Assembly: GCA_043827405.1 (NCBI GenBank)
Contig: JBDRPD010000053.1
Span: 20,826-84,825 of the forward strand
Direction of reading: 5' to 3'
From: Elusimicrobiota bacterium
GTDB taxonomy: Bacteria; Elusimicrobiota; Elusimicrobia; UBA1565
DNA length: 64,000 nucleotides
Shown here: piece by piece, positions 1 through 64,000 of the stretch
Layout of the letters: the number at the start of each line of letters is the position of its first letter
How positions within the stretch are numbered: position 1 is the first letter of the stretch
Notes under the pieces: generated by a model
The model's input: the letters and a program-made list of their open reading frames with translations, nothing else
Told to the model about the DNA's origin: nothing
Databases searched by the model: none
Position numbers and translations under genes: made by a program

Positions 1-216
1 ACGGCGACCGCGACGCTGCGGCCGGCGTCGTGGATCCGGCGGATGGACTTTTCCAGGGCCCGCATATCCGGCAGATTGAAGTAGACGCTGTTGGAGCGGT
101 CATTGATCGAATTCCCGGGATGCACCACGCCGCAGTAGAAGCTGTCGGCGCCGGCCTCGATAAGCGGCGCCAGCTCGTCCGGATGGCGGAACGGGACATG
201 GATGCGCATCCCCATC
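1..216 (-). CDS. Partial CDS (N-terminal part only; the gene continues off the window start), peptidase U32-like
   Basis: Reverse-strand translation from ATG at about 216 gives MGMRIHVPFRHPDELAPLIEAGADSFYCGVVHPGNSINDRSNSVYFNLPDMRALEKSIRRIHDAGRSVAVA with no stop before the window edge. The pattern L.AP...AGAD.(F/V)Y.G followed by a hydrophobic beta-strand resembles the N-terminus of U32 family proteins. It is not in the ORF track because it runs off the edge. Confidence 0.4.
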
Positions 217-1399
217 AGGGCGCGAAAGCCTGTTCGCGGCGGTAAACTTCCACCGCCTCGGCGTCGGTCTTTTTGTACTCCGACTTCTTGCGGATGATCA
301 GACGCACGGTGCCGGAAACGCCGGCCGCCTCCGGCAGCTCGAACTCGCGGGCCAGCGGCTCGGACAGGCCGAGAGAAACCAGCTCGCCGGTGGGATTGGT
401 GGGCCGGACCGATTCCTCGCTGCGCCCGCTTTCCTTGGTCGGATCGTAGAGGCGCAGATCGGCGGCGAAAACCTCCCGGCCTTCGGGATCGAGAACTGCA
501 AAGCGCAGCAGGTAGATTTTGGGCGTATCGGGGAGCAGCGGATGCGGCATGAAGTCGGTCGGCCAGCGCACGGCCAGGAAATTGCGGCCCTCCCGCCGCC
601 GCACCTCCAGCGTCAGCGTGTCGAACATGGGCGCGATGACGTGCTTGATCTTCTGCGGGTTGGCGGACCAGTAATAGTAATGCGTTCCCCGGCCGTCCGG
701 GCCATGCTCCATATGGCATTGCTCGCAGCTCAGGTAGGGTTTCTGCCGCTGCGCCGGATCGAGCCGGAACTTCTCCGCGTATCCCTCGACGATGGTGCTG
801 TGGCAGCTGACGCAGTTGTAGATATGCGCGAACGTCGTCGACGGGATAGGGTTGCAGAAGCCTTCCGGCGGCTGGAAGCCTGCCGGCGGAGCGTAATCCG
901 GCCGCGTCACCACGCGGTCTCCCTTGCGGTGACAGGTGATGCAGTCGACGCCGCTGGTCAGCTCCAGCCAGGCCGGGCCGCCGAAGTCCTCGTACCTGAT
1001 CCGCGATTTCCCGTCCCACTCCGCCGGGATCGAGTCCTCGTATACGCTGCGGGACGGCGCATGGCATTCCACGCACTCCTGTTTATAAATCTTGATTTTT
1101 TTCTTGCGCTCGCGCTTGGACAGGCCCTCGGCGGGGCCGACGGAATCGCGCATCGACCGCGCCATCATCTCGAACGCATGCGCATGCGGCCCGCGCTTCC
1201 ACTGCTCATAGACGCGCGGATGGCAGGCGGCGCAGCGCTGGATATCCTGCTTCCTTTGCCGGTCCTTGCGCAGCACGGCTTCGCTGCGCTTATAGAGAAC
1301 GATGCCCGCGTCCTCGTCCTCATCGGCGAAGGCCGCGGCGCAGAGGAACGCCGCGATGCCGGCGCTCAATAGGCCGAGCCGCGCGCACCTCAGCGGCAT
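215..1399 (-). CDS. Multiheme c-type cytochrome (5 CxxCH motifs) with signal peptide and a non-heme C-terminal domain
   Basis: ORF 215..1618(-). The real start is probably the internal Met of MPLRCARLGLLSAGIAAFLCAAAFA (signal peptide; ATG at 1397-1399). Heme motifs: CAACH, CVECH, CITCH, CVSCH, CEQCH. It overlaps the stop of the upstream radical SAM gene by about 10 nt. Confidence 0.75.
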   Translation of the reverse strand: MPLRCARLGLLSAGIAAFLCAAAFADEDEDAGIVLYKRSEAVLRKDRQRKQDIQRCAACHPRVYEQWKRGPHAHAFEMMARSMRDSVGPAEGLSKRERKKKIKIYKQECVECHAPSRSVYEDSIPAEWDGKSRIRYEDFGGPAWLELTSGVDCITCHRKGDRVVTRPDYAPPAGFQPPEGFCNPIPSTTFAHIYNCVSCHSTIVEGYAEKFRLDPAQRQKPYLSCEQCHMEHGPDGRGTHYYYWSANPQKIKHVIAPMFDTLTLEVRRREGRNFLAVRWPTDFMPHPLLPDTPKIYLLRFAVLDPEGREVFAADLRLYDPTKESGRSEESVRPTNPTGELVSLGLSEPLAREFELPEAAGVSGTVRLIIRKKSEYKKTDAEAVEVYRREQAFAP

Positions 1400-2844
1400 C
1401 CCGCGCCCTCCCGCAGGCCGCCCAGCAGCCGCTCCGCCAGGCGCAGGGGAAAGCCCTTGCGCAGCGGCGCGCGCAGCAGCCGGTCGAAGCCGCCGCCCGA
1501 AGGCTGCAGCACGCCGCAGCGCAGCCAGTCGCGGTACGCCTGGCCGTAGCAGTGGCTGAAAAGCATGAACTCGGCGCGCCGCCGGAGCGCGCCCGCCAAA
1601 TGGCGGGAGCGGCGCCACGCGGCCAACGGCGAGTAGAAGCGCCGTATCAGCTCGCGGGCTCCCGCGAACAGCTCTTCCTGCCGCACGCCTTCGGGGACAA
1701 ACGTCAGGTGGTTGCCGTCGAAATCGGACAGCTTTTCGGATATGTAGCGGCCCTTGGTCCGCATCGACTTGTGGATGCGGGCGCCGGGATTGAAGGTCAG
1801 CCAGGTCAGCTTCAGCGCGATAATGCCTACTTCCTCGCAGAAATCGGCGAACTCGACAAAAGAGCTCCGCTCCGTACCGCTCAGGCCGAGGATAAAGCCG
1901 GTGGCGATCTCGATGCCGTGCGCCTGCGCGCGGCGGATGATGCGCCGGTACGAGTCGACCTTGTTCTGCGTCTTATTGACCGTCTTCAGCGCCGCCGGCG
2001 ACAAGCTCTCCAGGCCGCAGTACATGATCCGGCAGCGGCTCGCATGCAGCGCTTCGAGGACCTCGGCATCATCGAGCGTCTCCAGGCAGCACTCCCCCAT
2101 CCAGCCCGCGACCGAGGACTCTCCGAGCGTCCGCGCCGCCGCGAGCAGGTGCTCCTTGCGGCTGCCGATGTTGTAGTCGACGACGTTGACGAATCGGCGC
2201 CGGTTGACCCGCAGGTCTTCAGCCAGCGCGTCCATCCCGCGGTAGTCCGTCTTGCCCTGCATCATATGGACGAGGCAGAAAGTGCAGGCCTCGCCGCAGC
2301 CCAAGGCCGACTCGACCGGCGTCCCCATAAACTGCAGATAGCGGCCCGGATTCTCCACCAGGTCCAGAGCCGGCGGCGGCGACCCGTTGAAAGAGGCGGC
2401 CTGCTCGGCGCGGTAAATCCGGGCGAGCTTGCCGGCGGCGAGGTCGGCGAGAAACGCCGCGGCCTGCGGCTCGAAGCGGCCCTGCACCACGCTGTCGGCG
2501 GTCTTCAGGCATTCGTCCGGCAGCAAAGTCGGCAGCTCGCCGCCCCAGACGATTTGGATATCCGGATGCGCCGCGCGCGCCAGCGCCGACAGCTCTACCG
2601 CTAGGGGCAGGTTCTGCGCGCTCACCTTCAAGCCGCAGACCTGCGGGGCGTCGCCCCGTTCCAGCACCTCGCGGTATTCCTCGGCGGGCACGAAATTCAG
2701 ATCCACGATCCGCACATCACAGACATCGCGCAGACAGGCGGCGACGGCGGGCAAAGACAGGGACAGCCCCCCTTTGGGAAAAGTGGGCGGATCCAGCAGC
2801 AGGATCTTGGTGCGCGCGCGCGCTTGGCCGGACGGCATCTGCAC
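1390..2844 (-). CDS. B12-binding-domain radical SAM protein
   Basis: 484 aa. The N-terminal region resembles a cobalamin-binding domain (KILLLDPPTFPKGGLSLSLPAVAACL). The CGEACTFC segment is a CxxxCxxC radical SAM cluster motif. Same strand as, and overlapping, the downstream cytochrome c gene. Confidence 0.7.
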   Translation of the reverse strand: MQMPSGQARARTKILLLDPPTFPKGGLSLSLPAVAACLRDVCDVRIVDLNFVPAEEYREVLERGDAPQVCGLKVSAQNLPLAVELSALARAAHPDIQIVWGGELPTLLPDECLKTADSVVQGRFEPQAAAFLADLAAGKLARIYRAEQAASFNGSPPPALDLVENPGRYLQFMGTPVESALGCGEACTFCLVHMMQGKTDYRGMDALAEDLRVNRRRFVNVVDYNIGSRKEHLLAAARTLGESSVAGWMGECCLETLDDAEVLEALHASRCRIMYCGLESLSPAALKTVNKTQNKVDSYRRIIRRAQAHGIEIATGFILGLSGTERSSFVEFADFCEEVGIIALKLTWLTFNPGARIHKSMRTKGRYISEKLSDFDGNHLTFVPEGVRQEELFAGARELIRRFYSPLAAWRRSRHLAGALRRRAEFMLFSHCYGQAYRDWLRCGVLQPSGGGFDRLLRAPLRKGFPLRLAERLLGGLREGAGCR

Positions 2845-2889
2845 AGTATATCCATCCAGGCACCACTTGCGCCACTAGCGCGCCGCGCT

Positions 2890-3080
2890 CCGCTGAAAGT
2901 GAGCGGAAGCTGCAGGTGAAAAACGGCACTGTCTTCCCCGAATTCGATCCCTTGACGGATCACGGTTCGCCGTCCATCCGGTAATGAGGTTAGCTCGCGC
3001 GACCACTGATGATCCGTCAAGAGCGCAATTCCGGGCAAGGAACTGCCGTTCTCCGCAGGCAGATTCTTATCGGCACGATA
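2890..3080. repeat. Copy A of a dispersed ~190-bp intergenic repeat family; forms a long imperfect palindrome
   Basis: Shares ...aacggc(a/g)ctgtcttccccgaattc(g/a)atcccttgacggatc... and ggtaatgaggttagctcgcgcg with copies at 4608-4800 and 6222-6410. Internal inverted repeats: ttgacggatca ... tgatccgtcaa, and aacggcactgtcttcc ... ggaactgccgttctcc. Confidence 0.6.
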
Positions 3081-3099
3081 ATGCCAGAATGATCGCACC

Positions 3100-3181
3100 T
3101 ATTTATAGCAATTAAGTACTGGTAATAATGTATTTATTCTAGTATAATATCGATATATCGATATAATATCGGTATAGCGAT
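3100..3181 (+). promoter_or_regulatory. AT-rich promoter/operator region upstream of the XRE regulator gene
   Basis: Local AT-rich island in a ~70% GC genome. It contains two tataat hexamers and palindromic atatcgatat / atatcgatata motifs immediately upstream of the ATG at 3182. These look like sigma70 -10 boxes and an autoregulatory operator. Confidence 0.45.
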
Positions 3182-3958
3182 ATGGATATTGAGACCGCAT
3201 CCAAATACCGGAAGCACATCGGACAGAAAGTCCGGGAGCTTCGCCAACAGCGCCGCTGGACGCAAGCAGCGCTGGCGGAACATCTCGGCTTGTCTCAGAA
3301 CCGGCTCTCCGAGATCGAACGCGGCCAGGGCTCCTTTACCGCGGAGCAGCTCCTGATTATCATCCGGTTATTCAACGTCTCCTTCGATGACTTCCTGCCG
3401 AAGAAAAGAGGGCCCGCTTTATCGCGGATTCAGCAGGCGCTGGCCAGGCTGGGCGCGCGGCACCTGCATGAGCCCGAGGACGCGCTGCCTACCGAAAAGC
3501 TCGGCACCGCCCGCGAGCTCATCCGCGAGGTCCTGGCCTCGGCCGAGTCCGCGCGGCACATCACCTCTTTGGCTCCCGTTATCGTGGAGAATTGCTCGGC
3601 CCTCAATCTACCAGCACTGCGATACGAACTGGCCGGCCTGCGGCTGGACCGGCGCTTCGGCTGGCTGCTGCAAAACGTCCGCGCGGCGATAGATTTGGAG
3701 CTCAAATCCACCCGGCTCTCGCGCCAGTGGGTTTTCAAGTATCGCAAAGCCCGCAAGCTCCTCGACTTCTCGATCGATTACAATCCGCCCCCTCCCGAAG
3801 CGGCGGAAGATCTTTTCGATTCCGACGCCACCACCGACGAATCCGTTGAGGAAATCCGGCAGGAGCGCTCGACGCTGTCCGAGAAGTGGCGCATCCTGAC
3901 CCGGCTTAAGCCCGAAGATTTCGCGTCGGCGTTGAGGCAGGCTCGTGGCGAGGATTGA
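3182..3958 (+). CDS. XRE-family helix-turn-helix transcriptional regulator with an extended C-terminal domain
   Basis: The N-terminal segment QKVRELRQQRRWTQAALAEHLGLSQNRLSEIERGQGSFTAEQLLII is a classic Cro/C1-type HTH. 258 aa. Overlaps the downstream ORF by 14 nt. Confidence 0.8.
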   Translation: MDIETASKYRKHIGQKVRELRQQRRWTQAALAEHLGLSQNRLSEIERGQGSFTAEQLLIIIRLFNVSFDDFLPKKRGPALSRIQQALARLGARHLHEPEDALPTEKLGTARELIREVLASAESARHITSLAPVIVENCSALNLPALRYELAGLRLDRRFGWLLQNVRAAIDLELKSTRLSRQWVFKYRKARKLLDFSIDYNPPPPEAAEDLFDSDATTDESVEEIRQERSTLSEKWRILTRLKPEDFASALRQARGED

Positions 3959-4535
3959 AGATTTCCTGCGCGACATCGACCGCCGCTGGAAGCCCGGCGG
4001 CGGCAAGATCACGCTGCAAGTCCTGGGCTCCTGCGCCCTCATGCTCCAGGCCGACTACGAGCGCGGCACCAAGGACGGCGACGTCTTGGAAACGCGCGAG
4101 TTGACCGGCCCGATCAAGAAGCAGCTCCTGGATCTCGCGGGGAAAGGCACGGATCTCCAGAAGCGGCACCGCCTCTATATCGACATCATCACCGCGGGGC
4201 TGCCGTTTTTGCCGCAACGGCCCGCATTCCACCCGGCCAAGTCGCTCGACGACCTGCGCCACTTCCGCGTCGAGGTCCTGGACGCGACCGACGTCGTCGT
4301 CAGCAAGCTCAAGCGCTTCAAGCCCGACGATATCAAAGACATCCGCGCCATGGTCGTTGAATACGAGCTCGTTGATCATGCCCGCCTCCTGGAGCGCTTT
4401 CGCCGGGCCGTGGACTGGTTCTCGATGGACGCCCGCAGCGAGAGTTTTCCCAAGATAGTCAAGAACCTCAACACGGTCGAACGGGAGTACTTCGACGTTC
4501 CGCCCACCCCGGCAGAACTCCCTGAGTGGGGCTGA
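3945..4535 (+). CDS. Hypothetical protein, possible minimal nucleotidyltransferase fold, coupled to the XRE regulator
   Basis: 196 aa. The segment LQVLGSCALMLQADYERGTKDGDVLE fits the G[SG]x(9-15)DxD signature of polymerase-beta-type nucleotidyltransferases (MNT/abortive-infection-type). Overlaps the stop of the XRE gene. Confidence 0.4.
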   Translation: MARIEDFLRDIDRRWKPGGGKITLQVLGSCALMLQADYERGTKDGDVLETRELTGPIKKQLLDLAGKGTDLQKRHRLYIDIITAGLPFLPQRPAFHPAKSLDDLRHFRVEVLDATDVVVSKLKRFKPDDIKDIRAMVVEYELVDHARLLERFRRAVDWFSMDARSESFPKIVKNLNTVEREYFDVPPTPAELPEWG

Positions 4536-4607
4536 CGGGGCAATAGCCCGGGCCAATCTTGCCCCTGTTTCGCGCGACGTTGGCCCACATGGGGCGCGGT
4601 GCGCGGA

Positions 4608-4800
4608 GAAAGGCTTGGCTGATAGGAAGCTGCTGGCGAGAAACGGCGCTGTCTTCCCCGAATTCAATCCCTTGACGGATCTTCGGCGGTCTTCCATCCT
4701 GTAAAGATGTTCGCCTGCGCGGCGGGAATACGCCAAGGGCGGTTTAGATCGGCGGGAAACGGCGGCTGGAGCGGAACCAAGATACGTAACACCGATTATC
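4608..4800. repeat. Copy B of the dispersed ~190-bp intergenic repeat; 3' end carries a perfect hairpin ccaagata-N21-tatcttgg
   Basis: Begins (ga)taggaagctgctggcgagaaacggcgctgtcttccccgaattcaatcccttgacggatc. The last ~105 bp (gcgcggcgggaatacgccaagggcggtttagatcggcgggaaacggcggctggagcggaaccaagatacgtaacaccgattatcaatattatcttggag) are nearly identical to 6300-6410. Confidence 0.7.
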
Positions 4801-5027
4801 AATATTATCTTGGAGTACAACTGGGAGGTCGCGGAGATCTTGACCCAGCTGGCGCGCAAGGCGGGGCTGCCGTCCGACGGCTGGAAGGAGGGGGCGGAGT
4901 TCGAGGTTTTCGCGGCGCAGATCATTCCGGAGCAGGCGTTAAGCTGCTCCCAAATTCGCTCTTGCTGTCAAATTGAAAATCTAATTTACAACTTGACAAT
5001 ACCCGCTTCCCGCGTTATCCTTACGGT

Positions 5028-6221
5028 ATGATTCAGCGTTCCATAACTCCGAAGCTCGTCTCATTGGCCAAGCAGTTCCCCGCTATAGTGCTCACGGGGC
5101 CGCGGCAGTCCGGAAAGACCACCTTGGCGAAGATGGCTTTCCCAAAGTACGCCTATGTCTCCTTGGAAAATCTGGACAACCGGGACTTCGCGACCCGCGA
5201 CCCCCGAGGCTTCCTCGCCGAGTATCAGAAGCGCGTCATCATCGATGAAGCTCAGCGCGCTCCCGATCTACTCTCCTACATTCAGACCGTCGTCGATGAA
5301 GACGCCTCTCCGGGGCGCTACATCCTCACCGGCTCCCAGCAATTCAATCTGCTCGCGGGAATAAGCCAGTCTTTGGCTGGGAGAGCCGCATACTTGCGGT
5401 TGCTGCCTTTCTCCGTGTCAGAGCTCGCGGGCTCCAAGCCGGTCGACGCTTTCGCGCTTAGTACGCCCGATCACAGACCTCCTCCCAAGGGTCTGGCATT
5501 GGAAACAGTGTTGTTCCAGGGGCTCTATCCCAGGATATACGATCGCAAGCTGGCCGCGCGGGACTTCCTGGCCGCCTATATCGCTGCCTACATCGAGCGG
5601 GATGTCAGGGAAGTCACGCGGGTGGGGGACCTTTCCACGTTCCGGAGATTTCTCCAGCTCTGCGCGGGCCGGTCAGGGCAGATACTTAACCTATCCAACC
5701 TGGGGGCAGATTGCGGGATTTCCCATCCCACAGCTCGTCAATGGCTCTCTGTGCTCGAGGCCAGTTCAATCGTGGTCCTGCTCCAGCCGTTTCACAAGAA
5801 CTTCAACAAGCGCATCGTGAAAAGCCCGAAGCTTTACTTCCTGGATTCCGGCCTAATGTGTCATCTTCTGCGCCTGCGAGACGCGGATGATCTTCGGGGG
5901 CATCCGCTTTACGGCAGCATTTTTGAGACCTTCGTCATGTCGGAGGTTCACAAAGCCTTCGCCCATCTCGGCGAGTCTCCGCCGTTGTATTATTGGCGTG
6001 ACCGGACGGGACATGAGATTGACCTAATCGTGGAGAGCGGGCGTTCACTAACAGCCGTTGAGATTAAATCCGCCAAAACAGTATCTTCCGATTTTTTCAA
6101 GCAGTTGCGGTATTTCGCCGGCTTGAAAGGGGTTTCAGGGGATTCCGTCCTTGTATATGGAGGGGAGGAATCCACGAAACGCGAGGGTGTAAGAATCAGG
6201 ACATGGCATCAAGCCTCTTAG
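5028..6221 (+). CDS. AAA-family ATPase with Walker A motif and a DUF4143-like C-terminal region
   Basis: 397 aa. LTGPRQSGKTTLAK Walker A. The overall layout (ATPase core plus DUF4143-like C-terminus) is typical of the widespread ATPase/DUF4143 family. Flanked on both sides by the dispersed repeat. Confidence 0.75.
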   Translation: MIQRSITPKLVSLAKQFPAIVLTGPRQSGKTTLAKMAFPKYAYVSLENLDNRDFATRDPRGFLAEYQKRVIIDEAQRAPDLLSYIQTVVDEDASPGRYILTGSQQFNLLAGISQSLAGRAAYLRLLPFSVSELAGSKPVDAFALSTPDHRPPPKGLALETVLFQGLYPRIYDRKLAARDFLAAYIAAYIERDVREVTRVGDLSTFRRFLQLCAGRSGQILNLSNLGADCGISHPTARQWLSVLEASSIVVLLQPFHKNFNKRIVKSPKLYFLDSGLMCHLLRLRDADDLRGHPLYGSIFETFVMSEVHKAFAHLGESPPLYYWRDRTGHEIDLIVESGRSLTAVEIKSAKTVSSDFFKQLRYFAGLKGVSGDSVLVYGGEESTKREGVRIRTWHQAS

Positions 6222-6410
6222 GAAGCTGCTGGTGAAAAGCGGCGCTTCCTCCCCCCCATCGCTCCTTTGACGGATCACGGTTCGCCCTGCGCCCTGTAAT
6301 GAGGTTAGCTCGCGCGGCGGGAATGCGCCGAGGGGCGGCTTAGATCGGCGGGAAACGGCGGCTGGAGCGGAACCAAGATACGTAACACCGATTATCAATA
6401 TTATCTTGGA
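6222..6410. repeat. Copy C of the dispersed ~190-bp intergenic repeat with the terminal hairpin
   Basis: Starts right after the ATPase stop (ttaggaagctgctggtgaaaagcggcgcttcc...cctttgacggatcacggttcgccc...gtaatgaggttagctcgcgcggcgggaatgcgcc...ccaagatacgtaacaccgattatcaatattatcttggag). A gataggaag motif recurs about 25 bp downstream. Confidence 0.7.
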
Positions 6411-6457
6411 GCCGCGCTAACCTCGCTTCAGGATAGGAAGTCCCGTCGGCTCAGCCT

Positions 6458-7021
6458 CTAGCGGACCCGGCAGTTGACCTTTTCGCCGCTCTTTGCCAAC
6501 TCCAGGATCGCCTCCCCTCCCTTCATCCAGAAGGTCACCCCGTCCGCTGAGTACTTGGCACCCGATCCGGAAACGGCGCGGGGCAGGACATGCCGGGTCT
6601 TGCCGTAGCTCACGGCGAGCTTATCGCCGGGCAGCAGCTCCACGCCGATGAGGGCGCCGAAGGTCGTGACGTAGTCGAAGCCCTGAGGCACGGGCGTCTG
6701 ACGGGTGAGCGCGTACTTGCCGTCTAGTCCCCTGAATAGCAACAGCTCCATACCGCCGGCCCCGTCGCGGCCCCGGTAGTGGCAGACGAGCCGGTAGTTG
6801 ATGCCAGCGACGACCTGAGTGTGAACTTCGACGAGCTTCTCGCAGCGGAAGCCGCGCTCGGGGGCCTTCTCGTTGACCAGCCTTTCCGCGGTCTCCACGA
6901 TCTCCGCGAACTCGGCGGCGGAAGGGTCCTGCTCCGTGTAGCCGCCCGGCAGGGCCGCCATGGCGGACGCGGCCAGGACGCCGAGCAAAGACAGTCCGAC
7001 GCACGGCTTCCAGATTCTCAT
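6458..7021 (-). CDS. Secreted two-domain inhibitor-like protein: N-terminal cystatin-like domain (QVVAG) and C-terminal MliC/PliC-like lysozyme-inhibitor domain (SGSGAKY)
   Basis: 187 aa. Signal peptide MRIWKPCVGLSLLGVLAASAMA. The QVVAGINYRL motif matches the QxVxG cystatin signature. The C-terminal segment SGSGAKYSADGVTFWMKGGEAILE...C matches the S(G)SGA(K/R)Y hallmark of the MliC family. Confidence 0.55.
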   Translation of the reverse strand: MRIWKPCVGLSLLGVLAASAMAALPGGYTEQDPSAAEFAEIVETAERLVNEKAPERGFRCEKLVEVHTQVVAGINYRLVCHYRGRDGAGGMELLLFRGLDGKYALTRQTPVPQGFDYVTTFGALIGVELLPGDKLAVSYGKTRHVLPRAVSGSGAKYSADGVTFWMKGGEAILELAKSGEKVNCRVR

Positions 7022-7149
7022 GTCGCCTCCTTCACGTCTCCTTCAAGATGTTCCGCAAATAAGAATTGCAAGTAGGGACTTGCATCCTTAAAACCGCGCT
7101 GCATTATCCAAATCGCGTCCATTGAAACCGCAGCGAATCCGCTCCAGCC

Positions 7150-7200
7150 TGTAGAAAGCATAGCTCGCGCGGCGGGAATGCGCCAAGGGGGACGCCGGCA
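7150..7200. repeat. Partial copy D of the dispersed repeat (core atagctcgcgcggcgggaatgcgccaaggg)
   Basis: A 35-40 bp match to the central block of copies B and C. Confidence 0.45.
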
Positions 7201-7255
7201 CGGCGCTCTTGACGCCTCCGGAGAGATCGACTAACCTAGAAAGGCCCCTTCCCGT

Positions 7256-7444
7256 ATGATCAGCAAAGCCATCGGATTTGTCATCTGTCTATTCGCCGTG
7301 CTGCTGCCGTGGCGGCTGCGCATCCTGTTCGCCGAATTTCTCGGCTGGCTCACGCAGCTGATCTACTACACCTACTACGGCATCTTCAACTACATCCTCC
7401 GCGAACTGCGCAAAGCCGAGAGGGAGAGCAAGCGTGCCCGCTGA
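7256..7444 (+). CDS. Small hydrophobic membrane protein (62 aa)
   Basis: MISKAIGFVICLFAVLLPWRLRILFAEFLGWLTQLIYYTYYGIFNYIL: two predicted transmembrane helices. Its stop overlaps the start region of the PP-loop gene. Confidence 0.4.
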   Translation: MISKAIGFVICLFAVLLPWRLRILFAEFLGWLTQLIYYTYYGIFNYILRELRKAERESKRAR

Positions 7445-8264
7445 AGACATGGTCGTGCTCTTTTCGGGCGGGACGGACTCCACTTTGGCCGCCGCGCTGG
7501 CGGCGGAGAGCGGCCGCAAAATCCACCTGGTCACCTACGATCGTTTCGGGCTGTACTCCACCGGCAATACGCGGCGCGCGGCGCAAGGGCTGAGCGAGAA
7601 GTTCGGCGCGGATAAAGTCACCCATACGGTCCTGCGCTATGACGGCCTATTCCGCCATGCCTCCTACGAGCGCTATCTGTCGAACCTGACGCGGCACGGC
7701 TTCTTCGTCCTTTCCACCTGCGGCTTATGCAAGCTCGCCATGCATATCCGCACCATCGTCTATTGCCTCGATCATGGGTTCAAGAACGTCTGCGACGGAG
7801 CGAATAAAGGGATGGACCTTTTCCCCGCGCAGATGGACTGCGTCATCGACGAGCTCAAGAAGCTCTACGCCCGCTTCGGGATCGCCTATACCAACCCGGT
7901 ATTCGATTATGAGCCGCCCGCCGAGGACGGCTTTCTCGAAAAGGACAACCTGGCGCTGATCAAGCCGGCGCAGGAGGAGCCCCGCGCGGACGGAGAGAAG
8001 ACCGCCGGCCGCCGCCTGCGCGAGCTGGGGCTGGCGCCGGCCGACAATATCAAGGGAACCGCGTACGACCGCGAGCGGCAGCCCCGCTGCTTCCAATTCA
8101 TCCTGTTCAACGTCTTCGCCAAAAAGTACTATCTCGCGTCCCATTCGCTGGAGGAGTACCGGGAAGCGACGCTGGGCTTTTTCCGGGACAAGATCAGCCG
8201 CTACGCGGCGCTGCTGCTGGAATACCGGGAGTCCGGGGCGCATAAGGACATACTGAAATCCTAG
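7434..8264 (+). CDS. PP-loop superfamily ATP pyrophosphatase (adenine nucleotide alpha-hydrolase; QueC/LarE/TtuA-like)
   Basis: 276 aa. N-terminal VVLFSGGTDST matches the SGGxDS PP-loop motif. Central Cys cluster STCGLCKLAMH...CLDHGFKNVCDG. Confidence 0.7.
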   Translation: MPAEDMVVLFSGGTDSTLAAALAAESGRKIHLVTYDRFGLYSTGNTRRAAQGLSEKFGADKVTHTVLRYDGLFRHASYERYLSNLTRHGFFVLSTCGLCKLAMHIRTIVYCLDHGFKNVCDGANKGMDLFPAQMDCVIDELKKLYARFGIAYTNPVFDYEPPAEDGFLEKDNLALIKPAQEEPRADGEKTAGRRLRELGLAPADNIKGTAYDRERQPRCFQFILFNVFAKKYYLASHSLEEYREATLGFFRDKISRYAALLLEYRESGAHKDILKS

Positions 8265-8272
8265 AGAGCTCA

Positions 8273-8635
8273 ATGAGCGTATTTGAAACCGGCTGCTGCG
8301 GCGCGGACTTCCGCAGCGAGCGCGTAACCTTCACCGGGCTGTGGACGCTGTCGGTGCCCCTGATCTACTTGACGGCGCCGGCGTCCGCCCTGGGCCCGCT
8401 CCTCGGCCGCGGCCGGACGCGCCGCTTCATCGACATCCTGCTGCGGGCGAATATGGACCTGATCCGGAGAGCGACGCTCATCCCCGGCCTGCGCTGCGCG
8501 CTGGCGGGAGCGCTTTACCCGCTGTCGCCGCGGCTTTCCGGCTTCGCCTACAAGCACTTCAACTTCACTTTACTCTCTTTGCTGTGGGCCGTCGTCCTGG
8601 CCGTCATTTTCCTCCTGGCGCGGCCGCGCGGATGA
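8273..8635 (+). CDS. Hypothetical membrane protein (120 aa), translationally coupled to the cysteine desulfurase
   Basis: Hydrophobic N-terminal and C-terminal segments (LWTLSVPLIYLTAPASALGPLL; LLSLLWAVVLAVIFLLA). The stop TGA overlaps the ATG of the next gene (gATGA at 8631-8635). Confidence 0.4.
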   Translation: MSVFETGCCGADFRSERVTFTGLWTLSVPLIYLTAPASALGPLLGRGRTRRFIDILLRANMDLIRRATLIPGLRCALAGALYPLSPRLSGFAYKHFNFTLLSLLWAVVLAVIFLLARPRG

Positions 8636-9846
8636 GCGCCGCGGACAGCGAACGCCTGCGCGCCGATTTCCCCTCGCTGCAGGCCGCCGGCGGAAAGCGC
8701 CCCGTCTATTTCGACAACGCCTGCACCACGCTGCGGCCGCTGCAGGTCGTCGAGGAGATGAACGAGTACTACCTGCGCCATCCCTCCTGCCACAAGCGTT
8801 CGGTGCACGCCTTCGGCCGGATGACCGACGAGAAGTTCGAGGCCGCGCGCGAAGCCGCGCGCGCCTTCATCAACGCGGAGCATGCCTCCGAGATCATATT
8901 CACCCGCAACACGACCGAGGGGATCAACCTGATCGCCGGCTCCTACCCGTTCAAGGAAGGCGACACGGTGGTGACCACCGATCTCGAACACAATTCCAAC
9001 CTGATCCCGTGGCGCGCGCTGGGGGAACGCAAGGGCGTCCGGCTCACGACGGTGCCGGTGGGACCGGACGGGAATTTCGACCTGGACGCATTGCGCGCCG
9101 CGCTGCGCGGCGGCGTCAAGCTGGTCAGCGTGTTTTCGCATTCCCACGTCCTGGGAATCGCCGCGCCGCTGGCCGAGATCGCGCGCCTGACGCACGCGGC
9201 CGGCGGCAAGCTGCTGGTGGACGCGGCGCAGACGCCGCTGCATGAAAAGCTGGACGTGCGCGCGCTCGCCGCCGATTTCCTCGTTCTCTCCTTCCACAAG
9301 ATGCTCGGGCCGTCGGGGATGGGCCTGCTTTACGGCCGGCGCGCGCTGCTGGAAGAGCTGCCGCAGTTTTTGACCGGCGGCGAGACCGTCGAGGACGTCG
9401 ACGACCGCGGCTATGTCCCCGCCGCGGTGCCGCACCGCTTCGAAGCCGGGCTGCAGAACTACGCCGGCGCCATGGGCGCGCACGCCGCGATCCGCTACCT
9501 CGACCGCGTCGGCTTTTGCCGCCGGGAGCACGAGATCGAGCTCAACGAAATCATCACCGAAGGCCTCGCCGGCCTGGACCGCTTCCGCCTGCTCGGCCCC
9601 CGCGACCCGCGGCGGCGCGGCTCGATCGTCAACTTTTACCTCGACGGCATGGATTCCGGCGAGCTGTCGATCCTCCTCGACAAGACCGAGAGCATAATGA
9701 CGCGCAGCGGCGTCCACTGCTGCCATGCCTGGTACCGCAAGTACCGCCTGCCGCCGACGCTGCGCGCCTCGCTGGCGTTCTACAATACGCGGGAAGAGGC
9801 GGAGCTCTTCGTCCGCACCCTGAAGAACGTCAGCGACTATTTCTGA
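8632..9846 (+). CDS. Cysteine desulfurase, class V aminotransferase (SufS/NifS/CsdA-like)
   Basis: Starts at the internal Met MSAADSERLRADFPSLQ... of ORF 8341..9846. FDNACTT near the N-terminus, a FSFHKMLGP motif (PLP-lysine region) and a C-terminal RSGVHCCHAW motif (catalytic Cys loop) are typical of SufS-type desulfurases. Confidence 0.8.
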   Translation: MSAADSERLRADFPSLQAAGGKRPVYFDNACTTLRPLQVVEEMNEYYLRHPSCHKRSVHAFGRMTDEKFEAAREAARAFINAEHASEIIFTRNTTEGINLIAGSYPFKEGDTVVTTDLEHNSNLIPWRALGERKGVRLTTVPVGPDGNFDLDALRAALRGGVKLVSVFSHSHVLGIAAPLAEIARLTHAAGGKLLVDAAQTPLHEKLDVRALAADFLVLSFHKMLGPSGMGLLYGRRALLEELPQFLTGGETVEDVDDRGYVPAAVPHRFEAGLQNYAGAMGAHAAIRYLDRVGFCRREHEIELNEIITEGLAGLDRFRLLGPRDPRRRGSIVNFYLDGMDSGELSILLDKTESIMTRSGVHCCHAWYRKYRLPPTLRASLAFYNTREEAELFVRTLKNVSDYF

Positions 9847-11033
9847 TTGCGCAGCAGGCGCGCGAGCTCGTCGGCGATGACCCGATGGCCGGCGGCGTTG
9901 GGATGGATGGTGTCGGAGTTCCGATCGACGAAAAGGTACTCGTCCGGGTGCCGGCCGAACGCCGCCGCCGCGTCCGCCAGCGGCACGCCGAGCTCGCGGC
10001 CGAGCTCTTCCATGGCCGCGTTGTAGCGGACGGCGTCGCGGGCGCAGCGGCGCGACTCCGCTTCCTTGACCCGGCGAAAATGCTCGGCGGCGTCCTTGCT
10101 CCGCCCCAGCCTGCGCGCGCACTCGCCCAGGTAGTAGTGCGCCCGGCCGAGATGAGGATCGGCTTCCAGAGCCTGGCGGAAGGCTTCGGCGGCGGCGCGG
10201 CAGTCGCCCTTGTCCATGAGCGTACGCCCCGCCCGCAGGCTGCCGCGGGCGAACTCCGGATCGGCGGGATCTTTTCCCCGCGGCAGGTTCACCGGCATCT
10301 TGACGAAGACCGGCTCGGCGCCGCGCTCGCGGACCAGTTCGACCAGGCGCTTGAGGTTGGCGCGATAATCTTCCAGCGATACGCGCACCTCGCCGGGGCA
10401 AGCCGTCTTTGCGCCGCGCCGCAGCAGCCGCCGCAATAGCCGATACAAGGCCAGCCGCGACACCGCGCCGCGCGCCGCCGTCAGCGCCCCCGGCGCCGGC
10501 CGCAGCGCCTTATCCGGCCCGCCGCCGCTGCGAAAGAAGCGGTAGGAGTCGACGTCGTTGATGACGTAGGCGATAGTGACGATGTCCGGGCGCAGCCGGT
10601 CCCAGTAGCGCTTGAGAAAGCCGAGCCCTTGGTGGGTCGAGTAGCCGATGATCCCGCCGTTGACGACCTCGGCCGCCAGCAGCTCCCGCAGAAGGGCCGC
10701 GTACGTCGCGTCCGCGGGCACGCCCCAGCCGAAAGTCGGCGAGGCGCCCAAGGCCAGGACACGCACCCGGCCGGACCCGCGCGGCGCCGCGGCCAGCCGC
10801 AGCCCCAGGTCGTCGGTGGCCACCGCGGTGCCGAAGAAGTCCGCGCGCAGGCGGGGCTTCTGCGTCCACAGCAGCTCGGAATCCGGCCGCAGCAGCGCCA
10901 GGATATTGTCCAGCCGCGTCGCGGGGACGACGCAGCGCAGCCCCAGCTCCGCCGCGGCGAGCGCCAGCACGCCGACGAGACAGGCGGCGAGGCGGAGGAT
11001 GTACGGACCGGCAACTGGGGGTTTGCGCGGCAT
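9837..11033 (-). CDS. SGNH/GDSL-family hydrolase with N-terminal membrane anchor and embedded TPR-like repeat
   Basis: 398 aa. N-terminal TM (YILRLAACLVGVLALAAA). The block VLALGASPTFGWG is in SGNH block-I position. A TPR-like stretch (AAEAFRQALEADPHLGRAHYYLGECARRLGRSKDAAEHF). C-terminal DTIHPNAAGHRVIA (DxxH catalytic dyad). Divergent from the CCP array. Confidence 0.6.
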   Translation of the reverse strand: MPRKPPVAGPYILRLAACLVGVLALAAAELGLRCVVPATRLDNILALLRPDSELLWTQKPRLRADFFGTAVATDDLGLRLAAAPRGSGRVRVLALGASPTFGWGVPADATYAALLRELLAAEVVNGGIIGYSTHQGLGFLKRYWDRLRPDIVTIAYVINDVDSYRFFRSGGGPDKALRPAPGALTAARGAVSRLALYRLLRRLLRRGAKTACPGEVRVSLEDYRANLKRLVELVRERGAEPVFVKMPVNLPRGKDPADPEFARGSLRAGRTLMDKGDCRAAAEAFRQALEADPHLGRAHYYLGECARRLGRSKDAAEHFRRVKEAESRRCARDAVRYNAAMEELGRELGVPLADAAAAFGRHPDEYLFVDRNSDTIHPNAAGHRVIADELARLLRNQK

Positions 11034-11092
11034 GATCGTCCTATTATACCCTTTAGTGTTCTATCCTCAGAACGCCGCACCTATTAGGGAAA

Positions 11093-14000
11093 ATGTTACA
11101 CAAGCGACTACTGCCGGCGCTTATTATCGCCCTGTTGATGCCCGGCCGGACGCCCGCGGCGTCCGCCGAACCGCAGCCCGCGGTGTGGCGCGGACATGCC
11201 GGCGGGGTGACTGCGGCGGTCTTCTCGCCCGACGGCGAAACCGTGCTGTCGGTCGGCAGCGACGACGCGCTCAAGCTGTGGGATGTGCGCACCGGTACGG
11301 TGCGCGCGAGCTGGGACGAGAGCGCGCTGGAGGTGGACGCCCTCGCCTTCACGCCGGACGGCAAGACGATCCTCGCGGCGGGAAGAGATCACTCCCTGCT
11401 GCTGCTCGACGCGGCGACCGGCGCCGAGCGCGCCGCGCTGCGCGGACACTACGGGGCGATCCGCGCCATCGCCCTGTCTCCCGACGGACAAACCGCGGCG
11501 ACGGCATCCTTCTACGGAGCGATCAAGCTCTGGGACCTGCGGACCAAAAGCGAGCTCGCGACCCTGCACCATGGCCCCGATGCCGGCGCGGTCTGTCTCG
11601 CCTTCTCGCCGGACGGGCGGCGCCTGGTCTCCGGCATGTGGCATAAGGTGCTCTGGGTATGGGACGTCGGCCGGCGCGAACGGATCGCGGTGCTCAAGGG
11701 GCATACCGGCCGCGTGCTGTCCGTCGCCTTCTCGCCGGACGGGAAAAAGCTCCTTTCCGGCGGCCGCGACACCACGCTCCGGCTGTGGGACGCGGACAGC
11801 GGCGCGGCGCTCGGAGTGTGGCGGGGACATACCAGCCATGTCAATTCCGTCGCCTTCTCGCCCGACGGCCGCACCGCGCTTTCGGGCGGCTCCGACTATA
11901 CGCTCAGGAAATGGGACACGGCGACGGGCCGGACGCTCGCCGTATGGCGCGGGCATCAGGGCGACGTGCGCAGCGTCGCCTTCTCCCCGGACGGCGCGCT
12001 CGCCGTCTCGACGAGCGAGGACCGCACGCTCTGGGTGTGGAAAACGGACGGCGCCGCGGGAGCGGCCGCGCCCTCAACGCCGGGCTTCACGCCCGTCCCG
12101 CCGGCGGGCGAAAATCCGGAAGCCTGGCTGGGCCGCCTGCTCTTTTTCGACCGCCGGCTTTCCGGCAACTCGAGCCTTTCCTGCGCCTCCTGCCATGACC
12201 CGCGGCGGGCCTTCACGGACGAGCAGGCGCTTTCCGACGGCTATCCCGATACGCTGTATTTCCGCAACACCCCCACGCTCATCAATGCCGCGAAGCAAAA
12301 GCACCTGTACTGGGACGGCCGCTTCCCCGGCGACGATATGCCGTCCCTCATCCGGGACCATATCTCGGAAGCGCACTTCATGAACGCCGACGGCCGGCTG
12401 CTCGTCGAGAAGCTCCGCCAGGCCCCCGGCTACGTTCAGCTGTTCCAGCAGGTCTACGGGGCGGAGCCCTCATACGGCAAGCTCCTCGAAGCGCTCACCG
12501 CCTTTGTCCGCACGCTCAACTCCGCCGCCGCCCCGTATGACCGGGACGCGCTGACGCCCGCCGCCCGCCGGGGCCTGGCGCTCTTCACCGGCGACGCCGG
12601 CTGCGCGCGCTGCCACCCCCCGCCCCGGTTTACCGATGGGATGCTGCACCGCCGCGGAGTTCCGGAAAACAGCGCCGTCTTCGCCCAGCCGCGCCGCCAC
12701 ATCTCGTTTCGACGCTTTTTCAAAATGCTCGGGGTCGACGACTACCCGGCGCTGCGCGCCGACCCCGGCCTCTATGCCGTCACCAAGCGCGCCGCGGACC
12801 GGGGCCGGTTCAAAACGCCGTCGCTGCGCGAGAGCGCGCGGACCGCGCCCTATATGCACAACGGCGTGTTTGCGACCCTCGCCGCGGCGGTCCGGCACGA
12901 GGATCCGCGCCTCAGCGACGGCCAGGTCGGAGATATCGTCGCCTTCCTCGAATCCCTTTCCAGCGCGACGCCGGCCTATGCGCCGCCCCTGCTGCCGGAA
13001 TTCGGCTTAAGAGATAAACGCCCCGCGGTTCCGGCGCCGGAGGCTCCCGCCCGCGCCGCGGCGGCGGCGCACGAGTTTCCCCCCTTGGCGCCGCTTCCCC
13101 CGGTCCCCGTACCCGAGGATAATCCGCTGACGCCGGAAAAGATCGCACTGGGCGGCATGCTGTTTCATGATTTTCGCATCGCGGGCGACGGCGAGACCTA
13201 CTGCATGGCCTGCCATGAGCCCGCCATGGGCTGGGGCGACAGCAACGACGTGTCGCAGGGACATGCGGGCTCCCTGGACTGGCGCAACACCCAGACCTTG
13301 CTTAACGCCGCCTACTATTCGAAGCTTAACTGGGACGGCGCCAAGATCAGCCTTGAGGAGCAGGCCCGCAGCGCCATCACCTCGAACCTCTCCGGCAACG
13401 GCGACATGGTCATGATCGAGGAGCGTCTGGCCCAGGTGCCGGAATTTGTCGAGCACTTCAAGCGGGCTTTCGGCATCGAGCGCCCGAACTTTGAGAGCGT
13501 GCTCAAGGCGCTGGCCTCCTTCATTCGCGCCGTTCCGCTGTCGCGCGGCGTACCCTTCGACGCCTACATGAAAGGCGATACCTCGGCGCTGTCCGCCGCC
13601 GCGGTGCGCGGCCGGCGGCTTTTCGCGGGCAAGGCCGGCTGCATCCAGTGCCACAACGGCGCCCTGGTCTCCGATCAGGACTTCCACGCGACCGGCGTCC
13701 CGGGAAATCCCGCCTTCGACCATATCGCGCTGCGCTTCCAGCATGCCATCCACGGGGTTCCGGAAGCGGTTTACCGCGACGCCGATGCCGATAGCGGACT
13801 ATACCTCGTTACCCAGCGCGCGGAGGACGCCGGCAAGTTCCGCACCCCGAGCCTGCGCGAGCTCAAGGTCACGGCGCCCTATATGCACAACGGCGTATTC
13901 GCGACGCTGGAGGAGGTCATCGAGTTCTACGATCAAGGCGGCGGCGCGACGCCCAACAAGAGCCCCCGCCTTAAGCCGCTCAAGCTCGCGCCGCAAGAGA

Positions 14001-14119
14001 AACAGGATCTGCTGGCCTTTCTGGAATCGCTCAGCGGAACGGAGACGCCGGCCGAGTACGCGATAGCGCCGGAGCCCGACTACATCACTTTCGACGGCCG
14101 CGGCCGCAGGGTCAAATGA
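11093..14119 (+). CDS. WD40 beta-propeller / tandem di-heme cytochrome c peroxidase (CcpA/MauG-like) fusion protein, paralog 1 of 10
   Basis: 1008 aa. Signal peptide MLHKRLLPALIIALLMPGRTPAASA. Seven WD40 repeats (GHxxxVxxVAFSPDG...LWD). CCP module 1: CASCH ... LYWDGRF ... HISEAHFMNADGRL ... CARCH ... PYMHNG. Pro/Ala-rich linker (PLAPLPPVPVPEDNPLTPEKI). CCP module 2: CMACHEPAMGWGD ... CIQCHNGALVSDQDFHATGVP ... PYMHNG. Confidence 0.9.
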   Translation: MLHKRLLPALIIALLMPGRTPAASAEPQPAVWRGHAGGVTAAVFSPDGETVLSVGSDDALKLWDVRTGTVRASWDESALEVDALAFTPDGKTILAAGRDHSLLLLDAATGAERAALRGHYGAIRAIALSPDGQTAATASFYGAIKLWDLRTKSELATLHHGPDAGAVCLAFSPDGRRLVSGMWHKVLWVWDVGRRERIAVLKGHTGRVLSVAFSPDGKKLLSGGRDTTLRLWDADSGAALGVWRGHTSHVNSVAFSPDGRTALSGGSDYTLRKWDTATGRTLAVWRGHQGDVRSVAFSPDGALAVSTSEDRTLWVWKTDGAAGAAAPSTPGFTPVPPAGENPEAWLGRLLFFDRRLSGNSSLSCASCHDPRRAFTDEQALSDGYPDTLYFRNTPTLINAAKQKHLYWDGRFPGDDMPSLIRDHISEAHFMNADGRLLVEKLRQAPGYVQLFQQVYGAEPSYGKLLEALTAFVRTLNSAAAPYDRDALTPAARRGLALFTGDAGCARCHPPPRFTDGMLHRRGVPENSAVFAQPRRHISFRRFFKMLGVDDYPALRADPGLYAVTKRAADRGRFKTPSLRESARTAPYMHNGVFATLAAAVRHEDPRLSDGQVGDIVAFLESLSSATPAYAPPLLPEFGLRDKRPAVPAPEAPARAAAAAHEFPPLAPLPPVPVPEDNPLTPEKIALGGMLFHDFRIAGDGETYCMACHEPAMGWGDSNDVSQGHAGSLDWRNTQTLLNAAYYSKLNWDGAKISLEEQARSAITSNLSGNGDMVMIEERLAQVPEFVEHFKRAFGIERPNFESVLKALASFIRAVPLSRGVPFDAYMKGDTSALSAAAVRGRRLFAGKAGCIQCHNGALVSDQDFHATGVPGNPAFDHIALRFQHAIHGVPEAVYRDADADSGLYLVTQRAEDAGKFRTPSLRELKVTAPYMHNGVFATLEEVIEFYDQGGGATPNKSPRLKPLKLAPQEKQDLLAFLESLSGTETPAEYAIAPEPDYITFDGRGRRVK

Positions 14120-17112
14120 AGCTGAGCTATATCCTCGCGTTGGTCCTGACCGCGGCCGCGACCGCCGAAGAGGCGCCGCCCGGCATGGTCCTGCGCGGAC
14201 ACACCGATGACGTCAGCGCCGCGGTGTTCACCCCGGACGGCGCCGCCATCCTCTCGGTCGGCGGCGACGACACTTTGCGCCTGTGGGACGCCGCGACCGG
14301 AGCGTCCCGCGCCGTTTGGAAAGCGCCGGAAGGCGAAGCGGATGATCTGGCCATAACACCGGACGGCCGCACCGCGCTCTTGGCCGGAGCGGACGGCGCC
14401 CTGGTCCTCTGGGACCTGACGGCCGGGCGCCGCCTCGCCGCGCTCACCGGCCATAAGGAGCATATCCGCTCGATCGCGCTGTCGCCCGACGGGAGGCATG
14501 CCGCCACCACGTCGTTCGCCGGCGACCTCATCCTGTGGGACATCACGGCGCGCAAGCTGCTCGCGGTCCTGCATCCCGGACCGGGCGCGGGCGCCGTCTC
14601 CGCCGCTTTCTCCCCGGACGGCCGGAAGCTGGTCACCGGGATGTGGCATAAGGTGATCTGGGTATGGGACGTCGCCCGACGCGCCCGCATCGCGGAGTGG
14701 CCGGGGCATCAGGCCCGCGTCCTCGCCGTCGCCTTCTCGCCGGACGGCTCACGGGTCCTTTCGAGCGGCCGCGACAATACCGTCCGGCTATGGGACGCGG
14801 AGAGCGGACAGCAGCTGGGAGCCTGGAAGGGACATGCCGGCAGCGTCAACGACGTAACCTTTTCACCGGACGGGAACCGGGCGCTGTCGGCGGGGGCCGA
14901 CGGTACGCTGCGGCTGTGGGACGCGGCGACGGGACGCGAACTCGCCGTCTGGCGGGGCCACCAGGCTCCCGTGCTGGAAGCGGCCTTCTCGCCGGACGGC
15001 AAGCGCGCGGTCTCGGCGAGCGAGGACGGAACGGTGCGTTTATGGGGCGACGCGCAAAGCCCTGAGCGCAGCGCGGGCGAGTACGCCGCGCCCGACGATG
15101 AAGCCGGCTTGGGCCGCCTGCTCTTCTTCGACCGCCGGCTGTCCGGAAACTCCGGCATCAGCTGCGCCACATGCCATATCCCTGAACAAGCCTACAGCGA
15201 CGGGCTGGCGCTGTCGGCGGGCTATCCCGATACCCGCTATTTCCGCAATACGCCGACCTTGCTCAATATCGCGGGGCAGAAGAATCTGTACTGGGACGGA
15301 CGGTTTTCATCCGCTGATCTGCCGTCGCTGATGCGCGATCACATCTCGGAAGCGCACTTCATGAACGCCGACGGCCGCCTGATCGTCGAAAAGCTGCGCC
15401 AAGCGCCCGGCTACGTGCGGGCCTTCCAGAAGGTCTACGGGAGCGAACCGTCCTACTCCCGCCTGCTCGACGCCCTTGGCGCCTATGTCCGCTCGCTGCA
15501 ATCCGCGCCGGCGCGCTATGACCTCTACCTGCGCGGCGACCCGACCGCCTTGCCGGCGGCGGCGCGCCGCGGCCTGGCGCTGTTCACCGGCGAAGCCGGC
15601 TGCGCGCGCTGCCACCGCGGGCCGCTGCTGACCGACGACAGCCTGCATGCCCGGCAGGTGCCGGAGAATCCGGAGATACTCAAGGATCCTCTGCGCAGCA
15701 TCACCTTCCGGCGCTTTTTCAAGCTGCTCGGGGTGGAAAACTACCAGCAGCTTAAACAGGACGTCGGGCTCTACGCCGTCAGCAAGCAGCCGCGCGACCG
15801 CGGGCGGTTCAAAACCCCGTCCCTGCGCGAGGTCGCGCGCACCGCGCCGTACATGCACAACGGCATATGCGAAACGCTCGACGAGGCGGTCGCCTTCGAG
15901 AACCCGAACCTGAGCAAGCGCCAGCGGCGCGACATCGTCGCCTTCCTCGAGACGCTCTCCAGCGAGACGCCGCCGGCGGCGGCGCCCTCTTTGCCGGAGT
16001 ATGCGCTGCTGAAGCTCGCCCGCGAAAGGCCGGCGGCGCGGCCGCAGCCGGCCGGCGGCGCGAAGCAGGCTCCGCCGCTCGCTCCTCTGCCGCCGGTACC
16101 GGTCCCCGAAGACAACCCCCTGACGCCGGTCAAAATAGAACTCGGCATCCGTCTGTTTCATGACCCGCGCCTGTCCGGAGACGGCCATACCCGCTGCATC
16201 ACCTGCCATGAGCCCGCGATGGGCTGGGGCGACGGCAGCGCGCTCGCCCAGGGACACCCGGGAACGCTGCATTGGCGCAATGCCCAGACCCTGCTCAACG
16301 CCGCCTACCATACCCGCCTGGAATGGGACGGCGCGTGGCCCAGCCTGGAGGAGCAGGCCCGTCACGCCATCACCTCCAACCTCAACGGCAACGGCGATCC
16401 GGTCATGATCGAGGAGCGCTTGGCGCAGTCCCCGGGCTATGTCGAGCTGTTCCGCCGGGCCTTCGGCGTCGAGCGCCCGAACTTCGAAGGCGTGCTCAAA
16501 GCGCTGGCGTCATTTTTCCGCGGCGTCCTGGTATCCAAGAACGTCCCGTTCGACAACTACGCCCGCGGCGACGCGGCGGCGCTCGACGCGGCCGCCCGGC
16601 GGGGACTGACGCTGTTTCAAGGCAAGGCCGGCTGCCTGCGCTGCCATAACGGCCCGCTGGTTTCCGACGGCGAGTTTCACGCCACCGGGGTGCCGCGCAG
16701 CGCCGCGTTCGACGAGGTTCCGCTGCGCCAGGTCGCCCTGCGCTATCAGCACGCGGTCCGCGGCGCCCCCGAAGAGATGTACCGCGCCGCGGGCTCCGAT
16801 CCCGGCCTGTATTTTATGACCCGGCGCGAGCTGGACATCGGCAAGTTCCGCACCCCGAGCCTGCGCGAGCTGAAATACACCGCGCCCTATATGCACAACG
16901 GCGTTTTCAACTCGCTCGCGGAAGTCGTCGACTTCTACGACCGGGGCGGCGGCGAGGCGGCAAACAAAACGCCGCTGCTGCGGCCGCTGAGCCTGACGCC
17001 GGGCGAGAAGCGCGACCTCATCGCCTTCCTCGAATCCTTGAGCGGCGACGAGATCGCGGTCGGCTACCCCATCACTCTGGGACCCTACTACGCGCCCGCG
17101 GAGGAACCGTGA
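14116..17112 (+). CDS. WD40 / tandem di-heme cytochrome c peroxidase fusion protein, paralog 2
   Basis: 998 aa. ATGA overlap with paralog 1. Signal peptide, 7 WD40 repeats. CATCH, CARCH, CITCH, CLRCH heme motifs and 2x PYMHNG. Same linker motif APLPPVPVPEDNPLTP. Confidence 0.9.
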   Translation: MKLSYILALVLTAAATAEEAPPGMVLRGHTDDVSAAVFTPDGAAILSVGGDDTLRLWDAATGASRAVWKAPEGEADDLAITPDGRTALLAGADGALVLWDLTAGRRLAALTGHKEHIRSIALSPDGRHAATTSFAGDLILWDITARKLLAVLHPGPGAGAVSAAFSPDGRKLVTGMWHKVIWVWDVARRARIAEWPGHQARVLAVAFSPDGSRVLSSGRDNTVRLWDAESGQQLGAWKGHAGSVNDVTFSPDGNRALSAGADGTLRLWDAATGRELAVWRGHQAPVLEAAFSPDGKRAVSASEDGTVRLWGDAQSPERSAGEYAAPDDEAGLGRLLFFDRRLSGNSGISCATCHIPEQAYSDGLALSAGYPDTRYFRNTPTLLNIAGQKNLYWDGRFSSADLPSLMRDHISEAHFMNADGRLIVEKLRQAPGYVRAFQKVYGSEPSYSRLLDALGAYVRSLQSAPARYDLYLRGDPTALPAAARRGLALFTGEAGCARCHRGPLLTDDSLHARQVPENPEILKDPLRSITFRRFFKLLGVENYQQLKQDVGLYAVSKQPRDRGRFKTPSLREVARTAPYMHNGICETLDEAVAFENPNLSKRQRRDIVAFLETLSSETPPAAAPSLPEYALLKLARERPAARPQPAGGAKQAPPLAPLPPVPVPEDNPLTPVKIELGIRLFHDPRLSGDGHTRCITCHEPAMGWGDGSALAQGHPGTLHWRNAQTLLNAAYHTRLEWDGAWPSLEEQARHAITSNLNGNGDPVMIEERLAQSPGYVELFRRAFGVERPNFEGVLKALASFFRGVLVSKNVPFDNYARGDAAALDAAARRGLTLFQGKAGCLRCHNGPLVSDGEFHATGVPRSAAFDEVPLRQVALRYQHAVRGAPEEMYRAAGSDPGLYFMTRRELDIGKFRTPSLRELKYTAPYMHNGVFNSLAEVVDFYDRGGGEAANKTPLLRPLSLTPGEKRDLIAFLESLSGDEIAVGYPITLGPYYAPAEEP

Positions 17113-20100
17113 TCCGCCTGCTGGCCGCGCTGCTCGCGCTCGCCGTCTCGGCCGCGGCCGCCCCGCGGCCGCCGCTGCTCGCCACCTGGCGCGGCCTGAC
17201 CAACGACGTCTACGACGTTGCGTTCTCGCCGGACGGCCGCCGGGTGCTGTCCGCCAACAAGGACGGCACGCTGAAGCTGTGGGACGTCGCGACCGGCCGC
17301 GTCGTTGCCGCGTGGGAGGGGCACCGTTCGGAAGTCATCGCCGCCGCCTTCTCGCCGGACGGCCGCACCGCCGTCTCCGGCAGCGAAGACCGGACGTTGA
17401 AGTTATGGGACACAGCCACCGGCAAAGAGCTGGCGACTCTGGGCGCGCACGACGACTTCATCCTCAAAGTCGACATCTCGCGCGACGGAAAAACCGCCGC
17501 CTCGGTATCGTTTGACGGGCTCATCAAGCTGTGGGATCTGGACGCCCGCCGCGAAATCGCGGTCCTCGGCGGCAGCCGGACCGCCCGCGCCCTGGACGCC
17601 TCGTTCTCGCCGGACGGCGAGCGGATCATCGCGGCGCAGTGGGACAAGACGCTGCGGCTTTGGGACGTGAAGACGCGGCGCCTGCTGGCGACCTGGCGGG
17701 GGCACAAGAACCAGGTGCTGACGGCGGCGTTCTCGCCCGACGGCGGCAAGGTTATCTCGGGCAGCCGCGACAATACCCTGCGCGTCTGGAACGCCGCCGA
17801 CGGCCGGACGCTCGCCGTTCTGCGCGGACACCAAAGCCACGTGACCGCCGCCGCCTTCTGCCCGGACAGCCGCACCGCGCTCTCGGCGGGGATGGACTAC
17901 TCGGTACGCAAGTGGGACACCCGAACGGGCGCCGAGCTGGAAGTCTGGAGCGGGCACGACGACGCGGTCTACGCGCTCGCCGTCTCGGCGGACGGGCGGC
18001 TCGCCGTTTCGGCGGGGGAAGACGACACCCTGCGCCTATGGGACATCACGGGCGGCGCCGACGCCGCCGCCTTCACCGCCCCCGTCTACCCCGCCCCGGT
18101 CTACCGTCCGGCGCCGGGCGAAAGCGGCGAGGAGTGGCTCGGGCGCATGCTCTTTTTCGATGACCGGCTCACCGGCGACAACAACACGAACTGCGCCTGG
18201 TGCCATAATCCGCAGCAGGCCTTCACCGACGGCGGCGCCCTCTCCTCGGGCTACCCCGGCTTCTTTTTCCGCAACACGCCGACGCTCATCAACGCCGCGG
18301 GGCAGAAGCACCTGTACTGGGACGGCCGCTTTTCCGCCGACGACCTGCCCTCGCTCATCCGCGACCATATCTCCGAGGCGCACTTCATGAACGCCGACGG
18401 CCGTCTGATCGTGGAAAAGCTGCGCCAGGCGCCCGGCTACGTACAGGCCTTTCAGGAAGTCTACGGCGCCGAACCCGGCTACGGCCGGTTGCTCGATGCT
18501 CTTGCCGCCTTCGTCCGTTCCCTAAAGTCCGGGAAGTCGCCCTACGACCTGGACGCGCTGACGCCCGCCGCCCGGCGCGGCCGCGCGCTCTTCACCGGCG
18601 AGGGCGGCTGCGCGGACTGTCATAGCGGACCGCTCTTCACCGACGGGGAGTTCCATGACCGCGGGGTGCCGGAAAATCCCCTGATCTTCGGCGACTATCT
18701 GCGCCAGGTCTCCTTCCGGCGCTTTTTTAAAGCACTGGGAGTGAAGGGCTACCAGGACCTCAAACGCGATGTCGGGCTCTTCGCCGTCACCAAGCGGGAA
18801 GACGATCGCGGAAAGTTCCGCACCCCGAGCCTGCGCGAGGTCGCGCGCACCGCGCCCTACATGCACAACGGGATATTCCCGACGCTCGACGCGGCGGTCG
18901 CGCATGAAAACCCGAAGCTCACGCCGGAGGAGCGCGGCGACATCGCGGCGTTCCTGGAAGCGCTCAGCAGCGAGACGCGGACCGTCGAGGCGCCGCCGCT
19001 TCCGGCGTATGCGCTGCGTGAACCGCCCCGGCGGAAGGCCGCTGCTACCGGGCCGCGCGAACGGGCCGCGGCGCCCAGCGCGCCGCCGCCTCTGGCTCCG
19101 CTGCCGGCCGTGCCGGTGCCCGCCGATAATCCCTTGACCGCGGCCAAGATCGAGCTGGGCAAGATGCTGTTCTTCGACCCCCGCTTCTCGGGCAGCGGCG
19201 ACTCCGGCTGCGTCAGCTGCCATGAGCCGGCCACCGGCTGGGGCGACGCCAGCGCCCTGGCGCGGGGCTACGAAGGCACGCTGCACTGGCGCAACACCCA
19301 GAGCCTGCTCAACGCCGCCTATTACACCAAGCTCGAATGGGACGGCGCCTGGCCGAGCCTGGAGGAGCAGGCGCGCGGCGCCATCACCTCCAACCTCAAC
19401 GGCAACGGCGATCCCGAGATGATCGAAGAGACGCTGGCGCAGATTCCGCTCTATATCGACCTGTTCAAAAAGGCTTTCGGCGTCGACCGGCCGAACTTCG
19501 AGGGCGCGCTCAAAGCGCTGGCCTCGTTTCAACGCGCGGTTCCCATATCCCGCGACACGCCCTTGGACCGCAGCCTGCGGGGCGACAAGTCGGCGCTCTC
19601 CCGGGCGGCCCGGCGCGGACGGCGGCTGTTCGAAGGCAAGGCCGGCTGCCTGCGCTGCCATAACGGCGCGCTGGCCTCGGACCAAGGCTTCCATGCCACC
19701 GGCGTCCCCCAGAGCCCGGATTTCCGCATCACCCCGCTGCGCCAGGTGACCCTGCGCTACCAGCACGTCATCCGCGGCGTACCCGAGGAAGTCTACCGCG
19801 ACGCCGATACGGACCCGGGCCTCTATTTGACGACGCACCGGGAAGAGGATAGCGGCAAATTCAGGACGCCGAGCCTGCGCGAGCTCAAGCACACCGCGCC
19901 CTATATGCATAACGGCGCCTTCCGCACGCTCGAGGAAGTCGTAGAGTTCTACGACCAAGGCGGCGGCGCGACCCCCAACAAGAGCCCGCTGCTGCGGCCG
20001 CTCGGACTTTCTCCGCGCGAGAAGCGGGACCTCATCGCTTTCCTGCTGGCGCTCTCGGGCGAAGAAATAATCGTCGACCATCCCGAGAAGGTCGGCCCGT

Positions 20101-20126
20101 ATCATACCTCGGTGGAGGGCTATTGA
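17109..20126 (+). CDS. WD40 / tandem di-heme cytochrome c peroxidase fusion protein, paralog 3
   Basis: 1005 aa. ATGA overlap with paralog 2. Signal peptide, 7 WD40 repeats. CAWCH, CADCH, CVSCH, CLRCH and 2x PYMHNG. Confidence 0.9.
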   Translation: MIRLLAALLALAVSAAAAPRPPLLATWRGLTNDVYDVAFSPDGRRVLSANKDGTLKLWDVATGRVVAAWEGHRSEVIAAAFSPDGRTAVSGSEDRTLKLWDTATGKELATLGAHDDFILKVDISRDGKTAASVSFDGLIKLWDLDARREIAVLGGSRTARALDASFSPDGERIIAAQWDKTLRLWDVKTRRLLATWRGHKNQVLTAAFSPDGGKVISGSRDNTLRVWNAADGRTLAVLRGHQSHVTAAAFCPDSRTALSAGMDYSVRKWDTRTGAELEVWSGHDDAVYALAVSADGRLAVSAGEDDTLRLWDITGGADAAAFTAPVYPAPVYRPAPGESGEEWLGRMLFFDDRLTGDNNTNCAWCHNPQQAFTDGGALSSGYPGFFFRNTPTLINAAGQKHLYWDGRFSADDLPSLIRDHISEAHFMNADGRLIVEKLRQAPGYVQAFQEVYGAEPGYGRLLDALAAFVRSLKSGKSPYDLDALTPAARRGRALFTGEGGCADCHSGPLFTDGEFHDRGVPENPLIFGDYLRQVSFRRFFKALGVKGYQDLKRDVGLFAVTKREDDRGKFRTPSLREVARTAPYMHNGIFPTLDAAVAHENPKLTPEERGDIAAFLEALSSETRTVEAPPLPAYALREPPRRKAAATGPRERAAAPSAPPPLAPLPAVPVPADNPLTAAKIELGKMLFFDPRFSGSGDSGCVSCHEPATGWGDASALARGYEGTLHWRNTQSLLNAAYYTKLEWDGAWPSLEEQARGAITSNLNGNGDPEMIEETLAQIPLYIDLFKKAFGVDRPNFEGALKALASFQRAVPISRDTPLDRSLRGDKSALSRAARRGRRLFEGKAGCLRCHNGALASDQGFHATGVPQSPDFRITPLRQVTLRYQHVIRGVPEEVYRDADTDPGLYLTTHREEDSGKFRTPSLRELKHTAPYMHNGAFRTLEEVVEFYDQGGGATPNKSPLLRPLGLSPREKRDLIAFLLALSGEEIIVDHPEKVGPYHTSVEGY

Positions 20127-23005
20127 TGACGCGCGCGCTGGCCCTCGTTTTCCTGCTCGCGACGCCCGCCGCCGCTTCCCCCCTGCTCGCCACCTGGCGC
20201 GGCGGCGGCGGCGACACGCACGACGCCGTCTTCACCCCGGACGGGAGCAAGGTGCTGACGGCGTACGAGTTTCCCTTCCTGAAAATGTGGGACACGGCCA
20301 GCGGCGCGGAGCTCGCCGTCTGGAACGGCCACGCCGGACAGGTATTCGCCGTCGCCCTGACGCCGGATGGAAAGCGCGCCCTGTCCGGCAGCGAGGACGA
20401 GACGCTCAAGCTGTGGGACACCGCCAGCGGCCGGGTGCTCGCGACTTTGCGCGGACACCGCGACGAAATCAATTCGCTCGCCGTCGCTCCGGACGGCCGG
20501 ACGGCCGCCAGCGTCTCCTACGACGGCACGATAATCTTCTGGGACCTCGAAAAACAAACGCGGCTCGCCGTCCTGGCGGAGGACTCGGGCGCCTTGTCCT
20601 GCGCCTTCTCGCCGGACGGCAAGCGGCTCATCACCGGCCATTGGGACAAGACCCTGCGGCTCTGGGACGTCGCGGCTCGCCGGCCGGCCGCGCGCTGGCG
20701 GGGCCACCGCAGCCAGGTCCTGGCCGCGGTCTTCTCGCCGGACGGCTCGCAGGTTCTGTCGGGAAGCCGCGACAATACCGCGATACTGTGGGACGCGGCA
20801 TCCGGCCGGCCGCTGTCCGTCTGGCGCGGACATGACAGCCACGTAAACACCGTCGCTTTTTCGCCGGACGGGCGCACGGCGCTCACCGGCAGCTCCGATT
20901 ATACGATCCGCAAGTGGGAGGTGGAAACCGGACGCGAGCTGGCGGTATGGCAGGGGCATCAAGGCGCGGTGTTCCAGGTCGCGTTCTCGCCCAACGGCGC
21001 CTTGGCCGTTTCCACCGGAGAGGACGACACCGTCCGGGTCTGGGACGCCGACGGTTCGGCGCGCGGCTCGGTCAAAGACCCGCCGCGGCCGCGGCCGGAC
21101 AGTCCGGGCAAGGCTGGCGCCGCGGAGCTTGGGCGCGTACTCTTTTACGATACCCGGCTCACCGGCGACAACAGCCATAACTGCGCCTGGTGCCATGATC
21201 CGCGGCGCGCCTTCACCAACGGCAACGCGCTCTCTTTGGGCTATCCCGACACCCTGTACTTCCGCAACACGCCGACGCTGATCAACGCCGCGGAGCTGCG
21301 CAGCTTCTACTGGGACGGCCGCGCTCGCGGCGACGGCCTTGCAGCGGTTCTGCGCGAGCATATCGAGACGCATTTCATGAACGCCGACGGCCGCCTGATC
21401 GCGGAGAAGATCCGCCAGGCGCCCGCCTACGAACAGGCCTTCCGTGAGGTGTACGGCGCGGCGCCCGATTACGCGAATATCACGGCCGCGCTCGCGGCCT
21501 TTATCCGCACCCTCAAGTCCGCCGCCGCTGCGCCGCCGCCGTCCCCCGCCGCCCGGCGCGGACAAGAGCTCTTCAGCGGCCAGGGCGGCTGCGCGCGCTG
21601 CCACAGCGGCCCGCTTTTCACCGACGAGAAATTCCATGACCGCCGCGTGCCGAAAAATCCCGAGCTGCTCTCCGAACCCCTGCGCCGCGCTTCCCTGCGC
21701 CGCTTTTTCAAGGAGCTCGGTGTGCCGGACTTCGCGCGCCTGCGGGAGGACGTCGGACGCTATGCCGTTACCAAGGACCCGGGCGATCGCGGCCGCTTCC
21801 GGACGCCCTCCCTGCGGGAAGCGGCGCGCACGGCGCCCTATATGCACAACGGCATGTACAAGACGCTCGAGGAAGCCGTGGCGCATGAAAACTCCCGTCT
21901 CAGCGCGGCGGAGGTCGGCGACATCGCCGCGTTCCTGCGCTCGCTGTCGAGCCCGGCCGGCGAGTTCCCGCCGCCGCCGATTCCCGAGTACGAAGTGCGC
22001 GCCGAGCCGCCGCCCCGGCGCCGGCCGCTCGCGCCGCCGGCGGCGGGGACGTTCCCGCCCCTGGCGCCCCTCACGCCGGTCCCCATCCCCGGCGACAATC
22101 CGCCGACCCCGGAGAAGATCGAACTGGGCGCCCGGCTGTTTCATGACCCGCGCATATCCGGCAGCGGCGACATCCGCTGCGCCTCCTGCCACGAACCGGC
22201 GCTGGGCTGGGGCGACAACGGCGATCTGGCGCAGGGATTTTCCGGGACCCTGCACTGGCGCAATGCCCCGTCGCTCCTCAACGCCGCCCGCTACCGACGG
22301 CTCGGCTGGAACGCGACGGCCGCGGGGCTGGAAGAGCAGGTCCGCGAGATGCTCGCCTCGAACCTGACCATGAACGGCGCTCCGGCGATGATTGAGGAAA
22401 CCCTGACGCTTTCGCCCAGGTACACGCGGCTGTTCAAGCAGGCCTTCAACGTGGAGCGTCCGCACTTCCGCGGGGTTATCCTGGCGCTCTCTTCCTATCT
22501 GCGCACGGCGCCAGCGACGCGGGAAGCGCCGCTCGATGAATTCCTCAAAGGCGGCGCGGCAGCGCTATCCGCCGCGGCCGTCCGCGGCCGGGGCCTGTTC
22601 GCCGGCCAAGCCGGCTGTCTCCGCTGCCACAATGGACCGCTCGCCACGGATCAGGCGCTGCGGGCATCCGGCGTGCCGGAAAACCCCGCTTTCGACCGCA
22701 TCCCGTTGCGCCAGGTGGCCCGGCGTTATCAGCGCGCGCTGCGCGGCCTCAGCGACGAAGACCGCGAGACTTTCCGCACCCCGAGCCTGCGGGGGCTGAC
22801 ACATACGGCGCCCTACATGCACAACGGCGTATTTAAAACGCTGCGCGAAGTCGTGGAGTACTACGACCGCGAGGCGCGGCTCGGGCTGTCGCCGCGCGAC
22901 AAGCAGGACCTGATCGCTTTCCTGGAATCGCTCTCCGGCGCGGAGATCCCGGTCGAGCACCCTGGCGGAATCGGCCCGTATCATACTTTCCTGGAGGACC
23001 GCTGA
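20123..23005 (+). CDS. WD40 / tandem di-heme cytochrome c peroxidase fusion protein, paralog 4 (shortest, most divergent)
   Basis: 960 aa. ATGA overlap with paralog 3. CAWCH, CARCH, CASCH, CLRCH and 2x PYMHNG. Module 1 has a shortened LREHIETHFMNADGRL segment. Module 2 lacks about 30 residues present in the other paralogs (RYQRALRGLSDEDRETFRTPSLR). Confidence 0.85.
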   Translation: MMTRALALVFLLATPAAASPLLATWRGGGGDTHDAVFTPDGSKVLTAYEFPFLKMWDTASGAELAVWNGHAGQVFAVALTPDGKRALSGSEDETLKLWDTASGRVLATLRGHRDEINSLAVAPDGRTAASVSYDGTIIFWDLEKQTRLAVLAEDSGALSCAFSPDGKRLITGHWDKTLRLWDVAARRPAARWRGHRSQVLAAVFSPDGSQVLSGSRDNTAILWDAASGRPLSVWRGHDSHVNTVAFSPDGRTALTGSSDYTIRKWEVETGRELAVWQGHQGAVFQVAFSPNGALAVSTGEDDTVRVWDADGSARGSVKDPPRPRPDSPGKAGAAELGRVLFYDTRLTGDNSHNCAWCHDPRRAFTNGNALSLGYPDTLYFRNTPTLINAAELRSFYWDGRARGDGLAAVLREHIETHFMNADGRLIAEKIRQAPAYEQAFREVYGAAPDYANITAALAAFIRTLKSAAAAPPPSPAARRGQELFSGQGGCARCHSGPLFTDEKFHDRRVPKNPELLSEPLRRASLRRFFKELGVPDFARLREDVGRYAVTKDPGDRGRFRTPSLREAARTAPYMHNGMYKTLEEAVAHENSRLSAAEVGDIAAFLRSLSSPAGEFPPPPIPEYEVRAEPPPRRRPLAPPAAGTFPPLAPLTPVPIPGDNPPTPEKIELGARLFHDPRISGSGDIRCASCHEPALGWGDNGDLAQGFSGTLHWRNAPSLLNAARYRRLGWNATAAGLEEQVREMLASNLTMNGAPAMIEETLTLSPRYTRLFKQAFNVERPHFRGVILALSSYLRTAPATREAPLDEFLKGGAAALSAAAVRGRGLFAGQAGCLRCHNGPLATDQALRASGVPENPAFDRIPLRQVARRYQRALRGLSDEDRETFRTPSLRGLTHTAPYMHNGVFKTLREVVEYYDREARLGLSPRDKQDLIAFLESLSGAEIPVEHPGGIGPYHTFLEDR

Positions 23006-23012
23006 AAACCGC

Positions 23013-25979
23013 ATGAGGCTCGCCATTCTTCTCTCTTGCCTGCTGCCGGGGACCGCGGCGTGGGGCGCTTTGCTCGCGACCTGGGAAGGTCACACCGATG
23101 AGGTGGCCAGCGTCGCCTTTACCCCCGACGGCGGCCGGGCGCTGTCGGCCGGCGGCGACCAGACCATCCGGCTGTGGGATGTTGCGGCCGGCCGTACGCT
23201 CGCCGTCTGGCGCGGACATGCGGCGGACATCGGCGCCGTCGCGGTGACGCCGGACGGCAAGCGCGCGATCTCGGGCAGCGAGGACTCCGCGCTCAAGCTC
23301 TGGGATATCGCCTCGGGCCGCGAACTCGACGAGATCAAGGAGCATGGGCTGGAGCTGCGCACCGTTGTGCTGTCGCCGGACGGCCGGACCGCGGCGCTCA
23401 TCTCCCTCGACGGCGAGCTCAAGCTGTGGGATATCGAGAAGCGCCGCGAGCTCATCGCGCTCAACGGCGGGAAGACCGTGCGCGCGTTGTGCGCCGCCTT
23501 TTCTCCGGACGGACGGCGGCTGCTCACCGGGCAGTGGGACTACCATATCCGCCTATGGGATGTGCGCTCGGGAACGGAGCTGGCGCTCTGGCAGGGACAC
23601 GACAACCCGGTATTCGCTCTGGCGTTCATGCCGGACGGGACCCGCGCCGTATCCGGCAGCCGGGACAATACGCTGCGGCTGTGGGACGCCGGCAGCGGAC
23701 AGACGCTTGCCGTCTTCAAGGGGCACCGCAGCCACGTCCACGCCGTCGCCGTCTCGCCGGACGGGAAGACCGTGCTTTCCGGCGGGCGGGACCGCGTGCT
23801 GAGAAAGTGGGATGCGGCGACGGGCCGCGAGCTGGCCGCCTGGCGCGGACACCGCAGCACCATCCGCGCCATCGCCGTCTCGCCGGACGGCCGCCGCGCG
23901 ATTTCGGGCGGCGAGGACAAAACCGTCCGGCTGTGGGCGCTGGATGCGGATCCGGACGCCGGGCGAACGCCGGAGGCCCCGCGCTCCTTCAAGCTCCGGC
24001 TGAACTCCGAAGCGGACGCCCAAGCCGAACTCGGCCGGCTGCTGTTCTTCGACGAACGGCTCTCGGGCGACAACACCCTCAGCTGCGCCGCCTGCCACAT
24101 CCCCGAACGCGCCTTCGCCGACGGCGAGGCGCTGGCCGAAGGCTACACCGAGACGCTGTACTTTCGCAACACCCCCTCGCTCTTTAATATGGAAGGGCAG
24201 GCCCAGCTGTACTGGGACGGCCGCTTCGCGGCCGGAGACCTGCCCTCGCTGATGCGCGATCACATCTCGGAAGCCCACTTCATGAACGCGGACGGCCGGC
24301 TCATCGTAGAGAAGCTGCGCCAGGCGCCCGGCTACATCGACGCCTTCCAGCAGGTGTACGGCGGCGAACCCTCCTACAGCCGGATCCTCGAGGCGCTATC
24401 CGCCTTCGTCCGCACGCTGAAATCCGCCGCGGCGCCCTACGACCGGGACGAGCTTTCGCCCGCCGCCCGGCGCGGACGCGAGCTCTTCAACGGCAAGGGC
24501 GGCTGTGCGCAATGCCACAGCGGACCGCTCTTTACCGACGGGAAATTCCACGATCGCGGCGTCCCGGAGAATCCCGACATCTTTTCCCACCCCATGCGGC
24601 ATATCACCTTCCGCCGCTTCTTCAAGGTCTTCGGCATCGAGAACTACCCGCAGCTGCGCCGGGACCTGGGCCTCTTCGCCGTAACAAAAGCGCCCCGGGA
24701 CCGCGGGAAGTTCAAGACGCCGCCGCTGCGCGAGGTCGCACGTACCGCTCCCTACATGCACAACGGCATGCTCAAGACGCTCGATGACGCCGTAGCGCAT
24801 GAGAATCCCGAGCTGTCGCGCGGGGAGCGGCGAGACATCGTCGAGTTCCTTAAGGCCCTCACCAGCGACACCGGGGCGGTCGCGGTTCCCATTCTCCCTG
24901 ATTACGCCGTACGCAGCCGGACCCGGCCGCCGCCGCCGACCACCTACGCTCCGCGCCCGGAAAAGAAATCGTTTCCCCCGCTCGCCCCGCTGCCCCCCGT
25001 CCCCGTCCCCGCGGACAACCCCCTGACGCCGGATAAAGTCAAGCTGGGGACCCTGCTCTTTTTCGAAGCCGACGTCTCGGGAGACGGCGACACCTACTGC
25101 GGCTCCTGCCACGTCCCGCCGATGGGCTGGGGCGACAACAGCGACGTCGCCCAGGGCTATGCCGGCACGCTGCACTGGCGCAATACGCAGACCCTGCTCA
25201 ACGCCGCCTACTACAGCAAGCTGGAATGGAACGGCGCCTGGCCGAGCCTGGAGGAGCAGGCCCGCGGCGCCATCACCTCCAACATCAACGGCAACGGCGA
25301 CCCGCTGATGATCGAGGAGCGCCTGGCCCAGTCGCCGCTGTACGTCGCCTTGTTCAAAAAGGTATTCGGCGTGGACCGCCCCCACTTCGAGGGAGTGCTT
25401 AAGGCGCTGGCCGCCTTCCAGCGCGCGATCCCGATCTCGCGCAATGTCCCGTTCGACAATTACCTCAAAGGCGACCGGGAAGCCCTCTCCGCCGCGGCCC
25501 GGCGCGGACGCGAGCTGTTCGAGGGACGGGCCGGCTGCATCCAATGCCATAACGGCCCGCTCGCCTCGGACCAGGACTTCCACGCCACCGGCGTGCCCCG
25601 CAACCCCGTATTCGACGAGGTCCCCCTGCGCCAGGTCACCTTGCGCTACCAGTACGTCATCCACGGCGCTCCCGAGGAAGTCTACCGGAGCGCCGACTCG
25701 GACCCGGGCCTGTACTTGACGACGCACAAGGATGAAGATAGCGGCAAGTTCCGGACGCCGAGCCTGCGCGAGCTGAAATATACCGCTCCCTACATGCATA
25801 ACGGAGTATTCGCGACGCTGCGGGAGGTCGTGGCGTTCTATAATGAAGGCGGCGGGGAGACTCCCAACAAGAGCCCGCTGCTCAAACCCCTGCGGCTGAA
25901 ACCTGATGAAATGGAGGACCTGACCGCCTTTCTCGAAGCGCTCTCCGGCGACAAGATCGCGGTCCGGCCGTACGAATGA
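23013..25979 (+). CDS. WD40 / tandem di-heme cytochrome c peroxidase fusion protein, paralog 5
   Basis: 988 aa. 7-nt gap after paralog 4 with ggagga upstream. Signal peptide. CAACH, CAQCH, CGSCH, CIQCH and 2x PYMHNG. Confidence 0.9.
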   Translation: MRLAILLSCLLPGTAAWGALLATWEGHTDEVASVAFTPDGGRALSAGGDQTIRLWDVAAGRTLAVWRGHAADIGAVAVTPDGKRAISGSEDSALKLWDIASGRELDEIKEHGLELRTVVLSPDGRTAALISLDGELKLWDIEKRRELIALNGGKTVRALCAAFSPDGRRLLTGQWDYHIRLWDVRSGTELALWQGHDNPVFALAFMPDGTRAVSGSRDNTLRLWDAGSGQTLAVFKGHRSHVHAVAVSPDGKTVLSGGRDRVLRKWDAATGRELAAWRGHRSTIRAIAVSPDGRRAISGGEDKTVRLWALDADPDAGRTPEAPRSFKLRLNSEADAQAELGRLLFFDERLSGDNTLSCAACHIPERAFADGEALAEGYTETLYFRNTPSLFNMEGQAQLYWDGRFAAGDLPSLMRDHISEAHFMNADGRLIVEKLRQAPGYIDAFQQVYGGEPSYSRILEALSAFVRTLKSAAAPYDRDELSPAARRGRELFNGKGGCAQCHSGPLFTDGKFHDRGVPENPDIFSHPMRHITFRRFFKVFGIENYPQLRRDLGLFAVTKAPRDRGKFKTPPLREVARTAPYMHNGMLKTLDDAVAHENPELSRGERRDIVEFLKALTSDTGAVAVPILPDYAVRSRTRPPPPTTYAPRPEKKSFPPLAPLPPVPVPADNPLTPDKVKLGTLLFFEADVSGDGDTYCGSCHVPPMGWGDNSDVAQGYAGTLHWRNTQTLLNAAYYSKLEWNGAWPSLEEQARGAITSNINGNGDPLMIEERLAQSPLYVALFKKVFGVDRPHFEGVLKALAAFQRAIPISRNVPFDNYLKGDREALSAAARRGRELFEGRAGCIQCHNGPLASDQDFHATGVPRNPVFDEVPLRQVTLRYQYVIHGAPEEVYRSADSDPGLYLTTHKDEDSGKFRTPSLRELKYTAPYMHNGVFATLREVVAFYNEGGGETPNKSPLLKPLRLKPDEMEDLTAFLEALSGDKIAVRPYE

Positions 25980-28957
25980 TGAGGCGCGCGCTGATTTCCG
26001 CCTTATGCGGCCTGCTCGCCGTCCCCGCGGCGGCGGGCGACGACCCGCTCGCTACCCTCCGGGGCCACACCGCCGAGGTCGGCGCCGTAATATTCCTGCC
26101 GGACGGCAAGCGCATCCTCTCGGCGAGCGATGACCATACCCTCAAGGTTTGGGACGCGGCCGACGGCCATGAACTGGCCGCCTGGAGCGGACATACGGCC
26201 GAGGTCGGCGCCGCGGCGGCCGCGCCGGACGGCGGCCGCGTTGTTTCGGGCAGCGAGGACCGGACGCTGCGCATCTGGGACGCGAAGACCGGAAAAGAGA
26301 TCGCCGTACTGAAGGGGAGCGGCGGCCAATACCGCGTCGTTGAGCTGTCCGCCGACGGGCGCACCGCCGCCGCGCTCACCTACGACGGAGAAATCGAGCT
26401 TTGGGACCTGCCCACCCGCACCCGCCGCTCGCTCCTCGACCGGAAGATCCCGCATACCATGGACATCGCTTATTCGCCGCGGGAGGACAAGCTTGTCACG
26501 GCCAACTGGGACAATGCCCTGCGCCTATGGGACCTGAGCTCGGGCAAGCTTATCGCCCGCTGCGCCGGCCATAAAAACGTCGTGCTCACCGCCGCCTTCT
26601 CGCCCGACGGCAGCAAGGTCCTATCGGCCGGCCGCGACAATACCCTCCGCCTCTGGGACGCAACCGACTGCCGCCCGCTGGCCGTCTGGAAAGGACATGA
26701 CAGCTACGTCTATGCCGCCGCCTTCGCGCCGGACGGCCGCACCGCGGTTTCCGGCGGCGCGGACTACACCGTACGCCGGTGGGATACGGCGACCGGCCGC
26801 GAACTCGCCGTCTGGCGCGGACACCAGGGCGACATCCGCGCGGTCGCCTTCTCGCCGGACGGGACCTTGGTCGTCTCGGCCAGCGACGACCGCACGCTCA
26901 AACTGTGGCGTGCGTCGCCCGGCCCGGCTTTCGTGCAAACGCCCGCCGCCGCGGCTCCCCCCGCCGCCGCCCGCCCCCATGATGCCGAGGCGGCGCTCGG
27001 CAGGATGCTGTTCTTTGACCGCCGGCTCTCGGGAGATAATACGGTCGACTGCGCCGTCTGCCACATTCCCGACCGGGCCTACGCGGACGGACTGGCGCTC
27101 TCGATCGGCTACCCCGACACCCTCTACTTCCGCAACACCCCGACTTTGCTCAATACCGCGGCGCAAAAGTATCTCTACTGGGACGGCCGCTTCACCGGCG
27201 GCGATCTCCCGTCGCTCATTCGCGACCATATCGCCGAGGCGCACTTCATGAACGCCGACGGACGGCTGGTGGTCGAAAAGCTGCGGCAGGCGCCGGGCTA
27301 TATCGCGGCTTTCCGCGAGGTCTATGGAGACGAACCCACCTACGGCGGAGTATTGAACGCCTTGGCGGAATTTGTCCGCACCCTCAAATCCGGCCCGGCG
27401 CCGCAGGCGCTCGCGGGCGCCGCCAAGCGGGGCCGCGAATTATTTGCCGGCGCAGGCGGCTGCGCCGGGTGTCACAGCGGGCCGCTCTTCACCGACGGCG
27501 AATTCCACGACCGCGATGTTCCCGAGCACCCCGGCATCTTCGCGCAACCGCTGCGCCGCATCTCCTTCCGGCGCTTCTTCAAGCTCGCGGGCGTCAAGGA
27601 CTATCAAAACCTCAAGCGGGATCTCGGGCTATACGCGGTTACCAAACGCGAAGGCGATCGCGGCAAGTTCAGAACGCCGAGCCTGCGCGAAGCCGGCCGC
27701 ACCGCCCCGTACATGCACAACGGCATGCTAAAGACGCTGGCGGACGCGGTACGGCATATGAATCCGCGGCTCAGCCGGCGGCAGGTCCGCGACCTGACGG
27801 CGTTTATCAAGACCTTAAGCAGCGAGACGGTAATCCACCAGGCGCCGGCGCTTCCTGGTTATGCCGTTCGCGTGCGGGAGAAGCGGACGCCGCCGAGCGC
27901 GCGGCCCGCCGGCGCGACGGCTCCCGCGCCGGATTACCCGCCGCTCGCGCCCCTGCCGCCGGTCCCGGTCCCCGAAGACAATCCTCTCACCCCGGCAAAG
28001 ATCGAGCTGGGCAAGATGCTCTTTTTCGACCCCCGCCTGTCGGGCAACGGCGAGACCTACTGCGGCTCCTGCCACGAACCGCCGATGGGCTGGGACGACG
28101 ACAGCGATCTCGCTCAAGGCTACGAAGGGACTTTGCACTGGCGCAACTCGCAGACGATCATTAACGCCGCCTACTACAGCAAGCTCAATTGGGACGGCGA
28201 CAAACCGAGCCTGGAAGAGCAGGCGCGCTCCGCCATCATGACCAATATCTCCGGCAACGGCGACCCCGCCATGATCGAGGAGCGGCTGGCCGACTCGCCG
28301 CGCTACGTCGAGCTGTTCAAGAAAGCCTTCGGCGTGGAGCGGCCGTTCTTCGAAGGCGTGCTCAAGGCCATCGCCTCGTTTGAGCGCGCCGTACCCATCT
28401 CCCGCAATGTTCCGTTCGACCGGGGCGTCCTCTCCCCCGCCGCCCGCAGGGGCCAGGCGCTCTTCGAGAACAAAGCCGGCTGCATCCGCTGCCATAACGG
28501 GCCGCTCGCCTCGGACCAAGGCTTCCATGCCACCGGCGCGCCGCCCAATCCCGCCTTCGACCAAGTGGCCTTGCGGCAGGTGACGCTGCGCTACGAGCAC
28601 GTGATCCGCGGGGTCCCCGAAAAGTTCTACCGCGACGCCGGCACGGACCCCGGCCTGTTCCTGACGACGCTGCGCGAAGAAGACAGCGGCAAATTCCGCA
28701 CCCCGAGCCTGCGCGAGCTCAAGTACACCGCTCCCTACATGCATAACGGAACGCTGCCGACACTGGCGGACGTGCTGGATTTTTACGACCGGGGCGGCGG
28801 CGAGACGCCCAACAAGACCCCCCTGCTCAAGCCGCTGGGCCTGACGCCCGGCGAGAAGCGGGACTTGATCGCCTTTCTCGAATCCTTGAGCGGCGACGAA
28901 ATTCTCATTGCGCTCCCCGTGACGCCCGGACACGACGACTCCCGGGGGTACCGATGA
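25976..28957 (+). CDS. WD40 / tandem di-heme cytochrome c peroxidase fusion protein, paralog 6
   Basis: 993 aa. ATGA overlap. CAVCH, CAGCH, CGSCH, CIRCH and 2x PYMHNG. Confidence 0.9.
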   Translation: MMRRALISALCGLLAVPAAAGDDPLATLRGHTAEVGAVIFLPDGKRILSASDDHTLKVWDAADGHELAAWSGHTAEVGAAAAAPDGGRVVSGSEDRTLRIWDAKTGKEIAVLKGSGGQYRVVELSADGRTAAALTYDGEIELWDLPTRTRRSLLDRKIPHTMDIAYSPREDKLVTANWDNALRLWDLSSGKLIARCAGHKNVVLTAAFSPDGSKVLSAGRDNTLRLWDATDCRPLAVWKGHDSYVYAAAFAPDGRTAVSGGADYTVRRWDTATGRELAVWRGHQGDIRAVAFSPDGTLVVSASDDRTLKLWRASPGPAFVQTPAAAAPPAAARPHDAEAALGRMLFFDRRLSGDNTVDCAVCHIPDRAYADGLALSIGYPDTLYFRNTPTLLNTAAQKYLYWDGRFTGGDLPSLIRDHIAEAHFMNADGRLVVEKLRQAPGYIAAFREVYGDEPTYGGVLNALAEFVRTLKSGPAPQALAGAAKRGRELFAGAGGCAGCHSGPLFTDGEFHDRDVPEHPGIFAQPLRRISFRRFFKLAGVKDYQNLKRDLGLYAVTKREGDRGKFRTPSLREAGRTAPYMHNGMLKTLADAVRHMNPRLSRRQVRDLTAFIKTLSSETVIHQAPALPGYAVRVREKRTPPSARPAGATAPAPDYPPLAPLPPVPVPEDNPLTPAKIELGKMLFFDPRLSGNGETYCGSCHEPPMGWDDDSDLAQGYEGTLHWRNSQTIINAAYYSKLNWDGDKPSLEEQARSAIMTNISGNGDPAMIEERLADSPRYVELFKKAFGVERPFFEGVLKAIASFERAVPISRNVPFDRGVLSPAARRGQALFENKAGCIRCHNGPLASDQGFHATGAPPNPAFDQVALRQVTLRYEHVIRGVPEKFYRDAGTDPGLFLTTLREEDSGKFRTPSLRELKYTAPYMHNGTLPTLADVLDFYDRGGGETPNKTPLLKPLGLTPGEKRDLIAFLESLSGDEILIALPVTPGHDDSRGYR

Positions 28958-31900
28958 AGGGAGCGCTGCTGGCCGTATGGCTTGCGGCCGCCGGGCCTGC
29001 CGGCGCCGTCGAAACGCGCCCGCTGGCGACCTGGAAGGGGCATACCGACCAGGTCTCCAACGCCGCCTTCACCGCGGACGGCGCCGGCGTCCTCTCCGCC
29101 AGCGACGATTACTCCCTGAAGCTCTGGGAGGTAAAAACGGGACGGGTAAAAAAGACGATCCGGGGCGAAAACGGATATCAGTTCGGGCTCGTCTACTATT
29201 CGGGAGGTACGCGCTCGGCCGCGGTCAACGAAGCCCTGACCTTCAAGCTCTACGATGCGGCGGCCGGCAAGACCGTGGCCGTCTTCACCGGCTACGACAA
29301 GCTGCTCAACACCTTGGTCCTGTCGCCGGACGGACGGACGGCCGCGGCGACGGCCTGGGACGGCGAGCTCACGCTGTGGGACGCGGCGACGGGAAAAAAG
29401 ACCGCGACCCTGCAGTCCGGGGACGCCGCGAGCGCCCTGGGCATCGCCTTCTCTCCGGACGGCAAAACTCTGCTCTCCGGCCACGGCGACCGCACCGTCC
29501 GGCTGTGGGACGCCGCCTCCGGAAAGCCGCAGGCCGTATGGCACGGCCACAAGCGCCACGTCCTCGCCGTTGCGTTCTCGCCGGACGGCAAGCACGCCCT
29601 ATCGGGCGGCAAAGACAATACGCTCCGCTATTGGGACGCGGCGAGCGGCCGGACCCTGGCGGTATGGCGCGGACATACCAGCTACGTCTATACCCTGGAG
29701 TTCTCGCCGGATGGGCGGCGGGCGCTTTCCGGCGGCTCCGACTTCACGGCCCGGCTGTGGGACACGGCCAGCGGCGAACTCCTGGACACGCTGCGCGGCC
29801 ATCAGGGAGGAGTGCTCGATGTCGCATTTTCCCCGGACGGCACCCGCGCGGTTACCGCGAGCGAAGACCGCACGCTCAAGCTGTGGGACTTGACCGGAAA
29901 ATCCGGCCCCGCGCCGGACGCGCCGGACGCGGTCTCCTATCTCCCCCCGCCGCCGGGCACCCCGGAAGAGCGCCTGGGCCGGCTGCTGTTTTTCGATCAG
30001 CGGCTGTCGGGAGACGAGTTTCGCGACTGCGCGTCCTGCCATATGCCGGAAAAGGCCTATAGCGACGGGAGCGAGCTCTCGCTGGGCTATCCCGATACCC
30101 TGTATTTCAGAAACACCCCCTCGCTGCTCAATCTCTCCGGCCAGAAGCACCTGTACTGGGACGGGCGCTTCCCGTCCGACGACCTGGCTTCGCTGATCAG
30201 GGATCATATCGCGGAAGCCCACTTCATGAACGCCGACGGCCGCCTCATCGTCGAGAAGCTGCGCCAAGCCCCCGGCTACCTGCAGGCCTTTCAGGAAGTC
30301 TACGGAACGGAACCTTCCTATGCGAAGATTCTGCAAGCGCTTACCGCCTTTGTCCGTTCGCTCAAATCCGGGGAGGCTCCGTTCGACCGTTTCCTCGCCG
30401 GCGATGCGCGCGCGCTGTCCCGCGCGGCGCGGCGCGGGCGGCAGCTGTTCAACGGCAAGGGCGGCTGCGCCGCATGCCACAGCGGCCCCCTGCTCACGGA
30501 CGGCGGCCTGCACAACCGCGGCGTGCCGGAAAATACGCGGATTCTGACCGAGCCGCCGCGCCGCGTATCGCTGCGCCGCTTCTACAAGCTCTTCGGCGTC
30601 AAGGACTACGCCGACTTGCGCGGCGACACCGGGCTCTACGCCGTGACGATGCGGCCGGAAGACCGCGGGAAGTTCAAAACTCCCAGCCTGCGGGAAGCCG
30701 CGCTGACGGCGCCCTATATGCATAACGGGATGATCGCGACGCTGGCAGAAGCGGCGGGTTTGATGAACCCCGGGCTGTCCCGGCGGGAACGCCGCGACCT
30801 CGCGGCATTCATGGAATCTCTCACCAGCGGCTCGCCGGCGTTCGCCTACAAACCGCCGCCGCTGCCGGAGTACGCGGTGCGCCCCGGAAAAGAGCATCCC
30901 CCTGCCGGCAAACCCGCCCCGGCGCCGGCCGCGTCGCGGCGCGAGTTTCCCCCGCTCGGGCCGCTCCCTCCGGTCCCGGTCCCGGACGATAATCCGCTCA
31001 GCGATGAAAAAGTGGAGCTCGGCCGGCTGCTGTTCTTCGATCCCCGCCTTTCCGGCGACGGCAGCACGTTCTGCGCCGCCTGCCATGAATCCGGCATGGG
31101 CTGGGGCGACGGCAGCGATCTCTCCCTGGGCTATCCCGGCATGCTGCACTGGCGCAACTCCCAGACGCTGCTGAACGCCGCCTACTACTCGAAGCTCGAA
31201 TGGGACGGCGCCTGGCCGAACCTGGAGGAACAGGCACGCGGCGCCATCACCTCCAACATCAACGGCAACGGAGACCCGGAGGTGATCGAGGAGCGCCTCG
31301 CCGAATCGCCGGAATATATGCGGCTGTTCAAGCGGGCCTTCGGCGTTGAGCGGCCGAACTTCGAGAGCGTACTTAAGGCGCTGGCCTCCTTCCAGCGCGC
31401 GGTCCCGATTTCGCGCAATGTTCCGTTTGACCGCGACGACCTCTCCCCCGCCGCCCGCAAAGGCCGGGCGCTCTTTGAAGGCAAGGCCGGCTGCCTGCGC
31501 TGCCACAATGGGCCGCTGGCCTCCGATCAAGGGTTCCACGCCACCGGGGTGCCGCGCAATCCGGCCTTCGACCATGTGGCGCTGCGCCAGGTGGCGCTGC
31601 GCTATCAGCACGTGACGCGCGGCGTCCCCGAGGAGGTGTACCGGAACGCGGACTCCGATCCGGGGCTCTACCTGAAGACGATGCGGGAAGAAGATATCGG
31701 CAAGTTCCGCACGGCGAGCCTGCGCGAGCTTAAGCACACCGCGCCCTACATGCACAACGGCACCTTGGCGACGCTCGCGGCGGTCGTGGACTTCTACGAC
31801 CGGGGCGGCGGCGATACGCCCAACAAGACTCCCCTGCTCAAGCCGCTCCGGCTCACGCCGCAGGAGAAGCTCGATCTCATCGCTTTCCTCGAATCGCTCT

Positions 31901-31977
31901 CCGGCGACGAGATTCTCATCGAGCCGCCGGCCACGCCGGGCCCGCGCATTTCGGGCCGGGGGCTGGAGATCAAATGA
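28954..31977 (+). CDS. WD40 / tandem di-heme cytochrome c peroxidase fusion protein, paralog 7
   Basis: 1007 aa. ATGA overlap. CASCH, CAACH (module 1), CAACH, CLRCH (module 2) and 2x PYMHNG. Confidence 0.9.
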   Translation: MKGALLAVWLAAAGPAGAVETRPLATWKGHTDQVSNAAFTADGAGVLSASDDYSLKLWEVKTGRVKKTIRGENGYQFGLVYYSGGTRSAAVNEALTFKLYDAAAGKTVAVFTGYDKLLNTLVLSPDGRTAAATAWDGELTLWDAATGKKTATLQSGDAASALGIAFSPDGKTLLSGHGDRTVRLWDAASGKPQAVWHGHKRHVLAVAFSPDGKHALSGGKDNTLRYWDAASGRTLAVWRGHTSYVYTLEFSPDGRRALSGGSDFTARLWDTASGELLDTLRGHQGGVLDVAFSPDGTRAVTASEDRTLKLWDLTGKSGPAPDAPDAVSYLPPPPGTPEERLGRLLFFDQRLSGDEFRDCASCHMPEKAYSDGSELSLGYPDTLYFRNTPSLLNLSGQKHLYWDGRFPSDDLASLIRDHIAEAHFMNADGRLIVEKLRQAPGYLQAFQEVYGTEPSYAKILQALTAFVRSLKSGEAPFDRFLAGDARALSRAARRGRQLFNGKGGCAACHSGPLLTDGGLHNRGVPENTRILTEPPRRVSLRRFYKLFGVKDYADLRGDTGLYAVTMRPEDRGKFKTPSLREAALTAPYMHNGMIATLAEAAGLMNPGLSRRERRDLAAFMESLTSGSPAFAYKPPPLPEYAVRPGKEHPPAGKPAPAPAASRREFPPLGPLPPVPVPDDNPLSDEKVELGRLLFFDPRLSGDGSTFCAACHESGMGWGDGSDLSLGYPGMLHWRNSQTLLNAAYYSKLEWDGAWPNLEEQARGAITSNINGNGDPEVIEERLAESPEYMRLFKRAFGVERPNFESVLKALASFQRAVPISRNVPFDRDDLSPAARKGRALFEGKAGCLRCHNGPLASDQGFHATGVPRNPAFDHVALRQVALRYQHVTRGVPEEVYRNADSDPGLYLKTMREEDIGKFRTASLRELKHTAPYMHNGTLATLAAVVDFYDRGGGDTPNKTPLLKPLRLTPQEKLDLIAFLESLSGDEILIEPPATPGPRISGRGLEIK

Positions 31978-34925
31978 AGGCCCTGCTTCTCGCCCTGCTC
32001 CTGCCGCCGGCCGCGGCCGCCCAGCCGCCCGTCGCGGTGCTCGAAGGGCATAACGATCACGTATTCCGGGTGCTGTTCTCGTCCGACTCCCGCCGCGTCA
32101 TCTCCGCCTCCGAAGACGGCACGGTCAAGGTTTGGGGAGCCGCGGATGGGAACGAAATCCTAACCTACCGCTCGACGGAAATCATCGCCGGCTTATTCGC
32201 GATCGACGGCATCAAGGTCGCCGTCAACCTAAACGATCACGGCGTCCGCATCCGCGACCTTTTTTCCGGGGAGGAGACCGCCGCCCTGCGCGGGCTGCCG
32301 GACGAACTGCGAACGCTCGCGATTTCTCAGGATGGGCGCCTGGCGGCCACCATTGTCTTCAACGGGCCGCTTCAGCTGTGGGCGGAAGGCCGTCCCGTTG
32401 TTCTGCGCCGGACCGAAGACGCGCACGCTTTTGCCATGGGACAGACCGTGCCGGGCCAGGAACCCTGCCTTGCCTTCTCCCTGGACGGCAGCGGGCTTTT
32501 GGCGGGACTCGGAGACGAGACCCTGCATTTTTTCAATACCGCCTCCGCGCAGCAGATCGCGAGCTGGCGCGGACACCGGAATCAGGTGATGGCCGCCGTC
32601 TTCTCCCCCGACGGACGCACCGCGCTCTCGGGAGGCAGCGACAATACCATCCGCCGCTGGGACGTCGCGACCGGCGAAACGCTGGCGGTGTGGCGGGGAC
32701 ATACCAGCCATATTTATTCGCTGGCCTTTTCTCCGGACGGCAAAAAGGCGCTGTCGGGCAGCGCCGATCATACCGTACGGCTGTGGGACGCCGCTTCCGG
32801 CAAGGAGCTCCGCGTCGGCTGGGGGCATCAGGGCATCGTCCGCCACGTCGCTTTCTCTCCTGACGGAAAGCTCGCGGCTTCCGCCGGCGAGGACCGCGCG
32901 GTCATGCTGTGGAGCATGGACGGCTCACGCCGCGCCGCGCCGGCGCAGTCCCCGACGGCGCCGGAGATCGGCAGCCGCGAAGACCTCGGACGGCACCTGT
33001 TCTTCGACCGCCGGCTCTCCGGGGACAGCACGCTCAACTGCGCCGACTGCCATGACCCGCGAAAGCACTACACGGACGGGCTCGCGCTCTCTACCGGATA
33101 CCAGGACACCCTGTATTTCCGCAACACCCCCTCGCTGCTTAATCTGGCGGGGCAGAAACATCTTTACTGGGACGGACGCTTCCCGTCCACCGACCTGCCT
33201 TCATTGATCCGCGACCATATCGCGGAGGCGCATTTCATGAACGCCGACGGCCGCCTCATCGTGGAGAAGCTCCGCCAGGCGCCCGGCTACGTCGACGTTT
33301 TTCGCAAAATATACGGCGACGAGCCGTCCTACAGCCGCATTCTCGACGCGCTGACGTCCTTTGTGCTCTCGCTCAAGTCCGCTGATCCCGGGGAGCTCTC
33401 CGCCGCCGCCCGGCGCGGTCAACAGCTGTTCGCGGGCAAAGGCGGCTGCTCCGCATGCCACAACGGACCGCTGCTGAGCGACGGGAAGATGCACGACCGC
33501 GGCGTACCGGATAACCCCGAGATTTTCCACGACCCCTTGCGCCGCATATCGCTGCGGCGCTTTTTCAAGCTCCTCGGCGTCAAAGACTATGCGAGCCTGC
33601 GGCGCGACCCGGGGCTCTACGCGATCAGCAAAAACCAGGCGGACGCCGGAAAATTCAGAACGCCCAGCCTGCGCGAAATCGGCCGCACCGCCCCGTATAT
33701 GCATAACGGCATGTTCGCGACGCTGGAGGAGGCGGTGCATTTCGAGAATCCCGAATTGGCGGAGCCGGAGCGGCGCGATATCGTCGCCTTCCTGGAATCG
33801 CTCGGCAGCGAACTTCCCGCCGCCTCCATGACGCCGCCGCGCCTGCCCCGCTACGCCGTACGGCCGGCCGGCCCGCACCCGGCCCCGCCGAGCACCGCCC
33901 CCCCGGCCGCGCGCCCTAAAGCGCCGCCGCTCGGTCCGCTGCCGCCGGTCCCGGTGCCGAAAGACAATCCGCTCACCGCGGAAAAAGTGGAGCTGGGGAA
34001 GCTGCTCTTCCACGACCCGCGGCTGTCGGGCGACGGCTATACCTTCTGCGCCACCTGCCATGCGCCCGCCATGGGCTGGGGCGACGGCAGCGATCTGGCG
34101 CAAGGCTATCCCGGCACGCTGCACTGGCGCAACTCGCAGACCCTGCTTAACGCCGCCTACTACTCGAAGCTTGAATGGGACGGCGCCTGGCCGAGCCTGG
34201 AAGAGCAGGCGCGCGGCGCGATCACCTCCAACATCAACGGCAACGCCGATCCGACCATGATCGAGGAGCGGCTGGCGGAGTCGCCGGAATACGTCGAGCT
34301 GTTCAAGAAAGCCTTCGGCGTGGAGCGGCCGAACTTCGAGAGCGTACTCAAGGCGCTCGCCTCCTTCCAGCGCGCGGTACCGATCTCGCGCCATGTCCCG
34401 TTCGACCAGGGAACCCTTTCGCCCGCCGCCCGGCGCGGCCGCCGGCTGTTTGAAAACAAGGCGGGCTGCATCGCCTGTCATAACGGGCCGCTGGCATCCG
34501 ATCAGGGCTTTCACGCCACCGGCGTGCCCCGCCATCCCGCCTTCGAACACATCGCCCTGCGCCAGATCACCCTGCGCTACCAGCACGTAACGCGGGGGGT
34601 GCCGGAAGAGGTTTATCGGGACGCCGACACCGATCAGGGGCTGTACCTGTCGACGCTGAGGAAAGAAGATATCGGCCGCTTCCGCACGCCGAGCCTGCGC
34701 GAGCTCAAATACACCGCGCCCTACATGCACAACGGCATATTCCAGACTCTCGCCGAGGTGGTGGACTTTTACAATGAGGGCGGAGGCGAGACGCCCAACA
34801 AGTCGCCCCAGCTCAAGCCCTTGGCGCTCACCGCGGCGGAGAAAGACGACCTGATCGCCTTTCTCGAAGCGTTATCCGGCGATGAGATTCTGCTCGCCCC
34901 GCCGCCGGCGGAAGACGGCCGCTAG
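31974..34925 (+). CDS. WD40 / tandem di-heme cytochrome c peroxidase fusion protein, paralog 8 (divergent N-terminal propeller)
   Basis: 983 aa. ATGA overlap. The first half of the propeller is degenerate (only 3-4 canonical WD repeats near the C-terminal side of the propeller region). CADCH, CSACH, CATCH, CIACH and 2x PYMHNG. Confidence 0.85.
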   Translation: MKALLLALLLPPAAAAQPPVAVLEGHNDHVFRVLFSSDSRRVISASEDGTVKVWGAADGNEILTYRSTEIIAGLFAIDGIKVAVNLNDHGVRIRDLFSGEETAALRGLPDELRTLAISQDGRLAATIVFNGPLQLWAEGRPVVLRRTEDAHAFAMGQTVPGQEPCLAFSLDGSGLLAGLGDETLHFFNTASAQQIASWRGHRNQVMAAVFSPDGRTALSGGSDNTIRRWDVATGETLAVWRGHTSHIYSLAFSPDGKKALSGSADHTVRLWDAASGKELRVGWGHQGIVRHVAFSPDGKLAASAGEDRAVMLWSMDGSRRAAPAQSPTAPEIGSREDLGRHLFFDRRLSGDSTLNCADCHDPRKHYTDGLALSTGYQDTLYFRNTPSLLNLAGQKHLYWDGRFPSTDLPSLIRDHIAEAHFMNADGRLIVEKLRQAPGYVDVFRKIYGDEPSYSRILDALTSFVLSLKSADPGELSAAARRGQQLFAGKGGCSACHNGPLLSDGKMHDRGVPDNPEIFHDPLRRISLRRFFKLLGVKDYASLRRDPGLYAISKNQADAGKFRTPSLREIGRTAPYMHNGMFATLEEAVHFENPELAEPERRDIVAFLESLGSELPAASMTPPRLPRYAVRPAGPHPAPPSTAPPAARPKAPPLGPLPPVPVPKDNPLTAEKVELGKLLFHDPRLSGDGYTFCATCHAPAMGWGDGSDLAQGYPGTLHWRNSQTLLNAAYYSKLEWDGAWPSLEEQARGAITSNINGNADPTMIEERLAESPEYVELFKKAFGVERPNFESVLKALASFQRAVPISRHVPFDQGTLSPAARRGRRLFENKAGCIACHNGPLASDQGFHATGVPRHPAFEHIALRQITLRYQHVTRGVPEEVYRDADTDQGLYLSTLRKEDIGRFRTPSLRELKYTAPYMHNGIFQTLAEVVDFYNEGGGETPNKSPQLKPLALTAAEKDDLIAFLEALSGDEILLAPPPAEDGR

Positions 34926-34933
34926 AAAGCGGC

Positions 34934-35365
34934 CTACTCTTTCTTCTTGAGCTTCATGCCGCACTTGGGGCATTTGCCCGGCGCATGCCCTTTATGGCAG
35001 CCCATCGGGCAGACGTAAACCTGGCCCGGCTTCTTGTCCTTTTTCTTGAGCAAGCAGCTCTTGCAGGTGCATCCTTCCTTGCAGCCGCTCTTGGCGTAGG
35101 CGGCCTGAATCTTCTCGACCACCGCCTTGTCCTTGGACGTGATGCGGATAATGATACCGTCGGCGGTATTTTCGAACTTGGTCTCAGCGCCCTTTATCGA
35201 CATAGGGCAGACATGAGCGTCCTTCTTGACGAGCTTCCCGTCTTTCGCGGCGGCATGCGCTTCTCCCACGCCGCAGGAACCGCAATGGGACCATGACGCT
35301 CCCGGGGCGCACAGCAGCGCCGCGGCCAAACCGGCGGCGATCCAAAGTCCTTGATATTTTTTCAT
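34934..35365 (-). CDS. Secreted small metal-binding protein with heavy-metal-binding-domain (YxCPM...GKCPxCGM) motifs
   Basis: 143 aa. Signal peptide MKKYQGLWIAAGLAAALLCAPGASWS. Motifs HVCPMSIKG and YVCPMGCHKGHAPGKCPKCGMKLKKKE match the HMBD (YTCPMHPE...CPxCGM) pattern of Cu/Ag/Zn resistance proteins. Also GCKEGCTCKSC. Convergent with paralog 8 with only an 8-bp gap. GC content is visibly lower than the flanks. Confidence 0.65.
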   Translation of the reverse strand: MKKYQGLWIAAGLAAALLCAPGASWSHCGSCGVGEAHAAAKDGKLVKKDAHVCPMSIKGAETKFENTADGIIIRITSKDKAVVEKIQAAYAKSGCKEGCTCKSCLLKKKDKKPGQVYVCPMGCHKGHAPGKCPKCGMKLKKKE

Positions 35366-35450
35366 GATGAGCCTCTTTGGTGAAGAATCAAATCCAGTAC
35401 AGAATAGACGAAGTCTTTCAACGCAAGCTTAACACGGTCTTAATTCCTTC

Positions 35451-36173
35451 TCAACAACACCCCTTGTCCGAGCATCCCTCATCCGTACACCCTTTATCCG
35501 AGCACCCCTCATCCGTACATCCGCACCCTTTATCCGCGCATCCATGCCCCGAGCCTGCGGGCGGACGAACGGCGATAAAAATCGGACAGAGCCCGTCCGC
35601 GGTCTTTTCGCCGGCATGGACTTCCTTCATCTTCACCGTCTCCGGCCGGTCGATGACCGCGCCGCGGCCCCGCCAGTCGATCTTCTGCAGCACCGCCTCC
35701 ACATGTTCGGACAAGCCGCGGATGACGAGCTTGAGGGTCGGCGAGGCGTGCTCGCTCTGGTAGCGCTCGAGCGCGATTCCCAGCCGCAGCATCCCGGCGA
35801 CGGCCCGGTCTTTCTCCGCGGCGCTCAAACCGTAATGCCCGAGCTGATTTTCCAGCGTCTGGAGAGCTTCCCCCTCGAGATCGAGCTTAAGCTCCTTGCT
35901 GCGCTCGCCCGCGGTTATTTTCACCGCGTCTTTGGGCGTCATGCCGGTCAAAGTAAAAACGTCGCCGAGGTCCTTGAAGGGAACTTCGCTGACGTCGAGA
36001 AAGACCAGGCGGCAGTTGCCGTTGATCGCGGTAAACAGATCGGTCGTATAGTTGAAACAGCCGATAACGGCATTGGCCAGAAAGCCGTCCACGTCTTTCT
36101 CCGGCTTCGCTTCCCAATCTTTTCCGATCAGCTCTTGCAAAACGGAAACCGGTATCTTCCCGACCACTGCCAT
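35451..36173 (-). CDS. Hypothetical protein with C-terminal Cys-rich tandem repeats (GC[AGST]DKGC / DEGCSDKGC), possible metal-binding protein
   Basis: Real start probably MAVVGKIPVSVLQEL (ATG at 36171-36173) within ORF 35451..36296. The C-terminus GSGHGCADKGCGCTDEGCSDKGCTDEGCSDKGCC is encoded by a ~27-30 bp tandem nucleotide repeat. Confidence 0.55.
   Translation of the reverse strand: MAVVGKIPVSVLQELIGKDWEAKPEKDVDGFLANAVIGCFNYTTDLFTAINGNCRLVFLDVSEVPFKDLGDVFTLTGMTPKDAVKITAGERSKELKLDLEGEALQTLENQLGHYGLSAAEKDRAVAGMLRLGIALERYQSEHASPTLKLVIRGLSEHVEAVLQKIDWRGRGAVIDRPETVKMKEVHAGEKTADGLCPIFIAVRPPAGSGHGCADKGCGCTDEGCSDKGCTDEGCSDKGCC
35455..35545. repeat. Tandem ~27-30 bp direct repeat (about 2.5-3 units) inside the coding sequence, encoding DEGCSDKGC-type repeats
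   Basis: ccctcatccgtacaccctttatccgagcac / ccctcatccgtacatccgcaccctttatccgcgcatcc read directly on the + strand. Confidence 0.6.
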
Positions 36174-36253
36174 AAGCCCCTCCCGGACGCAAGAGTTCCT
36201 CCTTCGCGTCGGCACACTCTTTGTATCATATCTTCCGGCCGCATTCCGAAGCC

Positions 36254-39200
36254 ATGCCCAGCATTCACGCCGCCATAACGGCCTTTCTGTTCGCACTGCT
36301 CGCGCCCCGCACCCTGGCGGCGGAGAGCGCGCTTATCGGCACGCTGGAGGGCCATACCGATCACGCCGTCAACGCCTATTTCACGCCGGACGGGAAACAG
36401 TTGCTGACCATCGGCGAAGACCATACGGTCCGCCGCTGGGACGCCGCCTCCGGCGCCGAGCTCGTCGTCCACAGATTCCACGATCCCGTTTCAGGCCTGT
36501 TCTATAAGGACGGCTACAAAGCCGCGGCCTTCCCGGAGCCCCACCGCCTGCAGATATGGAACCTCGCGACGGAAAAGCTGTTCGCCGACATCGAGGACTA
36601 CAACGGCAAGATCCGGACTTTTCTTCTCGCACCGGATGGGCGCACCGCCGCGCTGCTGTCCTGGCAGGGAGAGGTTTCGCTGTGGGACCTGGACAAGCTC
36701 GACAGAATTGCGGTCCTCAACAGCGACCAGAAAGAGCGCGCCTGGTCCATTTCCCTCTCCCCGGACGGCCGGCACCTGTTCGCCGGCGCCGGCGAGAAGG
36801 CGCATGTCATCATGCGGTGGGAGCTCGGCACCGGCAAGCTGCTGAGCTCCTGGACCGGACATACCAACAAAGTCCGCGACATCGCCTTCACTCCCGACGG
36901 CGCCAAGGCGCTCTCCGCCAGCGCGGACCATACGCTGCGGCTATGGGACATTTCCTCCGGCAAGACGCTGGCCGTCTGGAAGGGGCATACCAGCCAGATC
37001 TGGGCCGTCGACATCTCTCCCGACGGGAAGCGCGCGATATCGGCCGGCGCGGACTACGCCGTACGGCTATGGGAGGTGGAGACCGGACGTCAGCTGGCGG
37101 CCTGGTGGGGACATCAGGCCATCGTCCGCGACGTCACGTTCTCCCCCGACGGCACGCTGGCGGCCTCCGCGAGCGAGGACCATACGGTAAAACTCTGGAA
37201 CGTCGAGGGACACGCGCGCATCGCCGCCTACCCCATACCTGAGCCGCCGCCCCCGCTCCCCGCGGGGCCGGGCACGCCCGAAGAGCGGCTGGGGCGCATG
37301 CTGTTTTTTGATCAGCGGCTTTCCGGCGACACCCACCGGGACTGCGCCGTCTGCCACGCTCCCGAACTGGCCTTCGCGGACGGCCTGGAGCTGTCTTTGG
37401 GCGCGCAGAACGTGCTGTATTTCCGCAACACCCCTTCGCTCTACAACCTCGACGAGCTGAAGCTCCTTTATTGGGACGGCCGCTTTCCCGCCGACGACCT
37501 GCCATCGCTGATCCGCGATCACATTTCCGAGGCGCATTTCATGAACGCCGACGGCCGCCTTATCGTGGAAAAGCTGCGCCAGGCGCCCGGCTATATCCGC
37601 GCCTTCCAGGAGGTATACGGCGAGGAGCCTTCCTATACCAAGGTCCTCGCCGCGCTGACCGCCTTCGTCCGTTCCATCAAATCCGGCGCGTCGCCCTATG
37701 ACCGGTATTTGGCCGGCGACGGCGACGCCCTGTCTCCCGCCGCCCGTCGAGGCTACGAGCTGTTCCTGGGCGATGCCGGATGCGCCCCATGCCATAGCGG
37801 CCCCATGCTCACGGACGGCAAGCTGCACGACCGCGGAGTGCCGGAGAACGAAGAGATCTACGATTCGCCCATGCGCCTCATATCGCTGCGCCGCTTCTTC
37901 AAGCTCCTCGGCGTAGAGGACTACGCCAATCTCCACCGCGACGTGGGCTTCTACGCTATATCGAAAAAACAGGAGGACATGGGCCGGTTCAGGACGCCCA
38001 GCCTGCGTGAAGTCGCACGTACGGCGCCGTACATGCATAACGGCCTGCTGCCTTCGCTCGATGACGCCGTTGCCCACCAGAATCCGCGGCTGAGCCCGAG
38101 CGAGCGAAAAGACATCACGGCTTTCCTGGAATCTCTCACCAGCGCCACCACCGCCTATGTCTCCCCGCCGCTTCCGCGTTATGAACTGCGCCGTCGTGCC
38201 GCGGACAAGAGAACCGCGGCCGCCGCCGCTGCGGCAGAGGAACCGAAGTCCGCCTTTCCGCCCCTGGGCCCGCTGCCCCCGCCGCCGGTCCCTGCGGACA
38301 ACCCGCTGACCGAGGAAAAAATCGAGCTCGGCAAGTTCCTGTACTTCGACAAACGTCTCTCGGGCAACGGCTACACGTCCTGCGACACCTGCCACGAGCC
38401 GCCCAAAGGCTGGGCCGACGGCAGCGACCTGGCGCAAGGCTACCAGGGCACGCTGGACTGGCGCCATGCGCAGACCTTGCTCAACGCCGCCTATTACACG
38501 AAGCTGGAATGGGACGGCGGCCAGCCGACCCTCGAGCAGCAGGCCAACGGAGCGATCACCTCGAATATTTCGGCCAACGGCGATCCGGAGATGATCGAGG
38601 AGCGGCTCGCCGCCACCCCGGAGTACGTCGCCATGTTCAAAAAGGCCTTCGGCGCCAAGCGCCCGACCTACGAGAACGCGCTGAAGGCGATCGCATCTTT
38701 TGTCCGCGCCGTTCCGGTATCGCGCAACGTGCCGTTCGACAAGGGCGCTCTTTCCCCCGCCGCCCGGCGCGGCCGCAAGCTGTTCGAAGGCAAAGCCGGC
38801 TGCATCCAGTGCCACAACGGGCCGCTGGTCTCCGCTCAGGGATTTCACGCCACCGGCGTCCCCCGCAACCCCGGCCTGGACCACCTGCTGCTGCGGCAGA
38901 TCACCGTGCGCTTTATGCATTCCAGCCGCGGCGTGCCGGAGGACATCTACCGGAACGCGGACTCCGATCCGGGCCTATACCTCAACACCCTGCGCCAGGA
39001 GGATATCGGTAAATTTCGCGCCCCGAGCCTGCGCGAGCTAAAGTACACCGCGCCGTATATGCATAACGGCATATTCCCGACGCTGGAAGCGGTGGTGGAC
39101 TTTTACAATAAGGGCGGAGGCGAGACGCCCAACAAGACCCCGCTCCTTAAACCCCTGGAGCTCAACGCCGGCGAGAAACAGGACCTGATCGCCTTTCTGC

Positions 39201-39331
39201 TGTCTCTCAGCGGCGACGAAGTGCTGATCACGCCGCCGCTCATTCCGCGCTTCCACCCCGGTCATGGAGACGACGATGACGAGAAGGAGGACCCGCATGC
39301 GGGCCGGGACGATGACCATAATGCGCATTGA
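36254..39331 (+). CDS. WD40 / tandem di-heme cytochrome c peroxidase fusion protein, paralog 9 (divergent propeller, acidic His-rich C-terminal tail)
   Basis: Start at MPSIHAAITAFLFALLAPRTLAAE (signal peptide) within ORF 36221..39331. Fewer canonical WD repeats at the N-terminus. CAVCH, CAPCH, CDTCH, CIQCH and 2x PYMHNG. C-terminal tail HPGHGDDDDEKEDPHAGRDDDHNAH. Confidence 0.85.
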   Translation: MPSIHAAITAFLFALLAPRTLAAESALIGTLEGHTDHAVNAYFTPDGKQLLTIGEDHTVRRWDAASGAELVVHRFHDPVSGLFYKDGYKAAAFPEPHRLQIWNLATEKLFADIEDYNGKIRTFLLAPDGRTAALLSWQGEVSLWDLDKLDRIAVLNSDQKERAWSISLSPDGRHLFAGAGEKAHVIMRWELGTGKLLSSWTGHTNKVRDIAFTPDGAKALSASADHTLRLWDISSGKTLAVWKGHTSQIWAVDISPDGKRAISAGADYAVRLWEVETGRQLAAWWGHQAIVRDVTFSPDGTLAASASEDHTVKLWNVEGHARIAAYPIPEPPPPLPAGPGTPEERLGRMLFFDQRLSGDTHRDCAVCHAPELAFADGLELSLGAQNVLYFRNTPSLYNLDELKLLYWDGRFPADDLPSLIRDHISEAHFMNADGRLIVEKLRQAPGYIRAFQEVYGEEPSYTKVLAALTAFVRSIKSGASPYDRYLAGDGDALSPAARRGYELFLGDAGCAPCHSGPMLTDGKLHDRGVPENEEIYDSPMRLISLRRFFKLLGVEDYANLHRDVGFYAISKKQEDMGRFRTPSLREVARTAPYMHNGLLPSLDDAVAHQNPRLSPSERKDITAFLESLTSATTAYVSPPLPRYELRRRAADKRTAAAAAAAEEPKSAFPPLGPLPPPPVPADNPLTEEKIELGKFLYFDKRLSGNGYTSCDTCHEPPKGWADGSDLAQGYQGTLDWRHAQTLLNAAYYTKLEWDGGQPTLEQQANGAITSNISANGDPEMIEERLAATPEYVAMFKKAFGAKRPTYENALKAIASFVRAVPVSRNVPFDKGALSPAARRGRKLFEGKAGCIQCHNGPLVSAQGFHATGVPRNPGLDHLLLRQITVRFMHSSRGVPEDIYRNADSDPGLYLNTLRQEDIGKFRAPSLRELKYTAPYMHNGIFPTLEAVVDFYNKGGGETPNKTPLLKPLELNAGEKQDLIAFLLSLSGDEVLITPPLIPRFHPGHGDDDDEKEDPHAGRDDDHNAH

Positions 39332-42329
39332 GCGCTGGGGCCTCCTGGCCTGCGCGCTGCTTCTCTCCCGGCCCGCCGCCGCTGCCAGCGGACCGCTGCT
39401 CGCCGTCTTGGAAGGCCATACCGACCTGGTCCGGCAGGCGGTCTTCACCCCGGACGGCACCCAGGTCCTGTCGATCGGCAACGACCATGCGGTGCGCCGA
39501 TGGGACGCCGCCGCAGGCCGCGAGCTCTCGGCCTTTCTCTCCGCGGACCCTGTGCTGAGGGTATTCGCGCAAGGAGCGCCGAAATTCGCCGCCTACACCC
39601 CGGATTACGCCATCATCATGCGCGATCTGACCTCGGGCAAGCGCCTGGCCGCTCTGCGCCGGCTCAACGACGAAACGGAAGCCGTCGCGCTGACCCCGGA
39701 CGGCCGCACCGCGGCGACGCTCTCCTACGAGGGCGAGGTCATCCTTTGGGATCTCAAGAAGGAACGCCGGCTCGCGGCGCCGGAAGCCAACGGCTCCGCC
39801 ATCGCCTTTTCACCGGACGGCGGCAGCCTGCTGGTCGGCAAGCGCGACCATACCCTGCAGCTCTATTCTCTGCCGGGAGAACCGGCGGCGCCGGCCTGGC
39901 GCGGCCACCGCGGCGAGATCCTTGCCGTCGCCTTCTCGCCGGACGGCGGAAAAGCGCTCTCCGGCGCGCGCGACAACACCCTCCGCCTCTGGGACGTGAA
40001 GACCGGAGCGGCGCTCGGCGTCTGGCGCGGCCATACGAGCCACGTCCTCGCTTTGGCGTTCTCCCCGGACGGGCGCCGGGCGCTTTCCGGCGGAGCGGAC
40101 TACACCGTCCGGCTATGGGACGCCGCGGCGGGCCGGGAGCTCGCCGTCTGGTGGGGACACCAGGGAGCGGTCCGCGACGTGGCTTTCTCTCCCGACGGAA
40201 AGCGCGCCGTTTCCGCCGGCGAGGACCGGAGGCTCATGCTGTGGGACGCACGGGACGGCGCGGTGAGCAGCCGGCCCGGCGCCGGCGAGCAGGCGGCTCT
40301 TCCCCCCGGTCCGGGAACGCCCGAAGAACGGCTCGGCCGCCTGCTGTTTTTCGACAAGCGGCTGTCCGGCGACGAGGACGCCGACTGCGCCTTGTGCCAT
40401 AACCCCGCCACAGCCTATACCGACGGCCTGCCGCTGGCCGAAAGCTATACCGCGCTCTACTTCCGCAATACGCCGACCCTGCTCAATCTCGCGGCGCAAA
40501 AGCACCTGTACTGGGACGGCCGCTTCCCGGCCGACGACCTGCCCTCGCTTATCCGCGACCACATATCCGAAGCGCATTTCATGAACGCCGACGGCCGCCT
40601 GATCGTGGAAAAACTGCGCCAGGCGCCCGGCTACGTGCACGCCTTCAAGGAAGTCTACGGCGGCGAGCCGTCTTACTCCAGGATTCTTGCAGCTCTCAGC
40701 GCCTTCGTCCGGTCGCTGAAATCCGGCGCCCCGGCGGACGTTCTGACGCCCGCGGCGCGGCGCGGCCGGGACCTGTTCAACGGCGAGGCCGGCTGCGCCG
40801 GCTGTCACGCCGGCTCCGGCTTCACCGACGGCAAGCTGCACGCCCGCAAGGCTCCGCCCAATAAAGAAATTCTCCGGGAACCGCTGCGCCGCATCGCCCT
40901 GCGGCGTTTTTGCAAGGTCCTGGGCATCGAGAACTATGCCGAGGTACGCGAGGACCCGGGTCTCTACGCCGTCACCAAGCGCCGGGAGGATAGCGGCAAG
41001 TTCAAAACGCCCGGCCTGCGGGAAGTCGCCCGCACCGCTCCCTACATGCACAACGGCTCGATCCGCAAGCTGGCAGACGCGGTCAAGCATGAAAATCCCC
41101 GGCTCAGCCGGCGCGAGCGAAAGGACATCGTCGCTTTTCTCGAAACGCTGTCCAGCGAGACGCCGCGATTTGATCCGCCGCTCGTGCCGCGCTACGCGGT
41201 CCAACCCCGGGACCTCCCCCCCGCGGCGGGAGCGGACTCGACCTGGGACGACGCCCCGGCGCCCGCACCCATCCGGGCCCGGGACTACCCGCCGCTTGGC
41301 CCGCTCCCGCCGGTCCCGGTCCCGGAGGACAACCCGCTCACCGACGAGAAAGTCCGGCTGGGAAAGCAGCTGTTTTTCGACGTGCGCCTGTCCGGCTCCC
41401 TGAGCCGTTCCTGCGCCTTCTGCCATGAGCCGGCGCTGGGCTGGGGAGACGGCAGCGACCTCTCGCAGGGCTACCGCCGGATGCTGCACTGGCGCAACTC
41501 CCAGACGCTGTTAAACGCCGCCTATTACAGCAAGCTGGAATGGGACGGCGCCTGGCCGAGCCTGGAGGAGCAGGCGCGCGGAGCGATCACCTCAAACATC
41601 AACGGCAACGGCGACCCGGCCACGATCGAGGAGCGCTTGGCCGAATCGCCGGAGTATGTGCGGATGTTCAAGCGGGCTTTCGGCGTGCAGCGGCCGAACT
41701 TCGAGAGCGTACTCAAGGCGCTCGCCTCCTTCCAGCGGGCGATCCCGATCTCGCGCAACGTCCCGTTCGATCAAGGAGCCCTCTCTCCCGCCGCGCGGCG
41801 CGGCCGCGAGCTGTTTGCCGGCAAGGCGGGCTGCATCGCCTGCCATAATGGACCGCTGGCCTCCGATCAGGGCTACCATGCCACCGGCGTCCCGCGCAAT
41901 CCGGCATTTGATCACATCGCCCTGCGCCGGATCGCCCTGCGCTTCCAGCATGTGACCCGGGGAGTTCCTGAGGAGGTGTTCCGGCGCGCCGAAACGGATC
42001 CGGGGCTGTATCTAAATACGCTGCGCAAGGAAGATAGCGGGAAGTTCCGGACCCCGAGCCTGCGTGAGCTCAAGTATACCGCGCCCTATATGCATAACGG
42101 CGTATTCCCGACCCTGCAGAAAGTAATAGACTTTTACGACCAGGGCGGCGGAACGGCGGACAATAAAAGCCCGCTGCTCAGATCGCTGGGGCTGACCGCG
42201 GCGGAGAAGCTGGACCTGATCGCCTTTCTGGAAGCGCTCTCGGGCGAGGAAATCATGGTCACCGCGCCGGACGCGCTGGGACCGCACATAACGGCGACGG
42301 GACGCGCCGCGGATACGCCGCACCATTAA
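39321..42329 (+). CDS. WD40 / tandem di-heme cytochrome c peroxidase fusion protein, paralog 10
   Basis: ORF 39264..42329. The probable start is MRIERWGLLACALLLSRPAAAASGP (signal peptide) at about 39312-39321, overlapping the end of paralog 9 by about 10-20 nt. CALCH, CAGCH, CAFCH, CIACH and 2x PYMHNG. Confidence 0.85.
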   Translation: MRIERWGLLACALLLSRPAAAASGPLLAVLEGHTDLVRQAVFTPDGTQVLSIGNDHAVRRWDAAAGRELSAFLSADPVLRVFAQGAPKFAAYTPDYAIIMRDLTSGKRLAALRRLNDETEAVALTPDGRTAATLSYEGEVILWDLKKERRLAAPEANGSAIAFSPDGGSLLVGKRDHTLQLYSLPGEPAAPAWRGHRGEILAVAFSPDGGKALSGARDNTLRLWDVKTGAALGVWRGHTSHVLALAFSPDGRRALSGGADYTVRLWDAAAGRELAVWWGHQGAVRDVAFSPDGKRAVSAGEDRRLMLWDARDGAVSSRPGAGEQAALPPGPGTPEERLGRLLFFDKRLSGDEDADCALCHNPATAYTDGLPLAESYTALYFRNTPTLLNLAAQKHLYWDGRFPADDLPSLIRDHISEAHFMNADGRLIVEKLRQAPGYVHAFKEVYGGEPSYSRILAALSAFVRSLKSGAPADVLTPAARRGRDLFNGEAGCAGCHAGSGFTDGKLHARKAPPNKEILREPLRRIALRRFCKVLGIENYAEVREDPGLYAVTKRREDSGKFKTPGLREVARTAPYMHNGSIRKLADAVKHENPRLSRRERKDIVAFLETLSSETPRFDPPLVPRYAVQPRDLPPAAGADSTWDDAPAPAPIRARDYPPLGPLPPVPVPEDNPLTDEKVRLGKQLFFDVRLSGSLSRSCAFCHEPALGWGDGSDLSQGYRRMLHWRNSQTLLNAAYYSKLEWDGAWPSLEEQARGAITSNINGNGDPATIEERLAESPEYVRMFKRAFGVQRPNFESVLKALASFQRAIPISRNVPFDQGALSPAARRGRELFAGKAGCIACHNGPLASDQGYHATGVPRNPAFDHIALRRIALRFQHVTRGVPEEVFRRAETDPGLYLNTLRKEDSGKFRTPSLRELKYTAPYMHNGVFPTLQKVIDFYDQGGGTADNKSPLLRSLGLTAAEKLDLIAFLEALSGEEIMVTAPDALGPHITATGRAADTPHH

Positions 42330-42333
42330 AACT

Positions 42334-42531
42334 ATGACCGAGAAAAAGCACAAGCCGCTGGGACACCGCCTCAAGGAGAACCTGGAGGTCCTGAAGGAAA
42401 TATACGCCCTGATCAAGCTGCATAAGCGCTGGGCGCTTCTGCCCGTCTTTCTCGTCCTGGCCGTGCTCAGCCTGTTTATCACTTTGGCGGGCGGCAGCTC
42501 CGTCCTCCCGGCGATCTACGCGCTGTTCTAA
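42334..42531 (+). CDS. DUF5989-like small membrane protein (65 aa)
   Basis: MTEKKHKPLGHRLKENLEVLKEIYALIKLHKRWALLPVFLVLAVLSLFITLAGGSSVLPAIYALF. A basic N-terminus, one TM helix and a C-terminal ...AP.IY.LF match the DUF5989 family pattern. Starts 4 nt after paralog 10, and its stop overlaps the ATG of the next gene (TAATG). Confidence 0.5.
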   Translation: MTEKKHKPLGHRLKENLEVLKEIYALIKLHKRWALLPVFLVLAVLSLFITLAGGSSVLPAIYALF

Positions 42532-43505
42532 TGGTCCGGCTCCTGCTTTTTGCCGCGGCCGCTTTCGCTTTCGCCGCCGAAACAGACAGCGCCCTAATAC
42601 GATCCTTCGCCGGCCACCGGGACCTCGTTAACAGCGTCGCCGTGTCGCATGATGGACGGAGGATGGCATCCGGCAGCGCCGACCTCACCATCCGGCTGTG
42701 GGACATCGCGACCGGCAAGCAGCTATCGCTGTGGAAAGGGCATACGGTCGAAGTGAACATGGTCGTTTTCTTCCCCGACGACAAGAAGCTGCTGTCCGCC
42801 GGCGCCGACAACAACATCTACCTGTGGGACGCCGCGACGGGAAAAAATCTCGCGATCTGGCACGGCCATACCGACGACGTCAATGCTATCGCCGTCTCAC
42901 CCGACGGCACCAAAGCGCTTTCCGGCGGCCACGACGGCTACGTGCGGCTATGGGACACGGCGACCGGGAAACTGCTCGCCTCCTGGCTGGTCGACAACTT
43001 CGTCTACGCCGTCGCCTTCTCTCCCGACGGCAGCAAAGCGCTTTCCGGACAATGGGACAAGACGCTCAAGCTGTGGGACGTCGCGACCGGGAAGCTCCTC
43101 GCCACCTGGAGGGGCCATACCGACAAGGTCTACGCCGTCGACTTTACTCCCGACGGGAAAACCGCGCTGTCGAGCAGCAAGGACAAGACCGCGCGGGTAT
43201 GGGATGTCGCCAGCGGCCGGACGCTGCATATCCTCCGGCAGCCGCGCGGCATCGACGCCGCGGCCTTCTCCCCCGACGGCAGCAGGATACTGACCGGCAA
43301 CCGGGACTGGACGCTGACGCTCTGGGACACGGCCAGCGGAAAAGAGCTGCGCGCGTTCCACGGCCACCAAGACTACATCTACAGCGTCGCCTTTCTTCCC
43401 GACGGCCGCCGCGCCGTTACCGCCAGCGTCGACCGGACCATCAAGCTGTGGGACCTCGATGCGGCGTTCGTGAAGACGGATAAAGAAACGAACGGCTATC
43501 GCTGA
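42531..43505 (+). CDS. Secreted stand-alone WD40-repeat beta-propeller protein (7 repeats, no heme domain)
   Basis: 324 aa. Signal peptide MVRLLLFAAAAFAFAAETD. Seven canonical WD40 repeats (GHRDLVNSVAVSHDG...IRLWD etc.). No CxxCH. Confidence 0.85.
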   Translation: MVRLLLFAAAAFAFAAETDSALIRSFAGHRDLVNSVAVSHDGRRMASGSADLTIRLWDIATGKQLSLWKGHTVEVNMVVFFPDDKKLLSAGADNNIYLWDAATGKNLAIWHGHTDDVNAIAVSPDGTKALSGGHDGYVRLWDTATGKLLASWLVDNFVYAVAFSPDGSKALSGQWDKTLKLWDVATGKLLATWRGHTDKVYAVDFTPDGKTALSSSKDKTARVWDVASGRTLHILRQPRGIDAAAFSPDGSRILTGNRDWTLTLWDTASGKELRAFHGHQDYIYSVAFLPDGRRAVTASVDRTIKLWDLDAAFVKTDKETNGYR

Positions 43506-44878
43506 GCGGCCAGCTCCGCGTAGACGTTATCCGCCAGCACCCGGTTCCCGGCCGGCGTCAGGTGGTCGTTGTCCTCGAGGTAGTCGCCGCGCCCCGCACG
43601 CTCGATCAAAGCGCCGAATACGGCGCGGTTGTCGATCAGCGGCAGCTTATGCTTCTCGGCGATCCGCTGGATGGCCGTATTGGCGCTCTGGTACGCCACC
43701 GGATAGTTCTGCAGCACCAGGCGCACGCCTTTCTCCCGGCATAGCCGCACCATCTCATCCCAGCTCTCCATACGCAGACGGTTCACGTAGCGCTCGACTT
43801 CCTCGCGGTCGGTGAGCAGCTTATGGAAGCTGCGGAAGTCCTTATTCTCTCCCAGCCCCGGATGCTCGCGCCGCGAGCGATCCAGCACCCGCAGGACGTC
43901 CGCCGCCGTGTACCGGCTCTGCACCTGATAGGTCTGGACGAACTGGAAGTTCGCGCCGTCGAAGGCGTCGGTCCAAAAGCCGGCGGGAAACGCCCCGGCG
44001 ATCTCCAGCAGCAGCGCGAAATAATCGTCGTAGCGCGACTGCCGGGTATAAACGCGGCCCGCATAGTCGGCCAGCAGCTCCATAAAGTCGCCGGCGCGGC
44101 GCAGGTCCAGCTCATAGCGCCGCGCCTCCGCTCCGAAGACGGGCCGCAGCCGCGCCGTCAGCTCCGGCGCCAGGGCGCGCTGAGGATCGCCGGCCATGAG
44201 CTTCCGGTGCTCGCGATAAACGCCCAGCAGCAATGCGAACTTTTCGTCCGAGTTTGGCTCCGTCTTCCCGCCCGCCCGCCGATGCCGCCACCGCAGCCGC
44301 AGGTGGCGGAAGACTTTGTAGATGCGCAGGCGGTAAAGCCAGCCGGCGGGCAGAACGTCGTGCCACCGCCCCCCTTCCTCACGCATTCGCTCCCGCATCA
44401 GGGGCAGATTGAAGATATCCGCGGCGCCCACGAGAACGACGACGGCATCCGGCGGCCGCTGCGCGCCCTCGGTTTCAAGGTAGCGCTTGAGCTTGGCGGC
44501 CGCGCCGAAGGTGCTCTCCTCGCACTTCCCCATATTATAGACCGCGGCCGGCATTCCGGCGTCGATGAACCGCCGGTACAGGAAATACGGAAAGCTGTGG
44601 TAGCTTTTGACGTTGGTGCCGTTGGTGAGCGAATCGCCGAAGGCGAGGATCAGCCGCGTCCGGCCGTTCGGCGGGCGGTAACGCTCGAACGTGTCGTCGG
44701 CGTCGTGCTCCCCCTCATCATAGGGCGGCAAAAACTCCCGCTGCCGCGAGGCGGTGAGAGCGAAACCGGTCGCCCGCAGACCCGCTTCCAGCAGCGCCAG
44801 GCAGATGAGCAGGCTGACCAGAAATACGGTCAGCTTGACGCCGGGCGAATGTTTGTATTTATTTAGGAATCTCTTCAC
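43496..44878 (-). CDS. Membrane-anchored SGNH/GDSL hydrolase family protein (paralog of the 54189-58348 cluster)
   Basis: 460 aa. N-terminal TM (VKLTVFLVSLLICLALLEAGL). GDSL block LILAFGDSLTNGTNV. C-terminal DNDHLTPAGNRVLADNVY (DxxH). Convergent 10-nt overlap with the WD40-only gene. Confidence 0.75.
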   Translation of the reverse strand: MKRFLNKYKHSPGVKLTVFLVSLLICLALLEAGLRATGFALTASRQREFLPPYDEGEHDADDTFERYRPPNGRTRLILAFGDSLTNGTNVKSYHSFPYFLYRRFIDAGMPAAVYNMGKCEESTFGAAAKLKRYLETEGAQRPPDAVVVLVGAADIFNLPLMRERMREEGGRWHDVLPAGWLYRLRIYKVFRHLRLRWRHRRAGGKTEPNSDEKFALLLGVYREHRKLMAGDPQRALAPELTARLRPVFGAEARRYELDLRRAGDFMELLADYAGRVYTRQSRYDDYFALLLEIAGAFPAGFWTDAFDGANFQFVQTYQVQSRYTAADVLRVLDRSRREHPGLGENKDFRSFHKLLTDREEVERYVNRLRMESWDEMVRLCREKGVRLVLQNYPVAYQSANTAIQRIAEKHKLPLIDNRAVFGALIERAGRGDYLEDNDHLTPAGNRVLADNVYAELAAQR

Positions 44879-44934
44879 GGGCGACAGAGTCTGAAGCGGC
44901 GGTGTTTTTGTATTGTAGTATAAACACCGACGCC

Positions 44935-45855
44935 ATGCCTGAAGCCTGGGAAGCCGAATGCCTGCTGGACGCGGACAAAGTCCGCCGGCTCCTCGACGCC
45001 CAGCTCCCCGACCTGAAAGACGCCCCCGTCGCCTACTTCAACGAAGGCTGGGACACCTGGATCTACGAGGTCGGCGGGAAATATCTGTTCCGCTTCCCCA
45101 AGCGCGAGTCCGCCGACGGCACTTTGCGCATGGAGCTGCGCCTCCTGCCCGAGCTCGAGGAGGCGGTGCCGCTGCCTATCCCGTCGTTCGAGTTTATGGG
45201 CCGGCCGTCGAAGCCCTATCCCTTTCACTTCGCCGGCTACGAGAAGATGCCGGGAATCACCGGCTTCGATGCCAAAGCCGCGCCGCCGGAGCCCGCGAAG
45301 ATCGCGCGCCAGCTCGGCGGCTTTCTCACGCGGCTGCACTCTTTTTCGCGCGCGGCCGCGAAGAAGCTCGGGGTGCCGATCGATGAGAATCTCGGCGCCC
45401 TGCCGCTCATCCAAAAGGACGCCCTGGGACGCCTCGACGCGGTGCGCGGGATCCTGCCGCGCAAGTTCTTTCAGCCGCTGAAAAAGGTCCTGAGCCGGGA
45501 CACCGCCCTCCTCGGCGGCCCCGCGGGCCCGTCGCGGCTGATCCACAACGATCTCTGCAGCGAGCATATCCTCCTCGCTGCGGACCGGCGGCGCGTCACC
45601 GGCATCATCGACTGGGGCGACGCGGAGTTCGGCGACCCGGCCATGGACTTCGCCGGCCTGCTGCAGTGGCTCGGCCCCGAGTTCATGGGAAGCGTGCTCG
45701 ACGCCTACAAGCTGGACATCGACGCCGACCTCCGGGAGCGGGCGCGCTTTCTCGCCTGCAGCGAGGGCGTCCAGGATATGCACTACGGGATGGACACCGG
45801 CCGCAAAGAGTTCGCCCTGGCGGGCGCCGCGGCGGCGCGCAACGCCTTGAAATAG
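44935..45855 (+). CDS. Phosphotransferase-family kinase (aminoglycoside phosphotransferase/APH-like fold)
   Basis: Start at MPEAWEAE within ORF 44902..45855. Catalytic loop LIHNDLCSEHILL and IDWGDAEFGDPAMDFA (HxDxxxxN ... DWG/DFG-like) are typical of APH/choline-kinase-like enzymes. Confidence 0.65.
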   Translation: MPEAWEAECLLDADKVRRLLDAQLPDLKDAPVAYFNEGWDTWIYEVGGKYLFRFPKRESADGTLRMELRLLPELEEAVPLPIPSFEFMGRPSKPYPFHFAGYEKMPGITGFDAKAAPPEPAKIARQLGGFLTRLHSFSRAAAKKLGVPIDENLGALPLIQKDALGRLDAVRGILPRKFFQPLKKVLSRDTALLGGPAGPSRLIHNDLCSEHILLAADRRRVTGIIDWGDAEFGDPAMDFAGLLQWLGPEFMGSVLDAYKLDIDADLRERARFLACSEGVQDMHYGMDTGRKEFALAGAAAARNALK

Positions 45856-45910
45856 TCGCCGAGGCTGTTTTGTACAATGGGCTGCGCCCCGCCAGGGGGC
45901 GGAGGTCCAC

Positions 45911-48900
45911 ATGACAGCACCCCAACTCGTTCGCGTCGCATGCGCCATCGCCATCACCCTCGCACCCGCCGCCGCGTTCGCGAATCCGGGCGACGGCTCC
46001 TACGAGCTCACGGCGCAGATCAGCAAGACCGCTTTCAAAGTAACGGGAAAGAAGTGGTATGCGAAGACCCTCCAGTTTTCGGCCGACGGCGGCATCCTGA
46101 TCGCCTCCGGCGCCAACTCGGAAGACAACGTTTTCCGCTTTTGGGACGTCGCGTCGGGGAAGCTCGTGGCCGAGATTCCCGAGATGCAGAACGACAGCAA
46201 GCTGGCGGTCACGCCCGACGGCCAGTTCCTAGTGCTGCGCTCGCCGACGACGCTCGTGCTCGCCCGCGCGGCCACCGGCAAGATCATCCAACGGGTCGTC
46301 ATCGATCCCAAGGCGTGGTCCCTTTCCACCACCCGGCTCGCCCTAACCAAGGACGGCGGCACCGTCGCGACGCAGCACGGCGCGAAGGTCAGATCGTGGG
46401 ATGTCGCATCCGGCAAGGAACGCAAGCCGCTCGCCGCCGCCAGCGGCAAAAAGGACAGCGAGGTGACGGCGCTGGCCTTCACGCCGGACGGCGGCACTTT
46501 GATCGGCGGCATCAACGATGACGACCGGCTGCACTTCTGGGACATGCGGACGCGGAAACTGCGCCTGGCCGCGCCCGAGCCGTGCGCGCTCCACGTGACG
46601 CAGATGGCCGTCAGCGCCGACGGTGCGCGGCTGATCACCGTAAACCTCAAAGGCCTGCTCTGCGCATGGGATCCGCGGACGCTGGCCATGGAAGGAGTGC
46701 TGACGCGGGACGTCCGCGTCGAGAGACCGCTATTGATGTCCCCGGACGGAAACACCTTGCTCTATTTCGACGCCAACCATGCGTTCACGCTTTGGGATAT
46801 CGAAAAGGAGCGAAAGAAGGCTTCTTTTGCCACCTCGTACGGCACGAACTTCGCCGTGTCGTCCGACTGGAAAACCGCCGCCGTAATAGGCCCCATCGGC
46901 GACAAGAGCGTCCGCGTCTTCGATGTCGCCTCCGGAGCGCTGCGCGGAGTCTTCAGCTCGGAGCCCGAGACGATCGATTTCACACTCGACGGCAAGACCC
47001 TGATAACCGGCGGCTACACCTCGAACCTTTGGGAGGTATCCACGGGCCGCCGGCGCGAGTTCTCAAGCGGCAACTCCTACTACTCGCTGGCCATCGCTCC
47101 GGACGGCAAATCGTTCGCGGCCTGCGAGCTTTACGGGACCGCCCATTTCTACGGCATCACCGCCGCCCCGACCCCGCAGGTCCCCGCGCCGACAGCCCCC
47201 GCCCTTCTCAGCGCCGAGCACGCTTTCAGCGAGCCGTCCGGCGACGGCGTTCTCGCGGCGGGCGAAAGCGGCACTCTGCGCGTGACCCTCCGCAACACGG
47301 GACGGGGCGCCGCCCATGCCGTCCGTGTAATACCGCGCCTGGAACCCTTCGCCCCCGGGATTCAGCTCTCGCCGGAGATCGTGCTGCAGACTCTCCCGCC
47401 GGCGGCGACCGCCGCGCTCGACATCGTGGTCCGCGCCACGCCCGAACTCGCATCCGGCGAGGCGAAGATCGTCGTGTCCGTGACCGAAGGCAACGGCTTC
47501 GACGCCCCCCCGTTCGCGGCGGCCGTCAAGACGCGGGGCTTCGCTCCCCCCCGCCTGGGCATCGCCGGCGTCAGCCTCGCCGGCGGCGGCAGCGTCAAGA
47601 AGCTGGCCACCAACCGCGTCGCCGTCACCATCCGGAATTCCGGAGAAGGCCCGGCGCAGGGCGTTCGCGCCGCGCTGGCGGTCGCCGATCCCAACATCTT
47701 CCTCGAATCCAAAGAGCCGGTCGCGCTCGGGGACCTGGAGCCGGGCGGCTCCAAGGAGGCGGAGTTCGGCTTCTTTATCAACAACCGCTACAGCGGAGCC
47801 AAAGAGCTTCCGATCACGGTCGGCATCGAAGAGGCGGCGGGCAAGTACGGGGTGAAGCCCGTTTCCCTGCGCCTCGCCTTGGATGAGCCGGCGCCCGACT
47901 GGTCGCGCGCCGCCGCGGCATCCGGCGCAGAGTTCAAGCTCAAGCGCATGACTCTTCTGCGCGGCGACGATGAGCTGCGCTACCCGGTCAGCTCGCGCGA
48001 CGGCAAGTGGGCGGCGGCCGGCAGCGGCGGCGGCTCGATCCTCGTATGGGACACGGCGACCGGCGAGCGCCGGGCGGCGCTGAAGATCAAGCTCGGCAAG
48101 CATTCGGAGCTCAAGCCCCAGGCTTTCACGCCGGACGGGGACGGCCTGTACGCGATCGCGGACAACAACGTCTACCTCCTGGACCTGGTCAATGAGCGCA
48201 GCCGGCCGTTCTGGAGCGGAACCCGCACCCGCTACGAGACGCGGGAGACCGGCAGCGCCTTCCAGCCGATCGCGACATTTTCCTACAACTTACTTGAAGC
48301 CGCGGCGCTCTCGCCCGACGGGCGAATGCTGGCGCTGGGCGGCTGCTACGAGAAAGACGAGGAATCGATCCTGCTCGACGTCGAGACCAAGGCCGAACGC
48401 GTGCTGCCCAGCGGCAGCGGCTGCGTGCGGCACGCCGTTTTCTCCCCGAAAGGGCGCCACCTCGCGCTCGGCCGCGAAAGCGGCGGCATGGTCGAAGTAT
48501 GGGATCCCGCCGCCGCCAAGCGCGTCAGCTCCTGGACGACCGGCAAGGACGCCGCGCGCGCTTTGGCCTTTTCCCCCGACGGGCAAACCCTGGCGACCAG
48601 CTTCGGCGAAAAAGACATCGCGCTGTGGGACCCGGCTACGGGCGCCCGCAAGGGCGTGCTCAAAGGAGACGGCTATGCCATCGGTCATCTGGCCTATTCC
48701 CCGGACGGCAGCTGGCTCGTTTCCACCTCCTACAACAATATGACGATATGGGATGCGCCCGCCTCCGCGCCCAAGGAAAAGCTCTCCACCGGCTATTACC
48801 GCGCCTTCACCTTCCTGCCGGACGGCACCTTGGCCGCGGCCAACGCGAAATCGCTGATCCTATACAGCCTCTACGGCGGCAAAAAAGCGGCACCCAAGCC

Positions 48901-50473
48901 GAAGGCCCCGGCCCGCCTGGAATTGGACGTCTCCTTTCGCGAGCCGTCCGGCAACCGGGCCTTGGACGCCGGCGAGGAAGGCGAGCTCGTCGTGAAGATC
49001 GCCAACCGCGGCAAGGGGAGCGCCTACGCGGTAAGGCTTCTCGCCGCGCTCGAGAAGCCGGCTCCGGGGCTGCGGCTCCCCCAGCCCCTGCTGGCGGGCG
49101 AGATCGCTCCGGGCAAATCGGTGACGCAGACATTGACGCTGCGCGCGACCGCCGGCATCGGCGCGCAGACGGTCACGCTTAAGATCGAAGCGCGTGAAGG
49201 CAACGGGTTCGACGCCGCTCCCCAGGTCATCGAGTTCCAGTCCCGCGCGCTGGAGGCGCCGCGACTGGAGATCGCCGGCCTGTCGCTGGCGGGCCAAGGC
49301 GTGGTCAAGGTCAACATGGTCAATAAGCTGACGGTCAAGGTGCGCAACAGCGGCCGCGGCGCGGCGCGGGACGTCAAGGCCGAGCTTGCGCTCGGCAGCC
49401 CGGAGATATTCCCTTCCGGCGAGACCGCGTACGCGCTGGGCACGCTCGCGCCCGGACAGACGGCGAAGGCGGACTTCGAGTTCTTCGTCAACGCCCGCTT
49501 CAAGGGCAAGAAGCTGCCGCTCGCGCTGAGCCTCAGCGAGTCGTTCGGACGCTTCGGCGTGCGGGAACAGCCGCTGCACCTGGCATTGGACGAGGCGCCT
49601 TCAGCGGCGCTGATTCAAGTACAGGAGCGCGAGCGCGAGGGAGCGCCGGCCGCGCCGGCGACGGCGGACGTGGACGCGCCCCCGCATACGGAGACCGCGC
49701 GTGATCCGGCGGCCTACGCCGTCGTCGTCGGCGTCGAGAAGTACCGGGAGAGCGGCCTCCCCGCCGTGGACTACGCGGCGCGCGACGCCCAGGCCGTGCA
49801 CGCTTACTTGACGCAGTCCATGGGGTTCGACTCCCGCAATGTCATTTTGCTGCAGAACGAGAGCGCGGCGAAGACCGATCTGGAAAAGTACCTCGGCGCG
49901 TGGCTCAACAACCGCGTGACGAAGAAGAGCCGGGTATTCGTATATTTTGCCGGCCACGGCGCCCCCGACCCCGCCACCGGAGAGGGCTACCTCATCCCGT
50001 ACGACGGTGACCCATCTTATACGAAGGAGACCGCCTATCCGCTCAAGAAGCTCTACGCGTCGCTGGCGAGCCTGCCCGCCGAGGAGGTGACCGTGGTCCT
50101 CGACTCCTGCTTCTCGGGCCGCGGCAAGCGGTCGGTCATCGCCAAGGGCGCGCGGCCGCTGGTGCTGACCAAATCCGAGAAGACGGCCGGGGAAAACACC
50201 GTCGTACTCAGCGCCGCCGGCGCCGACCAGATCAGCACCTTTCAACAGGACGCCGAGCACGGCCTGCTGACGTATTATCTGCTGCGCGGCCTGCGCGGGG
50301 ACGCCGACGCGGACGGCAACGGCCGCATCACGACCGGCGAGCTCTTCGCCTACACGCAGCCGGCGGTGGAGCGGGAGGCGCGGCTGCAGAACGTATCCCA
50401 GACGCCGACGCTGGACCCCGCGCTCGACGCGCTCGGGCGCCGCGCGAACCATGTCTGGATACGCCTGAAGTGA
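45911..50473 (+). CDS. Giant secreted protein (1520 aa): 2x [beta-propeller (WD-like) + two CARDB/DUF11-like Ig domains] + C-terminal caspase-like (peptidase C14) domain
   Basis: Signal peptide MTAPQLVRVACAIAITLAPAAAFA. WD-like repeats (FWDVASGK, SWDVASGK, FWDMRTRK; later WDTATGE, VWDPAAAK, LWDPATGA, TIWDAPA). Four CARDB-like segments (GTLRVTLRNTGRGAAHAVRV; VAVTIRNSGEGPAQGVRA; ELVVKIANRGKGSAYAVRL; LTVKVRNSGRGAARDVKA). C-terminal caspase domain: YAVVVGVEKY...VFVYFAGHGA...VTVVLDSCFSG (His/Cys dyad). SD ggaggt 6 nt upstream. Confidence 0.8.
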   Translation: MTAPQLVRVACAIAITLAPAAAFANPGDGSYELTAQISKTAFKVTGKKWYAKTLQFSADGGILIASGANSEDNVFRFWDVASGKLVAEIPEMQNDSKLAVTPDGQFLVLRSPTTLVLARAATGKIIQRVVIDPKAWSLSTTRLALTKDGGTVATQHGAKVRSWDVASGKERKPLAAASGKKDSEVTALAFTPDGGTLIGGINDDDRLHFWDMRTRKLRLAAPEPCALHVTQMAVSADGARLITVNLKGLLCAWDPRTLAMEGVLTRDVRVERPLLMSPDGNTLLYFDANHAFTLWDIEKERKKASFATSYGTNFAVSSDWKTAAVIGPIGDKSVRVFDVASGALRGVFSSEPETIDFTLDGKTLITGGYTSNLWEVSTGRRREFSSGNSYYSLAIAPDGKSFAACELYGTAHFYGITAAPTPQVPAPTAPALLSAEHAFSEPSGDGVLAAGESGTLRVTLRNTGRGAAHAVRVIPRLEPFAPGIQLSPEIVLQTLPPAATAALDIVVRATPELASGEAKIVVSVTEGNGFDAPPFAAAVKTRGFAPPRLGIAGVSLAGGGSVKKLATNRVAVTIRNSGEGPAQGVRAALAVADPNIFLESKEPVALGDLEPGGSKEAEFGFFINNRYSGAKELPITVGIEEAAGKYGVKPVSLRLALDEPAPDWSRAAAASGAEFKLKRMTLLRGDDELRYPVSSRDGKWAAAGSGGGSILVWDTATGERRAALKIKLGKHSELKPQAFTPDGDGLYAIADNNVYLLDLVNERSRPFWSGTRTRYETRETGSAFQPIATFSYNLLEAAALSPDGRMLALGGCYEKDEESILLDVETKAERVLPSGSGCVRHAVFSPKGRHLALGRESGGMVEVWDPAAAKRVSSWTTGKDAARALAFSPDGQTLATSFGEKDIALWDPATGARKGVLKGDGYAIGHLAYSPDGSWLVSTSYNNMTIWDAPASAPKEKLSTGYYRAFTFLPDGTLAAANAKSLILYSLYGGKKAAPKPKAPARLELDVSFREPSGNRALDAGEEGELVVKIANRGKGSAYAVRLLAALEKPAPGLRLPQPLLAGEIAPGKSVTQTLTLRATAGIGAQTVTLKIEAREGNGFDAAPQVIEFQSRALEAPRLEIAGLSLAGQGVVKVNMVNKLTVKVRNSGRGAARDVKAELALGSPEIFPSGETAYALGTLAPGQTAKADFEFFVNARFKGKKLPLALSLSESFGRFGVREQPLHLALDEAPSAALIQVQEREREGAPAAPATADVDAPPHTETARDPAAYAVVVGVEKYRESGLPAVDYAARDAQAVHAYLTQSMGFDSRNVILLQNESAAKTDLEKYLGAWLNNRVTKKSRVFVYFAGHGAPDPATGEGYLIPYDGDPSYTKETAYPLKKLYASLASLPAEEVTVVLDSCFSGRGKRSVIAKGARPLVLTKSEKTAGENTVVLSAAGADQISTFQQDAEHGLLTYYLLRGLRGDADADGNGRITTGELFAYTQPAVEREARLQNVSQTPTLDPALDALGRRANHVWIRLK

Positions 50474-50492
50474 CGCCCGGATCGCGTTAGGA

Positions 50493-52766
50493 TCAGCGCG
50501 GGCAGCCGCCCGGCGGGCGCAGCGGCAGGGCCGCGGCCCGCTGCGCACCGAGCCGCGCTTCCAGCTCCTTCTTATCAGCGGCGCCGATCTCGACGCAGGT
50601 TACGGCCGCCAGCGGAAAGGAGCGGAAAATCTTCGCTTCGAGATAAGCATCCGTTTCCTCATCGATCAGGCGCCAAAGAGCGTCATCCGCGGACTCCGCG
50701 GCGAGGCGCAGGCGCTCGCGCGACTGCGCCTGCTCTCGATATCCGGCGACGGCCAGCGCCGCCAGCGCTTTGCCGTAGTCCGCGGCGACAACCGCGTCTT
50801 CGGCGAAGGCTTGGCGGGCGCGCGACAGCTGCTCTCCGGCGGGGCGGCTTTGCGGATCGATCCCCATGCGGCCGAGCAGGTTGGCGCCGGACCGGCGGGT
50901 CGCGAAGGAATTCTTCCAGGCCGCGCTCGACAAGTGCACGACGATCGGCCCATACATCTCCGCCCAATCATTTTGCCCGGCCCCCGCGAACAAGTAGTCC
51001 GCCGCGCCGTACAGCGCGTCTTCTCCGGCCGGTATCAGACCGGTCTTTACCTGGGACGCCCCCTTAAGACCGGCCACCTGCTTGGGCGATAAAGCCAGGC
51101 CGTCTTCCGCCAGCAACGCGAACCGCGCGGCCCAGGTGCGAAAGAGGACGGGGGGATTGGAGGAGGAGACGCGCGCGACGAACGCTTTCTCGATAGCGCT
51201 GAGCGGCCTCAGCGCGTCGAGCATTTCCGCGACGGCCGGCGAAGAGAAGTCCGCCAGCGGCCGCTGCAGGGCTTCCTCCAACGGATGCCGGTAGGCGCGT
51301 TCTCCGGCTTCCAGCCGGAGCTTAAGGCGCTTGGCATAGGCGCGGGCGCCTGCATGACGCAGCACGGCGCGGGTCTCGGCTAGACGATGGTGCTTGAGCA
51401 CGGGTTGCGGTTCGGGATAATCGGTGATAAGGTAAGCCGTTCCCAGACGCAGGCCCTTATCGGCGGCCGCCTTGGCCAGCGCGAAACCCTCGACATCGAC
51501 CGTATCCGCGAGCGCCGCGGCACGTCTTAGAAACCGGCGCGTCTCAAGCAGCGGGCTCTCGACGGCGATATGGCAGGGCGGGCGGGCGTCGCCGGAAAGC
51601 TCGTTGGGGATATCCAATCGCTCGCCCGCTCGGGAGAGATAGCATGCGGGGTAAGCCAGGGAATAGGGAGGGAGATAGGTCAGGGCGCCCGCCGACCCGG
51701 CGAAATAAAGGGTCTCAAACTCCACGCCCGATTCCACCAGGCGGGCGATGGATGCGCCGAGGCTTTCGCCGTACCAGCTGTCTTCAACAGCGACGGCGAC
51801 CAAAGTAGTCGTCGCGACGCGGACGGTGAACGCTCGCCAGCCTTCCCCGCTCAGCTGCGCGGCGGGCGCGAGCTCTTCCTTGAGCTCATCGTAATAGCCG
51901 AGAGCGAGAACGTCGAATCGCCGCGGCAGCCCGGAGTTCTCCATAAACGGCGCGAGCAGCAGATCATCTCTCGATCGGGGAGCGTGATCGTCAAGCCGGA
52001 AGACCCGCGGCGCGGCGCCTGCGAGAAGCACTTTAAGCAGCGCCAGCTCGTGCAGGTAAAGAGAGCGGTTCGCGAAACCGTCCAGGACGAGGGCGTATCC
52101 CCCCTCCCGGCAAGCGGAGAACCTGGCCCGGAACCCATTGGTGGTTCCCGGGAAATTGAGCAGGCGGGGAGCCGCGGCGGCGCAGTGCGGAGGCCAGGGA
52201 ACGTCCGCCGCGGGAGAAGCCGCGATACGCAGGCCCTCTTCCGACGCCGACGAAGCCAAAGCGCCGAGCGCTCCCAGCCGGGAGTCCGCATAGCCGCGGG
52301 CATCCTCCATCGGCAGATCGGCCGGATCCGCCGCCGCGATTTCCTCCGGCCAGCCTTCCCGCAGCTCCCGCGAAGTCGACGCACCGGCGATGAACGGCGC
52401 GAAGAGCCGGACATCCGGCCGGCCGAAGTAGCGGAGAGTCCGCCGGCCCGCCTCCGCGAGGGCGGCGCGGCCGGCCGCATCCGATCCGGCGGCATAGCCC
52501 TCTTCGACACGGCGGATTAACTCGCGAATGGTGGGGTTGCCGGACCGCGTCTTCGCCTGGGCGGGCTCCAGACCTGCGGCCAGTTCGGGCGCGAGGCCAT
52601 AGCGTCCCAGATAGTATTTAAGGCTCCAGGCGGCATCGATCGCGGCCCGGCGGACCGCGGCGTCCTCGGGATTCTTTCCCGCCGGCGTCCGCACCGGAGC
52701 CGCTGCGCAGCCGGCCGCCAGCAGGACCGCGAGCGGGAGGAACAGCCGGCCGCGGGTCATTTGCAT
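50493..52766 (-). CDS. Large hypothetical lipoprotein (about 757 aa)
   Basis: Start at MQMTRGRLFLPLAVLLAAGCAAAPV (lipobox LAAGC) within ORF 50493..52820. No recognisable catalytic motif. Overlaps the end of the phosphatase gene by about 10 nt. Confidence 0.5.
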   Translation of the reverse strand: MQMTRGRLFLPLAVLLAAGCAAAPVRTPAGKNPEDAAVRRAAIDAAWSLKYYLGRYGLAPELAAGLEPAQAKTRSGNPTIRELIRRVEEGYAAGSDAAGRAALAEAGRRTLRYFGRPDVRLFAPFIAGASTSRELREGWPEEIAAADPADLPMEDARGYADSRLGALGALASSASEEGLRIAASPAADVPWPPHCAAAAPRLLNFPGTTNGFRARFSACREGGYALVLDGFANRSLYLHELALLKVLLAGAAPRVFRLDDHAPRSRDDLLLAPFMENSGLPRRFDVLALGYYDELKEELAPAAQLSGEGWRAFTVRVATTTLVAVAVEDSWYGESLGASIARLVESGVEFETLYFAGSAGALTYLPPYSLAYPACYLSRAGERLDIPNELSGDARPPCHIAVESPLLETRRFLRRAAALADTVDVEGFALAKAAADKGLRLGTAYLITDYPEPQPVLKHHRLAETRAVLRHAGARAYAKRLKLRLEAGERAYRHPLEEALQRPLADFSSPAVAEMLDALRPLSAIEKAFVARVSSSNPPVLFRTWAARFALLAEDGLALSPKQVAGLKGASQVKTGLIPAGEDALYGAADYLFAGAGQNDWAEMYGPIVVHLSSAAWKNSFATRRSGANLLGRMGIDPQSRPAGEQLSRARQAFAEDAVVAADYGKALAALAVAGYREQAQSRERLRLAAESADDALWRLIDEETDAYLEAKIFRSFPLAAVTCVEIGAADKKELEARLGAQRAAALPLRPPGGCPR

Positions 52767-53449
52767 CCCGCCGCTGCCAGCCGCTGCAGCAGCGCGCGCT
52801 GCGCCGGGTGCCAGGCGCATGCGGGCCGGGCCGCGACGATCATACTCTCCGCCTCGGCGACATCCTTGGCCACGCCGCGCAGCAGCAGCACCGCCGCCGC
52901 CAGAGCCGCCGATCGCCCATGACCGTTAGCGCAGTGGATGAATACGCCCCCCTCAGCCGACGCCGCCTGGCGTGCGAGCTCCATGAACGCGCCTTCCTCC
53001 GGCACAAAGGCATCAAGAGTCGGCAGTGACTTATACCCGCGGCGCGGCGCGTATTTAAGCCGGGGGAACTCGCTGGTCATATCGATAATTAATGTCACCG
53101 CCTCCGGGAGCTCCCTTTCGTAAGCGCGCCGCCCTAAAAACAAACCGGGAACGATCTCGTCCAGCACGTTTTCTCGTGAGAAAAATATCTGCGCGTGCCA
53201 GGTCGCCCAATTGATGAGCAGAAAGGGCAGCATGAGGACAACGATCCACCAGCGCATGGTGCCGTCATCGCGCTTGCCGAATACCCGTCCTGCCAAACCG
53301 AAATAAGCGCTGCCGACGGCCAGGCAGTTGGCGGCGGGCCACAGCATCAGCTGCTTCCAGCCGCCGCCGTCAAGCGACCAATAGACAAGCAGGGCGCCGA
53401 TCGAGAGGAAGGCGGCGGCTATCAGTTGGTGGGGGCGCTTGCGGCGCAT
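52757..53449 (-). CDS. Membrane-anchored dual-specificity/tyrosine phosphatase-like protein (CX5R)
   Basis: 230 aa. Three N-terminal hydrophobic helices. The P-loop VFIHCANGHGRSAA matches HCxxGxxR(S/T) of DUSP/PTP-type phosphatases (also PTPMT1/lipid-phosphatase-like). Confidence 0.7.
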   Translation of the reverse strand: MRRKRPHQLIAAAFLSIGALLVYWSLDGGGWKQLMLWPAANCLAVGSAYFGLAGRVFGKRDDGTMRWWIVVLMLPFLLINWATWHAQIFFSRENVLDEIVPGLFLGRRAYERELPEAVTLIIDMTSEFPRLKYAPRRGYKSLPTLDAFVPEEGAFMELARQAASAEGGVFIHCANGHGRSAALAAAVLLLRGVAKDVAEAESMIVAARPACAWHPAQRALLQRLAAAGCK

Positions 53450-53460
53450 GCTTTACACCC

Positions 53461-54192
53461 TCAAGCGGTCTTTTTCGCCGTCTTTTTCAGCTCACGGTCC
53501 CAGTGCTTGTTGGCGTTGCGGATATAGACATCGTGCGCGATGAGCGGCTTCTCGAGCACGGCGCGGGTCGGCTCGGAGATCGCGCCGTTTTCGACGACTT
53601 CCCGTCCCGCCGCCCGCACGGCCTTCATGTAGCCGCGCAGCATGAACCGCAGCATCGCCGACTCCACCCTGAGGAGCTCGCCCTCCCCGCGGTAGATCTC
53701 GGCGATGACCTCCGAGTGCATATTGCGCGCGATCCGCCGGAACAGCAGCTTCAGCACCTGGAAATGACTCTGCTCGGGGAAGCCGCAGTTGGAGATGACG
53801 ACGATCTTCGGCACGCCGACGGCCTTGACGTGCCGGTACTCGCCCGCCGAATCCTTCGCAAAATGAGGATCAATGAGCGGCACCATCCGGTCCATGAAAT
53901 TCTTCATCAGGCCCGAGACGTTGTCGACGTAGAGCGGCGTCGCGAAGACTACGATGTCGCTGTGCGCGAACCGGGGCAGCAGCTCGGCCATATCGTCCGG
54001 CATCGCGCATTTGCCGGGAGTTCGCGTCCAACACTTGAAGCAGCCGCGGCAGTGCTTGATCTTCTTCTCCGCGAGCAGGACATTCTCGACTTCGGCGCCG
54101 GCCGCGGCGGCGCCGCCGAGGAACGCCTCCACGAGAATATGGGTATTCCCCTTGCTTGCGCGCGCGCTGCCGTTGAAGGCCGTGATTTTCAT
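53461..54192 (-). CDS. Flavodoxin-fold NADPH-dependent FMN reductase / iron-sulfur flavoprotein (Isf-like)
   Basis: 243 aa. MKITAFNGSAR...SDIVVFATPLY matches the NADPH-dependent FMN reductase family. A compact Cys cluster HCRGCFKCW is like the Isf [4Fe-4S] motif. Its start overlaps the first SGNH gene (ATGA at 54189). Confidence 0.7.
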   Translation of the reverse strand: MKITAFNGSARASKGNTHILVEAFLGGAAAAGAEVENVLLAEKKIKHCRGCFKCWTRTPGKCAMPDDMAELLPRFAHSDIVVFATPLYVDNVSGLMKNFMDRMVPLIDPHFAKDSAGEYRHVKAVGVPKIVVISNCGFPEQSHFQVLKLLFRRIARNMHSEVIAEIYRGEGELLRVESAMLRFMLRGYMKAVRAAGREVVENGAISEPTRAVLEKPLIAHDVYIRNANKHWDRELKKTAKKTA

Positions 54193-55586
54193 TCGGCGAG
54201 CACCCCCGCTTTCTTAAGGGCCGCATAGACGTTCTGCGCCAGGAGCTGGTTGCCCACGGGTTTGAGGTGGTCGTCGTCTTCCATGTACTTCGTGCGCGGC
54301 TCCTTGGCGAAGAGCTCGGAATAGAACTTCTCATTGTCGATGAGCGGCAGATCGTATTTCTTCGCGACCTGCGCGATAATCCGGTTCGCGCTCTTGTAGG
54401 TCACCGGATAGTTCTGCACCACGACCTTGACGTTCTTCTCCCGGCTCATGCGCACGATCTCGTCCCAGGTCTCGAGCCGCTTGCGGTCGACGTAGCGGTC
54501 CATCTCCTCGCGGTCGAGCAGGATCTTGCGAAAATGGCGAAAGTACTCGTTGTGCGCCAGCTGCGGGTGCTTCTTCTCGGACTCCCGCAGCACCTTGAGG
54601 ACATCGTCCGCCGTATAACGGCTCTGGACCCGGTAGGCCTGGGTGAAGTGGTAGTTCGCCGAGTTGAAGTAGTCGTTCCAGAAATCCTCGGGGAAGGTCT
54701 GCGCGATATCGAGCAGCAGCGCGAAAAGGTCGTCGTAGCGGTGCTGCAGCTGGTAGAACCGGCCGGCGTAATCGGTCAGCAGGTCGGTAAAATCGCCGAT
54801 GACCTCGATGTCGAAATCCGCCTGCTGGATATCATCGGCGAAGGCGGTCTCAATCTTCGCCGCGAGCTCCGGGGCTAGATTTCTGTGCGGATCCCCGTCC
54901 AGGCTTTTTTTGTGCTGCTCGTAGACGTCCAGCAGCAGCTTAAACTTCTCCTCGTTGCTCGCGGGAGCTCCCCCCGCGTCGATCCCGTGCCGCGCCGCCA
55001 GGTTCAGCTTGATGTGCCGGTAGACCTTATAGAGCCGCAGCGTATACAGCCATCCGCGCGGCAGCACGTCGTACCAGAAGGTATCGTCCTTGAGCTTGCG
55101 CTCGCGGATCAGCGGGATATTGAACATGTCGGCGGCGCCGACCAGGATGACGACCGCATCGGGGAGCTGCTCGGGCGGATTCGTCTCCAGGTAGTGCTTC
55201 AGCTTAAGCGCCACCCCGAAGGTGCTGTCTTCGCAGTAGCCGAGATTGTAGACCGCCGTCCACTCTCCGGCGTCGGCGAAATTCCTGTACAGGTAGTATG
55301 GATAGCTGTGGTAGCTCTTGACGTTGCCGCCGTTGGTCAGGCTGTCCCCCAGCGTGAGGATCAGCCGGTCCCGCTTCGCCTCCGGCCGGTACCGCTCGAA
55401 GGTCTCATCGACATGATAGACCCGCTCCTCGAACGGCGGGACGAACTCGCGCTGGCGGGCGGCGGTCACCGCGAAACCGGTCAGCCGCAGGCCGGCCTCA
55501 AGAACCGCGAGACAAAAGAGGAGGCTCCCGCCGAGTACCGCGAACTTGACGCGCATGGAGTTTCGGTATTTAGCCAGCTTTCCCAT
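54189..55586 (-). CDS. Membrane-anchored SGNH/GDSL hydrolase, tandem paralog 1 of 3
   Basis: 465 aa. TM FAVLGGSLLFCLAVLEAGL. LILTLGDSLTNGGNV. C-terminal DDDHLKPVGNQLLAQNVY. Confidence 0.75.
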   Translation of the reverse strand: MGKLAKYRNSMRVKFAVLGGSLLFCLAVLEAGLRLTGFAVTAARQREFVPPFEERVYHVDETFERYRPEAKRDRLILTLGDSLTNGGNVKSYHSYPYYLYRNFADAGEWTAVYNLGYCEDSTFGVALKLKHYLETNPPEQLPDAVVILVGAADMFNIPLIRERKLKDDTFWYDVLPRGWLYTLRLYKVYRHIKLNLAARHGIDAGGAPASNEEKFKLLLDVYEQHKKSLDGDPHRNLAPELAAKIETAFADDIQQADFDIEVIGDFTDLLTDYAGRFYQLQHRYDDLFALLLDIAQTFPEDFWNDYFNSANYHFTQAYRVQSRYTADDVLKVLRESEKKHPQLAHNEYFRHFRKILLDREEMDRYVDRKRLETWDEIVRMSREKNVKVVVQNYPVTYKSANRIIAQVAKKYDLPLIDNEKFYSELFAKEPRTKYMEDDDHLKPVGNQLLAQNVYAALKKAGVLAE

Positions 55587-55595
55587 CGTTAAAGC

Positions 55596-56957
55596 TTATC
55601 TTTTTGCGCCCGCGAGCGCCGCGTAGACGCCGCGCGCCAGCTGCTCATAGCCGGCCGGCGTCAGGTGATCGTCGTCGACCAGGTACGCCTCCCGCCCGTC
55701 CTTGGCGATCAGCTCGCCGAACCGCGAGCGGTTGTCGATCAGCGGCAGGCCGTGCTTCTCGGCGACGCGGCCGATAATCCGGTTGGCGCTCTTGTAGACC
55801 ACCGGATAGTTCTGCAGGATCAGCGTGATCTGCTGCTCCCGCGCCAAGCGCGCGATCTCGTCCCAGGCCTCCATCCGCTTGCGGTCCACGTACTCATTCA
55901 TCTCCTCGCGGTCCTCGAGCAGCTTCATGAAGTGCTGAAAGTGCTCATTGGCCGCGAGCGCGGGGTGCATATCCTTTGATTTTACCAGCGCCGCGCGCAC
56001 CTCTTGCGCCGTAAAGCGGCTCTGCACGCGGTAGGTCTGAATAAGGTTGTAGGATGCGGTATTGTCGGAAACCGCCAAATCGGGCCAAAAATCCCGCGGC
56101 AGGCTGACGGCCATATCCAGCAGCAGCGCGAAGAACTCGTCGTACCTGTGGCGCACCGTATACACGCGGCCCGCGTAATTGGACATCATCTCCAAAAAAT
56201 CCGGAACGCTCTCGAAGTCGAAGTCGCCATGCTGGACGTCGCCGCCGAAAGCCGCCCGCAGTTCCCGCGCCGACGCGGGGGCCAGCGGTCCGCCGTGCTT
56301 AAGCTGCTCGAACACCTTGCGCAGCAGCGCCAGCTTCTCCTCGTTGGTCTTGCGGTCCGCACCCGGAACGGAACGGGGCGTCGCGAGGCTTAGACGAATA
56401 TGCCGGTAGACTTTATAGAGCCGCAGCGAATACCAGCCGCCGCCGGGCGGAACGTCGTGCCAGAAGGCGTCGTCCCGAAGCCGGCGGGCGCGCAGCAGCG
56501 GGATATTGAACAGGTCCGCGGCGCCGACCAGGATGACGATCGCGTCGGGCTTGCGCTCGGGCCCGGCCGTGCGCAGGTAGTTCTTCAGCTTCAATGCCAC
56601 CCCGAAGGTGCTGTCCTCGCAATAGCCGAGGTTGTAAACCGCGGCGCGGCGCCCCGCGTCGGCGAAGCTCTGGTAAAGGTAGTACGGATAGCTCTGGCGG
56701 CTGCGCACATTGCCGCCGTTGGTCAGAGAGTCGCCGAAGGTCAGCACCAGATAATCCCCCTCGCGGCGCGGATTAAAGCGCTCGAAGGAATCGTCGTGGT
56801 GCAGCCCCTCGTCGGGCAGGAACTCCCGCTGCCGCGAGGACGTGACGGCGAAGCCCGTCAGCCGCAGCCCGAGCTCGGCGGCCGCGAGGCATAACAGCAG
56901 GCTGCCCGTAAAAACCGCGAGCTTGGCTCCGCGCGAGTTGCGGTATTTCTCCATCAT
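55596..56957 (-). CDS. Membrane-anchored SGNH/GDSL hydrolase, tandem paralog 2 of 3
   Basis: 453 aa. LVLTFGDSLTNGGNV. DDDHLTPAGYEQLARGVY. Confidence 0.75.
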   Translation of the reverse strand: MMEKYRNSRGAKLAVFTGSLLLCLAAAELGLRLTGFAVTSSRQREFLPDEGLHHDDSFERFNPRREGDYLVLTFGDSLTNGGNVRSRQSYPYYLYQSFADAGRRAAVYNLGYCEDSTFGVALKLKNYLRTAGPERKPDAIVILVGAADLFNIPLLRARRLRDDAFWHDVPPGGGWYSLRLYKVYRHIRLSLATPRSVPGADRKTNEEKLALLRKVFEQLKHGGPLAPASARELRAAFGGDVQHGDFDFESVPDFLEMMSNYAGRVYTVRHRYDEFFALLLDMAVSLPRDFWPDLAVSDNTASYNLIQTYRVQSRFTAQEVRAALVKSKDMHPALAANEHFQHFMKLLEDREEMNEYVDRKRMEAWDEIARLAREQQITLILQNYPVVYKSANRIIGRVAEKHGLPLIDNRSRFGELIAKDGREAYLVDDDHLTPAGYEQLARGVYAALAGAKR

Positions 56958-58348
56958 GACGGGAATTTCAACCCCGCCAGTTTTTCATACACATTGCGCG
57001 CCAGCAGCTCATTGCCGAGCGGGGTCAAATGATCGTCGTCTTCGAAGTACTTGGCACGGCCGTCCTTGGCGATCAGCTCGGCGAAGAACCTTGCGTTGTC
57101 GATGAGCGGCAGCTGGTGGCGCTCGGCGACACGCCGTAAAACCTCGTTGGCGCTCTTGTAGGTCACCGGATAATTCTGCAAAACCACCTGAATGCCCTTC
57201 TCCCGGGCCAGCCGCACAATCTCGTCCCATGCCTCCTCGCGCATGCGGTCGACTTGGCGGTCCACCTTATCCCGGTGGAGCAGGATGCTCTGGAAGTGGC
57301 GAAACGAATCATTGCCGCGCAGGTAGGCATGTTCCGCGGCGGACCGTTCGAGAACTTTGAGAATCTCGTCGGCGGTACGCGCGCTCTGCACCCGGTAGGC
57401 CTGCACCAGGTTGTAGTTCGCCGTGTCCTCGTCATTGACGCCGGGCTCCGCCCAGAAATCGCGCGGGAAGGCAACGGCGACGTCCAGCAGCAGGCCGAAG
57501 AACTTGTCGTAGCGGTGGCTCGCCGTATACACCCGGCCGGCATAGCTGGTCAGCAGATCCAGGAACTCCGCCGTCCTTGAAAAGTCGAGCGGAGAGTAGC
57601 GGAGATCATCGGCGAAGGCCGCCTCGATCTTCTCGACGAGCTCGGGAGCCAACGGCCCTCGCTTCCCCTTATGCCGCTGGTAGGCATCCAGCAGCACCGC
57701 GAGCTTCCGCTCGCTGGCCGTCCGGTCCGCCGGCGCTCCGCCCACGCCGCGCCGAACGCCCAGATTGAGCCGGATATGGCGATAGACCTTGTACAACCGC
57801 AGCGCACGCAGCCCCCCTTGGGGCAGCATATCCTGCCAGTAGGTATCGTCGCGAAAATGCCCCTGCTGGATGAGCGGGATATTAAACATATCCGCGGCGC
57901 CGACCAGGAAGACGGCGGCGTCGGGCAGCTCGTCGGCCGGATGCGTCTGGATATAGGCTTTCAGCTTCATCGCCGAGCCGAATGTGCTGTCTTCGCAGTA
58001 GCCCATATTATAGACCGACGTGCGGCGTCCGGCCTGGGCGAAGTTTTTATAGAGGAAGTAGGGGTAGCTGTGGTAGCTCGCGACATTGCCGCCGTTGGTC
58101 AGCGAATCGCCGAGCGCCAGGATCAGCAGCTCGCGCTTGCCGTCCGCACGGTAGCGTTCAAAAGTAACGTCGTCGTCATCCGCCGCGTCCGCAAACGGCG
58201 GGACAAACCGGCGCTGCCGGGAAGCCGTTACCGCATAGCCGGTCAGCCGCAGGCCGGCTTCAACGACGGCGAGGCAGACAAACAGGCTGGCGCCGAATAT
58301 CGCGAGCTTGACGCCGAGCGAATTATTGAATTTACCGAGCTGTTTCAT
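56954..58348 (-). CDS. Membrane-anchored SGNH/GDSL hydrolase, tandem paralog 3 of 3 (ATGA overlap with the previous gene)
   Basis: 464 aa. LILALGDSLTNGGNV. DDDHLTPLGNELLARNVY. Confidence 0.75.
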   Translation of the reverse strand: MKQLGKFNNSLGVKLAIFGASLFVCLAVVEAGLRLTGYAVTASRQRRFVPPFADAADDDDVTFERYRADGKRELLILALGDSLTNGGNVASYHSYPYFLYKNFAQAGRRTSVYNMGYCEDSTFGSAMKLKAYIQTHPADELPDAAVFLVGAADMFNIPLIQQGHFRDDTYWQDMLPQGGLRALRLYKVYRHIRLNLGVRRGVGGAPADRTASERKLAVLLDAYQRHKGKRGPLAPELVEKIEAAFADDLRYSPLDFSRTAEFLDLLTSYAGRVYTASHRYDKFFGLLLDVAVAFPRDFWAEPGVNDEDTANYNLVQAYRVQSARTADEILKVLERSAAEHAYLRGNDSFRHFQSILLHRDKVDRQVDRMREEAWDEIVRLAREKGIQVVLQNYPVTYKSANEVLRRVAERHQLPLIDNARFFAELIAKDGRAKYFEDDDHLTPLGNELLARNVYEKLAGLKFPS

Positions 58349-58404
58349 CGGTGAGAGAGTATTTTACTATAGCCCTCACCGACGGGCCGTGTCAATGAGG
58401 GCTT
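58349..58404 (-). terminator. Structured intergenic hairpin(s) between the DmpA gene and the first SGNH paralog
   Basis: Inverted repeats tcggtgagag-N16-ccctcaccga and gccctca-N17-tgagggc. There is no clear U-run, so this could be a terminator or an attenuator/processing site. Confidence 0.3.
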
Positions 58405-59514
58405 TTAACCGCGGTACTTGGCAAGCAGCTCGCGAACCCGGTCCAGCGGCAGCGCCGGAGCGAGATGGCCGTCGGCGCCGCGCATGCCGTCGGCCATGCA
58501 CATCGAGTTGAGGATCGCTTCTTCCGTCGCATCGACCGCCGCGGCATACAGCGGGTCCATGCAGTCGTCGAGCAGGACCTTCATCCGGTAGAGCATCTTG
58601 CGGCTGCTGCGCGGAACCGCATTCGCCGTTGAAAAGCCGACGATAATCTCGCCGGAGCCGTGCGCGGCGAACGAACCGGCCCGTCCGATTCCCAGACCGA
58701 CCCGCTTGGCGATGCGGTTGACCTGGTTGGGCAGCAGCGGCGCGTCGGTGGCGAACACGGCGATAATGCTGCCGTAGGTGTCCTCGCGATGCGGCTGCTG
58801 CGTGAAGTCCGGCTTCAGGGAGCGGCCGACGGGGACGCCGTCCATCCGCAGGTCTTCCATGCGGCCGAAGTTGCTCATAACCAGGACGCCCAGCACGTAG
58901 TTCATGTCCGCGGTCTTGATGCGGCGCGACGACGTACCGATCCCGCCCTTGAAGTCGCAGGTAACCATACCCGTGCCGCCGCCGACGCTGCCCTCGATGA
59001 CGCGGCCGCTCTGCGCGCTGTCGATCGCGGCGGCGACGTGGCGGGCATGCACGTGGCGCCCGGCGATATCATTGAGCCAGGAATCGTCGCACTCGCCCAC
59101 CACCGGAATAACAACGTCCTCGCGGTTGCCGATCTCGGGATGCTTGCCGATCATGTACTGGACCAGCGCCTCGGAGCAGCGGCCGACCGAAAGCGTATTG
59201 GTCAGCAGGATCGGCGTCTCGATCAGGCCCCATTCCATCACCTGGGTCAGGCCCGATATTTCCCCGGCGCCGTGCAGGACAAATCCCCCGCCCACAACCC
59301 GGTTCATGAACACGTTCCCGGCCATGGGGAGGATGGCCGTCACTCCGGTGCGGACCGGCCCGCGGCCGCGCACTAGCGGCCCCTCGCCTTCGATGAGGGT
59401 CGTATGCCCGACCTGGACGCCGGGCACGTCGGTAATGGCATTGTAGCGGCCGGCCTGGAACGTCCCGATACGGACGCCCAGGTCACGCACGCGGCATCTT
59501 GATTCGTTATTCAT
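58405..59514 (-). CDS. DmpA/OAT-family aminopeptidase (peptidase S58, P1 family)
   Basis: Start MNNESRCRVRDLGVRIGTF within ORF 58405..59667 (ATG at 59512-59514, sharing one base with the upstream stop: TGATG). GVRIGTFQAGRYNAITDVPGVQVGHTT ... GSVGGGTGMV matches DmpA-type self-processing N-terminal-nucleophile hydrolases. Confidence 0.7.
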   Translation of the reverse strand: MNNESRCRVRDLGVRIGTFQAGRYNAITDVPGVQVGHTTLIEGEGPLVRGRGPVRTGVTAILPMAGNVFMNRVVGGGFVLHGAGEISGLTQVMEWGLIETPILLTNTLSVGRCSEALVQYMIGKHPEIGNREDVVIPVVGECDDSWLNDIAGRHVHARHVAAAIDSAQSGRVIEGSVGGGTGMVTCDFKGGIGTSSRRIKTADMNYVLGVLVMSNFGRMEDLRMDGVPVGRSLKPDFTQQPHREDTYGSIIAVFATDAPLLPNQVNRIAKRVGLGIGRAGSFAAHGSGEIIVGFSTANAVPRSSRKMLYRMKVLLDDCMDPLYAAAVDATEEAILNSMCMADGMRGADGHLAPALPLDRVRELLAKYRG

Positions 59515-61556
59515 CACACCTGCAGCAGCAGCTTCCTTTTTTCTCTGAGCCGGCGGATGGCGGGAGACAGTATCTCGCCGATCAAAGTCCGATAGTCCAT
59601 CCCCGCGCCTTCCGCGATCAGGCAGAGATCGGACCAGCCGGGGGTCAGCCCCGGCAGGGGGTTGCACTCCATGAAGTGCGGACGCCCGTTCGCGTCCAGG
59701 CGGAAGTCAAAGCGCGCGACATCGCGGCAGCCCAAGGCGTAGAATCCCTTGCGCGACATCCGCTCGAGCTCATTCTTGAGCCGGTCATCGATCTGGGCGG
59801 GAGCGTCATAGCCGATCTGCGCGTTCACGTTCAGCTTGGTGACGAACGAGTAGATCGGGAACTTCTCATCGGCGTTGAGGAACTTAACCTCCATCGGCGG
59901 CAGAACGCGCGGCCGGCGCTCGCCGAGCAAGGCCACCGTAAACTCCCGCCCGGGCAGGTACTCCTCGGCCAATGCCGCCTGGCCGTATTTGCCGATGAGA
60001 TCGGCGGCGATCGCCCGGAGCTCGGCCTCATTGTGGACCACGCTGCGGCTGGCCACGCCCTTCGAGCTTCCTTCGGCCACCGGCTTGACGACCATGGGGT
60101 AGTTCATGTGCGCCGGCACCCGCTCTTTCCCCGTCACCAGCAGCAGAAACGCCGGCGTGCGCAGCCCCTCCTCCCGCACAATGCGTTTGGCCATGCCTTT
60201 GTCCAGGGTCAGCGCCATGGTCGCGGAGTCGGAGCCGGTATGCGGGATATTCAGCAGCTCGAGAAGCGCGGGGATCTGGGCTTCCCGGTTGCGGCCGCGT
60301 ATCCCTTCGGCGACGTTAAACACGACGTCGACATTGGACACCGCGAGCAGGTTCGGCAGCTCCGGCGTGGCCTCGAGCTCGACGACTTCATGGCCGTAGG
60401 ACGCGATCGCGTCACTGATGGCGTGAATGGTCTTCGGGGCGTCGAACTCCGCCTCCTGATCCGTGTCGTTGTCCGCCGTGGGAATCAACCGCTTTACGTT
60501 GTAGGTAAAGCCCACACGCAGCTTCTTCGCGCCCGCGCTCCTCGCGGTTCCCGTCCGCAGCGAGAAGCCGTAGCGCTTGGCGGCGCTGGCCAGGATGGTG
60601 TTAAGCACGGCGTCCATGCCGTGCAGTCCGACCGCCTCCGCGGCGAGGTAGATTCCCGCTTCGGGCTCCAGGCTGGGCAAAGCGTTGGCCTCGATGAAAT
60701 AGATATCCTCCTGCGGCGTGATCCGGAAGTCGATGCGGCCTAAATCCCGTATCCCGAGCGCCGGGAATATCTGCTGCGCGTAAGCCAACAGCCGGCGCTG
60801 CGTTTCGGGGACGAGATCGTCGAGCACCTGCGGCGCCACCTGCTCGCTGTTATCGTTTTTGAGCTGATAATCGTAGATCTGCAGGGAGCTGTTCGCTTTT
60901 TCCGGCGCCAGCTGGAAAGCATAGCCCACCGGCGGCAGGATGCCTTTGCTGCGCGGCGCCGCCCCTTCCAGAAAGGCGATCGAGACGTCCCGTCCGGGGA
61001 TGAACTCCTCGGCCAGAACCCCGGCCGCGTAGCGCTCAAGGCCCTGCGCCGTCCGCTCGCGCAGTTCGGCGGCCGTATGCACCACCGAGAGCTCCGTGAT
61101 CCCCTTGGAGCTGCCCTCGAAGTTCGGCTTCACGATCAGCGGGTAGCGCAGCCCGAGACTGACCAGATCGTCCATCCGCGTGATGAACTTGGAGCGCGGG
61201 ACCGGAACGCCCTGGGCCGCCAGGAGGCGCTTGGTCATGTCCTTGTCGAGAGTTATCGTGCAGACATAGGCGTCGGAGCCCGTAAACGGCAGGCCGAGCT
61301 GCTCGAACATCCCCGGGAAGAAGGCCTCGCGGTAGCGCCCCGTCGCCCCCTCGGCGGTATTAAAGACGAGCGACGGGTTGAGCGCCTCCAACCGCGCGAT
61401 GGTCCGCGACGGCGGGCCGCCCACCTCGACCAGATCGACCCGGTGCCCGAGCCGCGTCAGGGAATCTTTAATGGCGTCGACGGTCTCCAGACTGTCGAAC
61501 TCGGCTTCCTCTTCAATGAGACGCTGCCGGAGGTTGTGGGTGAAGGCGATATTCAT
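59514..61556 (-). CDS. Tandem double ATP-grasp protein, two D-alanine--D-alanine ligase-like modules
   Basis: ORF 59514..61637. The likely start is MNIAFTHNLRQ near 61555. Two repeated Ddl-like units (IAFTHNLRQ...VFNTAEGATGRYREAFFPGMFEQLGLPFTGSDAY...; RVGFTYNVKRL...VFNVAEGIRGRNREAQIPALLELLNIPHTGSDSA...), each followed by an ATP-grasp body. Coordinates near the start are uncertain by 1-2 nt. Confidence 0.65.
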   Translation of the reverse strand: MNIAFTHNLRQRLIEEEAEFDSLETVDAIKDSLTRLGHRVDLVEVGGPPSRTIARLEALNPSLVFNTAEGATGRYREAFFPGMFEQLGLPFTGSDAYVCTITLDKDMTKRLLAAQGVPVPRSKFITRMDDLVSLGLRYPLIVKPNFEGSSKGITELSVVHTAAELRERTAQGLERYAAGVLAEEFIPGRDVSIAFLEGAAPRSKGILPPVGYAFQLAPEKANSSLQIYDYQLKNDNSEQVAPQVLDDLVPETQRRLLAYAQQIFPALGIRDLGRIDFRITPQEDIYFIEANALPSLEPEAGIYLAAEAVGLHGMDAVLNTILASAAKRYGFSLRTGTARSAGAKKLRVGFTYNVKRLIPTADNDTDQEAEFDAPKTIHAISDAIASYGHEVVELEATPELPNLLAVSNVDVVFNVAEGIRGRNREAQIPALLELLNIPHTGSDSATMALTLDKGMAKRIVREEGLRTPAFLLLVTGKERVPAHMNYPMVVKPVAEGSSKGVASRSVVHNEAELRAIAADLIGKYGQAALAEEYLPGREFTVALLGERRPRVLPPMEVKFLNADEKFPIYSFVTKLNVNAQIGYDAPAQIDDRLKNELERMSRKGFYALGCRDVARFDFRLDANGRPHFMECNPLPGLTPGWSDLCLIAEGAGMDYRTLIGEILSPAIRRLREKRKLLLQV

Positions 61557-61700
61557 CAGGTTGTGTATTGTACTACGTGTTGAGCCCAAAATGGTTCCTA
61601 CCGGGCATTGGCGCCGCGGACGGATATTGACCAACACGGGCGTTTTTGATATCAGAGATACTCCGGACCCTTATCAACCTAAAACCCTCAACCCAAAACC

Positions 61701-62780
61701 ATGGCCAAAATTGACGCGTTCTTTAAACTGATGTTCGAGCAGGGAGCGTCCGATCTGCACCTGGTCTCAGGACAGCGGCCGATCGTGCGCCTCAACGGCG
61801 AGATGGAACGCATCAAGTACGAAGTGCTCGAAAACGACAAGCTCAAAGACATGCTCTACGAGATCGCCCCCGAGATCAAGTGCAAGCAGTTCGAGGAAAC
61901 CGGCGATGTGGACTTCGGCTACGAGGTCGTGGGCATGGCGCGCTTCCGGGCCAATTTTTTCAATCAGCGCAACGGCTGCGCGGCGGTGTTCCGGCAGATT
62001 CCGAGCAAGGTGCTGACCGCGGAAGATCTGGGCCTGCCGCCGATCCTGCTGCAGGCCGCGATGTACAAGAAGGGCCTGGTCCTGGTAACCGGCCCGACGG
62101 GGAGCGGCAAATCGACGACGCTGGCCGCGATGATGGACCATGCCAACAAGAACCGCCGCGACCACATAATCACCGTTGAGGATCCTATTGAGTTCGTACA
62201 CCAGAGCCAGGGATGTCTCGTCAACCAGCGCGAGGTCGGCAGGGATACCCGGTCCTTCGCGTCGGCCCTCAAGGGCGCCCTGCGCCAGGACCCCGACATT
62301 ATTCTCGTCGGCGAAATGCGCGACCTCGAGACGATCCGTCTGGCGGTGGAGGCGGCGGCGACGGGACACCTCGTCTTCGGCACCCTGCATACCATCAGCG
62401 CCCCCAAGACCGTGGACCGCGTCATCGAGGTCTTCCCGCACGAGGAGCAAAGCCAGATTCGCAACACCTTGGCGACGAGCCTGAAGATGGTCGTGGCCCA
62501 GAACCTCTTCCGCCGCATCGACAAGAAGGGCCGATGCTGCGCCCTGGAGATCATGGTATGCACCAGCGCCATCTCCAACCAAATCCGTGAGAACAAAACC
62601 CATCAGATGCAGTCGTCGATCGATACCGGCAAGAAGCAGGGAATGCAGTCTTTGGACTCCGGGATCATGGAGCTCCTGGACAAGGGCTGGATCAGCGCCG
62701 AGGAGGCTTTCGACAAGTGCATCGACAAGGCCAAATTCCTGCCGCGGCTAACGGAGAAGCCGGCCGACTACTTCGGCTGA
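61701..62780 (+). CDS. pilT: Type IV pilus retraction ATPase PilT
   Basis: 359 aa. MAKIDAFFKLMFEQGASDLHLVSGQRPIVRLNGEM..., Walker A GPTGSGKSTTLAAM, and GEMRDLETI (Asp box/Walker B region) match the PilT family. Confidence 0.85.
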   Translation: MAKIDAFFKLMFEQGASDLHLVSGQRPIVRLNGEMERIKYEVLENDKLKDMLYEIAPEIKCKQFEETGDVDFGYEVVGMARFRANFFNQRNGCAAVFRQIPSKVLTAEDLGLPPILLQAAMYKKGLVLVTGPTGSGKSTTLAAMMDHANKNRRDHIITVEDPIEFVHQSQGCLVNQREVGRDTRSFASALKGALRQDPDIILVGEMRDLETIRLAVEAAATGHLVFGTLHTISAPKTVDRVIEVFPHEEQSQIRNTLATSLKMVVAQNLFRRIDKKGRCCALEIMVCTSAISNQIRENKTHQMQSSIDTGKKQGMQSLDSGIMELLDKGWISAEEAFDKCIDKAKFLPRLTEKPADYFG

Positions 62781-62790
62781 GCACCCAACT

Positions 62791-63957
62791 ATGAGAAAAG
62801 CGCAAATCGACTATATGCTGGGAAGGATGCTGCGCTCCTTTTCCGGCGTCTCGGACCTAAACATCTCGGTCGACCGGCCGCTGCAGGTCGAATCATCGGG
62901 CCAGCTGATGAAGGTGCCCATTCAGCCCGACATCGAAAAACTGACCCCGTTTCAGACCGAGGTTTTTGCCCTCAACCTCATCCATAACGACCAGCGCCTG
63001 TTCAAAAAACTCCTCGAAGAAGGCTCCTGCGACAGCTCGTACGCCTTAGCCGACGCCCGGTTCCGCGTGAACATCTTCTCCCAGCGGGGCAAGTACTCGA
63101 TCGTACTGCGCAAGCTGGAGACCCGGATCGCGACCCTGAAGGACCTCAACATGCCGGACGCCTTCTACAAAATGCCCAAGGAGAAGAACGGGCTCGTCCT
63201 GGTGACCGGAGCCACCGGCAGCGGCAAGTCGACGTCGCTGGCGGCGCTCCTGCGCGAGCTCAACGAAACCCAGTCGATCCACATCGTTACGCTTGAGGAC
63301 CCGGTCGAGTTCGTGCACCGGAATATCAAGGCGACGTTCAACCAGCGCGAGCTCGGCGGCGATTTCGACACTTTCTCCAGCGGCCTGCGCGCCGCGCTGC
63401 GCCAGGGGCCGAAGGTCATCCTCGTCGGCGAGATGCGCGATCGCGAGACCGTCGAGCTGGGGATGAAAGCCGCCGAGACCGGCCACCTCGTAGTCAGCAC
63501 TTTGCACACCATAGACGCCGGGCAGACGATCAACCGCATCGTCGGCATGTTCAGCCAGGAGGAGGAGCTGCAGGTCCGCCAGCGTCTCGCCGAGACGATC
63601 CGCTGGATTGTCGGCCAGCGTCTGGTGCCGAAGACCGGGGGCGGCCGCCTGGCCATCCATGACATCCTGGGCAACAATATGCGGACCAAGGAGTCCATTC
63701 TGCAGGGCGAATGCGAGGGCAAGACCTTCTACGAAATCCAGGAGGCGAGCCAGGCCTTCGGCATGCAGACCTTCGACCAAGCGCTGATCGCGGCTTTCGA
63801 GAAGAATCTGGTTTCCAAAGAAAACGCCGAGCTCTACGCGACCCATAAGCCGGTCGTCCAGCGCGGAATCGACCGCATTAAGCAGGGCCGCGGCGAGAAG
63901 ACAACCGAGATCGAGGGCCTGGTCCTTGAATCCGAAGCGGAAGGGGCCGCGGTATAA
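62791..63957 (+). CDS. pilU: PilT/PilU-family type IV pilus ATPase, second paralog
   Basis: 388 aa. GATGSGKSTSLAALL Walker A, GEMRDRETVELGM. Adjacent to pilT, as is typical for pilT-pilU. Confidence 0.75.
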   Translation: MRKAQIDYMLGRMLRSFSGVSDLNISVDRPLQVESSGQLMKVPIQPDIEKLTPFQTEVFALNLIHNDQRLFKKLLEEGSCDSSYALADARFRVNIFSQRGKYSIVLRKLETRIATLKDLNMPDAFYKMPKEKNGLVLVTGATGSGKSTSLAALLRELNETQSIHIVTLEDPVEFVHRNIKATFNQRELGGDFDTFSSGLRAALRQGPKVILVGEMRDRETVELGMKAAETGHLVVSTLHTIDAGQTINRIVGMFSQEEELQVRQRLAETIRWIVGQRLVPKTGGGRLAIHDILGNNMRTKESILQGECEGKTFYEIQEASQAFGMQTFDQALIAAFEKNLVSKENAELYATHKPVVQRGIDRIKQGRGEKTTEIEGLVLESEAEGAAV

Positions 63958-64000
63958 ACCATGAATATCACCTGCAAATCCTGTGCCGCAGAGCTAAACC

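Follow-up and report, generated by a model that had tools for sequence, protein, structure and literature searches.

Genes at the 3' end of the WD40-peroxidase array

The window analyzed here, a stretch of 64,000 nucleotides from an Elusimicrobiota bacterium, carries a ten-gene array whose products, of about 1000 residues each, join a WD40 domain to two di-haem peroxidase (CCP_MauG) domains and contain four CxxCH motifs apiece. Its last gene is followed by two others, coding for a DUF5989 microprotein and a stand-alone WD40 propeller (Table 1). Both lie where a preliminary description of this DNA had placed them, and the 4-nt gap after paralog 10 and the TAATG overlap between them were likewise seen. 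The gap measures 4, 22 and 72 nt in the related loci L010, L086 and L088, respectively, and the overlap recurs in L010, L086 and L087. A promoter and terminator scan around both genes gave no signal exceeding the shuffled background.

Table 1. Positions of genes and sequence features in the window
Feature	Position	Strand	Remarks
s62 small membrane protein	7256-7444	+	DUF5989 companion
DUF7411 PP-loop ATPase	7434-8264	+	DUF5989 companion
s117 CCG-motif membrane protein	8273-8635	+	DUF5989 companion
SufS-like PLP enzyme	8632-9846	+	DUF5989 companion; ATGA overlap with s117
SGNH+TPR protein	9837-11033	-	Upstream of the array; divergent from the first array gene, 59-nt spacer
WD40-peroxidase array	11093-42329		Ten genes, 31 kb
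Paralog 10	39264-42329	+	Last of the ten array genes
Junction paralog 10/DUF5989	42327-42336	+	TAA (42327-42329), AACT, ATG (from 42334)
DUF5989 microprotein	42334-42531	+	65 aa; Pfam PF19451
Predicted transmembrane helix of DUF5989	42430-42495	+	W33-G54; hydrophobic stretch WALLPVFLVLAVLSLFITLAGG
C-terminal hexapeptide, candidate acyl-shuttle motif	42511-42528	+	A60-I-Y62-A-L-F65-COOH; Tyr62, candidate carrier
TAATG stop/start overlap	42529-42533	+	Final A of TAA (42529-42531) shared with ATG
Stand-alone WD40 propeller	42531-43505	+	324 aa; seven blades, no haem motif
Predicted Sec signal peptide of propeller	42531-42575	+	N-terminal pattern MVRLLLFAAAAFAFA followed by AETD
Membrane-anchored SGNH/GDSL protein	43496-44878	-	460 aa; Pfam Lipase_GDSL_2
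Three further SGNH paralogs	54189-58348		

The DUF5989 assignment, suggested earlier from the sequence pattern, was borne out by an HMM search, in which the protein matched PF19451 over profile positions 2-49 of 49 with 50.1 bits (E 2.8e-13), the gathering cut-off of this family being 27 bits. An identical protein (100%) is deposited at NCBI as "DUF5989 family protein [Elusimicrobiota bacterium]" (MFH2203272.1). From its N- to its C-terminus the microprotein has a K/R-rich segment, one predicted transmembrane helix and a tail that is invariant. Because of the charge bias of its homologues (mean net charge +2.4 on the N side and 0.0 in the C tail) and the positive-inside rule, the protein is predicted to be oriented with its N-terminus in and its C-terminus out.

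Seven PF00400 stretches (E 4.8e-71, 232.7 bits) and the absence of CxxCH from the 324-aa protein agree with the earlier account of a seven-repeat WD40 propeller lacking a heme domain. Its N-terminal pattern, kept in the orthologues of L010 (MFRLLLLAAAACAAA) and L086 (MPAGALLFSLFFVAAPSSA), predicts export by way of a Sec signal peptide. The propeller is 83.6% identical to the L010 orthologue and 58% to that of L086; it had no exact match in the collection searched, probably owing to a differing start call there. Comparison with L010, whose DUF5989 is 95% identical, gave dN/dS values of 0.03 for DUF5989 and 0.17 for the propeller, and this purifying selection indicates that both are real genes and not chance ORFs.

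Relationship of the free propeller to the array propellers

The free propeller shares its plan with the WD40 domains of the array, namely a predicted signal peptide followed by seven canonical blades, encoded in the same operon direction; the two kinds align collinearly (residues 21-311 against 19-312), and the free propeller gene stands at the 3' end of the array behind junctions of just 4 nt and 1 nt. It might thus be an unfused counterpart of the array domain. The preliminary description, which took both propellers for one type, had suggested three such roles: a module that predates the fusion, a regulatory or decoy partner, or a scaffold for assembly. A first neighbor-joining (NJ) tree placed it as sister to the fused clade, but with a bootstrap of only 27%, which fell to 5-12% upon adding the orthologues L086 and L011. 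The free propeller instead groups with its own orthologues (98%), and in 55% of replicates their sister group consists of outside proteins. Identity to the ten fused propellers is 35-43%, whereas these are 39-61% identical among themselves and unrelated WD40 proteins from the database reach 49% identity to the free propeller, which ranks only 15th of 34 in a search with a fused-propeller profile. Gene order also argues against the idea: in L088 DUF5989 comes after a fused gene and the free propeller is missing, and in L011 the propeller precedes DUF5989. The free propeller, devoid of a haem domain unlike the array proteins, therefore belongs to a clade of its own, no closer to the fused propellers than to other WD40 proteins, the very outcome that the preliminary description had named as telling against its view, and an unfused counterpart of the array domain appears improbable. 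A recently truncated eleventh paralog was also considered and rejected, since the protein falls within its own orthologue clade, outside the fused one.

DUF5989 as a member of an SGNH gene module

The 460-aa SGNH protein encoded next to the propeller has an N-terminal hydrophobic anchor, a GDS motif (Ser83) and a DxxH motif (His439); its gene is convergent with that of the propeller, and their 3' ends overlap by 10 nt. An AF2 model (pLDDT 69) displays an SGNH core with a helical insert, and a fold search with this model returned generic SGNH esterases at the top, PatB at rank 39, and no DltD. Catalytic Ser, Asp and His residues are kept in all five SGNH paralogs of the window, none of which is co-directional with DUF5989. 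The preliminary description had SGNH paralogs following immediately, which holds for the one convergent gene and fails for the other four, three being located farther downstream and the SGNH+TPR gene before the array.

Association of DUF5989 with SGNH genes extends far beyond this genome. At 50% identity the family falls into 1,327 clusters or more, with members in Omnitrophota, Elusimicrobiota, Planctomycetota, Bdellovibrionota and other phyla, thousands in all, and the DUF5989-containing module is conserved in 74 further loci. Among 56 distinct homologues ending in AIYALF-type tails, all from outside this Elusimicrobiota lineage, an SGNH gene is adjacent in 42 and present within 10 kb in 55; in 39 it lies directly upstream on the same strand, often with 4-nt overlaps, and 34 of these 39 partners bear an N-terminal hydrophobic anchor. 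Radical SAM genes occur in 50 of the 56 loci, and s62 and DUF7411 in 42 each; the set of s62, DUF7411, s117 and SufS-like genes adjoins DUF5989 in many phyla. A carbamoyltransferase-SxtJ pair is found within 10 kb of 15/56 homologues. A second subtype, with the FIYTLF ending, always sits behind carbamoyltransferase and SxtJ, in loci where the SGNH gene is sometimes absent. The earlier expectation, by which DUF5989 accompanies genes of the SGNH and carbamoyltransferase kinds, is thus supported. Polytopic proteins flanking these modules showed weak PMT_2 matches alone. A metagenome scan with the single 65-aa query gave nothing usable, and one with an alignment as query recovered 30 loci, one close relative among them. 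The literature searched made no mention of DUF5989 or DUF7411.

WD40 or peroxidase genes accompany none of 60 DUF5989 homologues outside the lineage (56 AIYALF-type and four FIYTLF-type). Within it, WD40 or WD40-peroxidase genes abut DUF5989 in six of nine loci, in three different arrangements, and this disparity makes some lineage-specific link likely. Locus L009, whose DUF5989 is 74% identical, presents DUF7411, s117, SufS-like, SGNH+TPR (-), DUF5989 (+) and SGNH (-) genes, that is, the order of the window without the array and without the propeller, and its SGNH+TPR orthologue is divergent from DUF5989 itself; array and propeller are therefore lineage-specific additions. As for DUF5989, it is a part of the neighboring SGNH module and not of the array. 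DUF5989 and the propeller would then have had separate histories, the array having been put before DUF5989, and the presumably secreted propeller behind it, in this Elusimicrobiota lineage.

Perhaps array and propeller were inserted where the module tolerates it, at a divergent promoter region and at the end of a gene, and their co-transcription with DUF5989 serves no function. The lack of WD40 and peroxidase genes beyond the lineage and also in L009, L056 and L089 within it, together with the rearranged order of the locus among relatives, is in line with such an accident. Junctions of 1-72 nt nevertheless persist in four arrangements among relatives whose DUF5989 proteins are 77-95% identical, and the propeller is under purifying selection, so that we regard a meaningless adjacency as rather unlikely.

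The C-terminal tail and a candidate acyl shuttle

DUF5989 proteins end in the consensus [F/A]-I-Y-x-L-F-COOH. In 50 of 50 locus homologues the Tyr at -4, the Phe at -1 and the Pro at -7 are invariant; among 149 diverse representatives drawn from the 1,327 clusters, 142 terminate in x[IVLM]YxxF and 105 in FxYxxF, compared with a background rate for the C-terminal motif of 2/5,359 six-frame ORFs. All 120 carbamoyltransferase-type members examined end in F[IV]Y[TA]LF. This tail resembles the published acyl-shuttle motif FXYXXF, which reads FIYNEF in DltX and FIYANF in NgPatA, and whose Tyr, in the DltX and PatA systems, delivers the acyl group to an SGNH protein anchored by its N-terminus (PMC12148441, PMC13653941). 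The FIYTLF subtype fits FXYXXF exactly; the AIYALF of the window agrees in the Tyr, the Ile, the terminal Phe and their spacing, and has Ala in place of Phe at position 1.

DltX is a single-pass membrane protein of about 50 aa with an extracytoplasmic C-terminus, a topology predicted also for DUF5989; as in DUF5989, an invariant Tyr stands fourth from an end formed by Phe, and an N-terminally anchored SGNH-fold protein, the acyl recipient DltD, is encoded with it. No sequence homology between the two is detectable, and hmmscan of DUF5989 at E<=5 gave DUF5989 alone, with no Pfam DltX match; PDB chains searched with a profile gave no relevant match either. Unlike DltX, the window protein has Ala at the head of its motif, and DUF5989 modules are devoid of the MBOAT DltB, the adenylating DltA and the carrier DltC, their companions being radical-SAM, PP-loop and SufS-like enzymes or a carbamoyltransferase. 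DUF5989 hosts are diderm or candidate phyla, whereas those of DltX are Firmicutes. In the PatA/PatB system of peptidoglycan O-acetylation, the periplasmic SGNH protein PatB carries an N-terminal anchor, as do most of the SGNH partners encoded directly upstream of DUF5989, and NgPatA FIYANF shares four of six residues with AIYALF at an equal distance from the carboxyl end; the motif is fused to the MBOAT in PatA, and it resides on a free microprotein with no MBOAT in DUF5989. Other MBOAT/SGNH pathways have been described, in one paper, as lacking a DltX-like microprotein.

A further parallel concerns the saxitoxin clusters of cyanobacteria, where the carbamoyltransferase gene sxtI (1839 bp) stands in a block with SxtJ (405 bp), SxtK (165 bp, 54 aa) and the GDSL lipase SxtL (1281 bp). 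The order sxtI-sxtJ-sxtK-sxtL and the gene sizes match the triad of carbamoyltransferase, PF19588 SxtJ and 52-aa DUF5989, and SxtK, which like SxtJ lacks an assigned function, is likened to DUF5989 on size and order taken from the literature and on the synteny of DUF5989 with PF19588 SxtJ. No SxtK-named entry appeared among the best 120 matches of FIYTLF type, all being unnamed or labeled "DUF5989", so the SxtK-DUF5989 link is one that we infer. Non-cyanobacterial triads are located in LPS or glycan loci, not in toxin clusters, and the window protein represents the SGNH-linked subtype with neither carbamoyltransferase nor SxtJ as a neighbor, unlike the sxt block.

These likenesses suggest a tentative explanation, to which we give slightly less than even weight: DUF5989 would be a shuttle in an old SGNH module, to which array and propeller were added in this lineage. 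The module, spread over multiple phyla, contains membrane-anchored SGNH proteins, radical-SAM enzymes, the DUF7411 PP-loop ATPase, a SufS-like enzyme and two membrane proteins of very small size, to which carbamoyltransferase-SxtJ is added in some loci. It would serve to modify the envelope, with DUF5989 as its small membrane subunit, proposed to be a DltX-like shuttle operating without an MBOAT. Given an N-in/C-out orientation, the periplasmic tail LPAIY62ALF-COOH could act as an acyl-shuttle hexapeptide of the DltX/PatA type, Tyr62 being transiently loaded with an acyl or carbamoyl group before this is handed over to the catalytic Ser in the membrane-anchored SGNH proteins that flank DUF5989; these would in turn modify an envelope polymer or lipid. 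More speculatively, the propeller would be exported, be co-produced with DUF5989 through the TAATG overlap, and serve as a lineage-specific periplasmic adaptor between this module and the WD40-peroxidase enzymes or their target.

Several findings count against a shuttle: the lack of detectable DltX homology, the Ala at motif position 1 in the window subtype, the SGNH-free loci of carbamoyltransferase type, the generic esterases that best match the SGNH model, and a DUF5989 gene in the window not co-directional with any SGNH gene. Nor did the window or ten representative loci yield an MBOAT or AT3 acyltransferase, a carrier protein or a Tyr-loading enzyme. The s62 protein was considered as a ThiS- or DltC-like carrier and rejected, for this small, hydrophobic membrane protein contains an LPWRLR motif and does not end in Gly-Gly. 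The lack of a loading enzyme is compatible with a non-catalytic role, in which DUF5989 would stabilize or regulate membrane-anchored SGNH or SxtJ proteins and would use its conserved tail for docking or to plug an active site, not to carry a group covalently. Such a subunit would account equally well for the co-occurrence, the translational coupling with SGNH genes and the invariance of the tail, and the DltX tail itself doubles as a DltD-binding element, with a Kd of about 2.4 uM. This role is less easily reconciled with an invariant Tyr exactly at -4 plus a terminal Phe, as in the proven carriers, or with the carbamoyltransferase fused to an SxtJ membrane domain beside the FIYTLF subtype, which suggests handover at the membrane; we consider it unlikely, though to be taken seriously.

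The shuttle explanation can be extended from this locus to the whole family. DUF5989 would then constitute a large, unrecognised family of free tyrosine acyl- or carbamoyl-shuttle microproteins working without an MBOAT, the SxtK-like ORFs beside carbamoyltransferase-SxtJ among them; their loaders may be SxtJ-tethered carbamoyltransferases or a new membrane set of s62, s117, PP-loop ATPase, SufS-like and radical-SAM enzymes. Bacteria would thereby have a new route of envelope modification from outside the membrane, which in this lineage would be linked with WD40 and WD40-di-haem-peroxidase proteins of the periplasm. Taken with its loading set and lineage coupling, this extension is a doubtful proposition, about as probable as the non-catalytic role.

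The reading of the locus is corrected in two respects, since the free propeller is no spare part of the fused enzymes and DUF5989 is tied to the SGNH module. Acyl-tyrosine shuttles are a recent discovery, made in DltX and in MBOATs like PatA. If the shuttle explanation is true, DUF5989, with thousands of members in many phyla, would gain a testable function, and the long-unexplained sxtJ and sxtK beside the saxitoxin carbamoyltransferase would acquire a concrete hypothesis. Acyl-Tyr relays would then be possible without an MBOAT.

The gene pair and the descent of the free propeller

The gene pair at the 3' end of the array is real, and both ORFs and their junctions are present as the preliminary description had them. 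The TAA stop of paralog 10 lies 4 bases ahead of the DUF5989 ATG, and the DUF5989 stop overlaps the ATG of the free propeller (TAATG). The 65-aa protein matches Pfam DUF5989 with 50.1 bits (cut-off 27) and is identical to NCBI MFH2203272.1, a "DUF5989 family protein" from a 194,892-bp Elusimicrobiota bacterium contig. Each of the ten upstream array proteins (~1000 aa) combines a WD40 domain with two CCP_MauG domains and has four CxxCH motifs; the free propeller has no CxxCH. Its N-terminus, MVRLLLFAAAAFAFA|AE, resembles a Sec signal peptide, a pattern retained in two orthologues. Measured against L010, a close relative, dN/dS comes to 0.03 in DUF5989 and to 0.17 in the propeller.

Features of the window
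Feature	Position	Strand	Remark
s62	7256-7444		module member
DUF7411	7434-8264		module member
s117	8273-8635		module member
SufS-like gene	8632-9846		module member
SGNH+TPR	9837-11033	-	module member
WD40-peroxidase array	11093-42329		ten genes
Array-interrupting genes	34934-36296	-	two, between paralogs 8 and 9
Paralog 9	36221-39331		longest ORF
Paralog 10	39264-42329	+	longest ORF
DUF5989 microprotein, 65 aa	42334-42531	+	ORF encodes exactly the sequence quoted previously
Free WD40 propeller, 324 aa	42531-43505	+	seven WD40 repeats
SGNH	43496-44878	-	module member, with DUF5989 on far side of array
Caspase-WD40 protein, 1520 aa	45911-50473	+	
Lipobox-like protein, 775 aa	50493-52820	-	
Ligase/DmpA/SGNH genes	52757-61637	-	possible operon

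Within the array, the longest ORFs of paralogs 9 and 10 overlap by 68 nt, so their starts are probably placed too far upstream; internal Met codons just 5' of the signal peptides are the likelier true starts. Where two unrelated genes interrupt the array, GC falls to 0.62. One encodes a secreted protein of 143 aa, rich in Cys/His and bearing two CPM-type metal-binding-like motifs; the other encodes a 281-aa protein without Pfam match, whose C-terminal Cys-rich repeat CTDEGCSDKGC occurs twice.

The free propeller had also been taken to be of the same type as the fused ones, a view that was not sustained. Free and fused propellers align collinearly at 35-43% identity, but seven unrelated database WD40 proteins outscore the fused set against the free one (up to 49% identity; 270 vs 244 bits). 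The fused propellers share 39-61% mutual identity and are monophyletic in 63-76% of NJ bootstraps. The free propeller forms one group with its orthologues in the relatives L010 (84%) and L086 (58%) in 98% of NJ replicates, joins the fused clade in 5-12%, and has outside proteins as sister in 55%; against a profile built from the ten fused sequences it ranks 15th of 34. Given its separate clade, lower identity to the fused set and profile rank, the free propeller is not a recently detached copy, a donor or a truncated form of the array propellers, and the idea fails by the criterion that the preliminary description had set. Further downstream, the 1520-aa protein has a signal-peptide-like start and two WD40 propellers, which share only ~30% identity with the free propeller; it also carries CARDB/NEW3 domains, and at its C-terminus a caspase (Peptidase_C14) domain.

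A DUF5989 module across phyla

DUF5989 homologues were gathered from 44 genome and 30 metagenome loci, plus contigs of close relatives, and window proteins were mapped by phmmer onto six-frame ORFs of these loci. A conserved module spans Halobacteriovorax, Omnitrophota, Elusimicrobiota, Planctomycetota, Myxococcota and others. It contains DUF5989, one or two N-terminally anchored SGNH proteins (one often bearing TPR repeats), a radical-SAM enzyme (B12-binding in many cases), s62 (a ~60-aa membrane protein with an LPWRLR motif), the PP-loop ATPase DUF7411, s117 (a ~117-aa membrane protein with an N-terminal CCG motif), a SufS-like PLP enzyme and, in some loci, a carbamoyltransferase with SxtJ.

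Outside the window's lineage, 56 distinct AIYALF-type homologues were compared: SGNH genes are adjacent to DUF5989 in 42, immediately upstream on the same strand in 39, and within 10 kb in 55. Radical SAM (50/56), s62 and DUF7411 (42/56 each) and carbamoyltransferase-SxtJ (15/56) also lie within 10 kb; WD40 and peroxidase neighbours are each 0/56. The SGNH and carbamoyltransferase counts bear out the company earlier proposed for DUF5989. In Halobacteriovorax marinus (loci L001/L014, 8207-10453) the carbamoyltransferase and SxtJ membrane domain form one 748-aa protein, convergent with DUF5989, and the cytoplasmic enzyme is therefore tethered to the membrane. Large polytopic proteins with weak matches to PMT_2 (GT-C glycosyltransferase), with Wzy_C and heptosyltransferase genes, flank the modules of four loci (L019, L020, L073, L092), which points to an envelope glycan as target.

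In saxitoxin clusters the carbamoyltransferase gene sxtI, sxtJ (405 bp), sxtK (165 bp) and the GDSL lipase gene sxtL are neighbours, and no role has been assigned to sxtJ or sxtK (PMC2679770, PMC2885083). This order and these sizes recur in the triad formed by a carbamoyltransferase, PF19588 SxtJ and a 52-aa DUF5989; SxtK is a putative member of PF19451. Outside cyanobacteria the triad sits among LPS/glycan genes (for instance Wzy_C, PMT_2, Glyco_transf_9, carbamoyl-phosphate synthase).

Propeller and array in the window's lineage

The relative L009 (DUF5989 74% identical) retains DUF7411, s117, the SufS-like gene, SGNH+TPR(-), DUF5989(+) and SGNH(-), with neither array nor propeller at this locus; array and propeller are thus additions to an older module. 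Nine lineage loci have a DUF5989 at least 74% identical. In six of them DUF5989 directly adjoins a WD40 or WD40-peroxidase gene, in 3-4 arrangements: peroxidase/DUF5989/WD40 (window, L010, L086), DUF5989/WD40 3' of a divergent s62 (L087), WD40/DUF5989/APH kinase (L011) and peroxidase/DUF5989/SGNH(-) (L088). L009, L056 and L089 have no such gene. In L056 (80% identical) the 937 nt 5' of DUF5989 (1-937) hold no ORF above 60 aa. The comparison indicates that a lineage-specific link with WD40/WD40-peroxidase genes remains.

A 1-nt overlap couples the free propeller to DUF5989 in four relatives; the protein has a signal-peptide-like start, is under purifying selection and is confined to this lineage. 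It would be a periplasmic adaptor co-produced with DUF5989, and may link the SGNH module with the WD40-peroxidase enzymes or with a shared envelope target; co-location without functional link is a possible alternative.

Among the members of the DmpA family is a D-Ala esterase/amidase. The possible operon at the window's far end encodes a tandem D-Ala-D-Ala-ligase-like protein (707 aa), a Peptidase_S58/DmpA protein, three SGNH paralogs, a flavodoxin-like protein and a membrane protein with an HCxxGxxRS phosphatase signature. An amino-acid ligase and DmpA-type peptidase beside SGNH proteins lend the set a Dlt-like flavour; across the 44 DUF5989 genome loci of other phyla that were screened with both proteins, ligase and DmpA were not found in combination. 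No locus other than the window and its duplicate, L008, was seen to carry the 775-aa protein (lipobox-like LLAAGC; no Pfam/NCBIfam match).

The C-terminal tail and a possible acyl relay

The extreme C-terminus is the most conserved feature of DUF5989: of 50 distinct homologues from the loci, every one has P(-7), Y(-4) and F(-1), and 49 have I(-5). Two subtypes occur, ...LPAIYALF beside SGNH genes (the window's) and ...APFIYTLF, always after carbamoyltransferase and SxtJ; F[IV]Y[TA]LF ends all 120 FIYTLF-type members among the best 120 database matches listed. In 149 representatives of 1,327 clusters, x[IVLM]YxxF is terminal in 142 and FxYxxF in 105, with intermediates such as FIYALF; six-frame translation of the same loci gives 5,359 ORFs, of which just two, both unrelated, end so.

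The published "acyl-shuttle" motif is FXYXXF: the 49-aa membrane microprotein DltX ends in FIYNEF and the MBOAT PatA in FIYANF, and their Tyr picks up an acyl group and passes it on to an SGNH protein with an N-terminal anchor (DltD or PatB), whose catalytic Ser receives it (PMC12148441, PMC13653941). DUF5989 resembles DltX in its size, its single helix, its predicted N-in/C-out orientation (K/R on the N side, none on the tail) and an SGNH partner retaining Ser, Asp, His and the N-terminal anchor. Unlike DltX and PatA, the window subtype has Ala rather than Phe at motif position 1. No sequence homology between DUF5989 and DltX was detectable, no MBOAT, AT3 or carrier protein was found in the DUF5989 modules, and some carbamoyltransferase-type loci are without SGNH. 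When the SGNH partner is modelled with AF2 (pLDDT 69), its top matches are generic SGNH esterases, and PatB comes only at rank 39. The main rival reading is that the tail is a non-covalent docking or regulatory element.

The s62-DUF7411-s117-SufS-like sub-module (window 7256-9846; loci L009, L012-L085) has no described function; DUF7411 has weak LarE/QueC similarity and the SufS-like enzyme scores 384 bits to TIGR01979. The sub-module may supply the missing loading machinery, or a sulfur-transfer step. A literature search returned no mention of DUF5989 or DUF7411, and no free microprotein besides DltX linked to an SGNH acyl relay.

The match of the DUF5989 tail to the acyl-shuttle motif is the most interesting outcome, and is put forward as a testable hypothesis. 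Because of the tail motif and the four DltX-like properties, it is proposed that Tyr62 of DUF5989 would be a transient acyl or carbamoyl carrier, whose group would be passed to the flanking SGNH proteins.

What the first reader, a model, noticed from the sequence alone, without database searches (positions are those of the whole stretch)
45911..50473. 1520-aa secreted protein with duplicated propeller/CARDB units and a C-terminal caspase (C14) domain
It has a Sec signal peptide. Two rounds of a WD-like beta-propeller plus two CARDB/DUF11-like Ig domains follow. It ends with a caspase-like domain carrying the His-Cys dyad (YFAGHGA ... VVLDSCFSG). Bacterial caspase-like domains are usually N-terminal and cytoplasmic, fused to WD40, TPR or NACHT in STAND or anti-phage proteins. 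Here the protease is C-terminal on an exported protein, directly downstream of a secreted WD40-heme array and a free WD40 protein. It could be an extracytoplasmic processing protease for those propeller proteins, or a surface-displayed protease.
Basis: partly seen in the sequence, partly recalled or inferred. Interest (0 to 1): 0.75.

Follow-up and report, generated by a model that had tools for sequence, protein, structure and literature searches.

The report
Exported WD40–CARDB–caspase-like protease
This gene encodes a large exported protein whose tail is an intact caspase-type protease; it is a duplicated version of a widespread but unstudied family of periplasmic bacterial caspase relatives, so it is less odd than it first looked.

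Summary
ORF 45911-50473 (+) encodes 1520 aa: a Sec-type signal peptide, two diverged copies of [WD40 propeller + two CARDB Ig-like domains], and a C-terminal Peptidase_C14 domain. His1349 and Cys1400 sit at the catalytic positions. The acidic S1 residues D1292 and D1398 predict cleavage after Arg/Lys.

An exported, C-terminal caspase domain is the rule in this clade, not an exception. The closest 120 caspase domains are mostly lipoproteins with the domain at the C-terminus. An exhaustive search shows a constant exported 'CARDBx2-C14' cassette fused to many N-terminal periplasmic modules: WD40, ankyrin, TPR/PDZ, cytochrome c, a DctP solute-binding protein and an S41 peptidase. About 40 of the top 150 clusters are signal peptide-WD40-CARDBx2-caspase. 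Only three carry the duplicated unit.

The proposed link to the neighbouring WD40-haem array is not supported. A GDSL lipase gene on the opposite strand and a cytoplasmic kinase gene lie between them, and none of nine relatives' loci has such genes within 10 kb.

The most likely reading is a periplasmic Arg/Lys-specific endopeptidase that recruits targets through its propellers. NCBI already names it 'caspase family protein'. It is a new variant of a known kind, of moderate interest.

The parts
45911..50473 (+). Complete ORF, 1520 aa plus stop; identical to an NCBI MAG protein named 'caspase family protein [Elusimicrobiota bacterium]'
   Evidence: P0001, 100% identity
45911..45982 (+). Sec (signal peptidase I type) signal peptide, aa 1-24, with predicted cleavage AFA|N
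   Evidence: Read from the sequence and a hydrophobicity heuristic. Orthologues also have signal peptides.
46028..47170 (+). Propeller 1, aa ~40-420. Diverged WD40-type beta-propeller with nine 'xSPDG'-type repeats, so about 8-9 blades. It has two more N-terminal repeats than propeller 2.
   Evidence: Pfam propeller models; AF2 model with 34 strands; Foldseek matches to ODA16, Rsa4 and WDR5
47207..47866 (+). Ig pair 1, aa ~433-652: two CARDB/DUF11-like beta-sandwich domains
   Evidence: Pfam CARDB 31.3 bits; AF2 beta-sandwiches at model residues 409-518 and 525-628
47948..48880 (+). Propeller 2, aa ~680-990: WD40-type propeller with seven repeats
   Evidence: Pfam THOC3, WDR3 and WD40 models on aa 784-971; internal repeat alignment
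48908..49585 (+). Ig pair 2, aa ~1000-1225: two CARDB-like domains. Together with the caspase domain this forms the family's constant cassette.
   Evidence: Pfam CARDB 37.5 bits and NPCBM_assoc; NCBIfam TIGR03900 positions 546-764; cassette conserved in about 70 of the top 150 clusters
49706..50470 (+). Peptidase_C14 (caspase-hemoglobinase fold) domain, aa ~1266-1520
   Evidence: PF00656 at 59.2 bits; AF2 pLDDT 87 and pTM 0.87; Foldseek GSU0716, MALT1 and Yca1 at E about 1e-12
49955..49957 (+). Codon of catalytic His1349 (YFAGHGA)
   Evidence: Aligned to the SGHG motif of yeast Yca1; His in 229 of 230 relatives
50108..50110 (+). Codon of catalytic Cys1400 (LDSCFSG). D1398, two residues earlier, and D1292 are the predicted acidic S1-pocket residues.
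   Evidence: Cys 229/230, D1398 229/230, D1292 229/230. MALT1 and AtMC4 profile alignments run through the Cys.
50114..50167 (+). Disordered loop just after the catalytic Cys, aa 1402-1419, carrying conserved R1407 and R1415. Candidate autoprocessing or activation loop (inferred).
   Evidence: pLDDT below 50 for model residues 163-180; R1407 in 207/230 and R1415 in 209/230
50306..50341 (+). EF-hand-like loop DADGNGRITTGE, aa 1466-1477, between two helices. Candidate Ca2+ site (inferred).
   Evidence: Loop positions 1, 3, 5, 6, 8 and 12 are conserved in 77-92% of 230 relatives. Helix-loop-helix in the AF2 model. Pfam EF-hand_1 reaches only E=0.3.

Best explanation
What it is. The gene encodes a Sec-exported, soluble, most likely periplasmic cysteine endopeptidase of the caspase/metacaspase fold (MEROPS family C14). 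It belongs to a large, uncharacterised clade found mainly in Elusimicrobiota, Nitrospirota and Proteobacteria MAGs.

The family. The clade has a constant C-terminal cassette of two CARDB Ig-like domains plus a C14 domain. This cassette is fused to interchangeable N-terminal periplasmic binding modules. Here the module is a WD40 propeller, and the unit [propeller + Ig pair] was tandemly duplicated before this protein diverged from its 44%-identical orthologues.

Inferred mechanism (not shown):
- The two propellers recruit protein or peptide partners.
- The Ig domains act as spacers or as an oligomerisation platform.
- The caspase domain cleaves after Arg/Lys, because it has the acidic S1 pocket of meta- and paracaspases.
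- Activity is probably controlled by Ca2+ through an EF-hand-like loop, and by cleavage or rearrangement of the conserved Arg-containing loop that follows the catalytic Cys.

The physiological substrates are unknown.
For: Shown by tools:
- C14 HMM above threshold.
- The family profile aligns its GHG motif to the SGHG of yeast metacaspase Yca1, and runs through the Cys in AtMC4 and MALT1.
- Confident AF2 model with the caspase fold.
- His, Cys and both S1 Asp residues are conserved in 229 of 230 relatives.
- Signal peptides are present in this protein and in its orthologues.
- Relatives fuse the same cassette to obligately periplasmic modules: cytochrome c with CxxCH, a DctP solute-binding protein, and an S41 peptidase with PDZ.
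- Most of the nearest caspase domains are lipoproteins with the domain at the C-terminus.
- The internal duplication is significant at E=8e-63.
- One-unit forms exist (L005; P0243-P0246, P0249, P0253), and the only other two-unit forms found are P0002 (44% identity over 98% of the query) and the cluster representatives P0241 and P0242.

From established knowledge: the Asp in 'xDA' after strand 1, and the Asp two residues before the catalytic Cys, form the basic-P1 pocket in TbMCA2, Yca1 and MALT1.
Against: - No biochemical data exist for any member of this clade.
- Export rests on sequence heuristics and domain-fusion logic, not on a dedicated predictor or an experiment.
- The roles assigned to the propellers and Ig domains are inferred from general knowledge of those folds.
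- The EF-hand match is not significant in Pfam (E=0.3).
- R1415 is followed by Pro, which many proteases disfavour at P1'.
- Gene neighbourhoods are not conserved, so context gives no hint of substrates.
Confidence: 0.7

Rival explanations
1. One reading: a dedicated extracytoplasmic processing or maturation protease for the neighbouring secreted WD40-di-haem-peroxidase paralogues (11093-42329) and the free WD40 protein (42531-43505).
For: - The gene lies about 3.6 kb from the array.
- All of these proteins carry signal peptides.
- The free WD40 protein is 42-44% identical to the propeller of one-unit caspase relatives.
- Some family members fuse cytochrome c domains to the cassette (P0256, P0329).
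Against: - A minus-strand GDSL lipase gene and an APH-type kinase gene without a signal peptide separate it from the array.
- None of nine related loci has a CCP_MauG or WD40-haem gene within 10 kb.
- The target's own propellers are only 25-33% identical to those of the array, which is generic WD40 similarity.
Confidence: 0.1
2. A periplasmic, immune-like sensor-effector. The variable N-terminal module detects an envelope-invading molecule and switches on the caspase. The caspase then licenses an adjacent zymogen effector or damages the envelope, as a periplasmic counterpart of cytoplasmic caspase-STAND defence systems.
For: - A constant effector cassette is combined with highly variable sensor-like modules.
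- The nearest NCBIfam subfamily is the EACC1-associated caspase, at 98 bits.
- Two orthologues have an alpha/beta-hydrolase or a metallophosphoesterase directly upstream, with gaps of 13-17 nt. Both classes are listed among protease-associated defence effectors (bioRxiv 10.1101/2025.11.14.688446).
Against: - The NF047832 score is below its cutoff of 140.
- PADLOC gives only the generic 'caspase' model for the protein, and nothing for the neighbours here or in relatives.
- Upstream neighbours differ in nearly every locus.
- There is no NTPase domain.
- The upstream kinase in this window has no signal peptide.
Confidence: 0.1
3. A surface-displayed or secreted adhesin or S-layer-like scaffold. 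The propeller + Ig units would be structural, and the protease would act on external proteins, for example for nutrient acquisition.
For: - Propeller + Ig tandems resemble archaeal S-layer YVTN-PKD modules (1l0q among the Foldseek hits).
- CARDB domains are typical of cell-surface proteins.
Against: - No lipobox, C-terminal sorting domain or other anchoring signal is present, and the caspase domain ends at the last residue.
- Many relatives are lipoproteins or are fused to periplasmic proteins, which points to the periplasm.
Confidence: 0.07
4. A catalytically dead pseudo-protease that acts only as a binding scaffold.
For: Pseudo-orthocaspases with Tyr/Ser in place of His/Cys exist (PMC6426788). 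One of the 230 relatives has Tyr and Ser at the dyad positions.
Against: This protein keeps His1349, Cys1400, both flanking glycines and both S1 aspartates.
Confidence: 0.03

Closest known systems
Prokaryotic caspase homologues with WD40 repeats (orthocaspases / bacterial metacaspases, e.g. the Metacaspase-NACHT-WD40 architecture; Asplund-Samuelsson et al. 2012, PMC3501461)
   Same: C14 domain with the His-Cys dyad, combined with WD40 repeats as a protein-interaction module. Predicted basic P1 specificity.
   Different: In those proteins the caspase domain is N-terminal, usually followed by a STAND NTPase, and they are cytoplasmic. Here the order is reversed, there is no NTPase, a CARDB pair is inserted, and the protein is exported.
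GSU0716 of Geobacter sulfurreducens (PDB 3BIJ), a structural-genomics bacterial caspase-like protein
   Same: Best structural match of the modelled domain (Foldseek E=1.5e-12, TM about 0.57-0.60).
   Different: Only 18-20% identical. It is a single-domain protein of unknown function, with no propellers or Ig domains.
MALT1 paracaspase (death domain-Ig-Ig-caspase-Ig)
   Same: Caspase fold, Arg-specific acidic S1 pocket (an Asp before the Cys), and two Ig-like domains immediately N-terminal to the protease. Foldseek E about 2e-12.
   Different: No death domain and no C-terminal Ig3. The Ig domains here are CARDB-type and there is no evidence that they are homologous. Eukaryotic and cytoplasmic versus bacterial and exported. 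16-17% identity.
NCBIfam NF047832, EACC1-associated caspase
   Same: Closest curated caspase subfamily model (98.1 bits over aa 1269-1487).
   Different: The score is below the curated cutoff of 140. No EACC1 partner was detected, and those systems are cytoplasmic defence modules.
Exported ankyrin-caspase lipoproteins of Nitrospirota, Elusimicrobiota and Proteobacteria (unnamed; e.g. P0165, annotated 'peptidase C14')
   Same: Caspase domain 50-55% identical, C-terminal and exported.
   Different: Lipoprotein signal rather than a signal peptidase I signal, ankyrin repeats instead of WD40, and most lack the CARDB pair.
TIGR03900 MXAN_5808-family long C-terminal-processing (S41) peptidases
   Same: They share the CARDB-pair module (profile positions 546-764 match aa 995-1210, 113 bits). 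One relative, P0294, even fuses S41-PDZ to the CARDBx2-caspase cassette.
   Different: Serine peptidase catalytic domain. The whole-protein score is far below the cutoff of 661.

Membership tests
Peptidase family C14 (Pfam PF00656, caspase-hemoglobinase fold) | HMM score above the curated gathering threshold | tested here: met
   55.0 bits for the whole protein and 59.2 bits for the domain alone, against a cutoff of 21.4
Peptidase family C14 (Pfam PF00656, caspase-hemoglobinase fold) | His and Cys of the catalytic dyad at the homologous positions (after strands 3 and 4) | tested here: met
   The family profile aligns GHG to Yca1 SGHG, and runs through the Cys in AtMC4 and MALT1. His1349 and Cys1400 lie at the ends of model strands 102-113 and 153-161. 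Each is conserved in 229 of 230 relatives.
Peptidase family C14 (Pfam PF00656, caspase-hemoglobinase fold) | Caspase-hemoglobinase three-dimensional fold | tested here: met
   AF2 pLDDT 87 and pTM 0.87. Foldseek matches GSU0716, MALT1, Yca1, AtMC9, caspase-11 and CED-3 at E from 1e-12 to 1e-9. This is a predicted model only.
Peptidase family C14 (Pfam PF00656, caspase-hemoglobinase fold) | Cysteine-dependent peptidase activity | not testable with these tools
   Needs an enzyme assay with a C1400A control
Metacaspase/paracaspase/orthocaspase-type (basic P1) subgroup of C14 | Acidic S1 pocket: an Asp in the 'xDA' motif after strand 1 and an Asp two residues before the catalytic Cys | tested here: met
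   D1292 (ARDA) aligns with Yca1 NDA. D1398 is in DSC. Both are conserved in 229 of 230 relatives. The pocket role comes from published TbMCA2, Yca1 and MALT1 structures (my own knowledge).
Type I / type II metacaspases | N-terminal Pro-rich or zinc-finger prodomain (type I), or a long p20-p10 linker (type II) | tested here: not met
   No such prodomain was found. The loop after the Cys is only about 18-28 residues.
NCBIfam NF047832, caspase, EACC1-associated type | Score above the curated cutoff of 140 bits | tested here: not met
   98.1 bits
Caspase-STAND / anti-phage caspase systems | STAND or other NTPase sensor fused or adjacent, cytoplasmic location, and a recognised defence-system partner | tested here: not met
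   Pfam finds no NTPase domain. A signal peptide is present. PADLOC hits only the generic 'caspase' model, and the neighbours give nothing.
Paracaspase (MALT1-like) | Death domain + Ig-Ig + caspase + C-terminal Ig3 | tested here: not met
   The Ig-Ig-caspase order is shared, but there is no death domain and no C-terminal Ig, and the caspase domain ends the protein.
CARDB (PF07705) | HMM above the gathering threshold of 22.7 bits | tested here: met
   55.5 bits for the whole protein; 37.5 and 31.3 bits for the two Ig pairs scanned separately
WD40 repeat propeller (PF00400 and propeller-level models) | Repeat HMM above threshold and a beta-propeller fold | tested here: met
   PF00400 at 73.5 bits against 27. 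AF2 model with 34 strands and Foldseek WD40 propeller matches at E about 1e-19 to 1e-15. The repeats are diverged, and only two pass individually.
Exported 'CARDBx2-C14 cassette' clade (defined here) | N-terminal export signal, a variable module, two CARDB-like domains, then a C-terminal C14 domain with an intact dyad | tested here: met
   One alignment stretch covers the whole query in P0245. About 70 of the top 150 clusters share the cassette, and about 40 have WD40 in front of it.

The most novel reading that the evidence does not exclude
The exported CARDBx2-caspase cassette, with its swappable N-terminal binding modules, is a periplasmic sensor-protease system. It would be an extracytoplasmic analogue of apoptosome- or STAND-type caspase activation. 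Ligand or invader binding to the propellers clusters and activates a Ca2+-dependent, Arg/Lys-specific caspase. The caspase then licenses neighbouring exported zymogens (alpha/beta-hydrolase, metallophosphoesterase) or remodels the envelope.
Probability: 0.1. Interest if true: 0.8.

Novelty: new variant of a known kind. Interest (0 to 1): 0.4.

Why it matters
The functions of bacterial caspase homologues are still largely unknown, and discussion has centred on cytoplasmic cell-death and defence roles. This locus belongs to a populous clade in which the caspase domain is exported. In that clade it is coupled, through a fixed pair of Ig-like domains, to many different periplasmic binding modules. 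If these enzymes are active, they form an unexplored class of envelope proteases with a sensor-plus-effector design. The duplicated two-propeller form found here would be a good test case for how recognition modules steer a caspase-fold protease outside the cytoplasm. For this single gene the practical result is modest. It is correctly annotated as a caspase family protein, and its supposed oddity is typical of its relatives.

Tried and rejected
1. phmmer of the caspase domain alone against PDB sequences found nothing. A 40-sequence profile was needed.
2. The third word-indexed homologue search, using the CARDB pair alone, returned no hit at all, not even the protein itself. The index appears not to cover this part of long proteins, so that search was wasted. 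The exhaustive representative search replaced it.
3. The genome-contig scan found only three caspase-only Nitrospira relatives, and none with the full architecture.
4. The promoter/terminator scan of 42300-50800 gave counts at the chance level and says nothing about operon structure.
5. PADLOC scans of the protein, its neighbours and the upstream genes of relatives gave only the generic caspase model. I therefore did not file the locus as a defence system.
6. I considered a lipoprotein signal and rejected it. Cys11 is preceded by R-V-A and would leave too short a hydrophobic core.
7. I considered a special relationship between the target's propellers and those of the array. Identity is only 25-33%, which is generic for WD40.
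8. Pfam EF-hand_1 on the DADGNGRITTGE loop is not significant (E=0.3). The Ca2+ site therefore rests only on motif conservation.
Full report

Yes. The window holds an ATG-initiated ORF at 45911-50473 on the plus strand, encoding 1520 aa. A GGAGG lies five bases upstream of the start.

The N-terminus is MTAPQLVRVACAIAITLAPAAAFA|NPGD. It has a basic n-region, a hydrophobic core of about 15 residues and an AxA cleavage motif. It has no twin-arginine motif and no usable lipobox.

Pfam finds the following:
- WD40-type propeller models over aa ~60-420 and ~700-990.
- CARDB (PF07705) in two separate regions.
- Peptidase_C14 (PF00656) at aa 1269-1502, 55 bits against a gathering score of 21.4.

aa 146-659 aligns with aa 695-1228 at 32% identity over 552 columns, E=8e-63. 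The 'two rounds' are therefore a genuine tandem duplication of [propeller + two Ig-like domains]. Unit 1 has nine 'xSPDG'-type repeats and unit 2 has seven.

An AlphaFold2 model of aa 25-670 (pLDDT 75.8) is all-beta, with 34 strands followed by two beta-sandwich domains. Its best PDB matches are WD40 propellers (ODA16, Rsa4, WDR5). The hits also include the YVTN-propeller-plus-PKD unit of an archaeal S-layer protein.

**2. Is the caspase domain catalytically plausible?**

A 40-sequence profile of the domain (A1) matches yeast metacaspase Yca1 (E=1.3e-7), Arabidopsis metacaspases 4 and 9, TbMCA2 and MALT1. The family's GHG motif aligns to Yca1's SGHG, and the MALT1 and AtMC4 alignments run through the Cys.

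The AF2 model of aa 1240-1520 is confident (pLDDT 87, pTM 0.87). It matches GSU0716 (3BIJ), MALT1, Yca1, AtMC9, caspase-11 and CED-3 at E from 1e-12 to 1e-9. His1349 and Cys1400 sit at the C-terminal ends of the two long central strands, as in caspases.

Conservation across 230 related domains:
- His, Cys, D1292 (ARDA) and D1398 (DSC) are each present in 229 of 230.
- From published TbMCA2, Yca1 and MALT1 structures (my own knowledge), these two aspartates line the S1 pocket that selects Arg/Lys. I therefore predict basic, not Asp, specificity.
- The only low-confidence stretch of the model is aa 1402-1419, directly after the Cys. It carries R1407 (207/230) and R1415 (209/230). This is a candidate activation or autoprocessing loop (inference).
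- A loop, DADGNGRITTGE at aa 1466-1477, lies between two helices and fits the EF-hand consensus. Positions 1, 3, 5, 6, 8 and 12 are conserved in 77-92% of relatives.
- Pfam EF-hand_1 is not significant on this loop (E=0.3). Ca2+ control is a hypothesis only.

**3. How unusual is it?**

The protein is identical to an NCBI MAG protein already named 'caspase family protein [Elusimicrobiota bacterium]'.

The nearest caspase domains. A search with the caspase domain alone gave 597 hits, the best 120 at 49-67% identity.
- In nearly all apparently full-length hits the domain is C-terminal.
- Of 76 Met-initiated proteins of at least 380 aa, 52 have a hydrophobic core plus a strict lipobox. Most of 13 others have a lipobox-like Cys.
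- Many of these proteins carry ankyrin repeats.

The exhaustive search. I searched aa 670-1520 against 1.84 billion cluster representatives and classified the top 150 locally.
- About 70 of the top 150 clusters share a CARDBx2-C14 cassette.
- About 40 of those have a signal peptide and WD40 propellers in front of the cassette. Examples are P0243-P0246, P0249, P0253, P0258 and P0259, and giants such as P0264 at 2652 aa.
- Other members put different modules in front of the same cassette: two cytochrome c domains (P0329), cytochrome c plus WD40 (P0256), an S41 peptidase with PDZ (P0294), a DctP TRAP solute-binding protein (P0311), ankyrin (P0248), TPR (P0325) and DUF4384 (P0250). P0270 has TPR plus PDZ in front of a caspase domain, but no CARDB pair was detected in it.
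- Cytochrome c, DctP and S41/PDZ are periplasmic modules. They independently support an extracytoplasmic location for the cassette.

The duplicated unit. In the exhaustive search, only this protein, P0241 (1471 aa) and P0242 (1512 aa) have it; P0002, found by the word-indexed search, is a further two-unit sequence. A one-unit version in Elusimicrobia RBG_16_66_12 is split by assembly gaps and annotated only as a 268-aa caspase. Orthologous two-unit proteins are 44% identical, while the two internal units are only 32% identical. The duplication therefore predates their divergence (inference).

Other support. Among generic WD40 hits, 15 of 118 also have a C-terminal caspase domain after the WD40 repeats; the three whose N-termini I read (P0090, P0096, P0110) begin with signal peptides. 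The 2012 survey of prokaryotic caspase homologues already listed WD40 as the commonest partner domain. It also noted 46 proteins with an N-terminal helix or signal before the caspase domain (PMC3501461).

**4. Context and the 'processing protease' idea**

Upstream on the plus strand lie ten tandem paralogues at 11093-42329. Each has a signal peptide, a WD40 propeller and four CxxCH motifs, and they are 46-63% identical to one another. A secreted stand-alone WD40 protein follows at 42531-43505.

Between these genes and the target lie two others:
- a membrane-anchored GDSL lipase gene on the minus strand, 43496-44878;
- an APH-type phosphotransferase gene at 44902-45855 with no signal peptide.

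Only the kinase gene is co-directional with the target, with a 55-nt gap. Downstream, a 775-aa predicted lipoprotein gene converges on the target.

Consensus promoter and terminator scans were uninformative. The target's propellers are 25-33% identical to those of the array, which is generic WD40 similarity.

I examined nine related loci: L004, L005 and L007-L013. None has a CCP_MauG or WD40-haem gene within 10 kb. The upstream neighbours differ from locus to locus:
- an alpha/beta-hydrolase;
- a metallophosphoesterase;
- an unknown lipoprotein (in two syntenic loci);
- a second caspase gene;
- a response regulator;
- a CHASE2-cyclase;
- a PfkB kinase.

Two weak points favour some link to the array. 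The free WD40 protein is 42-44% identical to the propeller of one-unit relatives. Cytochrome c fusions also exist in the family. I rate the dedicated-processing hypothesis at about 0.1.

**5. Defence-system reading**

The closest curated caspase subfamily is the EACC1-associated type, but its score of 98 bits is below the cutoff of 140. PADLOC gives only a generic caspase model for the protein. It gives nothing for the neighbours here or in relatives.

A 2025 preprint lists alpha/beta-hydrolases and metallophosphoesterases among protease-licensed defence effectors (10.1101/2025.11.14.688446). Two orthologues have such genes directly upstream. Those systems are cytoplasmic, however, and the neighbours here are not conserved. 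This is a lead, at about 0.1, and not a finding.

**6. Verdict**

The most likely reading (0.7) is an exported, probably periplasmic, Arg/Lys-specific caspase-fold endopeptidase. It recruits partners through two WD40 propellers, with CARDB domains as spacers or platforms. Ca2+ and a post-Cys loop may control its activity.

What is shown:
- the domain composition;
- the internal duplication;
- dyad and S1 conservation;
- the predicted fold;
- the family-wide cassette and its periplasmic fusion partners.

What is inferred:
- export;
- substrate recruitment by the propellers;
- the mode of activation;
- the physiological role.

It is a new architectural variant (a duplicated unit) within a populous but unstudied branch of a known protease family. 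Interest is moderate, at 0.4. The family as a whole is more interesting than this one gene.

Noticed in passing
window 11093-42329 (+): Ten tandem paralogues of 960-1036 aa, 46-63% identical pairwise. Each has a signal peptide, a WD40 propeller and four CxxCH motifs, that is, two CCP_MauG di-haem peroxidase modules. Pfam was run on two of them. There is a break of about 1.3 kb at 34925-36221. This is a striking expansion in its own right.
   Followed up: partly
window 42531-43505 (+): A secreted stand-alone seven-repeat WD40 protein. It is 42-44% identical to the propeller of one-unit WD40-CARDB-caspase proteins from other Elusimicrobiota (L010, L005), closer than the target's own propellers are.
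   Followed up: partly
window 9837-11033 (-), 43496-44878 (-), 54189-55586 (-), 55596-56957 (-): Several GDSL/SGNH lipase-like paralogues scattered through the window. One also carries TPR repeats. The two whose N-termini I read (9837-11033 and 43496-44878) have a hydrophobic, membrane-anchor-like N-terminus.
   Followed up: no
window 50306-50341 (+): An EF-hand-like loop, DADGNGRITTGE, inside the caspase domain between two helices. It is conserved at the Ca2+-ligand positions in 77-92% of 230 relatives, but is not significant in Pfam (E=0.3).
   Followed up: partly
window 50493-52820 (-): A 775-aa predicted lipoprotein (LAAGC lipobox) with no Pfam or PADLOC hit. It converges on the target, with the two stop codons 20 nt apart.
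   Followed up: no
L007 1-312: The C-terminal end of a second caspase-domain gene lies 58 nt upstream of the two-unit orthologue P0242, so the two are tandem caspase paralogues.
   Followed up: partly
L006 10001-20744 (CP096137, complete Elusimicrobiota genome): A gene annotated as caspase-only sits directly upstream of the outer-membrane biogenesis cluster bamA-skp-lpxD-lpxC-fabZ-lpxA-lpxB.
   Followed up: no
L005 8255-10807 (Elusimicrobia RBG_16_66_12, MGUL01000197): A one-unit signal peptide-WD40-CARDBx2-caspase gene is split by two assembly gaps (runs of N). GenBank annotates it only as a 268-aa hypothetical protein. The upstream unknown 400-aa lipoprotein and lgt are syntenic with L010.
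   Followed up: yes
L013 7615-12223 compared with window 43496-50473: A one-unit relative is preceded by a GDSL lipase and a PfkB kinase. The target is preceded by a GDSL lipase (on the opposite strand) and an APH-type kinase. The resemblance may be coincidence.
   Followed up: no
family alignment of 230 caspase domains: One relative has Tyr and Ser in place of the catalytic His and Cys. These are the same substitutions described for cyanobacterial pseudo-orthocaspases.
   Followed up: no
window 215-2844 (-): A multihaem cytochrome (c554/MtrC-like) gene lies next to a B12-binding radical SAM gene at the left edge of the window. The region is generally rich in exported haem proteins.
   Followed up: no
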